Of a DNA stretch of 64,000 nt, positions 1-64,000 are shown in pieces. The stretch is from an uncultured Methanosarcinales archaeon. Its GTDB lineage: Archaea > Halobacteriota > Methanosarcinia > Methanotrichales > Methanotrichaceae. The notes under the pieces were generated by a model. It was not told the DNA's origin and did no database searches. It was given only the letters and a program-made list of their open reading frames with translations. Numbering within the stretch: the stretch's first letter is position 1; each line of letters begins with the position of its first letter. Made by a program: the position numbers and the translations under genes. The stretch is taken from positions 22,750 through 86,749 of the forward strand of contig CAWJKV010000009.1 of assembly GCA_963843555.1 (NCBI GenBank), written 5' to 3'.

Positions 1-859
1 CGTGCGCCTTCACCAGAATTGATAGATGTGTTGCACCTCGAATGCTCCTGGCCTCAGAATCGGCCCGAACGGACACAGCCAGGTCTTTAAAAGCCACCAC
101 TTTGTCCGGCAGGAACAGTTCGTCCTCTGCGCCGATCCATAAACCAAAGGGACGGTCGAGGGCCGCAAACTGCTCGTGAGGCGCAGCTGGCATGAGCGCA
201 TTGGACATATTGACGGTGATAGCGGCCACCATTCCCGGATCGGATGCCAGCATTTCCGCTGGATAGTTGAAGCTGACCGCATAATCATGGCCGTGCGTTG
301 TACCACCGCTCGCAGCATTGGCGATGAAAGCGGACACATCGACCCTGGCAAAAGGAGAAATCAGTTCTGGTCGATCGATCTGAGCGCGGCTCCCTAGCTG
401 CGGTGAGAGGAACACGTAACCACTGACTGGTTCATGCCCGGGCTGGCTGGCATAGTTGAGCACAAGCGAGGCGCCGGAAGAGTGGCCTCCCAGGAACAGA
501 GGAATATGAGGAAACTCAGCTCGAATATGATGGATGAATGTCGTGATATCGTCCCAGACCTGTTTCGGAGCCGGCGAGTCACCGCGCGGTCCGCCTGATG
601 CGCCGTGTCCTCGGATGTCAGGAGTGCAGACTACTGTGTTGAACTGACTTTGCAGGCCATGTCCGAGATGTTGATAGCCTGCCCCGCTGTGTGCCCCACC
701 GCCATGGTAGAAGAGAAGCACCATACGAGGTGCAACAGGGGTGTAGCACCGATAGGCGAGCATAACACCGTCACTGGCTGTGAGGAATTCGAGAGCGGCC
801 AGCTCGACCTTGCTTGCCTTGCGCAGTGCCTGGAATGAAAAAGGTGCATCGGACATCAT
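1..859 (-). CDS. Alpha/beta hydrolase (lysophospholipase-like), 3' end runs off the window
   Basis: Manual translation from ATG 859 is open to base 1: HGGGAHSG oxyanion motif, PDIRGHGAS, GHSSG nucleophile elbow, GAEDELF and GATHLS (Ser-Asp-His triad). Absent from the ORF track because no stop lies in the window. Confidence 0.85.
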   Translation of the reverse strand, partial: MMSDAPFSFQALRKASKVELAALEFLTASDGVMLAYRCYTPVAPRMVLLFYHGGGAHSGAGYQHLGHGLQSQFNTVVCTPDIRGHGASGGPRGDSPAPKQVWDDITTFIHHIRAEFPHIPLFLGGHSSGASLVLNYASQPGHEPVSGYVFLSPQLGSRAQIDRPELISPFARVDVSAFIANAASGGTTHGHDYAVSFNYPAEMLASDPGMVAAITVNMSNALMPAAPHEQFAALDRPFGLWIGAEDELFLPDKVVAFKDLAVSVRADSEARSIRGATHLSILVKAH

Positions 860-1096
860 CGTCCTCTAAAAGTTCAATTGGCATTCAAGGATATGAACAT
901 TCGCCCCTGCTTTAGATGGAGTATCCTCAGCAATGTGCTGCAGCAATGAAGAAGCATACAGCATCGAGTGGCAATAGTATGAGGCGGCAGTCGGCTACGA
1001 TGGCAGAACTCTCAATGGGTTCAAGCTCAAATCGAATCCAGCGCGCTCCGGAGCCGCTTTTTGGCCTCTCTTACCTCATCGGGATCGATGCAGAGT

Positions 1097-1621
1097 CTAG
1101 GCAGAGTCCAACTGACCTTTGCGAGCCTCTTCCACCGCCTCCGTCAGGATCTTCATCGTCTCCACCGATCCCGGACAGGACTCGTTCACCTTGACCTGAT
1201 TCGGAGATCCGTAAATTCCCAGGAACGGAAAGATGCGACAGGACCAGGGACGGATTTCATAAATTTTGCAGCCCTTCGCCCCCTGATTATAAAATTTGCA
1301 GGGCAGGATGTGCTTGAAGTCCAGGACGCCCGGCCTGTCAGGGTCAGGAATGGTGTACTTCTTGAGTGCCTTGTCGAAGGGGATCTTGAGGTGCTTTGCC
1401 AGGAGGGCCGCATCCTCGGGCAGGAGCCTGATGGGGTCGCCGGTGGTGCAGCACGTCCCGCACCTCTGGCACTTGAACAGAATGTGGCAGGCCATGCGGA
1501 CGTAATCGACGGAGGTGTACTTGGGCGCATCCAGCTCCCTGAATACCTGCTCGTCCGTCAGTGCTGTGGCCTTGAGGAGCAAAAGGGCAATTTCTTTGGG
1601 ATCTTTTTCTGATTCCATCAT
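1097..1621 (-). CDS. YkgJ-family cysteine-cluster protein (CxxCxxCC)
   Basis: FKCQRCGTCC, C-x-F, CKIYEIRPWSCRIFPF motifs. Confidence 0.85.
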   Translation of the reverse strand: MMESEKDPKEIALLLLKATALTDEQVFRELDAPKYTSVDYVRMACHILFKCQRCGTCCTTGDPIRLLPEDAALLAKHLKIPFDKALKKYTIPDPDRPGVLDFKHILPCKFYNQGAKGCKIYEIRPWSCRIFPFLGIYGSPNQVKVNESCPGSVETMKILTEAVEEARKGQLDSA

Positions 1622-1675
1622 TTATGACGCCTTTTAATAGACATCCTTTTCAAGCTTGCCCTTCCTCTTGGTACC

Positions 1676-2252
1676 ATGTCCAAGGAGATTGTCCTGATCG
1701 GCAGGTCCAATGTCGGCAAATCCACCCTCTTCTGGGAGCTTACCGGAACGAAAGTTCGTATCGGAAAGCGTCCCGGCATCACCCAGTACCCTTTCAAGAC
1801 AAAGGTCGGAAACGTCTTCTATGTGGACATGCCCGGCTACGGATTCATGTTCAATACCACCAAGGCCGACCAGGAGAAGACCAAGGACCTGATTGTTCAC
1901 TACTTTGAGAGCCATGCCGAGGATATTCTTATGGCGGTGCAGGTGATAGACGCCGCCTCTTTCCTGGACATCGCCGACCGCTGGGAGGGCCGGGGCGAGG
2001 TTCCCTTTGAGATCGAGCTATGGGAGTTCCTGAATGACATGGGACTGGATGTGGTACTGGCTGCGAATAAGATGGACCGCATCGCCAAGAGTTGACCTGG
2101 ACGGGGCTCTTGACCTGATCTGCGAGAGGCTCGGCATGCTGCCCCCCTGGACCCAGTGGCAGGACAAGATCGCACCCATCAGCGCCAAGCGCGGCCAGGT
2201 AGAGCCGCTTCGAACCATCATCTCGAAAAGGGTGTCAATAAACCATCCCTGA
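1676..2252 (+). CDS. engB: GTP-binding protein EngB (one apparent +1 frameshift near 2091)
   Basis: GRSNVGKS, DMPGYG and NKMD motifs; C-terminus (LPPWTQW...PISAK) continues in ORF 2034..2252. Confidence 0.85.
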
Positions 2253-2312
2253 CTAGAGAATCATCCAGACGAGGCCATACCGGCTTTGACATACCGGCTT
2301 TGACATATCGGT

Positions 2313-3238
2313 CTAGGGCATTGGAGCCGGTGGTATGCCCTGCACCTCGAACTCTTTCTTTACCGCCTCACGTATCTCGCTGCCAATCACTTTGGCCACA
2401 TTCCGCCCAGGGATGGTTACCTCCAGTCTGAGAGTCAGCTCCGAGTACCTGGAACTCATGAGCAGCACGCTTATGGGTCTGTCCTTGAGCACCAGGGGAT
2501 GGCTGCGAGCCTTCTCGATGATTATCGCTCTGGCTCGATCAATGTCTCCGGCCTTCTCCAGATCGAAGTCCACCGTCCAGACAATCTCCGGCTCCCTGAT
2601 GGACCAGTTGATGATGGGTTCCATGCTCATGATGTTGTTTGGCACAATGATTCTGCTGTTGTCCGCTGTGCGAATTATGGTATGCCTCAGTGTCAGGTCC
2701 TCTACCTGTCCATAATCCGCTCTGAAATCCACAAAATCACCTACCCTGAAGGGCTGAAAGATGGCAATGAAGATGCCTGATGTGAAATTGGAGAGAGAGT
2801 CCTTGGAGGCATAGCCTATGGCCAGACCCGCGATGCCGGCACCTGCCAGCATGGCCGTCGCCAGGCTATGCAGTTGCGGTACCTGAAGGATGACGAGCAT
2901 CATGCCGATCAGATAGATGGTTGCAGAGACCAACCTCCTTATCATGAGCTGCATGGTCTCATCCATCTTCACTTCGACTTTGTGTACCACCTTGGGGATG
3001 TAATTCAAGAGTATGCGGTCCACAAAACGCACTGCAGATCGTGTGATTATTATTATCAGAATAATTATTATCAAATTTACTATAATATAGATAGTATATT
3101 TATGTCATCGACAGTATTTGCCAGAACCTGAAGAGGGACCAGATCGATGTGCTTCCCTGCGATCAAATCGACTCGATTTTGAATCTGATCGGCCAGATAT
3201 TGGGGATCAGCCAGACTCGTTGCCGCAGAGAGATCCAT
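2313..3238 (-). CDS. mscS: Small-conductance mechanosensitive channel, MscS family (frameshift near 3080)
   Basis: AGIAGLAIGYASKDSLSNFTSG, PFRVGDFV, VPNN motifs; likely N-terminus MDLSAATS (3238) is in another frame. Confidence 0.85.
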
Positions 3239-3293
3239 CAGTGAGAAGACAGAAAAAGGATACTTAAAAGTTTCTATAAAAAAGTAATACGGT

Positions 3294-3869
3294 TTAGTAG
3301 TTTTCGTTAAGAACCTCGAAATAAGCTCTCTCATGCTTGCATGCCGGACATTCCTCTGGTGCCTCATTGCCCTCGTGAAGGTATCCACAGTTGCGGCATC
3401 TCCAGACCACCTTCTCGCTTTTCTTGAAGACGGTTCCTTCTTCCACATTCTTTAGGAGGGCACGATATCGGTCCTCATGACCCTTTTCAACAGTTGATAT
3501 TTTATTGAACGTATTGGCAATATCAGCAAACCCTTCCGCCTCGGCAATGGCTGCAAAACCCGGGTACAACTTTGTGTTCTCGAACCTCTCACCGTCTGCC
3601 GCTGCTTTGAGGTTTGCCCTGGTATCTCCGATAACTCCCGCAGGGAAGGCGCCCGTGATCTCTGCTTCACCGCCCTCCAGGAGCTTAAAGAAAACCTTGG
3701 CATGCTCCTTTTCGTTGTCCGCTGTATCCAGGAATATTGCTGCTATCTGCTCGTACCCCTCTTTCTTGGCCTGGGAGGCAAAATAGGTGTATCTGTTCCT
3801 GGCCTGGGATTCTCCCGCGAAAGACAGCATTACGTTCTTCTCAGTTTTCGTTCCTTTTAGACTCTTCAA
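3294..3869 (-). CDS. rbr: Rubrerythrin
   Basis: AFAGES-like/ExxH di-iron motifs (EKEH, EKGH) plus C-terminal CRNC...CPAC rubredoxin-like domain. Confidence 0.95.
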   Translation of the reverse strand: MKSLKGTKTEKNVMLSFAGESQARNRYTYFASQAKKEGYEQIAAIFLDTADNEKEHAKVFFKLLEGGEAEITGAFPAGVIGDTRANLKAAADGERFENTKLYPGFAAIAEAEGFADIANTFNKISTVEKGHEDRYRALLKNVEEGTVFKKSEKVVWRCRNCGYLHEGNEAPEECPACKHERAYFEVLNENY

Positions 3870-4012
3870 TTTTCCATCTCCATTTCTTTATATTTTGAGG
3901 CCATTGCCCAAATTGAGCTACCAGATGCGAAACGCATTGATTTCAGCAAATCTGTAATTGCAGAGCTGCAAACTTATAAAAACTAAAATTTGTAAAAGCG
4001 GCAAATCGCCGC

Positions 4013-5248
4013 TTAAGAGAACATGCGCAGAGCTTCTTCCGATCCTTCGACCTCATCCCCGAGTACCTTTCGGATGGCTTTATCGAAGTCGTCTCTGGCG
4101 ACGGAGGTCGCATTTCTTCGCAGAGCATTCATGCCCGCCTCCACCACGATGGCCTTGAGGTCGGCACCGCTCGCTTCATCGGTATTCTTCGCGATCTCGG
4201 CTAAATCAACGTCTTCATCCGTCCTCATCTTCCTGGAATGTATCTCCAGGATCTTGAGCCGGCCCTCCATGGAAGGCATGGGGATCTCGATGATCCTGTC
4301 AAAGCGTCCCGGTCTCAGCAGAGCGGGGTCGAGGATATCGATCCTGTTCGTAGCTGCGATGATCTTAATGTCACCACGGGTTCTGAAGCCGTCCATCTCC
4401 GCCAGGAGCTGCATCATGGTCCGGTTTACCTCGGCGCTTCCAGTAGTGCCGTCATGCGTCCTGATGCTTCCCACGGCATCTATCTCATCGATAAATATGA
4501 TGCTGGGGGCCTTCTCGCGGGCCATCTGGAAGATATCGCGAACGAGCTGCGCGCCTTCGCCGATAAACTTGTGTACCAGCTCTGAGCCGGACATGTGGAT
4601 GAAGGTGGCCTTGGATTCGTGGGCTACGGCCTTGGCGAGCATGGTCTTGCCTGTTCCCGGCAGACCGTAGAGCAGGACACCTCTGGGCGGCTCAATGCCG
4701 ATATCCTTGAAGATCTCGGGATTGGTCAGCGGCAGCTCCACAGTCTCCCTGATCTCCTGGATCTGGGTTTCCAGACCTCCAACCTGTTCATAAGCTACAT
4801 CCGGAAGCTCAACCAGCTCCATGACTTTAGCCCGGACATCCACGGAACGATCCAGAATGCGAACTATTGTCAGCGAGTTGTTGATGGCCACGCGGGAGTT
4901 GGGCTGCAGCTTCTCCATCATCTCTGCCGCAACAGTGGTTATGAACTCCTGGTTGTTCCCGTGCTGCCTCAACAGGACATAGTCCGGTCCCATCTCCACA
5001 ACCGTCGCCAGGAACAGCGGCATCCTCTTGAGGAGAATATTCTCTTTCTTAAGCCGCTCTACCTCACGCAGATATTTTTTATTGGCGATGAGGGACTCGA
5101 AGAGCTTTGCCCTTACCTCTTCCCTCTCAACCCTCGTGGTCTCCAGCTCTTCGGCGAGACTTTTGGTATCGGATTCGAGAGCGGCTATCCTCTTTAAGAA
5201 TGACTCCTGGATCGTGTCTTGACCAGAAAAGGCCGTTGATTCACTCAT
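4013..5248 (-). CDS. pan: Proteasome-activating nucleotidase
   Basis: N-terminal coiled coil, GLPGTGKT Walker A, IIFIDEID Walker B, LRPGRFDR, C-terminal MFS (HbYX-like). Confidence 0.95.
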   Translation of the reverse strand: MSESTAFSGQDTIQESFLKRIAALESDTKSLAEELETTRVEREEVRAKLFESLIANKKYLREVERLKKENILLKRMPLFLATVVEMGPDYVLLRQHGNNQEFITTVAAEMMEKLQPNSRVAINNSLTIVRILDRSVDVRAKVMELVELPDVAYEQVGGLETQIQEIRETVELPLTNPEIFKDIGIEPPRGVLLYGLPGTGKTMLAKAVAHESKATFIHMSGSELVHKFIGEGAQLVRDIFQMAREKAPSIIFIDEIDAVGSIRTHDGTTGSAEVNRTMMQLLAEMDGFRTRGDIKIIAATNRIDILDPALLRPGRFDRIIEIPMPSMEGRLKILEIHSRKMRTDEDVDLAEIAKNTDEASGADLKAIVVEAGMNALRRNATSVARDDFDKAIRKVLGDEVEGSEEALRMFS

Positions 5249-5348
5249 ATAAGTAGAACCTGCGTTTTTCAAGCTTATAAATTCATGCCCAAGGTAGTCC
5301 TAGAAAGATATTAATCTTGACTTGCCAAAATAATATCCCGTGGTTTAG

Positions 5349-6460
5349 ATGATAACCCTGCAAAAATATGTTGTTCCTCCCTTCGAGGTTGTGGAAAGAA
5401 AGGGCCTCGGCCATCCGGACACCCTGGCGGACGGGATCTCTGAGGCTATCTCTCGCTCTCTATCCAGGTTTTATCTGGATGAATTCGGCCAGATATTGCA
5501 TCACAATGTGGATAAGGTCCTGATAATAGCCGGCAAAAGCGCGCCTCACTTTGGAGGCGGCACAATTCTGAAGCCCCCCTCAGTGGTTGTGGGAGGAAGG
5601 GCAACCAGGCCCTCTGGAAAGCCGGTGAACGAGATCATAGAGGATTCCGTTTCCTCATTCCTCCAGAAGACCGTGAAAAATCTGAATGCAATTCCAGGTC
5701 GAACCCCGGGTAGGAGAAGGTGCCCCGGAGCTCAGAAGCCTCATCGGCAGGGGAGCCAATGATACCTCAATCGGTGTGGGCTATGCGCCTTTGAGCAAGA
5801 CGGAGCAGCTTGTCCTGGATCTGGAAAAGGAGGTTGGTAACGTGAAAGGCGTGGGGGAAGATACCAAGCTCATGGCCGTGCGCATAGGAGATCGGCTCAC
5901 GCTGATAGTCGCCGCAGCCATGGTCGACCGCTTCATCAGTTCGCAGAGAAGAGTACGAAGAGGCAAAGGCCCGCGTTTTGGAGGCAGTCATAAGAAAAGC
6001 CGAAGCCGAAACCGAAACAGAGGCGTGCGTGAATTGCGCAGATAATGGCGAGAATATCTATCTGACAGTCACAGGCACCTCCATAGAGATGGGCGATGAC
6101 GGTGCCACGGGCCGGGGCAATCGCGGCAACGGGCTGATAACGCCCATGCGTCCCATGACCATGGAGGCCATAGCCGGAAAGAACCCGGTGAGCCACGTGG
6201 GCAAGATCTACAATGTTCTTGCCCAGCGGGCAGCAAGCGAAGTCGCAGAGCTTGACGGAGTGAATGAGGCCTATGTCACTCTGGTCAGCAAGATCGGCTC
6301 GCCCATCAGCCAGCCGCTGCTGCGTGGAGTGCAAATATCGGGCGATTTGCAGATGACTCCAAAAATGGAAGCGGAGGTGAACTCCATTATCGACTACTGG
6401 CTGGAGAGCTCGGACAGGATGGTGGAGGAGTTCGTCGAAGGGAAGCTGAGGCTATACTGA
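5349..6460 (+). CDS. mat: Archaeal S-adenosylmethionine synthetase (two apparent frameshifts near 5685 and 5945)
   Basis: [50 protein letters not shown] across three consecutive ORF pieces. Confidence 0.9.
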
Positions 6461-6476
6461 TGTTTCAGTCCGCTCC

Positions 6477-6780
6477 CTATGTTGCCTCTTTTTTAGCCAT
6501 CTGCAGCCTCTGTTTGGCGGTATAGCCCGTAGCCTTCTCCAGGAAATTTCGAAACCGCTTGTTGGTATCCAGGGCGACTTCGTCGCTTACGCCGAGTTCC
6601 GACTCCGTGGTCACATTGAGCTTCTTGCCGTTTAATCGATACATTGATGCTTTTCAGGGCTCCGAAACTGAGGAATAGCGAGCCCTTCTCTTGCTTTATG
6701 TCAACCGGAAATTCTTCTTCCAGTGCTTTTTGAATTCGTTCCATATCGGGCTTGAAGCCGCGCTTGAATGAGTAATCCAT
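6477..6780 (-). CDS. Small conserved euryarchaeal protein (DUF5611-like), frameshift near 6633
   Basis: MDYSFKRGFKPD N-terminus; corrected frame gives ...FRNFLEKATGYTAKQR...KEAT stop at 6477. Confidence 0.6.
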
Positions 6781-7036
6781 GAAAGCCTTCAGGACGCTGA
6801 TCGAGTATAGATGTTTCGAGCCAAAATCACCCCAACTGTGCTAATAATATGAAAACATATAGATTTCAATCCACTTCGAATCATTGATGCTTTTGAGTGT
6901 AAAAGCAAAGAAGCTACATAATGGTCAACGGGAGAATAACTCTGAAATTTGAGCATTAGGATTTGGTCTGCCCAAAAAAATTGGGCTTTTCCCTGACTTT
7001 GCAAGGGGAAAAGCTCTTGCGCATGAGGTATGCGAT

Positions 7037-8286
7037 CTAAATTACGGTATAGCTTGCTGCCTCGTCCAGTTCCTCCTGGATTCTCAGGAGCTGGTTGTAC
7101 TTGGCTGTGCGCTCGGACCGGGCTGGCGCGCCGGTCTTGATCAGTTCGCATCCCAGTGCCACCGCCACATCTGCCAGAGCCGAATCCTCTGTCTCTGCGG
7201 AGCGATGACTGGCCATGACCTTCCATCCTGCCCGGAAAGCCATCCTGGCAGCGTCAAAGGCCTCAGAGACTGAGCCTATCTGGTTGAGCTTGAGCAGCAG
7301 GGCGTTGCTGGCGCACATCTTGATGCCCTTCTCCAGGCGGTTTATGTTGGTGACGTACAGGTCGTCTCCTACTATTATGGTGCCCGGCAGCTTGGCTGTC
7401 AGCCTGGCAAAATCGTCGTAGGCCTCCTCCTCGAAGGGGTCCTCCAGCAAAATAATGGGATAGGTATTCACCAGGTCTACATAATAATCGATGAGCTCTC
7501 CAGGAGACAACCGGTTTCCATCCACGAGTAGCCGCCTTCCATGTAGAAGCTGGAGGCTGCGGCATCAAGGCCGATCCGGATCTCTTCTCCGTAGCCGCTC
7601 ACATCAAGAGCGCTCATGATGGCGTCCAGAGCATCGCGGGTCTTTATGAGCGGCGGGGCATAGCCGCCCTCATAGCCGACGTTGGTGGCGCCCACGCCGT
7701 ACTTTCCCTGCAGGATCTTTCCCAGAGCATGATAGGTCTCTGCAGCCATGCGCAGGCCTTCGCTGAAGCTCTTGGCTCCAGTGGGCTGAATCATGAACTC
7801 CTGAATGGACAGCTCATTTCCGGCGTGCTGTCCACCATTGAGAACGTTGAAGGACGGAATGGGCAGGGTTGATGTATTCACTCCACCCAGGTACTTGTAG
7901 AGCGGCATCCCGGAAGATGAGGCAGCAGCTTTGGCCGTGGCCAGGGAGACGCCCAAGATCGCATTCGCGCCCAGGTTGCACTTGTTGGGAGTTCCATCCA
8001 GCTCGATCATGAACTCATCGATCTCCCTCTGGGCCGAGGCGTTCATGCCCAGCATCTCGGGCGCAATTATCTCATTCACATTCTTGACCGCCTTTAGAAC
8101 GCCCTTGCCATCGTATCTATCGCCGCCGTCGCGTAGCTCCAGGGCCTCGTGCGTGCCCGTGGACGCGCCCGAGGGCACAGCCGCGCGTCCGAAGCCGCAG
8201 CATGTATAGACATCGACTTCGACGGTAGGGTTTCCTCGTGAATCAAGGATCTCACGAGCATGAATTCTTTCGATCTCGAATGACAT
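7037..8286 (-). CDS. eno: Enolase (frameshift near 7525)
   Basis: [55 protein letters not shown]. Confidence 0.95.
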
Positions 8287-8393
8287 GGTATACCACGCCA
8301 GCCACTTTGCAGCCTTATTTATTAAAGTTTGGGCGAGCCCAGAAATAATCGTCAGTATTTTCTATCCTTGCAGCAAGCTCGCGAAATGGAGAT

Positions 8394-8876
8394 ATGGAGA
8401 GATGGACAGAGAATTCTGAAAAGGCCTGCATCTTTTGCGAAATTGTGGAGGGAAGAGCCCATTCTCATAAGATCTACGAAGACGATCTGACGCTATGCAT
8501 CCTGGATATCAATCCCTTTTCGAGAGGCCACTCTCTGGTGATCCCCAAGAGACATGTTCCCTGGTGGCATGAGCTATCAGTTGAAGAGAATGCCAGCCTC
8601 TTCCGGGTGGCGAAAATTGTGGCTGAGAAGATGATGCATTCCCTCCAGCCGGACTTTGTCTGCATGTTTGCTCGCGGCAGAAGAATTCCTCATACGCATA
8701 TCTTCCTGGTTCCGACCTACAGCGGAGATGTGCTGGATAGGTTCTTCAATGCTCTGGAGCTATTTCAGGAGTCGCCGCCAGGGCTTGCAGCTCTGAGTGA
8801 ATGCAAATCGATGGAAGAGACAGCCGAATCAATTCGAAAAGCCCATATCAAGCCTGGCCAAACTGATCAAATCTAA
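8394..8876 (+). CDS. HIT (histidine triad) family protein
   Basis: CIFCEI, GHSLVIPKRH, PHTHIF motif. Confidence 0.9.
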   Translation: MERWTENSEKACIFCEIVEGRAHSHKIYEDDLTLCILDINPFSRGHSLVIPKRHVPWWHELSVEENASLFRVAKIVAEKMMHSLQPDFVCMFARGRRIPHTHIFLVPTYSGDVLDRFFNALELFQESPPGLAALSECKSMEETAESIRKAHIKPGQTDQI

Positions 8877-8958
8877 AAGTTATATGGCAGACTCCTCACG
8901 GCGTTTTATAAGGGCTGCAATAATAGTAATATAGCAGATCCACTTTCTGATTGGATCG

Positions 8959-9711
8959 ATGGATATGAAGCTAGGAATCTCAACCTGGGCCTATCAGGAT
9001 CTGCCGCTGCCGCAAGCACTCGAAAGAATCTCCCTGCTCTCCGACCGAGCCGAGATCCTTTGTGAGGCCAGGCACAGCCTTCTTTGCCCCGAAAACCTGG
9101 AGTCGACATTCTCATTCTCCTTGAAATACACCGTGCACGGTCTCGTGGCGGATGTCAATATCGCCAGCATATATCCTGAGTTAAGGGAGGCCTCTGTAAA
9201 TTTGCACCGCCGGGCCATCCAGGCCAGCGCCGAGGCTGAAGCAGAGCTTTACGTCATCCATCCCGGCTTCACATCCTGGAGCTTTTACAGTTGTGATGCC
9301 CTGCAGTCTCTGGATCGATCGCTATCAGAACTTGCTTCTTTGCAGGAGGAGCTTGGGATTCGCCTGGCTGTTGAGAATATGCCCAATAGCGATTGGCTTT
9401 TCTTCAAAAAACCTGACCTGGAGCTGCACGGCATGGGCCTTGTGCTCGATGTGGGCCATGCCCAGACCTGCGGCACTCTATCGGATTTCTTGAGCCATCC
9501 GGCCCTGGCGCACGTTCATTTGCATGATAACTCAGGAAATAGCGACGATCATTTGCCCCTGGGCAGAGGTTGCATAGATCTTAAGTCCGTGCTCAAAGTA
9601 ATAGAGGAGCAAAAGATCTCCGCCGCCCTGGAACAAAAGACGGAAGAGGGTGTGCTGGAAAGCCTTGAAAACTTAAAAAATCTAAAAACCACGTCGAAAA
9701 AAGCAAAATAG
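8959..9711 (+). CDS. Sugar-phosphate isomerase/epimerase (xylose isomerase-like TIM barrel, AP endonuclease 2 family)
   Basis: HPG, VENMP, LDVGHA, HVHLHDN...DDHLPLG motifs. Confidence 0.85.
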   Translation: MDMKLGISTWAYQDLPLPQALERISLLSDRAEILCEARHSLLCPENLESTFSFSLKYTVHGLVADVNIASIYPELREASVNLHRRAIQASAEAEAELYVIHPGFTSWSFYSCDALQSLDRSLSELASLQEELGIRLAVENMPNSDWLFFKKPDLELHGMGLVLDVGHAQTCGTLSDFLSHPALAHVHLHDNSGNSDDHLPLGRGCIDLKSVLKVIEEQKISAALEQKTEEGVLESLENLKNLKTTSKKAK

Positions 9712-9787
9712 AGTTGCCGCCAGGGAAAGGAAAGAGGAATAAGCTGAGCCAGAGCATGAACTCAGTCTTTCCGAAAAAAGATGTGTC

Positions 9788-12700
9788 CTAAATGCTTATT
9801 CCTTCTTCCGAAGTGTTCATGTTCCAATCAGGTGGCTGCCATCCATCATATCTTGTAGTCTTTGGCGCTATCCCTGTATCCTTCACATCCACATAGGCAG
9901 ATGCTTCGGCAGTATCGCTACCTGAACCATCTACCGCACTTGCATCCAAGTGCACACTGTTGGTGTAAGCTCCATTCCTTGTGGCATGTACGGTATACTC
10001 GATGGTCACCACTTCATTTCGGTTCCAGTTCAGGAAGAACCCAATAGATGTGATTCGCATCATAGCTTTCTGGCATCAGAGAGGCTTCGATGAGGCTCAT
10101 GCCTGCCGGAAGCTGATCAGTCAATCTGGCTGCCATAGTGCCATTGGCGTTATTCTTAACCATAATGGTGTAATGCACTACGGACGGATCTTGAGAGTCC
10201 AATTGAGCTCTTCTTGTCAATGGTTACCTGAGGCTGGCAGCAGCCCAGAAAACCAGATTCCAGAGACGAATAATTCGCGGCAGACACATAAATATCACCG
10301 GCCAATCCGACGACCTCGACGCGGTTTATTAGATTGCTCGACGCCTCATCGGTCACATTCAGTTTCAGAGTAATGGTCAATGTATTGCCTATGCCCAACT
10401 GGAGTATAGTCCAGTTTGCGTCACTGGATGAGAGCATCGATGGCTTGACTGAAGAGCTGATGAACTCTGTGCCGGACGGGAAGAGGTCTCGGACATATAC
10501 AGGGGCCAGAGCGCGATTGCCGTCATTCGTAAGGGTAATTACGTATTCAGCTACGGTTGCATTGACCCGTTGAACCATTCTGACTTTGTCCGGCCTTCTT
10601 TGGCAACAGCGATATGCGGCTGATCGTACCTCGAAACACCTGCAAGGAGAACATGCCTCGACACGCCGTATTCGCCCAGATAACGCTCCTCGTTGTCCAC
10701 TTTTCTGCGGAGCATCGGAGCCGGCCGCTTTCACCCTGTAATCCGCAACACCATTGAAGGTCGCATTAGACTTCATCTCATTCAAACCGAGGGAGATCGC
10801 ATCTTTCTTCAGATACTCCAGAGATGAGTACTTCTCGCTGATAAGGCTGGCAGGAGATGTGCCGTTATTGGGCGACGCAACTTTCAACGATCTTGCCGCC
10901 CGAAGAATCCTTATCTGCGACTATATCGCCTCCTCGGAGAGAGCCGCTCTTGGACCACATGCCTTCGTTCCACTTTATGTCCTGTTTAGCCTGGCCATTC
11001 GGGGAATAGTTGAAGGTGCTGGGTTTATGAGCCAATTCGATATCTTTAGACATGTAATTTGTGAAGGTATCGATCTTTTCTTCGCTCTTATAGGCACCAG
11101 TACCAGATTCGGAGGTCTTCTGCGAATCACGCAGCCTCTTGTCTGCTGCCACGAAACCTTCACCAGATGCGAACTTCTCGGTGACAACATTTGCACCGTA
11201 TTCTTTAAAGGACATATTCAACTGGAATTTGCCGCTGTAATCCTCCTCAGCCTCAAAGATCGGTTTCTTCTGTGCCCCATCTTCTGGCGAAGACTTCTTG
11301 GCAAAGCCGATGCTGCCCATCCCATCAAAGCTGGAGTCCACCTTCATCTCCGAACCGTTCTCGTCCATCTTAATATACGAATCCCGGTCTAAACTGGTGG
11401 CATAGCGATAAGACTCATGCATGGTAGCACCGGTGACAAAGTTCTTGCCGCGGCTTTCCTCGGTCCACTTTGAAGTGTAATTGAGGTCTCTACCATTAGG
11501 CAACCTGGAAGCTGGTCGGATGGTAGCTGGCAGAGACGCTCTTTTGAGACTCGATAGACCTGTTCTCCGTAACCATTTTCGTCTCTTCATCAGTCCTGTA
11601 TTCACCGCTTCCGTGTTCCCTTGTTTCCAATTCGGTGCCAATGTCCTTTATGGCCACGCTGAGACAGGTTTGCTTCGACCATGACTCAGGCCCTACCGTC
11701 GCGGTTACATAGACGCAATTCGTAACCAGGAAGGAAGGCACAGCTGTGGATAAGTCGCTATGCACATTGACAAAACCTTTTCCGGATACACTTTGCGACA
11801 TATCAAAGGTCATATTTGACTCTGGATAGACTGCTACGACTGTCATCTTCTGCGCAGCTCTTAGGCGGAATCTGAGAGAAGTACCATTGACCATCTTCAT
11901 TGGGTTCCGGATCGCTGGACACGATTCTAACTCCAGGGTTTTGGAAGACATCCTTCACTATCACATCTTCCAGTGAGATGTATTCCAGAGGGTTGCAGAC
12001 AGTGATGGTGTAGGTCATCTCTTCTCCTGGTCGATATGTCGATTTATCAGAGGTTTTTGATATGATGAACGGTGCGGGTTTGGCCGTTACATTTACATGT
12101 GCTTTGTCTCCCACGAGAACGCCGTCAGCTTGTCGCTGATGGATTGAATCTTTACTTTGTTGTCCAGGTTCCCCAGAACCGTTCCACTGATTGATGCCTC
12201 CAATTCAATCTTGATCATCTCCCCAGGCCCAAGGCACCCTAGATCATCCCAGGCTACCCGGTTCGGTTCAGCCAAGACACCGCCATGATCGTCCCGGATA
12301 TAGCTTAGACCTTCGGGAAGGATATCCTGGGATGACACCTGGCAAAGCTCTGCCGAGCCTGTATTATTGATAACGATGGTGTAATTGATAACGGTTCCTG
12401 GTACTCCGTCCGGCTGGGAGGCTTCCTTTGTGACGTTTACACCAGCATTCTCTACGAAGACATCAGCAGTATCTGTAGCAAGGACATCATCACCAAATTC
12501 GGGAATTCCTGTAGTGTTAATCTCATTTGTGACTTTTCCCAGGACTGCTCCTGTGATCAGGGTTTTTAGGTCCAAATTGTGACTCTGTCCCGAATTCAGA
12601 GGGCCCAAATCATTCCAGGTCAAAACCCATCTTCCACCTATCTGGACCGCGCTGGTCGGTGACGGTGTACTGTTTGACAGATAATCCAGGCCAGGCGGAA

Positions 12701-15700
12701 GAACATCTACAGCCTTGACATGAACCAGTTTCACAGTTTCATTATTGGTGATCTTTATGGGGAAGGTCACAATGGTTCCCTTAAAGCCCTCATTGGGATC
12801 TGCGGTTTTGTCAACGGTTATGCCAGAAATCTGGGCCACGACATCAGCCGTTGCACTGGAGGTTATATTCTGGCCATGGTCGGGCTTGCTCATTACTTGT
12901 ACAACATTTGTCAATTGACCTATAGCAGAGCCATCAAATTTCGCTCTGATGGATAACGCCTTTTCGGCATTGATCGCAAGAGGGCCTATGTCAGACCAAT
13001 TGATATAACGACCATTATTTAGGCCTTCATTTGAGGAAGAGACGTAGCTCATGCCGTCCGGCAGGAGATCGCGGACGAAGGTATGAGACAGAGCTGTGCT
13101 GCCAGTATTCTTGATAGTTATTGTGAATGTGACAATCATGCCAGGTGTACCAAACGTGGGATTGGCAATCTTGCTAACGGATACATTGGCTTCATGGGCG
13201 TTCACGCTTGCGAAGGCATTGGCTGTAACATTCTGGCCATGCTCGGGTTTACCTGAAACATCGACTAAGTTAGTCAGAGCCCGGGTGCCGGATATGGGGC
13301 CGTCGATTTGGGCTATGATCTGCAACGATTTGCTGGAACCGGGTGCCATGGGACCGATGTCGGACCAGGAGACATGCTGGCCGACTCGTGTGCTGCCCGA
13401 TGAAGATGCGATGTAGCTCATGCCTTCCGGCAGAAGATCACTGACAAAGACATGCGACAGCGGAGCGTTACCCGTATTCTCGACCTGCAGAGTAAAGGTG
13501 ACGTTGGTGCTGGGAGAGCCGAAAGTTGGGTCGGCAATCTTGAGAACAGCTATCTTGGCTTCCTGGGAGTTCACGCTTGCAGAAGCATTGGCTGTGACAT
13601 TCTGGCCGTGCTCGGGTTGGCCTGAAACATCGACTAAGTTGGTCAGAGTCCGGGTGCCGGATATGGGCCCATCGATGTGGGCTACGATCTGCAACGATTT
13701 GCTGGAGCCGGATGACATGGGACCGATGTCGGACCAGGAGACATGCTGGCCAACTCGGGAGCTGCCCGATGAAGACGAAATATAACTCATGCCATCCGGC
13801 AGAAGATCACTGACGAAGACATGCGGCAGCGGTGCATTGCCTGTATTCTCAACCTGCAGAGTAAAGGTGACGTTGGTGCTCGGTGAGCCGAAAGTCGGAT
13901 CAGCAGTCTTGCTGACGGATATCTTGGCTTCATGGGCGTTCACGCTTGCGGAGGTATTGGCTGTGACGTTCTGGCCGTGTTCGGGTTGACCTGACACGTC
14001 CACGTAGTTGGTCAGAATCTTGGTGCCGGATATGGGGCCGTCGATTTGGGCTATGATCTGCATCGATCTGCTGGTGCCGGATGGCATGGGACCGATGTCG
14101 GACCAGGAGACATGCTGGCCGATTCGTGTGCCGCCAGGTGAAGAGGAGACATAGCTCATGCCATCCGGCAGAAGATCACTGACGAAGACATGCGGCAGCA
14201 GAGCATTGCCCGTATTTTCGACGAGCAGTGTGAAGGTGACGTTGGTGCTCGGTGAGCCGAAGGTGGGATCGGCGGTCTTGTTGACAGATATCTTGGCTTC
14301 CTGGGCGTTCACGCTTGCGGAGGCATTGGCCGTGACATTCTGGCCGTGCTCGGGTTGGCCTGACACGTCCACGTAGTTGATCAGATTTTTGGTGCCGGAT
14401 ATGGGGCTGTCGATGTGGGCTACGATCTGCAACGATCTGCTTGTGCCGGATGGCATGGGACCGATGTCGGACCAGGAGACATGCTGGCCGATTCGTGTGC
14501 TGCCCGATGAAGACGCGATGTAGCTCATGCCATCCGGCAGAAAATCACTGACGAAGACATGCGGCAGCAGAGCGTTGCCCGTATTCTCGATCTGCAGAGT
14601 GAAGGTGACGTTGGTGCTCGGTGAGCCGAAGGTGGGATTGGCGGTCTTGTTGACAGATATCTTGGCTTCCTGGGCGTTCACGCTTGCGGAGGCATTGGCC
14701 GTGACATTCTGGCCATGCTCGGGTTGGCCTGAAACATCGACTAAGTTAGTCAGAGCCCTGGTGCCGGATATAGGGCCGTCGATTTGGGCTATGATCTGCA
14801 ACGATTTGCTGGAACCGGGTGCCATGGGACCAATGTCGGACCAGGAGACATGCTGGCCGATTCGTGTGCTGCCAGGTGAAGAGGAGACATAGCTCATGCC
14901 ATCTGGCAGAAGATCACTGACGAAGACATGCGGCAGCGGAGCGTTGCCCGTATTATCGACGAGCAGTGTGAAGGTGACGTTGGTGCTGGGTGAGCCGAAG
15001 ATGGGGTCGGCGGTCTTGTGAACGGCTATCTTGGCTTCCTGAGCCCGAACTTCTGCCGAGTCATTGGACGTTACATTCTGGCCGTGCTCGGGTTGACCTG
15101 AAACGCCCACGTAGTTGGTCAGATTTTTGGTGCCGAATATGGGACCGTCTATACGGGCCATGATCTGCAGCGATTTGCTGGCGCCGGATGACATGGGACC
15201 AATGTCGGACCAGGAGACATGCTGGCCCACTCGGGAGCTGCCCGATGAAGACGCGATGTAGCTCATGCCATCCGGCAGAAGATCACTGACGAAGACATGC
15301 GGCAGCGGAGCGTTGCCCGTATTTTCGACGAGCAATGCAAAGGTGACGTTGGTGCTAGGTGAGCCGAAGATGGGGTCGGCGGTCTTGCTGATGGAGATCT
15401 TGGCTTCCTGGGCGTTCACGCTTGCAGAGTCATTGGCTGTGACATTCTGGCCGTGCTCGGGTTGGCCTGAAACGCCCACGTAATTGGTCAGATTTTTGGT
15501 GCCGGATATGGGACCGTCGATATGGGCTACTATCTGCAACGATCTGCTGGAGCCGGATGACATGGGACCAATGTCGGACCAGGAGACATGCTGGCCGATT
15601 CGTGTGCCGCCAGGTGAAGATGAGACATAGCTCATGCCATCCGGCAGAAGATCACGGACGGAAACATGCGGCAGTGGAGAACTGCCCGTATTTTCGACAA

Positions 15701-18700
15701 GCAGTGTAAAGGTGACGTTGGTGCCCGATGAGCCGAAGGTGGGGTCGGCGGTCTTGCGAACAGCTATCTTGGCTTCCTGAGCCTGCACGCTTGCGGAGGC
15801 GTTGGCCGTTACATTCTGGCCGTGCTCGGGTTGGCCTGAAACGTCCACGTAGTTGGTCAGATTTTTGGTGCCGGATATGGGGCCATCGATATAGGCTACG
15901 ATCTGCAGCGATTTGCTGGAGCCGGATGACATGGGACCTATGTCGAGCCAGGAGACATGCTGGCCGGTGTGCGTGCTGCCTGATGAAGACGAGACATAGC
16001 TCATGCCGGTGGGCAGAAGATCACGGACGAAGACGTGCGGCAGCGAAGCGTTGCCCGTATTCTCGACGACAAGCGTGAAGGTGACGTTGGTGCCCGGTGA
16101 ACCGAAGGTGGGATCGGCGGTCTTGTTGACAGATATTTTGGCTTCCTGGGCTTTCACGCTTGCGGTGGCATTGGCTGTGACGTTCTGGCCGTGCTCGGGT
16201 TGGCCTGAAACATCGACTAAGTTAGTCAGAGTACTTGTGCCGGATATGGGGCCGTCGATATGGGCTACGATCTGCAGCGATTTGCTGGAGCCGGATGACA
16301 TGGAACCTATGTCAGACCAGTAAACATGCTGGCCGATACGTGCGCTGCCTGACGAAGATGAGACGTAACTCATGCCATCCGGCAAAAGATCTCTGACGAA
16401 GACATGAGGCAGTGGAGAACTGCCCGTATTCTCGACGAGCAGAGTGAAGGTGACGTTGGTGCTGGGTGAGCCGAAGGTGGGATTGGCAGTCTTGCTGACG
16501 GATATTTTGGCTTCCTGGGCGTTCACGCTTGCGGAGGCATTGGCCGTGACATTCTGGCCGTGCTCGGGTTGGCCTGAAACGTCCACGTAGTTGGTCAGAT
16601 TTTTGGTGCCGGACATGGGGCCATCGATATGGGCTACGATCTGCAGCAATTTGCTGGAGCCGGATGACATGGGACCGATGTCGGACCAGGAGACATGCTG
16701 GCCAACTCGGGAACTGCCCGATGATGATGCGATGTAGCTCATGCCATCCGGCAGAAGATCGCTGACGGAGACATGCGGAAGAGAAGAGCTGCCGCTATTG
16801 GTGACCTGCAGAGTAAAGGTGACGTTAGTGCCCGGTGAGCCGAAGGTGGGATTGGCGGTCTTGTTGACGGAAATTTTGGCTTCCTGGGCGTTCACGCTTG
16901 CGGAGGCATTGGCTGTGACATTCTGGCCGTGCTCGGGTTGGCCTGAAACGTCCACGTGGTTGGTCAGATTTTTGGTGCCGGACATGGGGCCATCGATATG
17001 GGCTACGATCTGCAGCAATTTGCTGGAGCCGGATGATATGGGACCGATGTCGGACCAGGAGACATGCTGGCCGACCCTTGTGCTACCCGATGAAGATGCA
17101 ATGTAGCTCATGCCATCAGGCAAGAGATCGCGGACGGAGACATGCGGCAGTGAGGAGCTGCCCATATTCTCGACAAGCAGAGTGAAGGTGACGTTGGTGC
17201 TGGGTGATCCGAAAGTCGGGTCGGCGGTCTTGCGAACAGCTATCTTGGCTTCCTGAGCCCGAACTTCTGCCGAAGCATTGGCTGTGACATTCCGGCCGTG
17301 CTCGGGTTGGCCTAAAACGTCCACGTAGTTGGTCAGATTTTTGGTGCCGGATATGGGGCCATCAATATGGGCTACGATCTGCAGCGATTTGCTGGAGCCG
17401 GATGACATGGGACCGATGTCGGACCAGGAGACGCCCTGGCCGGTGTGCGTGCTGCCTGATGAAGACGAGACATAGCTCATGCCGGTTGGCAGACGGTCTC
17501 GGACTGAGACGTGCGGAAGAGGGGAGCTGCCCGTATTCTCGACGAGCAGTGTGAAGGTGACGTTGGTGCTCGGTGAGCCGAAGGCAGGATTGGCGGTTTT
17601 GTTGACCGATATCTTGGCTTCCTGGGCGTTCACGCTTGCGGAGGCATTGGCCGTTACATTCTGGCCGTGCTCGGGCTGACCTGAGACATCGACTAAGTTA
17701 GTCAGAGTCCGGGTGCCGGATATGGGGCCGTCGATGTGGGCCACGATCTGCAGCAATTTGCTGGAGCCGGATGACATGGGACCGATGTCAGGCCAGTAGA
17801 CATTCTGGCCAACTCGGATGCTGCCCGATGATGATGCGATGTAGCTCATGCCATCAGGCAAGAGATCGCTGACTGAGACATGCGGCAGTGAGGAGCTGCC
17901 CGTATTCTCGACGAGCAGTGTGAAGGTGACGTTGGTGCTCGGTGAGCCGAAAGTGGGATCGGCAGTCTTGCTGACGGCTATCTTGGCTTCCTGAGCCCGA
18001 ACTTCTGCGGAGGCATTGGCCGTTACATTCTGTCCGTTCTCGGGTTGGCCTGACACGTCCACGTAGTTGGTCAAATTTTTGGTGCCGGATATGGGACCAT
18101 CGATGTGGGCTACGATCTGCAACAATCTGCTGGAGCCGGATGATATGGGACCGATGTCGGACCAGTAGACATGCTGGCCGATTTGTGTGCCCTCAGGTGA
18201 AGATGAGACATAGCTCATGCCGGTGGGCAGAAGATCGCGGACTGAGACATGCGGCAGTGGAGAACTGCCCGTATTCTCGACGAGCAGTGTGAAGGTGACG
18301 TTGGTGCTGGGTGATCCGAAAGTCGGGTTGGCGGTCTTGCGAACAGCTATCTTGGCTTCCTGAGCCCGAACTTCTGCCGAAGCATTGGCTGTGACATTTT
18401 GCCCGTGCTCGGGTTGGCCTGACACGTCCACGTAGTTGGTCAGATTTTTGGTGCCGGACATGGGGCCATCGATGTGGGCCACGATCTGCATCGATTTGCT
18501 GGAGCCGGATGACATTGGACCGATGTCGGACCAGGAGACATGCTGGCCAACTCGGGAGCTGCCCGATGAGGATGCTATGTAGCTCATGCCGGTTGGCAGA
18601 AGGTCTCGGACTGAGACATGAGGCAGAGAAGCGTTGCCCGTATTTTCGACGAGCAGAGTGAAGGTGACGTTGGTGCTCGGTGAGCCGAAGGTAGGATTGG

Positions 18701-21700
18701 CAGTCTTGCTGACGGAGATCTTGGCTTCCTGGGCGTTCACGCTTGCGGAGGCATTGGCGGTTACATTCTGGCCGTGCTCGGGTTGGCCTGAAACATCGAC
18801 TAAGTTAGTCAGAGTACTTGTGCCGGATATGGGGCCATCGATATGGGCTACGATCTGCAACAATCTGCTGGAGCCGGATGACATGGGACCGATGTCGGAC
18901 CAGGAGACATGCTGGCCAACTCGGGAGCTGCCCGATGTAGACGAGATGTAACTCATGCCATCCGGCAGAAGATCGCGGACTGAGACGTGCGGCAAAGAAG
19001 CGTTGCCCGTATTCTCGACGACAAGCGTGAAGGTGACGTTGGTGCCCGGTGAACCGAAGGTGGGATCGGCGGTCTTGTTGACAGATATTTTGGCTTCCTG
19101 GGCTTTCACGCTTGCGGTGGCATTGGCTGTGACGTTCTGGCCGTGCTCGGGTTGGCCTGAAACGTCCACGTGGTTGGTCAGATTTTTGGTGCCGGACATG
19201 GGGCCATCGATGTGGGCCACGATCTGCATCGATTTGCTGGAGCCGGATGACATGGGACCGATGTCGGACCAGGAGACATGCTGGCCAACTCGGGAGCTGC
19301 CCGATGAAGACGAGATGTAACTCATGCCATCCGGCAGAAGATCGCTGACGAAGACATGCGGCAGCGGAGCGTTGCCCGTATTTTCGACGAGCAGAGTGAA
19401 GGTGACGTTGGTGCTCGGTGAGCCGAAGGTGGGATTGGCAGTCTTGCTGACGGCTATCTTGGCTTCCTGGGCCTGAACTTCTGCGGAGGCATTGGCTGTG
19501 ACGTTCTGGCCGTGTTCGGGTTGACCTGAAACATCGACTAAGTTAGTCAGAGTCCGGGTGCCTGAGATGGGGCCATCGATGTGGGCTACGATCTGCAACA
19601 ATCTGCTGGAGCCGGATGACATGGGACCGATGTCGGACCAGGAGACATGCTGGCCAACTCGGGAGCTGCCCGATGAAGACGAGATGTAACTCATGCCATC
19701 CGGCAAAAGATCTCTGACGAAGACATGCGGCAGAGAAGCGTTGCCCGTATTCTCGATCTGCAGAGTAAAGGTGACATTGGTGCTAGGTGAGCCGAAGGCG
19801 GGATTGGCAGTCTTGCTGACGGCTATCTTGGCTTCCTGGGCGTTCACGCTTGCGGAGGCATTGGCCGTGACATTCTGGCCGTGCTCGGGTTGGCCTGAAA
19901 CATCGACTAAGTTAGTCAGAGTACTTGTGCCGGATATGGGGCCATCGATATAGGCTACGATCTGCAACGATTTGCTGGAGCCGGATGACATGGGACCGAT
20001 GTCGGACCAGGAGACATGCTGGCCAACTCGGGAGCTGCCCGATGAAGACGAGATGTAACTCATGCCATCCGGCAAAAGATCTCTGACGAAGACATGCGGC
20101 AGAGAAGCGTTGCCCGTATTCTCGACGAGAAGAGTGAAGGTGACGTTGGTGCTAGGTGAGCCGAAGGTAGGATTGGCAGTCTTGCTGACGGAGATCTTGG
20201 CTTCCTGGGCGTTCACGCTTGCGGAGGCATTGGCCGTGACATTCTGGCCGTGCTCGGGTTGGCCTGAAACATCGACTAAGTTAGTCAGAGTACTTGTGCC
20301 GGATATGGGGCCATCGATATGGGCTACGATCTGCAACAATCTGCTGGAGCCGGATGACATGGGACCGATGTCGGACCAGGAGACATGCTGGCCAACTCGG
20401 GAGCTGCCCGATGAAGACGAGATGTAACTCATGCCATCCGGCAGAAGATCGCTGACGAAGACATGCGGCAGAGAAGCGTTGCCCGTATTCTCGACGAGCA
20501 GAGTGAAGGTGACGTTGGTGCTCGGTGAGCCGAAGGTAGGATTGGCAGTCTTGCTGACGGAGATCTTGGCTTCCTGGGCGTTCACGCTTGCGGAGGCATT
20601 GGCCGTGACATTCTGGCCGTGCTCGGGTTGGCCTGAAACATCGACGTAAGTTAGTCAGAGTACTTGTGCCGGATATGGGGCCATCGATATGGGCTACGAT
20701 CTGCAACAATCTGCTGGAGCCGGATGACATGGGACCGATGTCGGACCAGGAGACATGCTGGCCAACCCAGGAGCTGCCCGATGAAGACGAGATGTAACTC
20801 ATGCCATCCGGCAGAAGATCGCTGACGAAGACATGCGGCAGCGGAGCGTTGCCCGTATTTTCGACGAGCAGAGTGAAGGTGACGTTGGTGCTAGGTGAGC
20901 CGAAGGTGGGATTGGCAGTCTTGCTGACGGCTATCTTGGCTTCCTGGGCCTGAACTTCTGCGGAGTCATTAGCTGTGACGTTCTGGCCGTGTTCGGGTTG
21001 ACCTGAAACATCGACGTAAGTTAGTCAGAGTCCGGGTGCCGGAGATGGGGCCATCGATGTGGGCTACGATCTGCAACAATTTGCTGGAGCCGGATGACAT
21101 GGGACCGATGTCGGACCAGGAGACATGCTGGCCAACTCGGGAGCTGCCCGATGAAGACGAGATGTAACTCATGCCATCCGGCAGAAGATCGCTGACGAAG
21201 ACATGCGGCAGAGAAGAGCTGCCGCTATTGGTGACCTGCAGAGTAAAGGTGACGTTAGTGCCCGGTGAGCCGAAGGTGGGATTGGCGGTCTTGTTGACGG
21301 AAATTTTGGCTTCCTGGGCGTTCACGCTTGCGGAGGCATTGGCGGTTACATTCTGGCCGTGCTCGGGTTGGCCTGAAACATCGACTAAGTTAGTCAGAGT
21401 ACTTGTGCCGGATATGGGGCCATCGATATAGGCTACGATCTGCAGCGATTTGCTGGTGCCGGATGACATGGGACCGATGTCGGACCAGGAGACATGCTGG
21501 CCAACTCGGGAGCTGCCCGATGAAGACGAGATGTAACTCATGCCATCCGGCAAAAGATCGCTGACGAAGACATGCGGCAGTGGAGAACTGCCCGTATTCT
21601 CGACGAGCAGAGTAAAGGTGACATTGGTACTCGGTGAGCCGAATATAGGATCGGCGGTCTTGCGAACAGCTATCTTGGCTTCCTGGGCCTGAACTTCTGC

Positions 21701-24700
21701 GGAGGCATTGGCCGTGACATTCTGGCCGTGCTCGGGTTGGCCTGAAACGTCCACGTAGTTGGTCAGATTTCTGGTGCCGGACATGGGGCCATCGATGTGG
21801 GCCACGATCTGCAGCAATTTGCTGGAGCCGGATGGCATGGGACCGATGTCGGACCAGTAGACATTCTGGCCGGTGTGCGCGCAGCCTGATGAAGACGAGA
21901 CATAGCTCATGCCGGTGGGCAGAAGGTCTCGGACTGAGACGTGCGGAAGAGGAGAGCTGCCGGTATTCTCGACGAGAAGTGTGAAGGTGACGTTGGTGCT
22001 GGGTGAACCGAAAGTCGGGTCGGCGGTCTTGCTGACGGCTATCTTGGCTTCCTGAGCCCAAACTTCTGCAGAGTCATTGGCGGTTACGTTCTGGCCGTGC
22101 TCGGGTTGGCCTGAAACGTCCACGTAGTTGGTCAGATTTTTGGTGCCGGATATGGGGCTATCGATATGGGCCACGATCTGCAGCGATTTGCTGGAGCCGG
22201 ATGACATGGGACCGATGTCGGACCAGGAGACATGCTGGCCAACTCGGGAGCTGCCCGATGTAGACGAGATGTAACTCATGCCATCCGGCAGAAGATCGCG
22301 GACTGAGACGTGCGGCAAAGAAGCGTTGCCCGTATTCTCGACGACAAGCGTGAAGGTGACGTTGGTGCCCGGTGAACCGAAGGTGGGATCGGCGGTCTTG
22401 TTGACAGATATTTTGGCTTCCTGGGCTTTCACGCTTGCGGTGGCATTGGCTGTGACGTTCTGGCCGTGCTCGGGTTGGCCTGAAACGTCCACGTGGTTGG
22501 TCAGATTTTTGGTGCCGGACATGGGGCCATCGATGTGGGCCACGATCTGCAGCAATTTGCTGGAGCCGGATGACATGGGACCGATGTCGGACCAGGAGAC
22601 ATGCTGGCCAACTCGGGAGCTGCCCGATGAAGATGCAATGTAGCTCATGCCATCCGGCAGAAGATCGCTGACGGAGACATGCGGAAGAGAAGAGCTGCCG
22701 CTATTGGTGACCTGCAGAGTAAAGGTGACGTTGGTGCCCGGTGAGCCGAAGGTGGGATTGGCGGTCTTGTTGACGGATATTTTGGCTTCCTGGGCGTTCA
22801 CGCTTGCGGAGGCATTGGCCGTGACATTCTGGCCGTGCTCGGGTTGGCCTGAAACGTCCACGTAGTTGGTCAGATTTTTGGTGCCGGACATGGGGCCATC
22901 GATATGGGCTACGATCTGCAGCAATTTGCTGGAGCCGGATGACATGGGACCGATGTCGGACCAGGAGACATTCTGGCCAACTCGGGAACTGCCCGATGAT
23001 GATGCGATGTAGCTCATGCCATCCGGCAGAAGATCGCTGACGGAGACATGCGGAAGAGAAGAGCTGCCGCTATTGGTGACCTGCAGAGTAAAGGTGACGT
23101 TAGTGCCCGGTGAGCCGAAGGTGGGATTGGCGGTCTTGTTGACGGAAATTTTGGCTTCCTGGGCGTTCACGCTTGCGGAGGCATTGGCCGTGACATTCTG
23201 GCCGTGCTCGGGTTGGCCTGAAACGTCCACGTGGTTGGTCAGATTTTTGGTGCCGGACATGGGGCCATCGATATGGGCTACGATCTGCAGCAATTTGCTG
23301 GAGCCGGATGACATGGGACCGATGTCGGACCAGGAGACATTCTGGCCAACTCGGGAGCTGCCCGATGAAGACGAGATGTAACTCATGCCATCCGGCAGAA
23401 GATCGCTGACGAAGACATGCGGCAGAGAAGAGCTGCCGCTATTGGTGACCTGCAGAGTAAAGGTGACGTTAGTGCCCGGTGAGCCGAAGGTGGGATTGGC
23501 GGTCTTGTTGACGGAAATTTTGGCTTCCTGGGCGTTCACGCTTGCGGAGGCATTGGCTGTGACATTCTGGCCGTGCTCGGGTTGGCCTGAAACGTCCACG
23601 TGGTTGGTCAGATTTTTGGTGCCGGACATGGGGCCATCGATATGGGCTACGATCTGCAGCAATTTGCTGGTACCAGATGACATGGGACCGATGTCGGACC
23701 AGGAGACATTCTGGCCAACTCGGGAACTGCCCGATGATGATGCGATGTAGCTCATGCCATCCGGCAGAAGATCGCTGACGGAGACATGCGGAAGAGAAGC
23801 GTTGCCCGTATTCTCGACGAGCAGAGTGAAGGTGACGTTGGTGCTCGGTGAACCGAAGGTGGGATCGGCGGTCTTGTCGACGGATATTTTTGCTTCCTGG
23901 GCGTTCACGCTTGCGGAGGCATTGGCCGTGACATTCTGGCCGTGCTCGGGTTGGCCTGAAACGTCCACGTAGTTGGTCAGATTTTTGGTGCCAGATATGG
24001 GGCCATCGATATGGGCCACGATCTGCAGCGATTTGCTGGAGCCAGATGACATGGGACCGATGTCGGGCCAGGAGACATGCTGGCCAACCCGGGAGCTGCC
24101 CGATGAAGACGAGATGTAACTCATGCCATCCGGCAGAAGATCGCTGACGAAGACATGCGGCAGCGAGGAGCTGCCGGTATTCTCGACGAGCAGAGTGAAG
24201 GTGACGTTGGTGCTCGGTGAGCCGAAGGTGGGATCGGCGGTCTTGTTGACGGAAATTTTGGCTTCCTGAGCCCGAACTTCTGCAGAGTCATTGGCGGTGA
24301 CATTCTGGCCGTGTTCGGGTTGACCTGACACGTCCACGTGGTTGGTCAGATTTTTGGTGCCGGACATGGGGCCATCGATATGGGCTGCGATCTGCAGCAA
24401 TTTGCTGGAGCCGGATGACATGGGACCGATGTCGGACCAGGAGACATGCTGGCCAACCCGAGAGCTGCCCGATGTAGACGAGATGTAACTCATGCCATCC
24501 GGCAGAAGATCGCGGACTGAGACATGCGGCAGAGAAGAGCTGCCGCTATTGGTGACCTGCAGAGTAAAGGTGACGTTAGTGCCCGGTGAGCCGAAGGTGG
24601 GATTGGCAGTTTTGCGAACAGCTATCTTGGCTTCCTGAGCCCGAACTTCTGCGGAGGCATTGGCTGTGACATTCTGGCCGTGCTCGGGTTGGCCTGAAAC

Positions 24701-27700
24701 GTCCACGTAGTTGGTCAGATTTTTGGTGCCGGATATGGGGCCATCGATATGGGCTACGATCTGCAGCAATTTGCTGGAGCCGGATGACATGGGACCGATG
24801 TCGGACCAGGAGACATGATGGCCAACTCGGGAGCTGCCCGATGATGATGCAATGTAGCTCATGCCATCCGGCAGAAGATCGCTGACGAAGACATGCGGCA
24901 GAGAAGCGTTGCCCGTATTTTCGACGAGCAGTGTGAAAGTGACATTGGTGCTCGGTGAGCCGAAGGCGGGATCGGCGGTCTTGCTGACGGAGATCTTGGC
25001 TTCCTGGGCGTTCACGCTTGCGGAGGCATTGGCTGTGACATTCTGGCCGTGCTCGGGTTGGCCTGAGACGTCCACGTAGTTGGTCAGATTTTTGGTGCCG
25101 GATATGGGGCCGTCGATGTGGGCCACGATCTGCAGCAATTTGCTGGAGCCGGATGACATGGGACCGATGTCGGACCAGGAGACATGCTGGCTCACTCGGG
25201 AACTGCCCGGTGAAGACGAAACATAACTCATGCCATCCGGCAGGAGATCGCGGACTGAAACATGCGGCAGCGGGGCACTGCCCGCATTCTCGACGACAAG
25301 TGTGAAGGTGACGTTGGTGCTAGGTGAGCCGAAGGTGGGATCGGCGGTCTTGCTGACGGCTATCTTGGCTTCCTGGGCGTTCACGCTTGCGGAGGCATTG
25401 GCTGTGACATTCTGGCCGTGATCGGGTTGGCCTGAGACGTCCACGTAGTTGGTCAGATTTTTGGCGCCGGATATTGGGCTATCGATATGGGCTATGATCT
25501 TCAGCAATTTGCTGGTAGCCAGATGACATGGGACCGATGTCGGACCAGGAGACATTTTGGCCCACTCGGGTGCTGCCCGATGAGGATGCTATGTAGCTCA
25601 TGCCGGAGGGCAGGAGATCGCGGACTGAAACATGCGGCAGCGGGGCACTGCCCGCATTCTCGACGACAAGTGTGAAGGTGACATTGGTGCTAGGTGAGCC
25701 GAAAGTCGGATCGGCGGTCTTGCTGACGGTGATCTTGGCTTCCTGGGCACGAACGTCTGCCGAATCGTTGGCTGTGACATTCTGGCCGTGATCGGGTTGG
25801 CCTGAAACGTCCACGTAGTTGGTCAGATTTTTGGTGCCGGAAATGGGGCCGTCGATATGGGCTACGATCTGCAACGATTTGCTGGCACCAGAGTGACATG
25901 GGACCGATTTCGGACCAGGAGACATTCTGGCCCACACGGGTGCTGCCCGGTGAAGACGAAACATAACTCATGCCATCCGGCAGGAGATCGCGGACTGAGA
26001 CATGCGGCAGCGGGGCACTGCCCGCATTCTCGACGAGCAGAGTGAAGGTGACGTTGGTGCTCGGTGAGCCGAAGGTGGGATTGGCGGTCTTGCTGACGGT
26101 GATCTTGGCTTCCTGAGCCTGCACGATCGCTGAGGAATTGGCTGTGACATTCTGGCCGTGATCGGGTTGGCCTGAGACGTCTACGTAGTTGGTCAGATTT
26201 TTGGTGCCGGAAATGGGGCCGTCGATATGGGCTACGATCTGCAGCGATTTGCTGGCACCGGAGGACATGGGACCGATGTCGGACCAGGAGACATTCTGGC
26301 CCACTCGGGTGCTGCCCGGTGAAGACGAAACATAACTCATGCCATCCGGCAGGAGATCGCGGACTGAGACATGCGGCAGCAGGGCACTGCCCGCATTCTC
26401 GACGACAAGCGTGAATGTGACGTTGGTGCTGGGTGAGCCGAAGGTGGGATCGGCGGTCTTGCTGACGGCTATCTTGGCTTCCTGAGCCTGCACGATCGCT
26501 GAGGAATTGGCTGTGACATTCTGGCCGTGCTTCGGAATGCCAGTCACATCCACATAGTTGGTCAGATTTTTGGTGCCGGATATGGGGCCGTCGATATGGG
26601 CTACAATCTGCAACGATCTGCTGGCACCAGAGGACATGGGACCGATTTCTGACCAGGAGACATTCTGGCCCACTCGGGTGCTGCCCGGTGAAGACGAAAC
26701 ATAACTCATGCCATCCGGCAGGAGATCGCGGACTGAGACATGCGGCAGCAGGGCACTGCCCGCATTCTCGACGACAAGCGTGAATGTGACGTTGGTGCTG
26801 GGTGAGCCGAAGGCGGGGTCAGCGGTCTTGCTGACGGCTATCTTGGCTTCCTGGGACTGGACAATTGCAGTAGAGCTATTAGTGACATTATTTCCAAGTT
26901 CAGGCTTCCCATCCACATGCACAAGGTTGGTCAAAGTATCATTTCCCATCACGGGGCCTCTAATTAGGGCTTTGACCCACAATTGCTTGCTTGCGCCAAT
27001 CTCAATGGGACCAATGTTGGACCAATTTACATGGAGGCCGCTATTTGTGCTTCCTGGTGGGGAGGAGATATAGCTCATACCAGCCGGCAGAAGGTCGCTT
27101 ACGAAGACATCTTTCAGGCTTATATTTCCAATATTCTGAATATTGAGAGTAAAGTTCACAACAGTACCTGGAGAACCCGAGGCTATGTCAAGCGTCTTGA
27201 CCACGGCAATGTTCTGCTTCAATGCAAGAACATCTACGAAGTCGGAAGAGGTACTGCTATCAAACACCTTTTGGTCATCATCGTCTCCGTCAGCGAAATA
27301 TCGGAGGTTGTACCCTTTACCGGTCACGGTGTTGGTGAGCTTGCCACACTCATTTCCGTTGAATGAAGCAGTCACGTGGATAGTAAATTGCTCGCCGGGA
27401 TTCAGGACTCTTCCAAAGGATTGACTGAGGTTGGCCCATTTGAGAGTAGTACTACCATTAATATTAGGGGTAGAAGAGGTTACAACAGGACTTGCATTGA
27501 TGAAGGTGAGACCTTTGGGTAAGAGATCCGTAATCTCAGTTTTATTCAGGAGAACATCACCGCTATTAGTAACATTTATCTCAAAAGTGGTCAGGCTATT
27601 AGGTGCTCCATATACGGGATTTGCGGTCTTGCTTACCACTATATTCGTAATATAGTCTATACCTATGGTCAAGGCATAAACACCGCTGACTGTTTGACGC

Positions 27701-28488
27701 GGGTTCGACGGACTCGCCCAGGGTGGATAGCCATTGGCAAAGGCTGTATTCCTTATCGTGGGCGTATGGAAATCTGCCGGCCCCAGTATATCCTCTTGCG
27801 CTGAGGTGTATGACACGATGCCCGAGGCCGTTTGTCCTGCTGCCAAATTGGTTCGATTGAGTGGGACCGAAATGAAAATATTTGAAGGGTGTTCAATAAC
27901 GTCATCAACGGTTATATTATTTACATCAAAACTAAAGGGATTTATAACTATAATGGTATAATTTACCCTTCCACCCATTGGCACGTAAACGAGATCGGGC
28001 ATCTTTGTCACAAGCAAGGATCCTCCTATCCCCAGGCTAATGGCCCATCTCTTTTTCGTTGAGGTCACATCTGCACCATTAGGTTTCCGGCCAGTAGCCC
28101 ATGCATTGTTGACCAATGGGCCAGGCATATCTGTCACGCTGATCTTGTGACTGATGGAGTGAGTCCAGGTACCACCTGCAGAGAGGTTTCCTATGGATAT
28201 GGATCCTAAACGGTCATCAATAAAGACGACGTTAGTCAGATTTACTCCGTCGTTATTTGTTACTTTATAATCATAAACGACAGTGTCTCCGAATTGGGCT
28301 GACATGGTACTTCCTGTTTTTGTCACTGTCAAAGCCATAGCAGCATCAATAGAAATGAATAATAAATGTATGATGAGGACTAATAATAGCAACTTTTTTA
28401 TCCTAGTGTTTATATTTCTCAGATTTTTTGAATCATTGATTTGGCATACTGTGCGCGATTGAACCCCACCTCCAGATAATGACCCCAT
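9788..28488 (-). CDS. Giant secreted DUF11-repeat surface protein, ~6,200 aa, split by multiple apparent frameshifts
   Basis: N-terminal signal-like segment (RIKKLLLLVLIIHLLFISIDAAMA); ORF pieces 25690-28488, 25479-25964, 20969-25555, 12093-20585 and smaller overlapping pieces down to 9788 continue the same KT...VTFT...N.G...V.D.LP.G..Y domain pattern. Fusion of the 9788-12114 pieces into the same gene is inferred. Confidence 0.8.
13190..26860 (-). repeat. Tandem array of ~37 near-identical 369-bp (123-aa) coding repeats
   Basis: The QEAKI-encoding motif cttggcttcctg recurs every 369-370 bp from ~13556 to ~26843. Confidence 0.95.
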
Positions 28489-29175
28489 CAGATACCTCCT
28501 ATAAATTTGAACTATGAATGTAGTTAGTACCTCGGCGAGTATTATAAACTTATTGCTTAAGATAAGAAACTGATCAGTCTCGAAAAGTTTGGAGAATATT
28601 TATATTCTGAACTTCAAATTCCGGTATGAAATTTGAATCATCCAAAATATCCCCTGGAATACTTACCCCAATGAATAGGATGACAGGGTGCGAGATAGCT
28701 AGAAATATTTGATGATGCGAAGGCTAGTCCAGTAGATCTGTGAGGATTATTATGTATTATGTTATATTATACTACTGCAAGAAGAACAAGGTTCTGGCAA
28801 AGTTCTTTGTCATTCAAGAAATTTTTTTATATGTATAAGCAGTCGCGGTCTTTCTTGAATTCAATCAATTCACAGGCGATAGATAGTCCAGAATATTCAT
28901 CATATGATCAGGAATTGCTAAACGGTCAGTGGGAAGGTGGATGTTCTGAACCGGTCTGCAGAGAAGAATGGGATTTGCAGTTCGGTGTGTTCCGATTAAT
29001 AGGATCGGCCCGATACCCGGTCTATTGGTCCCCATTTAAGCTGCAGGCAGCAATGCCATGGAAGAATAAGGTGCCAAAAATCCAAGCCTCCGGCTGGTTG
29101 CCCTCTGGCCATCAGGCCCGATTCCATGTAAGATCCATATCATAATGCCCTGCTCTGATATGGTTGAGGTCTTCC

Positions 29176-29793
29176 TCAAGAGCTGATGTCAGGGAACTGG
29201 AACTGATCGGGCAGGAAGTTAGAGGCACCGGCTTCATAGAGATCCAGCTCGAAGATAGAGTACATAATCTCATCTCCTGCTTCATCGGTCAAAAAGAGCA
29301 GCGGAGTATTGTAGCGATAGTAGCCGTAAACGTTCTGAAATCTTCCTGCCTTTCCGTCCCATTGGTCTCCAATGGTGAAGTAGAGTTCATAATCTCCATC
29401 ATTGATGCCCTTGATTTCGATGGATTCCCTGCTGCGGAGGTATACGACCAGCAGGGGCTTTAAATTCCGGTCGGTCAGCACAGCCACAGTGTCCATGGTC
29501 CAGTTGTTATGGATGGCGAGGAGACCGTAGCCGTCCCGCTGCATATCTCGGAAGTAGGTGCCGGTCTCCGTGCGGTCTGTGGGCTGCGATATTGCAGTTG
29601 AAGATAGAATAAAAGATGCGAAGGTGACGGCCAGCAAGAGTCGCGCCAGTGTGAATGTATTCGGCCAATTGTGGCAGAAAGATAAAGAGGATCGCGATGG
29701 CCTGGGATTGGTCTGGGAAGAACGGCTAAATGGCATCAAAACCTTCATTGTGGAGATACTGCCGGTATCTGGAAGATCGCATGTTGGCTGCAT
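29176..29793 (-). CDS. Hypothetical exported/membrane-anchored protein (true start uncertain)
   Basis: Hydrophobic segment LLLAVTFASFILSSTAIS followed by beta-rich domain (GDYELYFTIG). Confidence 0.6.
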   Translation of the reverse strand: MQPTCDLPDTGSISTMKVLMPFSRSSQTNPRPSRSSLSFCHNWPNTFTLARLLLAVTFASFILSSTAISQPTDRTETGTYFRDMQRDGYGLLAIHNNWTMDTVAVLTDRNLKPLLVVYLRSRESIEIKGINDGDYELYFTIGDQWDGKAGRFQNVYGYYRYNTPLLFLTDEAGDEIMYSIFELDLYEAGASNFLPDQFQFPDISS

Positions 29794-29909
29794 CGACTCT
29801 AGAGTACCATTTTGATAAGAGTTAAACTTTTCCTCGAATGTGATGGTATCTGTTAAAATTTACTCTTCAAGTTGCACACAATCGTCTATATGATTCTACG
29901 AGTCCAGGT

Positions 29910-30197
29910 ATGACTATGGCATGGAAGGAATTAAGTGCAATAGGTATTGTCTCGATCGTAATCATGCTGGCTCTGCCAACGGTTAGTGCTTCTTATGATT
30001 CCCTCTCGGATCTGGAGTCCTCGATATCAGGCTTCGATGATCCTCGCATGGACTCTGAGGATCTTGCTTTCTACCTTGCCACTCACAATTTCGATGCCAC
30101 TCCTAAAGGCGGATATGTTGAAGTCGATCTGTCTGACAATGTATACAAGCTCACTCCTAACGGCTCGGCTCCTGGACTCTGCAGCATTGCACAGTAG
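29910..30197 (+). CDS. Small secreted hypothetical protein
   Basis: Signal peptide-like N-terminus; DLAFYLATHNFDATP motif shared with 44973..45683. Confidence 0.7.
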   Translation: MTMAWKELSAIGIVSIVIMLALPTVSASYDSLSDLESSISGFDDPRMDSEDLAFYLATHNFDATPKGGYVEVDLSDNVYKLTPNGSAPGLCSIAQ

Positions 30198-30241
30198 TGG
30201 ATTGCCCTTATGGCCCATTGCTTCTATTCTGTTTGATCCTA

Positions 30242-30997
30242 TCAATCCCTGCCTTCGTACTCGTACTCTTCCAGGCCATCGGTTGCGATGGTCATCAGGA
30301 AGTAGGCGAGGCAGTCTCTCTTGAATTCATTCTCCTGGGAAGGCGGCTTAATTCCCGTGATCCGGCAGATGTCTTCTGCCTCTTCGGTCTTTCCTGCAAT
30401 CTTCTGCAGCCAGACGAATAGCATGACCTTCAATGCATTAAGCCTCTCTGCATCTTTTTGCAATCTCATTATGTCCTTCTGAACTTCGGGGTCGCAGCTC
30501 AGCTCTCGCAACATATCCGCGAATCTGGCGGTTCCCAGGCAGTCGGGGTAGAAGCAGATCACATCTCCGCATTCCGGATCCGGGTTAAGCATGGGGAATG
30601 TCCTGCATATACGAGGCCGGCTTTCATAGACCCTACACCTGTGCGTCTTTGCATCCAGAAAGCAGCAGTTCCTCTTCGGGCCGATGTTCTTCAGTACCCT
30701 GTATCCTATCCTCTCTTCCGGATCGGGATCTGTGAATCTGGCTTCTGCCTCGGATACACTCAATGCAAACGATCTGGCTATCTCTTGCATATCTTCGTGA
30801 TCCACCAGAGTATAACCCTCGCCTCTGCAGCATTCACTGCAGTTCATACACTCAAAAAGAACCTGAGCGGCAATCTGAGGGAATTGGGTCTCAGGGATAA
30901 CGTCATTGAACCACTCCAGAAACGACTCTTTTTCTTCACTCACATGATTCACCTTATCCGAATTTATGTCCCTGACATCGTCCGGAACAAATTCCAC
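30242..30997 (-). CDS. YkgJ-family cysteine-cluster protein
   Basis: FECMNCSECC, CCFL, CRVYESRPRICRTFP. Confidence 0.85.
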   Translation of the reverse strand: MEFVPDDVRDINSDKVNHVSEEKESFLEWFNDVIPETQFPQIAAQVLFECMNCSECCRGEGYTLVDHEDMQEIARSFALSVSEAEARFTDPDPEERIGYRVLKNIGPKRNCCFLDAKTHRCRVYESRPRICRTFPMLNPDPECGDVICFYPDCLGTARFADMLRELSCDPEVQKDIMRLQKDAERLNALKVMLFVWLQKIAGKTEEAEDICRITGIKPPSQENEFKRDCLAYFLMTIATDGLEEYEYEGRD

Positions 30998-31611
30998 ACA
31001 CCTGTGGCCACGAAGTTGACTGCCACAGCGCCCAGCATCAGCCCCATAATCCTGGTCAAGACCATGATCCCAGTTACTCCCAGGACTTTGTCGATATACT
31101 CCGAGAACCTGAGGACGAATAAGGTGATCACAAAGGTCAGCACTATGGCCAGGATCACGAGCCCTTTTTCTGCAATGGTGCCGGCCGATCCCATCAACAC
31201 TATCACTGTTGTAATGGCCCCCGGGCCGGTAAGGAGCGGCATGGCCAGGGGAAAGACGGAGATATCCTCCCTATGATTGGCATCCCGAAGCTCAGCTTCA
31301 GTGACCTTCTTTTGCTGGCCAACACCTCGCAGCATATCGATGGCCACCAGGAAGAGCAGGACGCCTCCTGCGACGCGAAGGTTGTCCGCAGTAATGCCGA
31401 AGATGCGAAGCACAATGTCTCCAGCCACGGCAAATAAAATAGCAATGGAGAAGGCTACCGATGTGGTCCGCTTGTGAATATGATTCTTCTCCGTGGAATC
31501 CAGGCCGCTGGTAAGAGTGACATAGACCATAGTGGCCTCGATGGGGTTGACTATTACGAAGATGGAGCTGAAGACGTACACGAAGTAGAGGAAGTAGTCG
31601 CTTATATCCAT
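30964..31611 (-). CDS. MarC family integral membrane protein
   Basis: IVNPI, VAGGVLLFLVAIDML, FPLAMPLLTGPGAI, RIMGLMLGAVAV. Confidence 0.9.
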   Translation of the reverse strand: MDISDYFLYFVYVFSSIFVIVNPIEATMVYVTLTSGLDSTEKNHIHKRTTSVAFSIAILFAVAGDIVLRIFGITADNLRVAGGVLLFLVAIDMLRGVGQQKKVTEAELRDANHREDISVFPLAMPLLTGPGAITTVIVLMGSAGTIAEKGLVILAIVLTFVITLFVLRFSEYIDKVLGVTGIMVLTRIMGLMLGAVAVNFVATGVWNLFRTMSGT

Positions 31612-31877
31612 TGCAGTTTCCTTTTAACTGGTCTGATCACCCTGGTAGGGTATAATTTCCTTTCCATCTGGCACTGTTTCAACTATAGGCGCATTCCTGT
31701 TTTAATAGTATCTCTGAATAGGTGAGCAATCATTTATACAGCGATTCGTGTTCTTCTAATGCAGTCATTTCGGTCAGGCAATGAGATCGAATACAAACGG
31801 CCATAAACGTCGCCCGTCTGGGAGAGACGATTTGTTGTCAAAGATTAAATAAAAAAAAGATTTCTGGATTGGGTGGC

Positions 31878-33551
31878 TTAGAACATCCCGGGAGGCATTC
31901 CGCCCATTCCTGGCATACCACCCATTCCGCCCATGCCGCCCATTCCTGGCGGCATGCCACCCGCTCCGCGAGCAGGAGCCTTCTTGGTCGACGCCAGGAC
32001 ATCATCGATACGAAGGATGAGGCAAGCAGCATCGGTGGCCGACAAAATGGCCTGAATCTTGACGCGCAGAGGCTCGACTACACCAAGTTTGTACATGTCC
32101 TCGACTTCGCCGGTGTAGGCATTGAGACCCATATTCTTGTTTTTCGCGTGCTTGTTCTTAAGTTCTGCAACCTTGTCGATAGCGTCGAATCCGGCGTTTT
32201 CGGCCAGAGTCCTGGGCACGATCTCCACTGCTTCGGCGAACTTGGTGACTGCCAATTGCTCACGGCCCTTCAGAGTGGCTGAATATTCCCGAAGGCGCAG
32301 GGCGAGCTCAATCTCAGGGGCTCCACCGCCCGCCACCAGCAACTTGTCCTCAACTACATCGGCCACGGCATGCAGCGCATCATCCAGCGCCCTTTCCAGG
32401 CCGTTCAAGACCTGCTGAGTTCCACCCCTGAGAAGCAGTGTTACGGCACGATTCTTGGTGCCGCTGACAAAGGTCATGATGCCGTTTCCAACCCGCTTCT
32501 CCTCTACCAGAGCAGCAGTGCCAAGATCGCTGGGGCTGAGCTCGTCGAGGCTGGTGACGATGTTGGCTCCCGTGGCCTTGGAGATTTTGTCCAGGTCCTT
32601 TTTAATAACGCGACGCAGGGCGAGAATGCCGGCAGTGGCCAGGTAATGCTGGGCCTGGTCATCGATGCCTTTCTGGCAGAGGACCACTGTGGCGCCGCTG
32701 GCAATCACTTTATCTGCTGCCTCTTTTACCCTCTTCTTCTCGTGCTCCATGAATTGCTGGAACTGGGTGGAGGAGGTGATCTGGATCTCAGTCTTGGTCT
32801 CGGTATCCTTGGCTTCGATGGGCGCGGAAAGGAGGGCGATCTTTGCATTCACGATCTTGCGGGGCATATTCTGGTGGACGATCTCCTTATCAATCACTAC
32901 GCCCTCGATGATCTCTGAATCCATAGTGCTCTCGCCGACCTTCTTTTCCACATTGACCCGATCCATGTCAAAGCTCTTTTTGCCGTCGTAGATCTCAATG
33001 GCGTTTAGGACCAGGTCGACAGCATATTTGGCTATCTCGTTGTCCGGGGAATCGGCCAATTTACCAGTCATGGCCGTCTCGGCAATCCTCTCCAGCAGGG
33101 CGCGGTCACCCTCCGGGGCCTCGAAGGCGATGGACTTTACGATCTCCACTGCCTTTTCAGAGGCCATTCTGTAACCCTGCACAATCATTGTGGGGTGAAC
33201 CTTCTGGTCCAGGAGGACCTCCGCTTTCTTGAGCAGCTCGCCAGCCAGGACAGCCACAGTGGTGGTGCCGTCGCCTACCTCTTTATCCTGGGTCTTGGCA
33301 GCCTCGATGAGCATTTTAGCGGCAGGGTGCTGCACATCCATCTCTTTCAGAATGGTCACGCCGTCGTTGGTGATGGTCACATCTCCCATGGAGTCCACCA
33401 GCAATTTATCCATGCCCTTGGGGCCCATGGTGCTGCGCACGGCATTGGCCACGGCGCGGGCAGCCATGATGTTATTCGAAATGGCTTCTTTTCCCGACTC
33501 TCTGCGGGTGTCTCTTAAAATGATAACTGGTGTTCCGCCCATTCCTGCCAT
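31878..33551 (-). CDS. ths: Thermosome (group II chaperonin) subunit
   Basis: [33 protein letters not shown]-rich tail. Confidence 0.95.
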
Positions 33552-33734
33552 ATATGATAATCCTCCAATAATGCTTCTACTAATCTCACGTTTACAGTAT
33601 TTGATCTTCTATAAAACTGTTTCCCAAAGATACGGCAGCACAAGATTGTTCTGGGGAGAGGATCGACGGAGCTGCCAGCAACTATAAGTACTTGAAGATC
33701 ACACAAGGGCGCTAACCGTATTGAGGAATCAAAA

Positions 33735-33929
33735 ATGGTAAATGGAACAGTAAAGTTTTTCAACAGAGTCAAGAGCTTTGGATTCATCGCAGGCGACGAC
33801 GGTAAGGACTATTTTGTTCACGTAACTGGCTTGAAGCCCGGTGTCACAATCGATGAGGGTGACAAGGTAAGCTTCGAGGTCATTGAGGGCGAGAAAGGCC
33901 CCAAGGCTGACAAAGTAGAGAAACAGTAG
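33735..33929 (+). CDS. cspA: Cold-shock domain protein
   Basis: GTVKFFN, FGFI (RNP1), YFVH (RNP2), GEKGPKA. Confidence 0.92.
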   Translation: MVNGTVKFFNRVKSFGFIAGDDGKDYFVHVTGLKPGVTIDEGDKVSFEVIEGEKGPKADKVEKQ

Positions 33930-34139
33930 ATACTCGCAGTTGAAACCAATAGGGATGCAATAGGGAAGCCGAGAGGCTTTTCTATTAATATCTTCTATTC
34001 TAACCAATACCTTTCTTTTTATTCTGGTGCTATTCAACCGTCCTGGTTATTTATTGGCTCTTATCACGGATAGCTATCCGAACCGGCCCTACCAGCAGAC
34101 ATCTCCAATGCTTTGGCAATTTTCCACGAAATTCCAATA

Positions 34140-35093
34140 TTATTTGAGATCGGTATCCAGCGGTTTCGCACACGCTTTCCCATCAGGTAGGATCACAGAT
34201 ACTGCAATGGATGCGACCAGTATGAAGACGATTACCCCCAGAGCGATGACCGCCGGGATCTCTATGAACCCGGAAGCAAGCATCTTGGCACCTACAAAGA
34301 TGAGGATGAGCGTGACTCCCTGGTTCAGGTAACGAAACATAGCCATGCATCCGGCCAGGGCGAAGTAGAGGGCGCGCAGGCCCAGGATGGAGAAGATATT
34401 GGAGGTGTAAACGATTGCAGGATTGAGGGTGATTCCGAGGATGGCAGGAACGGAGTCAAAGGCGAAGAGTACATCAGACGTCTCGATTACGAGAAGAACG
34501 ATAAAGAGAGGCGTCACAAAGCGCTTGCCGTTTTTGCTGATGATGAAATTGCCGTCCCCATAATCCTCTGTGGTGGGCAGGAATCTCTTGCAAAGCCGGA
34601 GGACGGGATTTCTTCCCACATCCATCGGTTCCTCGTCCTTTCGGAGAGCCAGTTTCAGGCCGCTTACCAGGAGAAACGCTCCAAAGAGATAGACCACCCA
34701 TTGGAACCTGTCGATAAGCTCAATGCCGGCAATTATGAATATGCCTCGCATTACCAGGGCAGCGATGATGCCCCAGAAGAGGATTTTGTACTGATGAATG
34801 CTAGGCACCTTGAAGTAGGAGAATATGAGCAGGAAGACAAAGAGGTTGTCGAAGCTGAGAGTTCTTTCCACCAGGTAGCCTGCCGCAAATTCTATGGCAT
34901 GCTCTGTACCCATCCAGAAATAGACGAGCAGGTTGAAGGCAATTGCGACAATCAGCCAAATGCCGCTCCAGGTCAGAGCCTCTTTGATACCTACTTCATG
35001 AGATTTTTTATGAAAAACGCCCAGATCCAAAGCAAAAAGAATCAGAATTGCGGCTCCAAAAACGACCCATAGCATTGCCTCGTGGCTAATCAA
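34140..35093 (-). CDS. terC: TerC/Alx family membrane protein
   Basis: ERTLSFDNLFVF, ETSDVLFAFDSVPA, SNIFSILGLRALYF. Confidence 0.9.
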   Translation of the reverse strand: MISHEAMLWVVFGAAILILFALDLGVFHKKSHEVGIKEALTWSGIWLIVAIAFNLLVYFWMGTEHAIEFAAGYLVERTLSFDNLFVFLLIFSYFKVPSIHQYKILFWGIIAALVMRGIFIIAGIELIDRFQWVVYLFGAFLLVSGLKLALRKDEEPMDVGRNPVLRLCKRFLPTTEDYGDGNFIISKNGKRFVTPLFIVLLVIETSDVLFAFDSVPAILGITLNPAIVYTSNIFSILGLRALYFALAGCMAMFRYLNQGVTLILIFVGAKMLASGFIEIPAVIALGVIVFILVASIAVSVILPDGKACAKPLDTDLK

Positions 35094-35253
35094 TATCTTT
35101 ATCCCCCAAAGAATACTGCCAGCGTCTTAATGCGTTTTTTCTTCATACTATTTCTATTTTTTTATGAAATTTCATACTCGACCAGGTGCAATTCGTTTTC
35201 AGATAGAATTCTCTGGCTACAAGAACTTTTCTCTACAAATGCCGTGTTTCTTC

Positions 35254-35840
35254 TCAGAACATGTCGGCAAACGCAGGTGACATGACGGCAGAGAGCATGA
35301 ATGAGAGGCCGATCAGCAAGAAGACGACTCCTGCAATTCTGGTAACCTGCTTCCTATCGATTCTGCTGGAGAGGAGCTTGCCCAGGTAGATCGCCATGGC
35401 TGATAGGATCAAGAGAGCAGTCATGACTCCAATGAAGACCATGATGGGTTCATACTCTGCAGCAAAAAGGGCAGAGGCAATTTGGGTCTTATCCCCCCAT
35501 TCCGAGAGGAAGATCATGGTAAATCCGGATACAAATGCACTCCTGGGAGATATGGAGCTCTCCCGTTCCTCTTCTTGTTCACCCCTCAAGATCATTATGC
35601 CAAAGAGTGATGAACACCGCACCCGATATCAATTTTGCCAGATGGAGGGGAATGACATTGGTCACCCAGGAACCCACCAGAATGGCGAATCCGTCTACCA
35701 GTAAGAACGCGAGCATGATGCCGGCCAAGCAGTCGCGCATACTCCCGGGTCCGGGAGGACAGGAGGAGCACGGAAAGCTGAGTCTTATCGCCCATCTCGG
35801 CAAGGCCCACGGCGAGCAGCGGGATTATTATATCGTTCAT
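35254..35840 (-). CDS. UPF0016/TMEM165/GDT1 family Mn2+/Ca2+ transporter (two apparent frameshifts)
   Basis: Two EXGDKT motifs (EMGDKTQ, EWGDKTQ) across ORF pieces. Confidence 0.85.
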
Positions 35841-35864
35841 TGGAGCGATTTCAGACACCTTTTG

Positions 35865-37673
35865 TTACCTTCCCCAGAAAGGATCCTTCTTGCGCTTGAT
35901 CTCCAGGAAATCCTCCAGCACCTCGCGTTCATCCTCGGCAAGCTTCGGCTTCAGCTCCAGCTCTACGATGCGAGCGTGCTTTTCCGGAATATTGACATAA
36001 AGGATATCGCCTTCATGGATCTGGCGCCCTACTGTTGGCCCGTCGATGGATATGGCCACTTCCTGGCCGACGGTTGCCGATCCCTGGTTCTCGTTATGGG
36101 CCTGGATTCCTTTTACCACGCCCACGTTAGCACCGTCCTCTCGCATGAGATTGACCTGAGTCCTGACTATTCCACCGATGACCTGAACGCCAACTACTGC
36201 CGGCTTGGACTGGCGAAATACGCAGTCCGGCAGGATTCGCACTGCGCCAGGCCGGATAACCGCTTCCAGGCGCGCCTGTTCAATCTTAATCTTCTGGTCT
36301 TCGACCCAGTGCTCATAGTTCTCAATGATCGAGTAGATGATCTCGCTGGAAAAGACGGGCACATTGGTCTTCTGGATTTCGGTGATGGCATCGGGCAGAA
36401 TATCCACGTTGAAACCCAGGATGGCCGAAAGCAATGGATCGTTGATAGCAGCGGCCCGAATCACGTCCCGTCTTGATACTGGCCCCACATCGGCATAGTG
36501 TATGTGTATGTCTCTCGCTTTCAGCTCGCCCACCAAAGCCTCCAGCGAGCCGAGGGTGTCCGATTTGAGAATTACGCCTTCGTTTTCTGTATCAATCCTG
36601 ACAGCTTCCAGCTCTGATTTCAATTCCTTGGATAAGATTTCGACCTCATCCTGGGAAGAGACCACCCGAATGGTTGATCCCGCCAGAGCGTTATCGAGCT
36701 TTGGTGCCGATATCTTGACACCAGAGGCTGCAGCAACATGCTTCACAGGCAAAAATCGCTCTTCGCTCCGGATCTCAGACATCGGCTTGGGCTTGAGCAG
36801 GGCTCTTATCTTTGTGACCACCGGTTCGTGGGCCGTGCCCACAATTACCGTATCCCCGGAGTTGAACTCTCCATTGTAGAGGATGACATCCAGGGTCACG
36901 CCCAGGCCCTTCTCCTCCTTGACCTCCAGAATTGTGCCCACGCCCGGGCCCGAGGCGGTGAGCTTCAGATTGTCTTTCAGGAACCTCTGAGCCAATCCCA
37001 CCAAAATCATGAGAAGATCCGGCACGCCTTCACCAGTGATGGCGCTGATGGGCACGATTCCCACCGTTCTTGTGAAATCTCCGATCCGATCGTACCGGTC
37101 CCCGTCGAATCCATATTTGTAGAGCTCTCCCACCAGCTCGTAGAACCTTGTTTCCAGCACATCTGTGACTCTCTCATTTTGCGCTTTGAGGCTCGTGGCA
37201 AATGGGGCATTGGCTACAGGGTGCCAGCCGCCGATGCGATCCATCTTGTTGGCAGCGACCACAAAGGGAGTCTTATAACGCTTGAGAATGTTGAGCGATT
37301 CGATGGTTTGGGGCTGAAAGCCCTCATTTATATCCACAATCAGCACGGCCAGATCTGCCAGAGAGCCGCCACGACTGCGCATGGAGGTAAATGCATGGTG
37401 TCCTGGCGTGTCGATGAATAGCAGTCCGGGAATTTGCATCTCCTTCCCGAAGTGCGACCCGCAGAAATCCTGGATGACATTCAACGGGACCTCTGTGGCT
37501 CCGATGTGCTGGGTGATAAGTCCGGCCTCCCCTTTGGCTACGGCCGTTCCCCTAATCTTATCCAAGAGCGTGGTCTTGCCGTGATCCACATGCCCCATCA
37601 CCACTACGATAGGAGTTCTGAGGTTGGATTCATTGCCCTTCGTTTTGCTGGTTTTTTTTGACTTCTGTTGCAT
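35865..37673 (-). CDS. infB: Translation initiation factor aIF5B (IF-2)
   Basis: GHVDHGKTT, ITQHIGAT, DTPGH, NKMD; C-terminal DPFWG. Confidence 0.97.
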   Translation of the reverse strand: MQQKSKKTSKTKGNESNLRTPIVVVMGHVDHGKTTLLDKIRGTAVAKGEAGLITQHIGATEVPLNVIQDFCGSHFGKEMQIPGLLFIDTPGHHAFTSMRSRGGSLADLAVLIVDINEGFQPQTIESLNILKRYKTPFVVAANKMDRIGGWHPVANAPFATSLKAQNERVTDVLETRFYELVGELYKYGFDGDRYDRIGDFTRTVGIVPISAITGEGVPDLLMILVGLAQRFLKDNLKLTASGPGVGTILEVKEEKGLGVTLDVILYNGEFNSGDTVIVGTAHEPVVTKIRALLKPKPMSEIRSEERFLPVKHVAAASGVKISAPKLDNALAGSTIRVVSSQDEVEILSKELKSELEAVRIDTENEGVILKSDTLGSLEALVGELKARDIHIHYADVGPVSRRDVIRAAAINDPLLSAILGFNVDILPDAITEIQKTNVPVFSSEIIYSIIENYEHWVEDQKIKIEQARLEAVIRPGAVRILPDCVFRQSKPAVVGVQVIGGIVRTQVNLMREDGANVGVVKGIQAHNENQGSATVGQEVAISIDGPTVGRQIHEGDILYVNIPEKHARIVELELKPKLAEDEREVLEDFLEIKRKKDPFWGR

Positions 37674-37775
37674 ACAGATCGCTTCTCGGGAAACAGTAAC
37701 TCTAAAAAATGGTTTTATTTTTTGAGAACTTAAAGGCTCTCATGAGACGGGGGCAGAAATGCGTTCCGCCCGAAC

Positions 37776-38234
37776 TTACTCATAGAGCCATTCTTCGTCG
37801 ATTCGCTTGAAGGTCACCAGTTCGTCAGCATTGAAGTGGAGAGCTATCTCGCGAGCTGCGGACGTGACTGAATCTGAGCCGTGCACGACATTTCGTCCGG
37901 TTTCAATTCCATAGTCTCCTCGAATGGTCCCTGGAACTGCATCCACCGGATTGGTAGCGCCGTTCATTTTCCTCATGGCCGCAACTGCGCCCCTTCCTTC
38001 TACCACCAGTGAGACCGAAGGTCCAGAGGTGATGAAATCCACCAGATCCTGGTAGAACTTCTTGCCCACATGTTCAGCGTAGTGCTCCTTGGCTTTCTCC
38101 ACGGGCATCAGGGTCAGCTTCATAGCTACAATCTTGAAGCCTTTCTCCTCGATGCGTTGCAGTATCTTGCCCACCAGTCCACGCTGCACTCCATCTGGTT
38201 TGACCATGACGAAGGTTCTCTCGTTCTCAGCCAG
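37776..38234 (-). CDS. ndk: Nucleoside diphosphate kinase (probable CTG start at 38234)
   Basis: ERTFVMVKPDGVQR, PGTIRGD, NVVHGSDS; conserved ERTF lies upstream of the first ATG (38207). Confidence 0.93.
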   Translation of the reverse strand: MAENERTFVMVKPDGVQRGLVGKILQRIEEKGFKIVAMKLTLMPVEKAKEHYAEHVGKKFYQDLVDFITSGPSVSLVVEGRGAVAAMRKMNGATNPVDAVPGTIRGDYGIETGRNVVHGSDSVTSAAREIALHFNADELVTFKRIDEEWLYE

Positions 38235-38237
38235 GTC

Positions 38238-38408
38238 TTATGCCCCCTTTCTGGCCCACTTGATTCTTCTCGTTACTCGCCCCAGGGCAACATTATTCTC
38301 GCACTTGGCTGAGCAGAAATAAAAGACGGTTCCGTCCTTTTTGGCATAGAGCTTGCCTGTGCCCGGCTCGATGGTCTTGCTGCAGAAGGTACATTTTCTC
38401 TCTTCCAT
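38238..38408 (-). CDS. rpl24e: 50S ribosomal protein L24e (56 aa, below ORF-track cut-off)
   Basis: Manual translation [39 protein letters not shown]...KWARKGA; position between rps28e and ndk. Confidence 0.93.
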
Positions 38409-38414
38409 CTTTCT

Positions 38415-38627
38415 TCACCTGCTGGTAAGCTTCTTGGCCTCTCTGGCAGTCTCCAGCAGCATCAGAACATCGCCGATGCGGATGGGTCCCATGCTGTTCC
38501 TGGTGATGATGCGGCCCTTGTTATTGCCTTCCAGGATACGACACTTGATCTGCATAGCCTCGCCATGCATGCCAGTGACGCCGATGACCTCGATGACCTC
38601 TGCCGGTATGCCGTTATCATCCTCCAT
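38415..38627 (-). CDS. rps28e: 30S ribosomal protein S28e
   Basis: [26 protein letters not shown]...GD.LML.ET.REA. Confidence 0.95.
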
Positions 38628-38637
38628 CGGATATCAC

Positions 38638-39006
38638 CTACTTCAGAGCTGCGACTTTTTGGACGATTTCATCCAACAGTTCTTTTCCCTTTCCAGGCTC
38701 TACGATTGCTGCAGCTGCGCTCTTTACACCCAAACCGGCGGCAGCTCCTAGCTCGCTCTGCTTCTTGACATAGATATAGGGAGTCTTCTTCTCTTCGCAA
38801 AGAGCCGGAATATGAGCTACAATCTCAGGGGGCTGAACATCTTCGCCGACGATTACCAGGCGGGCCACACCGCGCTCGATGGCCTTGGTAGCCTCGTTGG
38901 TCCCTTTCTTTATTCTGCCAGTATCACGAGCCAGCTCAAGGGCCTCGAGAGATTTCGTGGCCAGCTCTGCTGGAACATCAAACCTAACATATATTGGTCT
39001 TGCCAT
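38638..39006 (-). CDS. rpl7ae: 50S ribosomal protein L7Ae
   Basis: [38 protein letters not shown] upstream of ATG 39006. Confidence 0.95.
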
Positions 39007-39029
39007 AATTAATTCTCCTTCCGGGCCAG

Positions 39030-39090
39030 TTCGCCCATCATCATTCATCGCAAAAGCGCCTTTCAGATCAGACCTTTCAGATCAGCCTGA
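39030..39090 (-). promoter_or_regulatory. Candidate K-turn/K-loop element in the rpl7ae 5' leader
   Basis: Minus strand reads CTGATCTGAAAGGTCTGATCTGAAAGGCGCTTTTGCGATGAATGATGATG: box D (CUGA) copies followed by box C-like GCGAUGA/AUGAUGA. Confidence 0.45.
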
Positions 39091-39114
39091 AGCTCCACAT
39101 GTAAAAAGGTTGCG

Positions 39115-39984
39115 CTAGGGCGCGAGAAGGCCTACCAGCACATTTTGAAGATTTTCCTTTGCCACAGATCCTGATAGTTCTGCATCAGACCCGACCATAG
39201 AATAGCTGAGATTGTTATTCTCGGCGATTTCCGACGCCTTCTGGTTCACACTTTCCGTGGGCTGAAGATACTTGGCGTACAGATCGAAGCCACTGGCCTG
39301 ATCCGTTGGTGCGCTTACGCCCAGGTAAAACTCTCTGTATCCGCCGGAAAGGGGCATACTCGCACCGCCACTGCCGAGAGCCCCCACCTGCAGATCAGCT
39401 TCGCCATCGTCAACAAGAGTGAAGTTACCTGCGGGCTGGCTTCCAGAGATCACATCTATGACTTGTCTTGTCGCGTCCTGCGACCCGAAGAGGATGGGCT
39501 TGCCCATGACTTTCACATATTCTGAGCCGGATGTTATGGGTATCATCATATAATCCTGGTAAGGTATGACAAGTCCGCTGGTGCTCGCGGGGAAGGGTCG
39601 AACCCAGTGGAATTCCTCCATTGTATTGTTGAAATAGATCTCAGCCAGCCTTTCGATCTCATTAGGATAAATCTGGGATCCATAGGTCAGGCCTAAGGAT
39701 TGGGGAAGAGCGGCTCGGGCCGCATCGGTCAGATTCTGCGATGGAGTCATATTGATCCAATATGCCATCACAGTGCTCTGCGGTGACATCTCCAGGACGT
39801 CTTGCAGTCCATCGAAATTCCAGTCCACCAGGCGGCCCTGCACCCCAAAGGTCTGCAAGGAATCGGGGGTGGATACCACAATAGCCTCATTCTGGTTGCT
39901 GCCTCTGAGCACGAAACCTGCAAAGGCGGAGATTACCATAATAGCGCCTACGAAGATAGCGAAAGCTTTCGAATTCATCCGCAA
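39115..39984 (-). CDS. Hypothetical protein with N-terminal membrane anchor
   Basis: 289-aa ORF, N-terminal hydrophobic helix, fills the space between flanking genes. Confidence 0.7.
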   Translation of the reverse strand: MRMNSKAFAIFVGAIMVISAFAGFVLRGSNQNEAIVVSTPDSLQTFGVQGRLVDWNFDGLQDVLEMSPQSTVMAYWINMTPSQNLTDAARAALPQSLGLTYGSQIYPNEIERLAEIYFNNTMEEFHWVRPFPASTSGLVIPYQDYMMIPITSGSEYVKVMGKPILFGSQDATRQVIDVISGSQPAGNFTLVDDGEADLQVGALGSGGASMPLSGGYREFYLGVSAPTDQASGFDLYAKYLQPTESVNQKASEIAENNNLSYSMVGSDAELSGSVAKENLQNVLVGLLAP

Positions 39985-40005
39985 TTCTCACGGGACTATT
40001 ATTAT

Positions 40006-41457
40006 TTAACTTTTCTCTGAGGGCCAGAGCGGTTCGTCCTGAATATAGCTCCGTTTCAAGGCAAGGGCAATCTCCGCCTTCTCCAGTTCGCGGCCCAGGT
40101 ACCCGGCATGGTCCAGTCGCTTGACCAACCCCATATCGATCAGAGTGTTCAGGATCTCCTTCGCACCGATGCCTGCCACAGTTACGCTGCCGTTTCCGGC
40201 CAGGATCCTTCCCTGGGCGAGGAGTATTCTGAAGCTTCCTGCACTGTCTGGTTCGAATTTGTGCTCATTTCCGGCTTGCATGAACTCCCTTGGCATTGGC
40301 TCTTCCGGAAGGTGTCGCTTCTCCTTCGAGATCAAGAGGTCAAGGCCCAGGTCTTTTGGCGGCGTTTTGCGCCATTGGGCTAGGATCATCATTCGCGAGG
40401 CAACAGCGAGTTCATGCACGCTTCCCCGGGCTTTTGCGCTGTACTCAGGAGTGAAGAGCAGCGAGGCCCCCGTCTCAGCTCCCAGAGACGCGAGCAGGGC
40501 GTTGGCACCTGCGCTATCGGCATCCAGCAGCTCTGTGACATTGCCCACTCCAAAGAAGAGTGGTATGGTTGGGTGAGCCTCTCGAAATAGGATGTACTCA
40601 TGCAGTGAAGTGGCCAGACCCAGGGCAGGTGGATTGAGAACAGGATCGGCGATTGCCCGTATTCCATACGCAAGAGCCTTATCCAGGTTCTCCTCCAGGC
40701 CGATTGGCCCTGGTCCTGGAATGACCACTGCCGGTATGCCTGCGGCGGCAACGGCCTGGCCGACTTTGGGAAGATTCTCGCCGTTAAGGCTCAGGATCAG
40801 TTCAGCTCCCGCCTGAATTCCGGCCAAGATCAAATCTGGGACGACTGTATCCACGCTTACAGGAAGATTGGTGGCCATCTTGGCAGTTTGCAGTGCGGCT
40901 GTGACCTGGGAGGGTTCGGCATCAAGGGGGACTCCCAGGTCGATCAGGTCTGCGCCTTGCTCCTCAAAATAGCTTATTCTCTCCGCCAGGTCCGCGCCAT
41001 CCAATCGCGTTGCATCTACAATCTCGGCCAGGACCTTCATCCTGGAGCTGCCGCCGATCTTGACCCCTTTGACCGCCAATTGGGCGGAGGCCATTGCTTC
41101 CAGCCTCTCTACCTGGGCGAGAGCATCAGATCTGTCCTTGCCTTCCATCAGGACGCAGGCGGGGATATTAGGGGAGAGCTCAACCTCATCCAGGTGGCGC
41201 AGCACAAATCCCAGGTCCACGGCATGCTTGGGCCCCAGGCGAATCTTGGTCTCAAGCTCGCGTTCCGCCTTCTTGAAATCAGCGGTTATGGCCCCGGGAA
41301 TCAGGATGAGATCGTAGCCCCGCGGCGCAGCCCGGCAAAGCATCTCTGGGGTTATGAATGCCGCCACATCGACATCCAGCGCCAGCACGTCTGCATCTTT
41401 GGCCGAGGCTTTGACCTGGTCGAGAGCCAGCCTTCCTGTGACGAGGAGAACTTTCAT
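40006..41457 (-). CDS. Archaeal dihydropteroate synthase-like protein (pterin-binding plus C-terminal DUF4346-like domain)
   Basis: MKVLLVTGRLA, GADLIDLG, VSVDT, GVGNVTELLDADS, HAGYLGRELEKAE..L..Y.QD. Confidence 0.8.
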   Translation of the reverse strand: MKVLLVTGRLALDQVKASAKDADVLALDVDVAAFITPEMLCRAAPRGYDLILIPGAITADFKKAERELETKIRLGPKHAVDLGFVLRHLDEVELSPNIPACVLMEGKDRSDALAQVERLEAMASAQLAVKGVKIGGSSRMKVLAEIVDATRLDGADLAERISYFEEQGADLIDLGVPLDAEPSQVTAALQTAKMATNLPVSVDTVVPDLILAGIQAGAELILSLNGENLPKVGQAVAAAGIPAVVIPGPGPIGLEENLDKALAYGIRAIADPVLNPPALGLATSLHEYILFREAHPTIPLFFGVGNVTELLDADSAGANALLASLGAETGASLLFTPEYSAKARGSVHELAVASRMMILAQWRKTPPKDLGLDLLISKEKRHLPEEPMPREFMQAGNEHKFEPDSAGSFRILLAQGRILAGNGSVTVAGIGAKEILNTLIDMGLVKRLDHAGYLGRELEKAEIALALKRSYIQDEPLWPSEKS

Positions 41458-41517
41458 GGCGAACGATAAACGATTTTGCACTAAATACCAAAAATTTTAG
41501 GGCAGAAAAAGTGTACT

Positions 41518-41907
41518 CTAGCGCGCATCGCAGTATCTTACCTCATCCACGTCCAGGGTCAGGGGTGTTGCCGGCTCGAAGGAGGCAATCCTTCTTACCC
41601 GGCCCACTCCCACCATCTGCAGCTGCAATCTAGCTGCCTGCGCTTCACTCTCTTCGTAGTAATCCTCGCTGGATTGAACTGTTCGGTGAGTGATAATCTG
41701 CAGAGCTTTTATGCCGGTGATGAGGCCGCTTGTGCCCGGAACAATGTCCGGTGCGCTTGCCTCGGTAAGAAAAATCCTCTCCCCCGGCTGGGCGCTCAAG
41801 AGCGCGAAGAAATTGTTGGGGCTCCTGATCTCAACCGTCCTGACCCTGGCGACAAGGAGTTCCTTCATAACATGTTTTGCTAATCCCGTTAGTGCTGTGT
41901 AGATCAT
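41518..41907 (-). CDS. Conserved archaeal protein (DUF473-like)
   Basis: ALTGL, RTVEIRSPNNF, IFLT, EESE..AARLQL motifs. Confidence 0.65.
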   Translation of the reverse strand: MIYTALTGLAKHVMKELLVARVRTVEIRSPNNFFALLSAQPGERIFLTEASAPDIVPGTSGLITGIKALQIITHRTVQSSEDYYEESEAQAARLQLQMVGVGRVRRIASFEPATPLTLDVDEVRYCDAR

Positions 41908-41913
41908 TTGGCA

Positions 41914-42657
41914 TCACCCGTACATGGGGAACTCTTTGGGCATCTGAGCCTGTTGTTCCTCGGTTGTGACCGCTTTCATCTGCTGGGACAGGTTAGCCAT
42001 CTGCACCTCAATCTCATCCGCTTGCTCAGTCAGCTTGGCAGTGCTTATACCTAAATCGTAAATCTTGTTGAGAGTCTCAATGGTAGCGATTGCAGCTCTT
42101 GGGTCCGGTTCTGCTGATACTGTCTCACCCAAGAGGCAGATGGCAGGCAGATTATTAATGCGGCATTCGTTCATAATGCTGCCTGTGATGCCTGTAATTG
42201 TTCCCATCTCGAAGATCTCTGCTTTGTCTTTAATCCTATCAAGCAAATCCGGTTTGCTCACTGCGCCAAAGACCCTGTGCTGATCGTCCATCACCGTTAT
42301 GCCTGCCAGGCAGATCATCTCTTGAACATTCATGGACTCGGCCCAGGATACTATCTCCTTTCCAATCTCATAAGAGGCCAGGGGATGTACGGGAATGTCG
42401 GCGGTGAGAACTACCAGGCCCTTGCCAGCATCCTCGTAAATGCGAACCGGCATATTCACCACTCCACCCAAGAGAACTGCCAGGGGCGGGAAGTATCTGG
42501 AGCTCATGGCTCCCAAATAGGTCATTTTGAGTTCGTTGACAATGTACTGGCTGGCGATATTCCCTACCAGGCCAATTCCCGGGAATCCTTCTATCAAGAG
42601 GGGATTCTTGACGGAGAGCTCCTTCTCAAGGATGACCTGGACGATTTCCTTATCCAT
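41914..42657 (-). CDS. Proteasome assembly chaperone (PAC2) family protein
   Basis: EGFPGIGLVGNIA, FPP, PVRIY, PDPRAA, C-terminal MYG HbYX motif. Confidence 0.88.
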   Translation of the reverse strand: MDKEIVQVILEKELSVKNPLLIEGFPGIGLVGNIASQYIVNELKMTYLGAMSSRYFPPLAVLLGGVVNMPVRIYEDAGKGLVVLTADIPVHPLASYEIGKEIVSWAESMNVQEMICLAGITVMDDQHRVFGAVSKPDLLDRIKDKAEIFEMGTITGITGSIMNECRINNLPAICLLGETVSAEPDPRAAIATIETLNKIYDLGISTAKLTEQADEIEVQMANLSQQMKAVTTEEQQAQMPKEFPMYG

Positions 42658-42810
42658 GTGAATATACTGGCCCTTTATCTGAGATAAGAGCATCGCTTCC
42701 AGACCAAATCCGGTGGATAAGAGGCCAGTTTGGTGCAAAATGTTTATCAACATTATAACCGGGAACTGATTTCGGTCGCAAATGAATTTGGTTTCATTCT
42801 TGGAGTCAAA

Positions 42811-44883
42811 ATGGCAGAACTATTTAAAGAGGTTATAGATCGGGCGAAGGCAGTCGGCAGGACTTATCTGATGGAGCATGAGAGCAAAGCCGTTCTGGAG
42901 AGCCTGGGAATTACCACTTCCAAATCCATTGTAGCAAGGTCGGAAGATGAAGCTGTGGAGATATTCCAGTCCCTTGCATCTCCCGCAGCCTTGAAGGTTC
43001 TCTCCCCGGATGTAGTCCATAAATCCGATGCCGGCGGAGTCAAGCTCAATTTGAAGGACACCAATGAGGTTCGAGAAGCCTTTCGGGATATTGCCCGGGC
43101 ATTCCAGGGCAAAAAAGTGGAAGGCGTCTCTGTGCAGAAGATGGCCCGACCGGGTGTGGAGGCCATTGTGGGAGTCACAAACGATGCCACATTCGGTCCC
43201 ATGTTGATGTTCGGTCTGGGTGGAGTATTCGTTGAGGTTCTAAGAGATGTATCCTTCCGATCCATTCCCATCACTGAATCGGATGCAGAGGATATGATAG
43301 AGGAGATAAAGGGTTATCCTCTCTTGAAAGGGTCTCGCGGCTACTCTGCCGATACCAAAGCTCTGAAGAATTTGCTGATGCGAATATCGAACTTTGTGGT
43401 CGAGAATCCCGAAATCTCGGAGATGGATTTGAATCCAGTATTCCTCTATCCAGAAGGCTACATGGTGGTTGATGCCAGGATAATTCTGGGCGCGCCCCGG
43501 CCTTCGCCTCCGGCTCCGGTCAAGCAGGATCTGCACGACCTTTTCTATCCGAAGAGCATCGCGGTCGTTGGAGCTTCCGGTACTCCCGGAAAATTGGGCT
43601 GGAACGTCTTCACCAATCTTGTCAGCCACAACTTCAAAGGAAAGCTTTATCCCATCAATCCCAAGGCCGATGAGATTCACGGCCTCAAGGCCTATCCGCG
43701 CATCAGCGCTGTGCCGGAACCGGTGGATGTAGCCATCATCCTCGTCTCGGCGGGCATGACAACGGATGTCGTTGAAGAGTGCTGCAAGTGCGGCGTGCGC
43801 TATATTGTTGTCGAGTCGGCAGGCTTTGCAGAGCTTGGTCCGGACGGCAAAAAGATAGAGATGGCGATGTTGGAGATTGCAGATAAATACGGTGTTCGGC
43901 TGCTCGGCCCCAACTGCTCCGGCATCATCAATACCCATTGCAGCATGGTTCAATCCATTGGCATTGTCGACGCCCTCAGCATGGGAAATATTGGCCTCGT
44001 CTCTCAAGCGGGAGTCTGCGCCGCAGGAATGCTCTGGGGGCTGCGCCATATCATGGACTTCGGCATCATCGCCACCATCGGCAACAAACTGGACATCAAT
44101 GAGACCGATGTCATGGAGGCGGTGAGCAAGGACGAGAACATCAATGTCATCTGCATGTATCTGGAGTCGGTAAAAGGCGGGCGGCGTTTTATCGACGAGG
44201 CCCGTCGCATCACACTGGAGAAGCCCATGGTGGTGCTCAAGTCCGGACGCACCGATGCCGGCAAAACGGCAGTTGCATCACATACGGCATCTCTGGCAGG
44301 CAACGACCAGATCTTCAGCGCCGCCTTCCGCCAGTCGGGGATCATCAGAGCCCGCGACTACGAACACATGTTCAACCTGGCCCGGGCCATCTCCAAGCAG
44401 CCCTTCCCGGACCGGGAAGGCGTATTCATAATAACCTATGCCGGCTCCCTGGGAGTCATAGCCGCCGATGCCATCACCGACAACGGCATGCGTCTTGCTG
44501 AACTTGAGCCTTCCTTGAAGGAGAGATTGAAGAATCTGCTGCCCGATTATGTCTGCGGCATGAATCCCGTGGATTACACCTTCAGCCAGGATGCAGAGAC
44601 TGTGAAGAGTACCATTGAGATCGGTGTGGATAGCGATGACGTGGGCAGCTTCATCGTGATCCTTCAGGCCGAGATACTGGAGAGCTACCCGGATACCCTG
44701 AAGAGCATCGATTATAAGGGCAAGCCCATCATCGCCTGCGTGGCGGGAAAGGAGTTCGCAATGTCAGGTGTCATCAAGATGGAGAAGGCAGGCATCCCCG
44801 TCTTCTCCACACCCGAGCAGGTGGCTGACGCTCTGGGAATAATGTACAGACACCATAAGAGGCTAAAGAGGGAGAAGGCCTAG
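42811..44883 (+). CDS. ADP-forming acetate/acyl-CoA ligase, fused beta-alpha architecture
   Basis: N-terminal ATP-grasp (VVHKSDAGGV, FGPMLMFGLGG, EMDLNP) then CoA-binding (AVVGAS, LGPNC) and ASHTASLAG phospho-His. Confidence 0.88.
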   Translation: MAELFKEVIDRAKAVGRTYLMEHESKAVLESLGITTSKSIVARSEDEAVEIFQSLASPAALKVLSPDVVHKSDAGGVKLNLKDTNEVREAFRDIARAFQGKKVEGVSVQKMARPGVEAIVGVTNDATFGPMLMFGLGGVFVEVLRDVSFRSIPITESDAEDMIEEIKGYPLLKGSRGYSADTKALKNLLMRISNFVVENPEISEMDLNPVFLYPEGYMVVDARIILGAPRPSPPAPVKQDLHDLFYPKSIAVVGASGTPGKLGWNVFTNLVSHNFKGKLYPINPKADEIHGLKAYPRISAVPEPVDVAIILVSAGMTTDVVEECCKCGVRYIVVESAGFAELGPDGKKIEMAMLEIADKYGVRLLGPNCSGIINTHCSMVQSIGIVDALSMGNIGLVSQAGVCAAGMLWGLRHIMDFGIIATIGNKLDINETDVMEAVSKDENINVICMYLESVKGGRRFIDEARRITLEKPMVVLKSGRTDAGKTAVASHTASLAGNDQIFSAAFRQSGIIRARDYEHMFNLARAISKQPFPDREGVFIITYAGSLGVIAADAITDNGMRLAELEPSLKERLKNLLPDYVCGMNPVDYTFSQDAETVKSTIEIGVDSDDVGSFIVILQAEILESYPDTLKSIDYKGKPIIACVAGKEFAMSGVIKMEKAGIPVFSTPEQVADALGIMYRHHKRLKREKA

Positions 44884-44972
44884 GCGTTAGTAGCTCAAGC
44901 TGTGAGGCAAATGGGGGCATTTCCCTTTTTTTTTTACGGTTCACAGGAACAACCAGACTTCGAGTTGCCAGA

Positions 44973-45683
44973 CTAAGCCAACTTCCATTTGGGATTGATC
45001 GAATCGAGGTACTGGAACTCGGCGAAGCTGTAGGGCGCCTCATAGTATTCAGGTTCTGTCATGGCCCCATAGTAGCTATCCACCGCCAGCCAGGTATCGG
45101 GATGATCTTTATTCTCCACAGCAACCCATATATGGCCCTGGGAGGCAAACCCGCTCGGGTCGTACAAGAAGATCACTTTGCATCCAAAGCTCTTGTAAGC
45201 GGTCTCCAGCTTTTGAGAGCCTTCATAGCACATTCCCAAAGGAGCCTCGGGAAAGATGACATGCCTGCTGATAGTCTTTATGAACTCGGCATCATTCGTT
45301 TGCGCATAAGTAGTGTTGATCCGGATGGCATCGCTGGATATCACCTGAACCGGACCTGTCTTGGCGGCGGGGGGAGTCATCCATAGATCCCCCAGCCTCA
45401 GGGAGGCGCCGTTCGGTGTAATATAGACCTCTTTTCCTGCCTTTAATTTGACGATAACATATGATTGACCCACCGCAGGCTCTGCATTGTATCCATGGGT
45501 CACGAGAAAAAATGCCAGATCATTTGGTGTGATGCCTATATCCTCATAACTGGATAGGAGCAACCACAGATCGTTCTCCTCAGAGGCCTGGCAGGCTGAG
45601 GGATATAAGATCAATAGCACTGATACAATGATGCCAATTCTTCTCAACCCCACCACCAAAGAGCCATAATTCTGGCCGCACAT
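44973..45683 (-). CDS. Secreted hypothetical protein, possible transglutaminase/papain-like C-terminal domain
   Basis: Signal-like N-terminus; GMCYEGS, GHIWV, AVDSYY in Cys-His-Asp order. Confidence 0.65.
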   Translation of the reverse strand: MCGQNYGSLVVGLRRIGIIVSVLLILYPSACQASEENDLWLLLSSYEDIGITPNDLAFFLVTHGYNAEPAVGQSYVIVKLKAGKEVYITPNGASLRLGDLWMTPPAAKTGPVQVISSDAIRINTTYAQTNDAEFIKTISRHVIFPEAPLGMCYEGSQKLETAYKSFGCKVIFLYDPSGFASQGHIWVAVENKDHPDTWLAVDSYYGAMTEPEYYEAPYSFAEFQYLDSINPKWKLA

Positions 45684-45933
45684 TGCGTCTTCAGAAAATA
45701 TGTTAGTATCACGTCTATAAAGATTTATTGTTTTTTTAGAATGATAAGGGGGAAAAGAAGGATTATTGTAGATCTAGATCAGAGCAAGTAACGCTTCAAT
45801 AGAATTCTTGCAGGAGATTCAGGCACTTGGCATGGTTAATTTTTTTTGATAGTTTGTCCATGAAAATTTCGAACCCGGCAAGACCATACAGGAGATAAAT
45901 AAATAAAAAGCGAGCCGATCGCCTTCTTTAGCC

Positions 45934-46029
45934 CTAGAACAGGCTAGTTAAGAAGTAGAGGGGCACCAAGAATAGTATCACGAAACCTATAACCATCATA
46001 ACAATTGCCAGCCCATTTCCACCTGCCAT
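45934..46029 (-). CDS. 31-aa single-transmembrane small protein
   Basis: GGAGG 6 nt before ATG; MAGGNGLAIVMMVIGFVILFLVPLYFLTSLF; AT-rich TATA-like sequence at ~46072-46085. Confidence 0.6.
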   Translation of the reverse strand: MAGGNGLAIVMMVIGFVILFLVPLYFLTSLF

Positions 46030-46310
46030 GAATATCCTCCTACTACATACGTTGGCTACTGCTTGGAAGAGGTAATATTAATTACTATCGGAACCCCCCG
46101 GCCTCTGATGCCTCCGATAATACTGCGGCTGAACCGCATCTCTGCAGTTTTCTGCTCTGGCTGCAAAGGTTGTTCCATCGATCAATTCCCTGTGCTCTGA
46201 TCTGATCAACGATGAGACTCGACAATCCTTTTGTCGGCTTCAGATCCGATATCAGTGCATGGGTGAACAGGCCAATACATTTAACTATCTTCGCCGGCAA
46301 GATTTCTATT

Positions 46311-47411
46311 GTGCGATCTATACAAAAGAGCCAGACTAAGGCACAGGGGGCAAAGCCGGGGAGAAGAAAGACAATAGGCGCAAGATTTGTGCTCTTGCGA
46401 CCGGCAGGCTACCCCTTGAAGAGCATTTTTCAGGAGCAACCGGTGGTATCCGACCCCAAGCTCTTTGAGCTTTATGCCCAGGAGCAGTGGTACGGAGAGG
46501 CATTAAAGCCTGGTTGTTACCTATTTGACCGCAGGCTCTATCCAGACTTCGCCTTCCAGGTGGTAAAAGTCTACCCCAGGCATTCAGTGGTAGGAACGGA
46601 AACCGCCATCAAGGTGGAACAGAAGGTTGAGCCCAAGAGCAAAGTGAAGTTTGACGTCAGCTTTGATGATGTCATCGGCCAGGAGTCGGCCAAGCGTAAG
46701 GTCAAGATAGTAGAAAAATTCTTGCAGGATCCGGAGAAGTTCGGACGCTGGGCTCCGCGCAACATTCTGTTTTATGGCGTTTCGGGCACAGGAAAGACCA
46801 TGATCGCCAAAGCTCTCTCCGCCGAAGCGGGAGTGCCGATGCTGGCTGTGAAGTCCACCAGCCTGATTGGCGAGTTCGTGGGCGAGGGTGCCCGGCAGAT
46901 TCACAACCTTTACGAGAAGGCGGAGGAGATGGCGCCTTGCATCATCTTCATCGATGAGCTGGACGCCATTGCTCTGGACCGGAGGTATCAGGATCTGAGA
47001 GGCGACGTCTCTGAGATCGTGAACTCGCTGCTTACAGAGATGGACGGAATTTCCAACCGGCTCGGCGTCTGCACCATTGCCGCCACCAACCAGATCGAGG
47101 TTCTGGATGCCTCCGTGCGCTCCAGGTTCGAGGAGGAAATTGAGTTCAAGCTGCCCAATCTCGAAGAGAGAATTAAGCTCTTGGAGAAGAATGCCGTGAC
47201 ATTGCCAATTGCGCTGGAGAACGTCGACCTGCGAGAGATTGCCCGGCAGACGGAAGGCTTCTCGGGACGGGACCTTGTGGAAAAAGTCCTGAAGGCGGCG
47301 CTGCACCACGCCATCATGGAAGAGAGCAGCATCACGCAAAAGCATCTGGAAGAGACCATTCCCAAAGCCCGGAAGGAGTACCGGCAGCCTCCCAAAGAGA
47401 TGTTCTCCTAA
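46311..47411 (+). CDS. Archaeal AAA+ ATPase (probable GTG start 46311)
   Basis: PAGYP N-domain, GVSGTGKT, IFIDELD, RYQDLRGDVSE, SRFEEEIEF. Confidence 0.9.
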   Translation: MRSIQKSQTKAQGAKPGRRKTIGARFVLLRPAGYPLKSIFQEQPVVSDPKLFELYAQEQWYGEALKPGCYLFDRRLYPDFAFQVVKVYPRHSVVGTETAIKVEQKVEPKSKVKFDVSFDDVIGQESAKRKVKIVEKFLQDPEKFGRWAPRNILFYGVSGTGKTMIAKALSAEAGVPMLAVKSTSLIGEFVGEGARQIHNLYEKAEEMAPCIIFIDELDAIALDRRYQDLRGDVSEIVNSLLTEMDGISNRLGVCTIAATNQIEVLDASVRSRFEEEIEFKLPNLEERIKLLEKNAVTLPIALENVDLREIARQTEGFSGRDLVEKVLKAALHHAIMEESSITQKHLEETIPKARKEYRQPPKEMFS

Positions 47412-47455
47412 AGGAAGCCCTTTTGTACTCTTAAGCTAATTAGCTTTGGACGCAT

Positions 47456-47959
47456 ATGTGGCAGGAGATTTTAGACAAGTTCAAGAGGTTCCCGGCTCAG
47501 GAGAAGGTCATCCGCCTCATCCTGCAGAGGGGCTTCCAGATCAACGATAAGGCTCGGGTTGTATCGGGCCAAATCGAGATCCCTCACGCTCAGATTGCCA
47601 GAGAGCTGGATGTGGATCGTAGGGTGGTGGACACCACTGCCCAGGCAATCCGCGAGGATGAAACTCTCTGGAAGGTCTTCAAAAACGTGCATTCCATCAC
47701 ATTTCTCGGAGATGTAGCGCCCATTTTAGGCTTAGGCGTCATCGAGATTACGCCGGTGAATGCCGCGAAAACTGGCCTTTTGGGAGACGTGGCCAGCGCT
47801 GTGGCCGGATTTGGCCTCTCCATCCGCCAGGCCGTATCCGATGACCCATATTTTGCGGAAAGCCCCAAGCTTACTATTATCACGGAGGGCAAGATACCTG
47901 GAGAGCTGGTGGGGCTGCTCACGGAGATCGAGGGCGTGAAAAGGGTGACTGTGTATTAG
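47456..47959 (+). CDS. ACT-domain regulator of amino acid metabolism (COG2150-like)
   Basis: HTH-like IARELDVDRRVV; ACT-like GLSIRQAVSDDP. Confidence 0.8.
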   Translation: MWQEILDKFKRFPAQEKVIRLILQRGFQINDKARVVSGQIEIPHAQIARELDVDRRVVDTTAQAIREDETLWKVFKNVHSITFLGDVAPILGLGVIEITPVNAAKTGLLGDVASAVAGFGLSIRQAVSDDPYFAESPKLTIITEGKIPGELVGLLTEIEGVKRVTVY

Positions 47960-48069
47960 CGAAGGGACTGGCTATACTGCGTCTCCTGGCAGAAATCTCT
48001 GAACTACTTTCTTGGGGTCGGCAATCGATTGACTCGACAATGTGACTTGTGACTTAAGATCTTTCCAAT

Positions 48070-50032
48070 CTAAGAAGCGCTCGTAGACCTGAACAGTGCC
48101 AGCGCCAGTATATTGGCGAAATGCCTCCAACAACCGCCTCTGTTCTGGCAGTAAGAGCTGATCCGCCTTGCTGAGTCCAACGCCCAGGACTCCAACGGTC
48201 ACCTCTTTTGTCCTCATGGGAAGGTAAGAAAATGTCGCCGAAGAAAGAGTCTCGGTGCCGTGTCCTGCGGGCTTGGCATGTTGAAAGACCCATGTTGCTA
48301 CGCCCAGATTTCTCTCGTCAAAGATCATATGTTCGCCTATTTGCGATCGAACCGACAGACGTCCATTTTCATCAGGCAGCAATATCATAACCTCGCATTC
48401 AAAAGCCTCTGCAATCTCTTTGGCAGCATAACGGAGAAGCTCTTCCAGGTTCCCTGCTGCCATCAGGTCACGGCTGAAGGAATAAAGGGCAGAAACAAAA
48501 CGCTCTCTCTGGCGGGCGCTCTCTCCCTGCCACCTGACCTGATCCGCCAGGAAGCTGGTTGCAATTCCTACAATGATGAATACGCCAAACATGGGAAGAT
48601 AGCGAATGTCCTCCACAGCCAGATTAAACTGAGGGGGAACGAATAAGAAATCCAGAGCTATCACGGCCAAAAGCGATGCCACCCAGCCGGAGCGTCTGCC
48701 CCAGGTCATGCCGCTGTAAACTACCGGAAGTAGCAGCACCATTGCGGTGTTGATGAGACCCAGCCAGTGCTGAAATATCCAGCAAAAACCTGCCGTCACA
48801 GCCACGCTCGCAAGGCTGCCATAGAACGGCTGCCAGCTTCCGCCGACTGAGGGCGCGGGACGCGCGTCCTTCTTCTGATCGATCTCCGTGCTGCCTATGA
48901 CCAGCACATGAATCTGTCCGCTCTTGCTTATGACCTCGTTGACCACGGAACCCCGCAGCCACCTGTTCCATAGACTGGAACGCGGCAGGCCGACAATTAT
49001 TAGGGTCACATTGCGCTCTCGGGCAAAGGCAATTATCTCCTCGGCAATATTTCGCCCTATCAATACCTGAACCCGAGCTCCGAGTTCCCTTGCCAGTCTC
49101 AGATTACGTGACAGTTGGTCCTTTGCGGCTTCTGTAGAAGGTGCCTCCCGGGGGGACTCGACATAGACTGCAAACCATTCCGCATCCAGGTCTGCAGCCA
49201 TGCGCTGACCTGTGCGAATCAAGTGTTCAGAGAGTGGACTGGTGCTGATGCATACGAGCAGCCTTGAACCAGCAGGCCATGGCCCAATGATGCCATGCCT
49301 CTCCATGTAGGAGCGCATGTCTTCGTCTACCTTGCGGGCAGCATACCTCAGCGCCATCTCCCGCAGCCCCAGCAGGTTGCCCTTGCGGAAGAAGCGCTGC
49401 ATGGCCTGCTCGGCCTTGGGTGGGAAGTACACCTTCCCATCCCGGAATCGCTGCAGAAGTTCCTCCGGTGGCAGGTCCACAACTTCGATCTCGTCTGCCA
49501 GCTCCACTATCCTGTCCGGCAGGGTCTCGCGAACCTTCACGCCCGTAATCTGATACACGATATCGTTCAGGCTCTCGATGTGCTGGATGTTCAGGGTCGA
49601 GTAAACATTGACCCCAGCCTCCAGCAGCTCTTCGACATCCTGGTACCTTTTATCGTGGCGTGAGCCCGGCGCATTGGTATGAGCCAGCTCGTCCACCAGA
49701 GCGATAGCCGGGTGACGCTCCAAAACCGCGTCCAGGTCCAGCTCTTCCAGTGTGACACCACCATGCTCGATATGGCGGCGGGGAATTACCTCTAAACCCT
49801 CCAAAAGGGCCTCTGTCTCTGGCCGTCCATGAGTCTCGACGACCGCGGCCACTACATCGACGCAGCTCTTCCGGAGAGACTGCGCCTCTTCCAGCATATG
49901 GTAAGTCTTGCCGACGCCTGCCGCAGAGCCGAGGATGATTTTGAGTGCTCCCCTGCCCTGTTTTGCCTCCTGCTCAACGCTCTTCAGCCTCCGCAGTAAG
50001 GCATCGGGACTCGGCCGGCACTCCCTGTCCAT
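48070..50032 (-). CDS. kdpD: KdpD-like sensor (KdpD domain-Usp-4TM-GAF) without histidine kinase domain
   Basis: GSAAGVGKTY, ETHGR, LVDELAHTN, KRYQDVEELL, FFRKGNL..LRE; after correcting a +1 near 48120 it ends ...LEAFANILALALFRSTSAS stop 48070; the next gene converges at 47959. Confidence 0.88.
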
Positions 50033-50619
50033 CAGTGGCCGCTCCTGTTCAGCTCGTCCAGAGCAAGGTTGAGATTGAGCACATTCACCCTCTCCTGGCC
50101 CATTATGCCAAACTGTGCGGGCTCGATATGCTGGTAGACCAGCACTTTTACTTCAGATTCCGGTATGCTTCGGGCAATGGCCACTCGCGGCACCTGAAGC
50201 ATCGCTCCTTCCATGCTTATGTGCGGGTCGAGGCCGCTGCCTGAGGTGAGGACCAGCTCACTGGGCACAGGTGCATTGGGGGAAAGGTTGTTTTCGTCTC
50301 TGACATCTGAAATTCCCTGGCTCGCCTGCTCCATGAGCTTCTTGCTGGTCGGTCCAAAGTTGCTGGCACCCGAGCCATTGCCAGCGTAGTTTACGGCCGA
50401 AGGTCTTCCATGGAAGTAGCCGGGGCTTGAGAAGTTCTGACCGATGAGTTCAGAGCCCACAACTTTGCCCGCCACGACTATCAAGCTCCCGCTCGCCTGC
50501 TCAGGCATGGCAACCTGGATTATGCCCGTCATGAATAAGGGGTAGACAAGGCCCGTGAGCAAAGAGAATGCTATAAAGAGCCGCATTGCAGTCTTTATAT
50601 CTTCTGTAGTCTCCGTCAT
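50032..50619 (-). CDS. kdpC: K+-transporting ATPase subunit C
   Basis: GSELIGQNF, YFHGRPS, SGASNFGP, SGSGLDPHIS, RVNVLNLNLALD. Confidence 0.95.
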   Translation of the reverse strand: MTETTEDIKTAMRLFIAFSLLTGLVYPLFMTGIIQVAMPEQASGSLIVVAGKVVGSELIGQNFSSPGYFHGRPSAVNYAGNGSGASNFGPTSKKLMEQASQGISDVRDENNLSPNAPVPSELVLTSGSGLDPHISMEGAMLQVPRVAIARSIPESEVKVLVYQHIEPAQFGIMGQERVNVLNLNLALDELNRSGH

Positions 50620-50624
50620 TTTCC

Positions 50625-52662
50625 TCACTCCAGATGCAGCATAACTACCAGGACGTCGATCAGCTTGATGCCGATGAAAGGCACAATCAATCCACCGAGC
50701 CCGTAGATAGCCAGATTTCGGCGCAGCAGCAATGTCGCTGTCGTCGGACGGTACTTAACGCCCCGCAATGCCAGGGGAATGAGCAGCGGGATGACGATGG
50801 CGTTAAAGATGACCGCTGAGAGAACTGCGCTGGTAGGCGTGGTTAGCTGCATGATGTTCAGAGTGTTCAGCATGGGATACTGCACTACAAATATGGCAGG
50901 CAATATGGCGAAGTACTTGGCGACATCGTTGGCCATGCTGAAGGTGGTAAGAGCACCGCGGGTGATCAGGATCTGTTTGCCTATCTCCACTATGTCCAGC
51001 AGCTTGGCAGGATTGGAGTCGAGGTCGACCATGTTGGCAGCCTCCCTTGCAGCCTGAGTGCCCGCATTCATGGCCACGGCCACATCGGCCTGGGCCAGAG
51101 CCGGTGCATCATTAGTGCCGTCTCCTATCATCGCCACAAGATGCCCCTCCTTCTGGTATTTTCGAATTGCCTCCAGCTTCACCTCAGGGCGAGCCTGGCC
51201 GATGAAGTCGTCAATTCCAGCTTCAGCGGCGATAGCTGCAGCCGTCATGGGATTATCTCCCGTGATCATGACAGACCTTATGCCCACGTTTCGCAGGTGA
51301 GAGAGACGCTCCTTGATGTTCTCTTTAAGCACATCCTTCAGCCGTATGGCTCCCAATATTCTGGAGCCTTCGGCCACCACCAGAGGGGTGCCACCTTCTT
51401 TGGCGATGCTTTCCACAGCGGTCTTGATGCCGTCCGGCATGATGCCGCCTTCATTCTTAACGTACTCTTCGATGGCGTCATGCGATCCTTTCCGTATCTT
51501 TCGGCTATCCCAGTCTATTCCGCTCATGCGCGTCTCTGCGCTGAAGGGAATGAAAGATGAACCAACCGGTGCCCGAATATCTCTGCCGCGGACGCCCAGA
51601 ATCTCCTTGCAGAGATCCACAATGCTTCGACCCTCAGGCGTCTCATCGGCCAGAGAAGAGAGCATAGCTGCCTCCGCAAGATCTTCTTTGCTAATGCCAT
51701 TCGCGGGAATGAACTCCGTGGCCATTCTGTTGCCAAGGGTAATGGTGCCGGTCTTGTCCATCAGAACGACGTCCACATCTCCTGCAGCCTCAACGGCCCT
51801 GCCGCTCAGAGCAATGACATTGTGCTGGAGAAGCCTATCCATTCCAGCAATGCCGATGGCAGGCAGAAGTCCTCCAATGGTCGTGGGCATCAGACAGACC
51901 AGAAGGGCAACAAGAACCGGCACAGATACCACCATGCCCATATAGCCAGCAAATGCCTCGAGGCTGACAACAACTACCAGGAACAGACCTGTTAGGCCTA
52001 TGAGCAGTATCTCCAGCGCCTGTTCGTTGGGTGTCTTCTGGCGTTTGGCGCTCTCAACCATGCCGATCATCTGATCCAGGAAGGTCTCCCCTGGATCTGC
52101 AGTGATGCGGATCTTTATCTTTCCGGAAAGAACCCTTGTGCCGCCTGTCACTCCGCAGAGGTTTCCTCCAGCCTCCCGGACTACAGGCGCGGATTCACCG
52201 GTTACCGCCGACTCGTCCACCAGGGCTACTCCTTCTGCTACCTCTCCATCGCTGGGGATGATCTCGCCATCTCCCACCAGGACCAGATCCGCCCTTGCGA
52301 AGTACAAGAGCCGTCACCTGCTCTGTTCTGCCATCAGGAAGCAACCTGCTGGCGGAAGCCTCGCTGCGAGCCTGACGCAGGGTCTCGGCCTGGGCTCGAC
52401 CTCTTCCTTCCGCCAATGCCTCGGCAAAGTTGGCAAACAGTATGGTGAACCATAGCCAGATGCTGATTTGCGCGTCGAATCCATAGTCCGATTTAGCGAT
52501 TATATCGTGCAATGTAATCAGGGTCGTCAGTATTGCCCCAATCTCTACCGCGAACATCACCGGATTTCTCCAGAGCCTGCGCGGGTCCAGCTTGGGGATT
52601 GAATCCTTTACAGCCTGCCACACCTGTTCCGACTGCCAGAGGCCCGACATTTTGGTCTTCAT
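50625..52662 (-). CDS. kdpB: K+-transporting ATPase subunit B (frameshift near 52305)
   Basis: [36 protein letters not shown]. Confidence 0.95.
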
Positions 52663-52666
52663 GTAA

Positions 52667-54376
52667 TCACCTCAGAAGGTCACTTCCTGCCTGCAACAGC
52701 AGATTTTCCAGTATCGGCCCGAGAACAAAGACCGGGAAGAAGGTCAAGGCGCCTACTATTAAGACCGTTCCCGCCAGCATTATCACAAAGAGCGGACTGG
52801 CGATAGGCAGGGTAGCAACGCTTGTGGGCACTATCTTTTTCTGTGCCAGAGAACCTGCTATAGCCAGGGCCGGGAGGATAGTGGCAAGCCTTCCTACTAT
52901 CATTCCAAGGGCTGTCGCCAGGTTGTAGAAGACTGTATTCGCATTAAGCCCGGCGAATGCAGATCCATTATTGCCGCAGGCTGATGCGAAGGCATAGAGG
53001 ATCTCTGACAGACCGTGGGGGCCAGCATTATTCAGGCTGGAAAGACCCACTGGAAGCATTATGGCGATTCCGGCCAGAATCAGCACCATCACAGCTGGTG
53101 CCAGCATCCCTATCACCGCCATTATCATCTCAAAAGGTTCAAGTTTCTTGCCGAAGATCTCAGGAGTCCTTCCGATCATCAGCCCGGCCAGGAACATGGT
53201 CATGATGGCATAGAAGAGCATTCCGATGAGGCCGACACCAACCCCTCCGAAGATCACCTCGCCAATGGCCATGTTGAAGAGGAACACGAGTCCCGTCAAA
53301 GGTAACATGCTATCGTGCATGCTATCAACTCCTCCGTCCGAAGTCACGGTGGTGGACTGGGCGAAGAGCACGGATGGTATGATTCCAAATCTCGTTTCCT
53401 TGCCCTCCATGTTAGCGCCTCCGGCTATGCCCAGATTTTCCAGTAGCGGATTTCCCTGGGTCTCAGCCCAGAGTGCCAGACCGAGGCCCATCAGGTAGAG
53501 CAGCAGCATGGCCGCGAATATCGCCCGGCCCTGTTTGGGGTTGTTGATAATGTGCCCAAGTGCGAAGGGAAGCGAGGCTGCTATCAGCAGCATCCCCAGC
53601 ACCTGCAGAAAGTCCGTCAAAGGCGTTGGATTCTCGTAAGGATGGGCTGAATTGGCATTGAAGAAACCTCCTCCATTGGTTCCCAGGAATTTGATGGAGT
53701 CCTGCGAGGCGGTGGGTCCCACTGCGATAGTCTGCACTCCACTGTCAAGGGTTTGGGCGGTGACGTAAGGTCCCAGGGTCTGAACCACACCTTGGGATGC
53801 GAATATCAATGCCCAAATGATTGCTAGAGGAAGCAGAAGATAGAGAACCGATCGGGTGAGGTCGACCCAGAAGTTGCCGATTGTTGCCGTATTCTTGCGA
53901 ACGAAGCAACGGACTACGGCCATAGAAGCAGCTATTCCTGTCGCCGCAGATAGGAAGTTCTGCACAGTCAATCCCAACATCTGAGTCAGATAGCTCATCG
54001 TCTGCTCGCCGCTGTAGGACTGCCAGTTCGTGTTGGTGGCGAAAGAGACCGCTGTGTTCAAGGCAGTATCCCATCTGACGGGACCCAGGGCCTGAGGATT
54101 GAGCGGAAGCAAAAACTGTGCTTCACAAAGCAGAAAGACCGCCAACAATCCCAGCGCATTAAAGATCAAAAGGTTTGCCGCATAGGTCTTCCAGGACATC
54201 TCCCGCAACTCATCCACGCCGCAAATTCTGTAAAGCCTTTGCTCCGCGGGCCGCAGTAGCGGCGAGAGCAGCGTACGATTGCCGCTGAAAACGTTCGCAA
54301 TATATCTTCCAGTAGGCTCTGCAAGTACTATCAAGACAACTAGCAGCAGCGCCACATATGCTAATTCCATTAACAT
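52667..54376 (-). CDS. kdpA: K+-transporting ATPase subunit A
   Basis: TNTNWQSYSGE, LGTNGGGFF, AHPYENP, GRTPE, NNGSAFAGL. Confidence 0.96.
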   Translation of the reverse strand: MLMELAYVALLLVVLIVLAEPTGRYIANVFSGNRTLLSPLLRPAEQRLYRICGVDELREMSWKTYAANLLIFNALGLLAVFLLCEAQFLLPLNPQALGPVRWDTALNTAVSFATNTNWQSYSGEQTMSYLTQMLGLTVQNFLSAATGIAASMAVVRCFVRKNTATIGNFWVDLTRSVLYLLLPLAIIWALIFASQGVVQTLGPYVTAQTLDSGVQTIAVGPTASQDSIKFLGTNGGGFFNANSAHPYENPTPLTDFLQVLGMLLIAASLPFALGHIINNPKQGRAIFAAMLLLYLMGLGLALWAETQGNPLLENLGIAGGANMEGKETRFGIIPSVLFAQSTTVTSDGGVDSMHDSMLPLTGLVFLFNMAIGEVIFGGVGVGLIGMLFYAIMTMFLAGLMIGRTPEIFGKKLEPFEMIMAVIGMLAPAVMVLILAGIAIMLPVGLSSLNNAGPHGLSEILYAFASACGNNGSAFAGLNANTVFYNLATALGMIVGRLATILPALAIAGSLAQKKIVPTSVATLPIASPLFVIMLAGTVLIVGALTFFPVFVLGPILENLLLQAGSDLLR

Positions 54377-55200
54377 TTATATCGCCTTCGAGGGGATAAT
54401 AATCCAAAGTAAATGAGTGGTTTAGTATGATTACTATCGTAGTCTGTTTCGACTATAATAGGATTCTGAATTTATCTGGGACGTCGTCCCGATACAAAAT
54501 GGTTTACAATTGCAGAATATCTGCAAGTCATAACATAGGCATCGCTCTTGCGTAACTTGCCCAATATTGTCGTTGCCCCTTCAGCCGTTGGCAAGCGGGA
54601 GATCGAAGAGGAATCGCCTTTGACCCTACCCTGAAATATCTTCATGCAACATTCCTCTGGAGAAAGTGACGGATTTTTTTTTATTGACTCCAACCATTCT
54701 CCATGAGAGGAAGCGAAATGCCGGCCTCAATATATAAATATATCCCTGCAAACGAAGGAGAAAGGCATACTTTATGTGCGAATTCCAAATCCTCATCATG
54801 GAGAGGATATAAGTGTCAGGCTCTTATCCAGAATTTTGCGTGATGCCAGAATAAGCCGTGAGGAATGGCTCTCTGTAGCGTGAACTACTATCCGGACTGC
54901 ATGAGACATTCTTTAGCAGAGAGATGAATTGCCAGGCATAAATCTGGGGATATTGAGCGGCAAAGCGCTTTCGATAAACAGACAACAGAAAAAGAACGCG
55001 CAAAGGTGATTAACCAATCCGAAAACCACAGTTATAATTTATGAAGCTACAATTATTAACCACAAAGAACAAAGACACGAAGAACAACTATCAAACCAAA
55101 ATTCCGCCACAGACCCAAAGGGGCGGGAGGTACGTCTTTTGCCTTCGTGCCTTTGTGGTGAGCCCCCCGTGAAGACACATAGAAGACCCGAATTAACCTC

Positions 55201-55500
55201 CGTTCGTTCGTCCTCAGCGCGCTCTGCGACTCTGCGGTTCTATTCCGTAACCCAAGAGGTTTAGCTATCAGATTATCCCGCTCCCAGCTTAACCGGGATT
55301 GCACTCCACTCATCTCCGGACCGCGGCAGTTGGCGGACTTGGCGGCAAAGGAGGCTGGCAGACCAGCGCATGGATTTCGGGCGCTACAGGCGGTGAGGTT
55401 GCCATTATTGAAGATGGTAGCACATAGACCGGATCGAAAAGAATAGCTGGCCCAACAGCTGGAAAGGGCGAACATCTCAGTTACGGGATAGTCCGACAAA
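55201..55500. repeat. Spacer repeat copy 1
   Basis: cgttcgttcgtcct...cgtaacccaagagg...cttaaccgggattgcactccactca...gatttcgggcgctacagg...gaaagggcgaacatctc. Confidence 0.9.
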
Positions 55501-55617
55501 GACGCGGCAGCATTTCCGTGCACTGCAAAACATGGTGAACTGGATTGTAAATTTCAAATTGTCGTGAGTTGGGATGAAAAAGTCTATAAGTAAAAAGCGA
55601 TTAAAGTTGCATAGTGG

Positions 55618-55917
55618 TTGACAGTGGGTGAGATTTAAAAGTGGATGTACCCGAGGGTCTGCCTTTAAACAATCTCCGGAAGAAGATCCTTGAGCTCATC
55701 AAAGAGGAAGAGGACAAGTTGTCGTTGCTTGACAGGTCAAACAAGATGAAGGTGTTGAGCAAAAGAGAGCTTGACGAACTAATAGAAACAAAGGAACCGC
55801 TGCAAAAAGAGGAGCGAAAGAAGATCCTAGATAAGTATTATGGAATGCATCAAGCTTGACAGAACTGTAAGCATAGAGGAGATCCTGGATCTGGAGGAAG
55901 ATACCTGGCGATACTGA
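55618..55917 (+). CDS. Putative VapB-type antitoxin, copy 1 (apparent insertions near 55635 and 55846)
   Basis: Near-identical to intact 61134..61430; overlaps the downstream PIN gene. Confidence 0.65.
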
Positions 55918-56341
55918 TAGACACTAATATCATCGTATCTTTTCTATTCCCAACAGATAAATCAGAGAGGGCCAGACGAGATCCTTGAAATGTCGAACGG
56001 TCCGATCATAACCATAAGTATTTTGGAAGAAGCGGCATATGTTGGACTTTCGACTCATCTATGGTTGCCATGGATTTAAGTTGAGAGATCAACTGAAAAG
56101 GGAGCTTAAAGAGACAGCCATGGTCTTTCTTGAGCGGCTAAAATCATTCTTGGTCGAATTCAGGATTAAGCTCTTATCAGTGCCCGAAGACCCAGATCTT
56201 CTTTTGGAAGCAGTTGAGGCTTACAGATTGCTTCCAAATGATGCAGCTATCGTTACTGCCTGCCAATATTACGGGATAAAGAAAATAGCCACGTTTGATA
56301 GCGATTTCAATAGAGTTGCGTCTCTAGATGTGATTCGATAA
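55905..56341 (+). CDS. vapC: PIN-domain (VapC) toxin, copy 1 (CTG start, frameshift near 55977)
   Basis: ILIDTN...EE...LLPNDA...ATFDSDF; paralog of 61418..61852. Confidence 0.8.
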
Positions 56342-56504
56342 CTGCCCTAGGGTTACGATTTTAATCGCAAAGCTAAGAAGTCTTATAATTATAAAGCTAC
56401 GATTATTAACCGCAGAGACGCAGAGTTCGCAGAGACGTGAAATTTATCTTATTACAGCACTTGAAAAGAATAGCATATTTGCTTCTGAGCAATAGTCGTC
56501 TCCG

Positions 56505-56690
56505 TTCGTTCGTCCTCAGCGCGCTCTGCGACTCTGCGGTTCTATTCCGTAACCCAAGAGGTTTGGCTATCAGCTTATCCCGCTCCCAGCTTAACCGGGA
56601 TTGCACTCCACTCATCTCCGGGACCGCGGCCGTTGGCGGGCTTGGCGGCATTGGAGGCCGGGAGAATGCACAAGAATTTTGGGCGCTGAG
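56505..56690. repeat. Spacer repeat copy 2 (shorter variant)
   Basis: Same core at 56590; diverges after gaggccgggaga. Confidence 0.9.
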
Positions 56691-56752
56691 GCATATGCCG
56701 GAGCGAGAGTTGCTGATGCCGGAGAAGGGTGGCGAGATGCAGCTTTCTCATA

Positions 56753-57274
56753 TCAGGACATGCCCAAGCGTTCCTTAATCGCTCGAATATCGGCTTGCAC
56801 CAGCCTGAATTGCGTTGCATACCCTGGCTGAATGTCCTCTCTCATGCCTTTGATTTCTTCATGAATCTGAGGTATTATGTCGGTGTTCTTCCTCACAGCT
56901 TTCATATCGCCCTTCATCTCTTTTAGATCATCCCTCATATCCAATAGCAGCGGGATAGCCTTGTTTAGCTGGAAGGCGGTGCAGACTTGAGCATATTCTC
57001 CTGTTTTCATAACTTCACTGTCGGTTTCCTCAAAGGCAATATTCGATACCAAGGAGCGCTCCGGCTTTTGCCTTTCTATCAGCTTTTTAAAGTCTGCAAT
57101 TGCTTCTTCATTGCCTTCGACCAGGGCAACTACTTCCTGCTCATTTCCACTCATCGTATTGCGGGCTTGGAAACCGCGAAGAGCAAAATCTATGGCACTA
57201 CTCATGAGAAAATATCTATAGCCCACGTTATGCACGTTTTGACCTGTAATCTTGATCTTTAGCTTCATGCTCAT
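56753..57274 (-). CDS. Acylphosphatase-domain protein with C-terminal coiled coil, copy 1
   Basis: ITGQNVHNVGYR, GFQARN, VVALVEG; heptad-like tail DMRDDLKEMKGDMKAV. Confidence 0.75.
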   Translation of the reverse strand: MSMKLKIKITGQNVHNVGYRYFLMSSAIDFALRGFQARNTMSGNEQEVVALVEGNEEAIADFKKLIERQKPERSLVSNIAFEETDSEVMKTGEYAQVCTAFQLNKAIPLLLDMRDDLKEMKGDMKAVRKNTDIIPQIHEEIKGMREDIQPGYATQFRLVQADIRAIKERLGMS

Positions 57275-57730
57275 CAGGATATGTGTTCTTTGAACTATTT
57301 GGTTGTTTCCCCAATCTCGCCCGTATCCTTCAATCAGAAACTTTTATATGAGTCTTAAGTCTCATAATTAGCAAATAAGTTAAAGGTGTGAGAATCCTTG
57401 ACAGAAATCAATCCTGATGTAGCTATCGAGCGCCCGGGAGAATGATATCTCCGGGAAAATCGGCGCGGCCATTGAGTCCACAGAGGCACAGAGTTCACAG
57501 AGACGCTCAGCATTCCTTTCCATCCAACCTAAGAAAGCCCAACCAATTGCTTCCGGGATAAATGGTCGTTCTCCGTTCGTTCGTCCTTTGTGCGCTTTGT
57601 GAGCTTTGTGGTTAAATTCCGTAACCCTTGGTTCAAATTATCCTGCTACTAATATCAACCACAAAGAGCACAAAGCTCACAAAGAAAGCACCAAGGCAAG
57701 TTGGTCTAATCTTCAGTATAATAACTTTCT

Positions 57731-57912
57731 TCGTTCGTCCTCTGTGCGCTTGTGTCTCCTTCGTGAAGTCCGTAACCCAAGAGGTTTAGCTATCAGATTA
57801 TCCCGCTCCCAGCTTAACCGGGATTGCACTCCACTCATCTCCGGACCGCGGCCGTTGGCGGGCTTGGGCGGCATTGGAGGCCGGGAGAATGCACAAGAAT
57901 TTTGGGCGCTGG
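57731..57912. repeat. Spacer repeat copy 3
   Basis: Core at 57813, 1223 bp after copy 2. Confidence 0.9.
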
Positions 57913-57975
57913 GGCATATGCCGGAGCGAGAGTTGCTGATGCCGGAGAAGGGTGGCGAGATGCAGCTTTCTCATA

Positions 57976-58497
57976 TCAGGACATGCCCAAGCGTTCCTTA
58001 ATCGCTCGAATATCGGCTTGCACCAGCCTGAATTGCGTTGCATACCCTGGCTGAATGTCCTCTCTCATGCCTTTGATTTCTTCATGAATCTGAGGTATTA
58101 TGTCGGTGTTCTTCCTCACAGCTTTCATATCGCCCTTCATCTCTTTTAGATCATCCCTCATATCCAATAGCAGCGGGATAGCCTTGTTTAGCTGGAAGGC
58201 GGTGCAGACTTGAGCATATTCTCCTGTTTTCATAACTTCACTGTCAGTTTCCTCAAAGGCAATATTCGATACCAAGGAGTGCTCCGGCTTTTGCCTTTCT
58301 ATCAGCTTCTTAAAGTCTGCAATTGCTTCTTCATTGCCTTCGACCAGGGCAACTACTTCCTGCTCATTTCCACACATCGTATTGCGGGCTTGGAAACCGC
58401 GAAGAGCAAAATCTATGGCACTACTCATGAGAAAATATCTATAGCCCACGTTATGCACGTTTTGACCTGTAATCTTGATCTTTAGCTTCATGCTCAT
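57976..58497 (-). CDS. Acylphosphatase-domain protein with C-terminal coiled coil, copy 2
   Basis: Same 173 aa as copy 1 except MSG>MCG and PERS>PEHS. Confidence 0.75.
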   Translation of the reverse strand: MSMKLKIKITGQNVHNVGYRYFLMSSAIDFALRGFQARNTMCGNEQEVVALVEGNEEAIADFKKLIERQKPEHSLVSNIAFEETDSEVMKTGEYAQVCTAFQLNKAIPLLLDMRDDLKEMKGDMKAVRKNTDIIPQIHEEIKGMREDIQPGYATQFRLVQADIRAIKERLGMS

Positions 58498-58951
58498 CAG
58501 GATATGTGTTCTTTGAACTATTTGGTTGTTTCCCCAATCTCGCCCGTATCCTTCAATCAGAAACTTTTATATGAGTCTTAAGTCTCAAAATTAGCAAATA
58601 AGTTAAAGGTGTGAGAATCCTTGACAGAAATCAATCCTGATGTAGCTATCGAACGCCCGGGAGAATGATATCTCCAGGATCGGCGCGGCCATTGAGTCCA
58701 CAGAGGCACAGAGTTCACAGAGACGCTCCGCATTCCTTTCCATCCAACCTAAGAAAGCCCAACCAATTGCTTCCGGGGTAAATAGTCGTCTCCGTTCGTT
58801 CGTCCTTTGTGCGCTTTGTGAGCTTTGTGGTTAAATTCCGTAACCCTTGGTTCAAATTATCCCGCTACTAATATCAACCACAAAGAGCACAAAGCTCACA
58901 AAGAAATGCACCAATGCAAAGTTGGTCTAATCTTCAGTATAATAACTTTCT

Positions 58952-59230
58952 TCGTACGTCCTCAGCGCGCTCTGCGACTCTGTGGTGGAAGTTCGTAACC
59001 CAAGAGGTCTTGCCTATCAGATTGACAAGACCCAGCTTAACCGGGATTGCACTCCACTCACCTCCGGGACCGCGGCCGTTGGCGGGCTTGGCGGCAATGG
59101 AGGCCGGAAGACCGGCGGATGGATTTCGGGCGCTACAGGCTGTGAGGTTGCCATTATTGAAGATGGTAGCACATGGACCGGATCGAAAGAATAGCTGGCC
59201 CAACAGCTGGAAAGGGCGAACATCTCGATT
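58952..59230. repeat. Spacer repeat copy 4
   Basis: Core at 59036, long variant. Confidence 0.9.
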
Positions 59231-59387
59231 ACCTGACAAGTCCGCCTCAGACCCGCATCATTTGCCGGCACAGAAATCGGTGGAGGAGGAGCCCTGGTGC
59301 AACAAGAATGATCGGGGAACTGCAAAGCTGCGCACAATATTTTAATGAACCATCTCATATTTGCCAGTAAATCAAGAGGTCCCATCC

Positions 59388-59617
59388 ATGAAAAGAAAAT
59401 TCAGCGTTTTGGTTGAAAAGGACGAGGATGGCTACCTCGTAGCGACAGTTCCAACCCTTCCCGGATGCCATACGCAGGCAAAAAGAATGGACGACCTCCT
59501 GGCAAGAGTAAAAGAAGCGATCGAGGCGTATCTAGAAGAGAAAAAGAGGTAGATATTTCTGAATTCGTGGGTGTGCAGTTTGTCGAAGATGAAAGTCGGT
59601 TGAAGCTGATACGATAG
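59388..59617 (+). CDS. hicB: HicB-family antitoxin (apparent frameshift near 59545)
   Basis: FSVLVEKDEDGYLVATVPTLPGCHTQA...VKEAIEAYLE; EFVGVQFVE tail in the adjacent frame; GAGGT RBS. Confidence 0.8.
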
Positions 59618-59751
59618 TGAAGGCCTGACGAAGATCGGAGCATATGAAATACCTTAGAAGGTTTGACATATTCGACTGCAATATTGTCCAATGGCTCTTT
59701 TCAAAGCGTCAAGAGTATAATCTTTAAGCCCCAACACATAATAGGATCATT

Positions 59752-59937
59752 ATGAAAATTAAAGCAATATACGAGCATGAAGTCCTAAAGCCACTGGAAA
59801 AGCTGGATCTGAAAGATGGCGAAGAAGTCGAACTCATGCTAACGAAGAAGATCTCAGAGAGGACCTTCGGCTTGATCACGCTGGATCATGATACCATTGA
59901 AGAGATCATTGAGGATACAGAATATGGGTCCTGGTAA
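59752..59937 (+). CDS. AF2212/DUF104-like antitoxin
   Basis: IKAIYEHEVLKPLEKLDLKDGEEVEL pattern; overlaps the PIN gene. Confidence 0.8.
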   Translation: MKIKAIYEHEVLKPLEKLDLKDGEEVELMLTKKISERTFGLITLDHDTIEEIIEDTEYGSW

Positions 59938-60443
59938 TCTTCGGAATATCCCAGAAGATGAAAAGGTTTTTATTGATTCCAAATATCCTAACTTACAATT
60001 TATTGAATGATAGCGTCTTTGGATATGAATGCAATAATTTTATTAAGAAGATTGAAGGCGGAAGATATTACGGATTTGTATCTCCATTGGTTATTTCGGA
60101 GACACTTTTTAATGTGATAAAAGCATGGGCGTTCAAAGAACATGGAGTAAGGCCCAGAGATCTTCCCCGTGTGATAAAAGAGCATCGAGAGATTCTACAC
60201 GATATGCCAGTTGATCAAACATCAGAGCTTTTCGATCTATTTTTTGTGCTATCTATTGGTGAAGCAGAGGTTAAAGAATCATATAATTTTATTAATAAAT
60301 ATCATTTACTTACCAATGATGCACTAAATGCTGCAACGATGAAGGTTAATAGAATAGATCATATGGCAACGAATGACAGAGACTTTTTTGATATAGATTG
60401 GATAAAATGCTGGCGACCTGATTCCCACAACCGCCAGGGTTGA
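59924..60443 (+). CDS. vapC: PIN-domain (VapC) toxin (apparent frameshifts in the N-terminus)
   Basis: VFIDSN after frame correction, VISETL, LLTNDA, ATNDRDF. Confidence 0.8.
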
Positions 60444-60717
60444 TTTTTCAGCTACGATTATTAACCGCAGAGGCACAGAGTTCACAGAGACGCTCAGCAT
60501 TCCTTTCCATCCGACCTAAGAAAGCCCAGCCAATTGCTTCCGAGATAAATGGTCGTCTCCGTTCGTTCGTCCTTTGCGGGCTTTGTGAGCTTTGTGGTTA
60601 AATTCCGTAACCCTTGGTTTAAATTATCCCGCTACTAATATCAACCACAAAGAGCACAAAGCTCACAAAGAAATGCACCAATGCAAGTTGGCCCAATCTT
60701 CAGTATAATGACTTTCT

Positions 60718-61015
60718 TCGTTCGTCCTCCGCGCGCTCTGTGACTCTGCGGTTCTATTCCGTAACCCAAGAGGTTTAGCTATCAGATCATCTCGCTCCCA
60801 CCTTAACCGGGATTGCACTCCACTCATCTCCGGACCGCGGGCGTTGGCGGGCTTGGCGGCAGGAGGCCGGGAGACCGGCAGATGGATTTCGGGCGCTACA
60901 GGCTGTGAGGTTGCTGCTATTATTGAAGATGGTAGCACATAGACCGGATCGAAAAGAATAGCTGGCCCAACAACTGGAAAGGGCAAACATCTCGGTTACG
61001 GGACAGTCCGACAAA
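60718..61015. repeat. Spacer repeat copy 5
   Basis: Core at 60802, long variant closely matching copy 1. Confidence 0.9.
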
Positions 61016-61133
61016 GACGTGGCAGCATTTTCCGGCACTGCAGAACATGGTGAACTGGATTGTAAATTTTAAATTGTCGTGAGTTGTGGATGAAAAAGTC
61101 TATAAGTAAAAAGCGATTAAAGTTGCATAGTGG

Positions 61134-61430
61134 TTGACAGTGGGTGAGATAAAAGTGGATGTACCCGAGGGTCTGCCTTTAAACAATCTCCGGAAGAAGA
61201 TCCTTGAGCTCATCAAAGAGGAAGAGGACAAGTTGACGATGCTTGACAGGTCAAACAAGATGAAAGTGTTGAGCAAAAGAGAGCTTGACGAACTAATAGA
61301 AACAAAGGAACCGCTGCAAAAAGAGGAGCGAAAGAAGATCCTAGATAAGTATTATGGAATCATCAAGCTTGACAGAACTGTAAGCCTAGAGGAGATCCTG
61401 GATCTGGAGGAAGATACCTGGCGATACTGA
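61134..61430 (+). CDS. Putative VapB-type antitoxin, copy 2 (intact)
   Basis: 98-aa acidic-tailed ORF overlapping the PIN gene; BRE/TATA-like gaaaaagtctataag at ~61092. Confidence 0.7.
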   Translation: MTVGEIKVDVPEGLPLNNLRKKILELIKEEEDKLTMLDRSNKMKVLSKRELDELIETKEPLQKEERKKILDKYYGIIKLDRTVSLEEILDLEEDTWRY

Positions 61431-61852
61431 TAGACACTAATATCATCATATCTTTTCTATTCAAAACAGATAAATCAGAGAGGGCCAGAGAAATCCTTGA
61501 AATGTCGAACGGTCCGATCATAACCATAAGTATTTTGGAAGAAGCGGCATATGTTGGACTTTCACTCATCTATGGTTGCCACGGATTTAAGTTGAGGGAT
61601 CAACTGAAAAAGGAGCTTAAAGAGACAGCCAGGGTCTTTCTTGAGCGGCTAAAATCATTCTTGGTCGAATTCAGGATTAAGCTCTTATCAATGCCCGAGG
61701 ACCCCGATCTTCTTTTGGAAGCAGTTGAGGCTCACAGATTGCTTCCAAATGATGCAGTTATCGTTGCTGCCTGCCAATATTACGGGATAAAGAAAATAGC
61801 AACGTTTGATAGCGATTTCAATAGAGTTGCGTCTCTAGATGTGATTCGATAA
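61418..61852 (+). CDS. vapC: PIN-domain (VapC) toxin, copy 2 (CTG start)
   Basis: GGAGG-7nt-CTG, then AILIDTNII in frame with ORF 61502..61852; LLPNDA, ATFDSDF. Confidence 0.85.
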   Translation: MAILIDTNIIISFLFKTDKSERAREILEMSNGPIITISILEEAAYVGLSLIYGCHGFKLRDQLKKELKETARVFLERLKSFLVEFRIKLLSMPEDPDLLLEAVEAHRLLPNDAVIVAACQYYGIKKIATFDSDFNRVASLDVIR

Positions 61853-62014
61853 CTGCCCTAAGGTTACGATTTTAACCACAAAGACACCAAGACACGAAGA
61901 ACAGACTATTAAACCAAAATTCCGCTACAGACACAAGGGAGCTGAATGGACGTCTTTGTGCTTTCGTGGTTAGCCCCGTGATGACACATAGAAGATCCGA
62001 TTAACCTCAGTCCA

Positions 62015-62230
62015 TTCGTCCTCCGTGCGCTCTGTGTCTCTGTGGTTTTATTCCCGTAAACCGCCAGTATCAAATTATCCTCCCCCAGCTTAACCGGGAT
62101 TGCACTCCACTCACCTCCGGATCGCGGCCGTTGGCGGGCTTGGCGGCATTGGAGGCCGGAAGACCGGCGGATGGATTTCGGGCGCTGGGCCCTGCAGGAT
62201 TTGCCATTATTGAAGATGGTAGTACATGGA
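62015..62230. repeat. Spacer repeat copy 6
   Basis: Core at 62089. Confidence 0.85.
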
Positions 62231-62409
62231 ACGAAACCTTTTTAAATCTTTATAATGATCGTGATCTTGGAAGAGAGTCCAGAACTCTAATAAGAAAATT
62301 ATAGTTCTCTGAAGGCTATATCGGCCATCAATCTGAATTGAGGTTATGATAAGAGGGGATGGCTGGATAGCCGGGGCTTTAGACTCTTTCGCTAATATAG
62401 CTATTATTA

Positions 62410-63425
62410 TCAACCACCAGGACACCGAGTCCAAAACATTTGTGAGCCCGAGAGATCGTTTTCCAGAGCTCTGGTTAGTGATTCATAGAGCTCAGTGAGC
62501 GCCTTATGCAAAGGAATCGCTTCCTCGAACTTCTCGGCGAGATCTTTCGATTCCCGAAAGTAGGTGTGCCCAGCATCGCTGCAAGCGCTTTGTGAATCTG
62601 GCATACGGTTTCCACCCGTCACATACGATTATGCCCTTGAATCTCCGCGTCAAACTTCTATCAGGACTTTCGTGCCTCGACTCTTTCGAATCACAAAAAA
62701 GGTCTCAGATGGTGTAGTAAATGTCCAGATCCAATGCTTTTCTCCCTGGACATGGATTCCCGTTTCATCCACGTACAGGATCGGAGCATCTCGAATCTTG
62801 TTCAAGATTGCGTCGTATTCCGATTGAACCGCTTCAGCGGCGCGACGGGTTAAATCGAATATCGTAGCCGGACTTATTTTCAGTCCATGCATTCTGTCTC
62901 AGTGCACCTTGGATTTTTCTGTGAGGCAGCCTATCCTCATATTTTAGTAGCGTCGTCTGCGCAATTATGTTGTTTCCGAATTTGCCTTTATGTGGGCAAT
63001 TTGCATCGCTTCGCAACAACTTCTTTCCGGCAGCATGGACATCTGTAATGAGCTATTTTGTATTCAGTAACCATGACCGGCTGAGGTTCGGGAATTTCTT
63101 CGATGATCTTCGACTCAATTCGGAAAGGAGTGCCAAGCTCTGCTCCGCAATCGGGACATCGATCTGCTGTGACTTCTACTTGACTATCTGGAACTGCATT
63201 TGGTCTCGTTACGCCTTTATGCCCTATCTTTTGGCCGGGCTTTCCCTTGTTGTCCTTATCCTTTTTGCGATTGCGGCCACGTCTTAGACTTGGCGGAGTA
63301 TGTGCATTCTCATATTTGGCTAGTCGGGCTTCAAGCTCAATTATTTTTGCCTTAAGCAACTCGTTCTCACGCCTTAATTGCTCATTCTCTTCTTGAAGTT
63401 GCTTTATTGTTTCTTCTTCGTGCAT
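62410..63425 (-). mobile_element. IS66-family transposase, frameshifted and C-terminally truncated
   Basis: N-terminal coiled coil, KPGQKIGHKG, CPDCG...CPCC zinc finger, YVDETG, WIWTF, RKSRG, CDGW/QRCWAH region in shifted frames; homology appears lost near 62450. Confidence 0.85.
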
Positions 63426-63767
63426 ACTCCCAATTAATGAATATCATCATTATATTATTTAATTCTTTGGTCTAAATGAATTTTAGGGAAATTTTCGGAG
63501 ACTTAAGTGGGAGCCAATATATGCCTTGGAAGATCAAGGCTTCAATGGAATCGCACGCGAGCGTGGTCCTTAGTAGAATGCGAATTCGTCTTCCAGGGGA
63601 TGGTAGATATGTGGAGGAGGATACAGGAGAATGTGAGCGATGACAGGAGGGGTTAACGGATGCACACTAGAATGTGGTGCCCGTTCCATTTGGGTCTCGC
63701 ACAAATTTCGCATGGTAGAAAACGACGGCTCTGGAGCTTTAGGAACTCAAGAATGAAGAAATCTTTT

Positions 63768-64000
63768 ATGGAATGGACACGGGGAACAAATTTGTGGTCT
63801 GACTATTTAAAAACCAGAAATATAACTATATTAGCTATACTTAATTATTTTTTACTATTGCTCACTTTGTACATAATTATAATTACTCCTACAGCAAAAA
63901 GTTATGAATACTCAATTTATGCAGCATACCCAAAATACTTTCTGGTATCTCTTGATGTCATCCATTTTCTTCGGGAATGAAGCTGGTGCAACTGCGCGAG
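63768..64000 (+). CDS. Start of an AT-rich integral membrane protein, running off the window
   Basis: Hydrophobic ILAILNYFLLLLTLYIIII followed by YEYSIYAAYP; start and frame uncertain. Confidence 0.4.

Follow-up and report, generated by a model that had tools for sequence, protein, structure and literature searches.

Several described systems combine hairpin-forming repeats with variable or mobile genes. As far as the accessible parts of two reports describe them (PMC2817692, PMC3733652), REP/BIME repeats are extragenic inverted repeats of alternating orientation and strain-variable unit number which occur as singlets, doublets, and clusters, hold captured gene fragments between them, and flank, each with its own repeat type, the gene of the partner enzyme RAYT. 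The locus studied here, a toxin-antitoxin (TA)-rich array near one end of a 64,000-nt stretch of DNA (the window) from an uncultured archaeon of the Methanotrichaceae, resembles REP/BIME-RAYT in each of these respects. It differs in that its arms are not the self-contained, GTAG/CGTC-tagged stem-loops of 20 to 40 nt found in those accounts but have a CGTA/TACG flanking motif instead, in lacking a RAYT among 105 genomes of the family, in having whole TA operons between arms, and in its archaeal host.

In the Ssn/NTS (dRS3) system of Neisseria, a small single-domain nuclease gene is flanked by hairpin repeats, which lie in groups next to surface-related variable genes and have been suggested to provide homology for recombination (PMC11893778, accessible part). 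The present locus is similar, although Ssn is a GIY-YIG enzyme and the partner gene here, GxxExxY (TIGR04256, PF13366), encodes a predicted PD-(D/E)XK nuclease. With integron and CALIN arrays, as described in the accessible part of PMC9668308, it shares short genes alternating with hairpins, TA-rich cargo, a mostly uniform orientation, and a variable order. In contrast to these, no IntI, attC boxes, or single crossover point was found, the modules have their own TATA-like promoters, many genes are truncated, and the repeat is dispersed genome-wide. No description of the repeat or the array was found in the literature searched. We consider, at a probability of about 60%, that the locus is a mosaic array of self-promoted TA and acylphosphatase modules between dispersed REP/BIME-like hairpins and that host recombination at the repeats accounts for the duplication, loss, and altered order of the modules.

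Results

The locus had originally been predicted to be an array in which TA and acylphosphatase genes alternate with six copies of a 25-bp non-coding core. All six copies were exact (Table 1), and in 200 shuffles of positions 55031 to 62230 no 12-mer was seen more than twice. Pfam bore out the expected cargo, namely, PIN, acylphosphatase (twice), HicB, AF2212 plus PIN, and PIN, followed by pieces of IS66. The cargo was thought to lie in either orientation, which held only for the two acylphosphatase genes, both reversed, whereas every TA operon has the same direction. The full repeat unit is a composite of 250 to 450 bp comprising two to four inverted arms, a linker of about 45 bp, the core, and a GC-rich tail. 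The window ends with contig C9, within the region of the IS66 remnant.

Table 1. Features of the array and its edges, with positions in the window
Feature	Position	Strand	Remarks
hicA 3' fragment	54773..54883	+	Left edge of array, joined to kdpA promoter region; 89-93% identity to array hicA 3' ends of G045, G001, and G048
Junction 1	55031..55440	+	Variant hairpin 55058-55165, R arm 55202-55259, linker, core 55288-55312, GC-rich tail
vapBC-A copy 1, antitoxin and PIN toxin	55641..56341	+	Pfam PIN; 95.0% identity to copy 2
Junction 2	56391..56690	+	L arm 56391-56444, loop, R arm 56504-56561, core 56590-56614, short tail
Acylphosphatase-domain protein copy 1, C-terminal extension	56753..57274	-	PF00708, E 3e-12
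GxxExxY nuclease gene 5' remnant 1, about 30 codons	57387..57481	+	Aligns with intact genes of G045 and L121
Junction 3	57478..57910	+	L-R-L arms, degenerate R arm, core 57813-57837, short tail
Acylphosphatase-domain protein copy 2	57976..58497	-	PF00708; unit 97.5% identical to that of copy 1
GxxExxY 5' remnant 2	58610..58701	+	blastn, 76-78% to GxxExxY start of G045 and G039
Junction 4	58698..59345	+	L-R-L-R arms, core 59036-59060, tail, hicB leader
hicB antitoxin and hicA 5' stub	59388..59630	+	PF15919; alignment to hicBA of G045, where the pair is intact
vapBC-B, AF2212-like antitoxin and PIN toxin	59752..60443	+	Pfam; 88% identical to G045 copy in a different context
Junction 5	60445..60960	+	L-R-L-R arms, core 60802-60826, tail
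vapBC-A copy 2, 98-aa antitoxin and 140-aa PIN toxin	61134..61852	+	PF01850, E 5e-17; open frames
Junction 6	61859..62455	+	Variant hairpin, R arm 62009-62068, core 62089-62113, tail, gene-less D module
IS66 transposase remnant near contig end	62460..63425	-	PF13005, PF03050

Judging from the pairwise identities of the acylphosphatase and vapBC-A units (Table 1), these are diverged duplicates and not an exact assembly echo. An assembly artifact was rejected: 20 and 45 substitutions separate the duplicate units, and other genomes contain the same modules. The assembly does contain indel errors, with tgt broken into four frames; therefore, the frameshifts of hicB and of vapBC-A copy 1, which differs from copy 2 by shifts of 1 nt, possibly assembly errors, may not be real.

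The core, the repeat of the predicted array, is not the likely site of recombination: it was unstructured (fold z of 0.1 to 0.6) and present in only 4 of 58 other genomes of the genus. Together with an Rfam search of positions 54400 to 64000 that gave no match near the gathering score, the fold values also led us to reject a structured RNA or DNA site. An IS or MITE end was rejected since IS66 joins after the D module and not at the core, and no target duplication was readable at three dispersed sites. A decayed gene was rejected on the grounds that 38 of the 47 indels among 30 copies of core and tail were of 1 nt, some of which may be contributed by assembly errors. The 40 best rows of a six-frame tblastn search of core and tail against the collected loci and the host genome (G000) comprised cargo genes or other repeat copies only. 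Judged by eye, the R arm lay directly upstream of the core in 36 of 37 collected copies. The core is an unstructured, non-coding tail behind a REP/BIME-like hairpin arm and is carried by a few related genomes; the clade-specific core and GC-rich tail likely became attached to an R arm as a passenger, on one occasion and in one clade, and were later copied with the arm.

The arm itself is one heptamer-periodic half, its only pairing partner being the next arm, over 100 to 165 nt; some mismatches are conserved, and beyond the arms lies a CGTA/TACG pair. Folding gave z values of -3.8 and -3.3 on the two strands for the junction 2 hairpin and -6.7 for the R-L hairpin of junction 3. The arm pattern was detected in 54 of 105 family genomes (0 to 142 matches; reversed control, 0), mostly between ordinary genes, and arm number differed at orthologous intergenic sites in a BIME-like manner. 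It had been stated beforehand that genome-wide scatter irrespective of TA cargo would speak against a cassette platform, and the structured part of the repeat is scattered in this way: no TA gene was present within 1.5 kb at 10 of 15 arm loci in G000, and the TA query set matched none of 20 dispersed arm loci examined in G001. Proximity to a TA gene was nevertheless observed at 5 of the 15 G000 loci versus 4.4% of random positions, an enrichment to be read in the knowledge that the arrays themselves were the source of both the TA queries and the arm profile. Pure drift leaves this enrichment unexplained.

The array might instead be a passive scar, left where a variable island underwent local tandem duplication and deletion, with the hairpins as REP-like passengers that play no special part. 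This explanation is improbable given that arms are found time and again at module borders in different genera (in 41 of 101 same-downstream pairs, homology begins 23 to 59 nt upstream of the anchor) and that the joints in four unrelated metagenomes, from relatives, lie in repeats. It would, however, account for the recent duplication of two of the five units, for the IS66, IS110, and IS605 elements and gene fragments scattered through the arrays, and for the 25 of 31 TA loci in G000 that have no arm.

Cassette content and order were found to be variable, as predicted. The content of the array beside the same TPR-HEAT-TPR cluster differs among G000 (contig C6), G045, G039, G048, G058, G023, G031, and G072, and modules recur with other neighbors. 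Among classes with at least two members, more than one partner was seen for 21 of 26 downstream-module classes and 15 of 23 upstream-module classes, as counted before the removal of duplicates. A module homologous to vapBC-A copy 2 is present in G001, G045, L108, and L119, where its neighbors differ, and the D module reappears in many arrays as well as on the upstream side of the TPR cluster. The arrays of relatives extend to about 35 kb and contain the same modules reordered, adjoining surface-glycan genes, with modules at the heads of glycan operons. They are rich in microhomology joins and in truncated genes, namely, those of hicA, GxxExxY, GT2, UDP-GlcNAc 2-epimerase, and UDP-glucose dehydrogenase. 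At the kdp site, G042, G047, and G039 diverge from about position 54745 on and have no array; the presence of an array at this site in relatives was rejected because it was absent from the three closest checked. In relatives, a hypervariable island flanks surface-glycan genes, and the window array likely represents a part of this island that has been displaced.

At the pair level, arm positions -34 to -9 tracked the upstream module (0.52 to 0.74 versus a background of 0.13 to 0.32) and hardly tracked the downstream module (0.18 to 0.33 versus 0.13 to 0.18), and the linkage switch was located in the last 8 nt or so of the arm plus the spacer. Switch points were observed inside the arm, at the spacer and on both sides of it, and far down the tail. 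The swaps between modules could thus be placed in the surroundings of the distal (R) arm, concentrated in and just after it, but not at one base. The pair-level exchange looks narrower than the available homology, a pattern more in line with a targeted cut than with diffuse crossing-over, though class-level intervals are wide. A search for same-strain reads found none, the best run containing 14% of the words.

The expectation that the repeat is not a canonical attC was upheld, RYYYAAC being present in 0 of 7 L arms and GTTRRRY in 3 of 7 R arms, all of them variant arms. A true integron array (CALIN), in which the hairpins would be atypical attC sites used by an integrase located elsewhere or supplied from outside, is highly improbable and already largely refuted by these motif counts, by the dispersal of the arms, and by exchange that does not appear confined to one site, even though the gene-then-hairpin layout, the TA-rich cargo, the AAC...GTT at some hairpin ends, and the existence of archaeal CALINs with TA cassettes (PMC9668308, accessible part) are in its favor. 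The integron integrase model TIGR02249 matched in 0 of 105 genomes, a weak result because the control gave no match anywhere. Two of the three PF00589 tyrosine recombinases of the host were scanned and reached 42 and 69 bits against a cut-off of 265, with better matches to XerA-type models; none of the PF00589 proteins is encoded on C9 or C6. The RAYT profile NF047646 matched in 0 of 105 family genomes (its control matched in E. coli), and both full-length Y1 proteins of the host are IS200 TnpA (139 versus 30 bits). Of the cassette capture and shuffling platform originally envisaged, the variable content and order and the non-attC repeat stand; the core is not the likely site of recombination, and neither a single crossover point nor a recombinase was found.

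The best lead to an enzyme is provided by the GxxExxY remnants, which the original prediction had overlooked. The gene is intact in relatives, and the window has only the two truncated remnants. Remnant 1, divergent from the acylphosphatase gene, is deleted into the L arm at a common CCAC; in G045 and L121 the acylphosphatase/GxxExxY pair is whole. GxxExxY is tightly linked to the arms at the level of genes: arms like those of the array were found within 700 bp at 19 of 24 GxxExxY loci examined, the remaining five being divergent, with other arm words. The GxxExxY proteins form three clades, each with its own arm sequence, and D78, E88, and K90 are invariant in all 16 aligned proteins. No sequence match was obtained in the PDB.

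Conceivably, the array is a dedicated analog of an integron: GxxExxY would nick the hairpin after extrusion, close to the R-arm base (last heptad, spacer, and CGTA), repair would insert, excise, or swap whole modules, and the array in the window would have been orphaned by deletion of its nuclease copies. The exchange zone centered on the arm end and the conserved mismatches and CGTA/TACG pair are consistent with such cutting, but there are several switch points and many truncated genes, and most arms lie at cargo-free sites. The match of three clades to three arm words, the invariant residues, and the precedent of Ssn/NTS, where a small nuclease cleaves the hairpin repeat that belongs to it (PMC11893778, accessible part), also argue for it; against this, the AlphaFold model of GxxExxY is poor (pLDDT of 56.8 from 16 sequences), and no intact GxxExxY gene was found in G000 (82% complete) or in the arm-rich genomes G019, G020, G029, G043, and G062. 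Overall, we regard this alternative as rather unlikely.

Discussion

The locus is a cassette-shuffling mosaic, likely formed by recombination at hairpin arms, and not an integron. Host recombination, through RadA or microhomology, likely acts across the 40 to 250 bp common to the repeats with no dedicated recombinase. The GxxExxY nuclease may have been the original partner that recognized and spread the arms and later shuffling would not require it. A penalty on loss is the likely reason why TA pairs accumulate.

A further, rather unlikely case is that methanogens of this family have an integrase-free cassette system in which the GxxExxY PD-(D/E)XK nuclease would cut its cognate arms and so direct the capture and reordering of TA modules at the heads of surface-glycan operons. 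If true, this would be an integron analog built on a different enzyme fold. The shuffled array by itself explains how hypervariable islands dense in TA genes can arise in archaea of a lineage that has no integron integrase, and it links these islands to the surface-glycan loci at which virus pressure is usually directed. For the widespread, uncharacterized GxxExxY family, function becomes directly testable, the three clades and arm sequences serving as cognate and non-cognate substrates, and the polymorphic arms permit crossover mapping. Should the nuclease prove dispensable, the locus would be a good example of repeat-mediated shuffling. As to the cargo, the ESM Atlas clusters of the acylphosphatase-domain protein are exclusively archaeal.

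Array in the window and its repeat

The 25-bp core predicted to recur six times in the window array is exact in all six copies, and contig C6 of the source genome carries one further exact copy and an eighth, slightly degenerate one; in shuffled controls any 12-mer was present at most twice. The predicted cargo was confirmed by Pfam as PIN, two acylphosphatase (AcP), HicB, AF2212 plus PIN and PIN domains, together with IS66 pieces. The host is an archaeon, judged by the genes of the window and by the Atlas clusters to which the AcP protein belongs, and its genus is probably Methanothrix, as the original prediction also suggested. The array site is lineage-specific: in three relatives (G042, G047, and G039) the similarity covers the kdp promoter as far as approximately 54745, where other DNA takes over.

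Each junction is composed of two to four inverted hairpin arms, a linker of approximately 45 bp, the core, and a GC-rich tail of approximately 130 bp. The left (L) arm reads TACG-N7-ACCRCAGAG.CRCAGAG, and the right (R) arm is its complement, ending in GGT-N7-CGTA. Folding of the arm pairs gave z values of -3.3 to -6.7 in six of seven cases and -1.5 in the remaining one; the core and tail folded no better than shuffles. The R arm was immediately upstream of the core in 36 of 37 copies; the set comprised those in the window and on C6 together with copies in three relatives and at 16 metagenome loci. Among 30 tail copies, 38 of 47 indels were of a single base, which argues that the tail is noncoding. 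Core plus tail was matched in just 4 of 58 other genomes of the genus, in one of them at the distal end only.

Comparison with integrons and REP elements

No integron integrase was found in the 105 family genomes, which is weak evidence alone, the control set also being without one. Two of the three tyrosine recombinases of the source genome were scanned, and both fell far under the IntI cutoff. The repeat does not fit the attC box pattern and, as predicted, is not a canonical attC. The shuffled toxin-antitoxin (TA) cassette array is real; it resembles an integron to some extent in how it works, without being an integron. That it is a true CALIN, an attC array lacking an integrase, is highly improbable. 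REP-associated transposases (RAYTs) were not found in the 105 genomes by a search whose control worked. The Y1 proteins of the source genome were rejected as RAYTs, being identified as IS200 TnpA.

No mention of this lineage was found in the main text of PMC9668308, and its supplements could list such arrays. No description of the repeat was found in the literature searched, whose coverage excluded most subscription papers. Among mosaic elements that combine a repeat with a nuclease, the array represents a new archaeal form.

Module exchange at the arms

Across 180 arm junctions, duplicates still included, different partners were seen in 15 of 23 upstream and 21 of 26 downstream module classes with at least two members. 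Position-wise sharing was assessed in the 82 R junctions kept after duplicate removal. Arm positions -34 to -9 traveled with the upstream module (0.52 to 0.74 versus 0.13 to 0.32 in the matched background) and were little shared with the downstream module (0.18 to 0.33 versus 0.13 to 0.18), with wide intervals, the 23 and 33 pairs collapsing to 6 and 13 classes. The last 8 nt of the arm and the spacer were common to both sides, and the bases beyond CGTA were shared chiefly with the downstream side. In the alignments, some switches lay within the arm, some past the spacer, and some in the tail. Given this upstream sharing and the placement of the switches, the distal arm is the zone of module exchange, a single crossover base being possible for a subset.

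Relatives' contigs from four unrelated metagenomes covered single modules that were joined differently at the repeats, and vapBC-A was joined to another L arm in three of four metagenome runs; none of the four yielded an array-spanning contig. A passive scar is an improbable account of the array. The most likely reading, with a probability of about 0.6, is that host recombination shuffles the modules and TA addiction retains them. The arms and tails would supply the short homologies across which modules could be duplicated, deleted, and reordered, and addiction would favor their retention. The layout, the dispersal, the reordering, and the link between gene and arm are observed; this enzymology we infer.

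Arrays in relatives

The arrays extend to approximately 26 kb in G045 and 35 kb in G001, with arms between DUF4258/DUF2283, AF2212/PIN, HicAB, TumE, UPF0150, UPF0175, AcP, and GxxExxY modules; they also hold IS elements and fragments of GT2, UDP-GlcNAc 2-epimerase, and UDP-glucose dehydrogenase genes. The same TPR-HEAT-TPR cluster adjoins arrays on C6 of the source genome and in G045, G039, G048, G058, G023, G031, and G072. Invariant content and order had been named as evidence against shuffling; in ordered maps each of these arrays differs in content, several mapped regions having been chosen for GxxExxY content, so that the sample is not random. YdjM is a second anchor. In G048 and G023, glycan genes lie between two inward-facing arrays, and in G045 and G001 the two meet with fragments alone between them. 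Within the G048 arrays, 5' pieces of the initial glycan genes recur, which suggests repeated single-crossover insertions at operon heads.

Candidate nuclease

The small candidate nuclease GxxExxY (PD-(D/E)XK; TIGR04256, PF13366) was matched in 20 of 105 genomes, and 24 loci were examined among at least 35 matches listed. Gene and arm are linked: window-type arms lay within 700 bp at all 19 loci with at least 56% identity. Two divergent clades (five loci) have their own inverted arm words, CACGCGAAG-type and ACCGCTAATGAAC-type, unlike those of the window, on both sides in four of the five. All 16 of the proteins aligned share D78, E88, and K90. An intact AcP/GxxExxY unit is kept in L121, L114, L117, and G068; the window holds two 5' remnants. 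No intact gene was found in the source genome and five arm-rich genomes (completeness, 70 to 96%), which counts against a strict requirement for GxxExxY. A cassette system directed by this nuclease is unlikely. Within the preferred reading of host recombination, GxxExxY was probably the founder of the arms and the agent of their spread.

Dispersal of the arms

The exact arm pattern was present in 54 of 105 family genomes (0 to 142 copies per genome across the 105; reversed-pattern control, 0). Of 101 genomes sampled from other families of the class, 2 had it. In the source genome, 41 matches formed 15 loci. A TA-type gene lay within 1.5 kb of 5 of these versus 4.4% of random positions, an enrichment that is partly circular because the arm profile and TA queries derive from arrays. 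Scattering irrespective of TA cargo, which the original prediction held would speak against a cassette platform, was found for the arms, 10 of the 15 loci having no such gene within that distance; 25 of 31 TA loci were without an arm. In G001, at least 22 dispersed sites were listed; none of the 20 examined matched the TA set, though one of the 20 showed a PIN-like ORF by eye. Arm number varies between close relatives at orthologous intergenic sites; this dispersal and copy variation is BIME-like behavior.

Other features are listed below. The G072 runs are pure repeat expansion without cargo. Two DUF11 units are 370 bp long, and indel errors are present in the assembly. The C3 copy of the stretch shared with C13 has extra indels; the near-identity may reflect strain or assembly redundancy.

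Locations of the array and associated features
Feature	Location	Description
TA/AcP array	window 55031-62230	
kdpABC-D potassium uptake operon	window 47972-54376 (-)	Divergent from array's left edge; kdpB and kdpD apparently frameshifted
Giant DUF11-repeat surface protein gene	window 12096-28488 (-)	~38 tandem 369-bp units; interrupted near 20.4-21.0 kb and near 25.6 kb, giving three frames
Second, shorter array of source genome	L001, C6 98600-101300	Behind TPR-HEAT-TPR cluster and epimerase gene; DUF4258/DUF2283 and UPF0150
AcP-domain family with C-terminal extension	source genome C2, C3, C5, C7, C10-C12, C14-C17	At least 12 paralogues; recurrent array cargo
Inward-facing TA/hairpin arrays	L073-L076 (G048:C1 255-318 kb)	Around ~30 kb of glycan genes
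Divergent GxxExxY clade	L057, L058, L060 (G033, G052, G103)	
Divergent GxxExxY clade	L059, L066 (G074, G103)	
Tandem ~158-bp units (G072)	L082 ~4300-5300; L081 ~740-1300	One arm each
C3 start and part of C13	L002 1-3500; L003 1500-4960	Near-identical over ~3.5 kb
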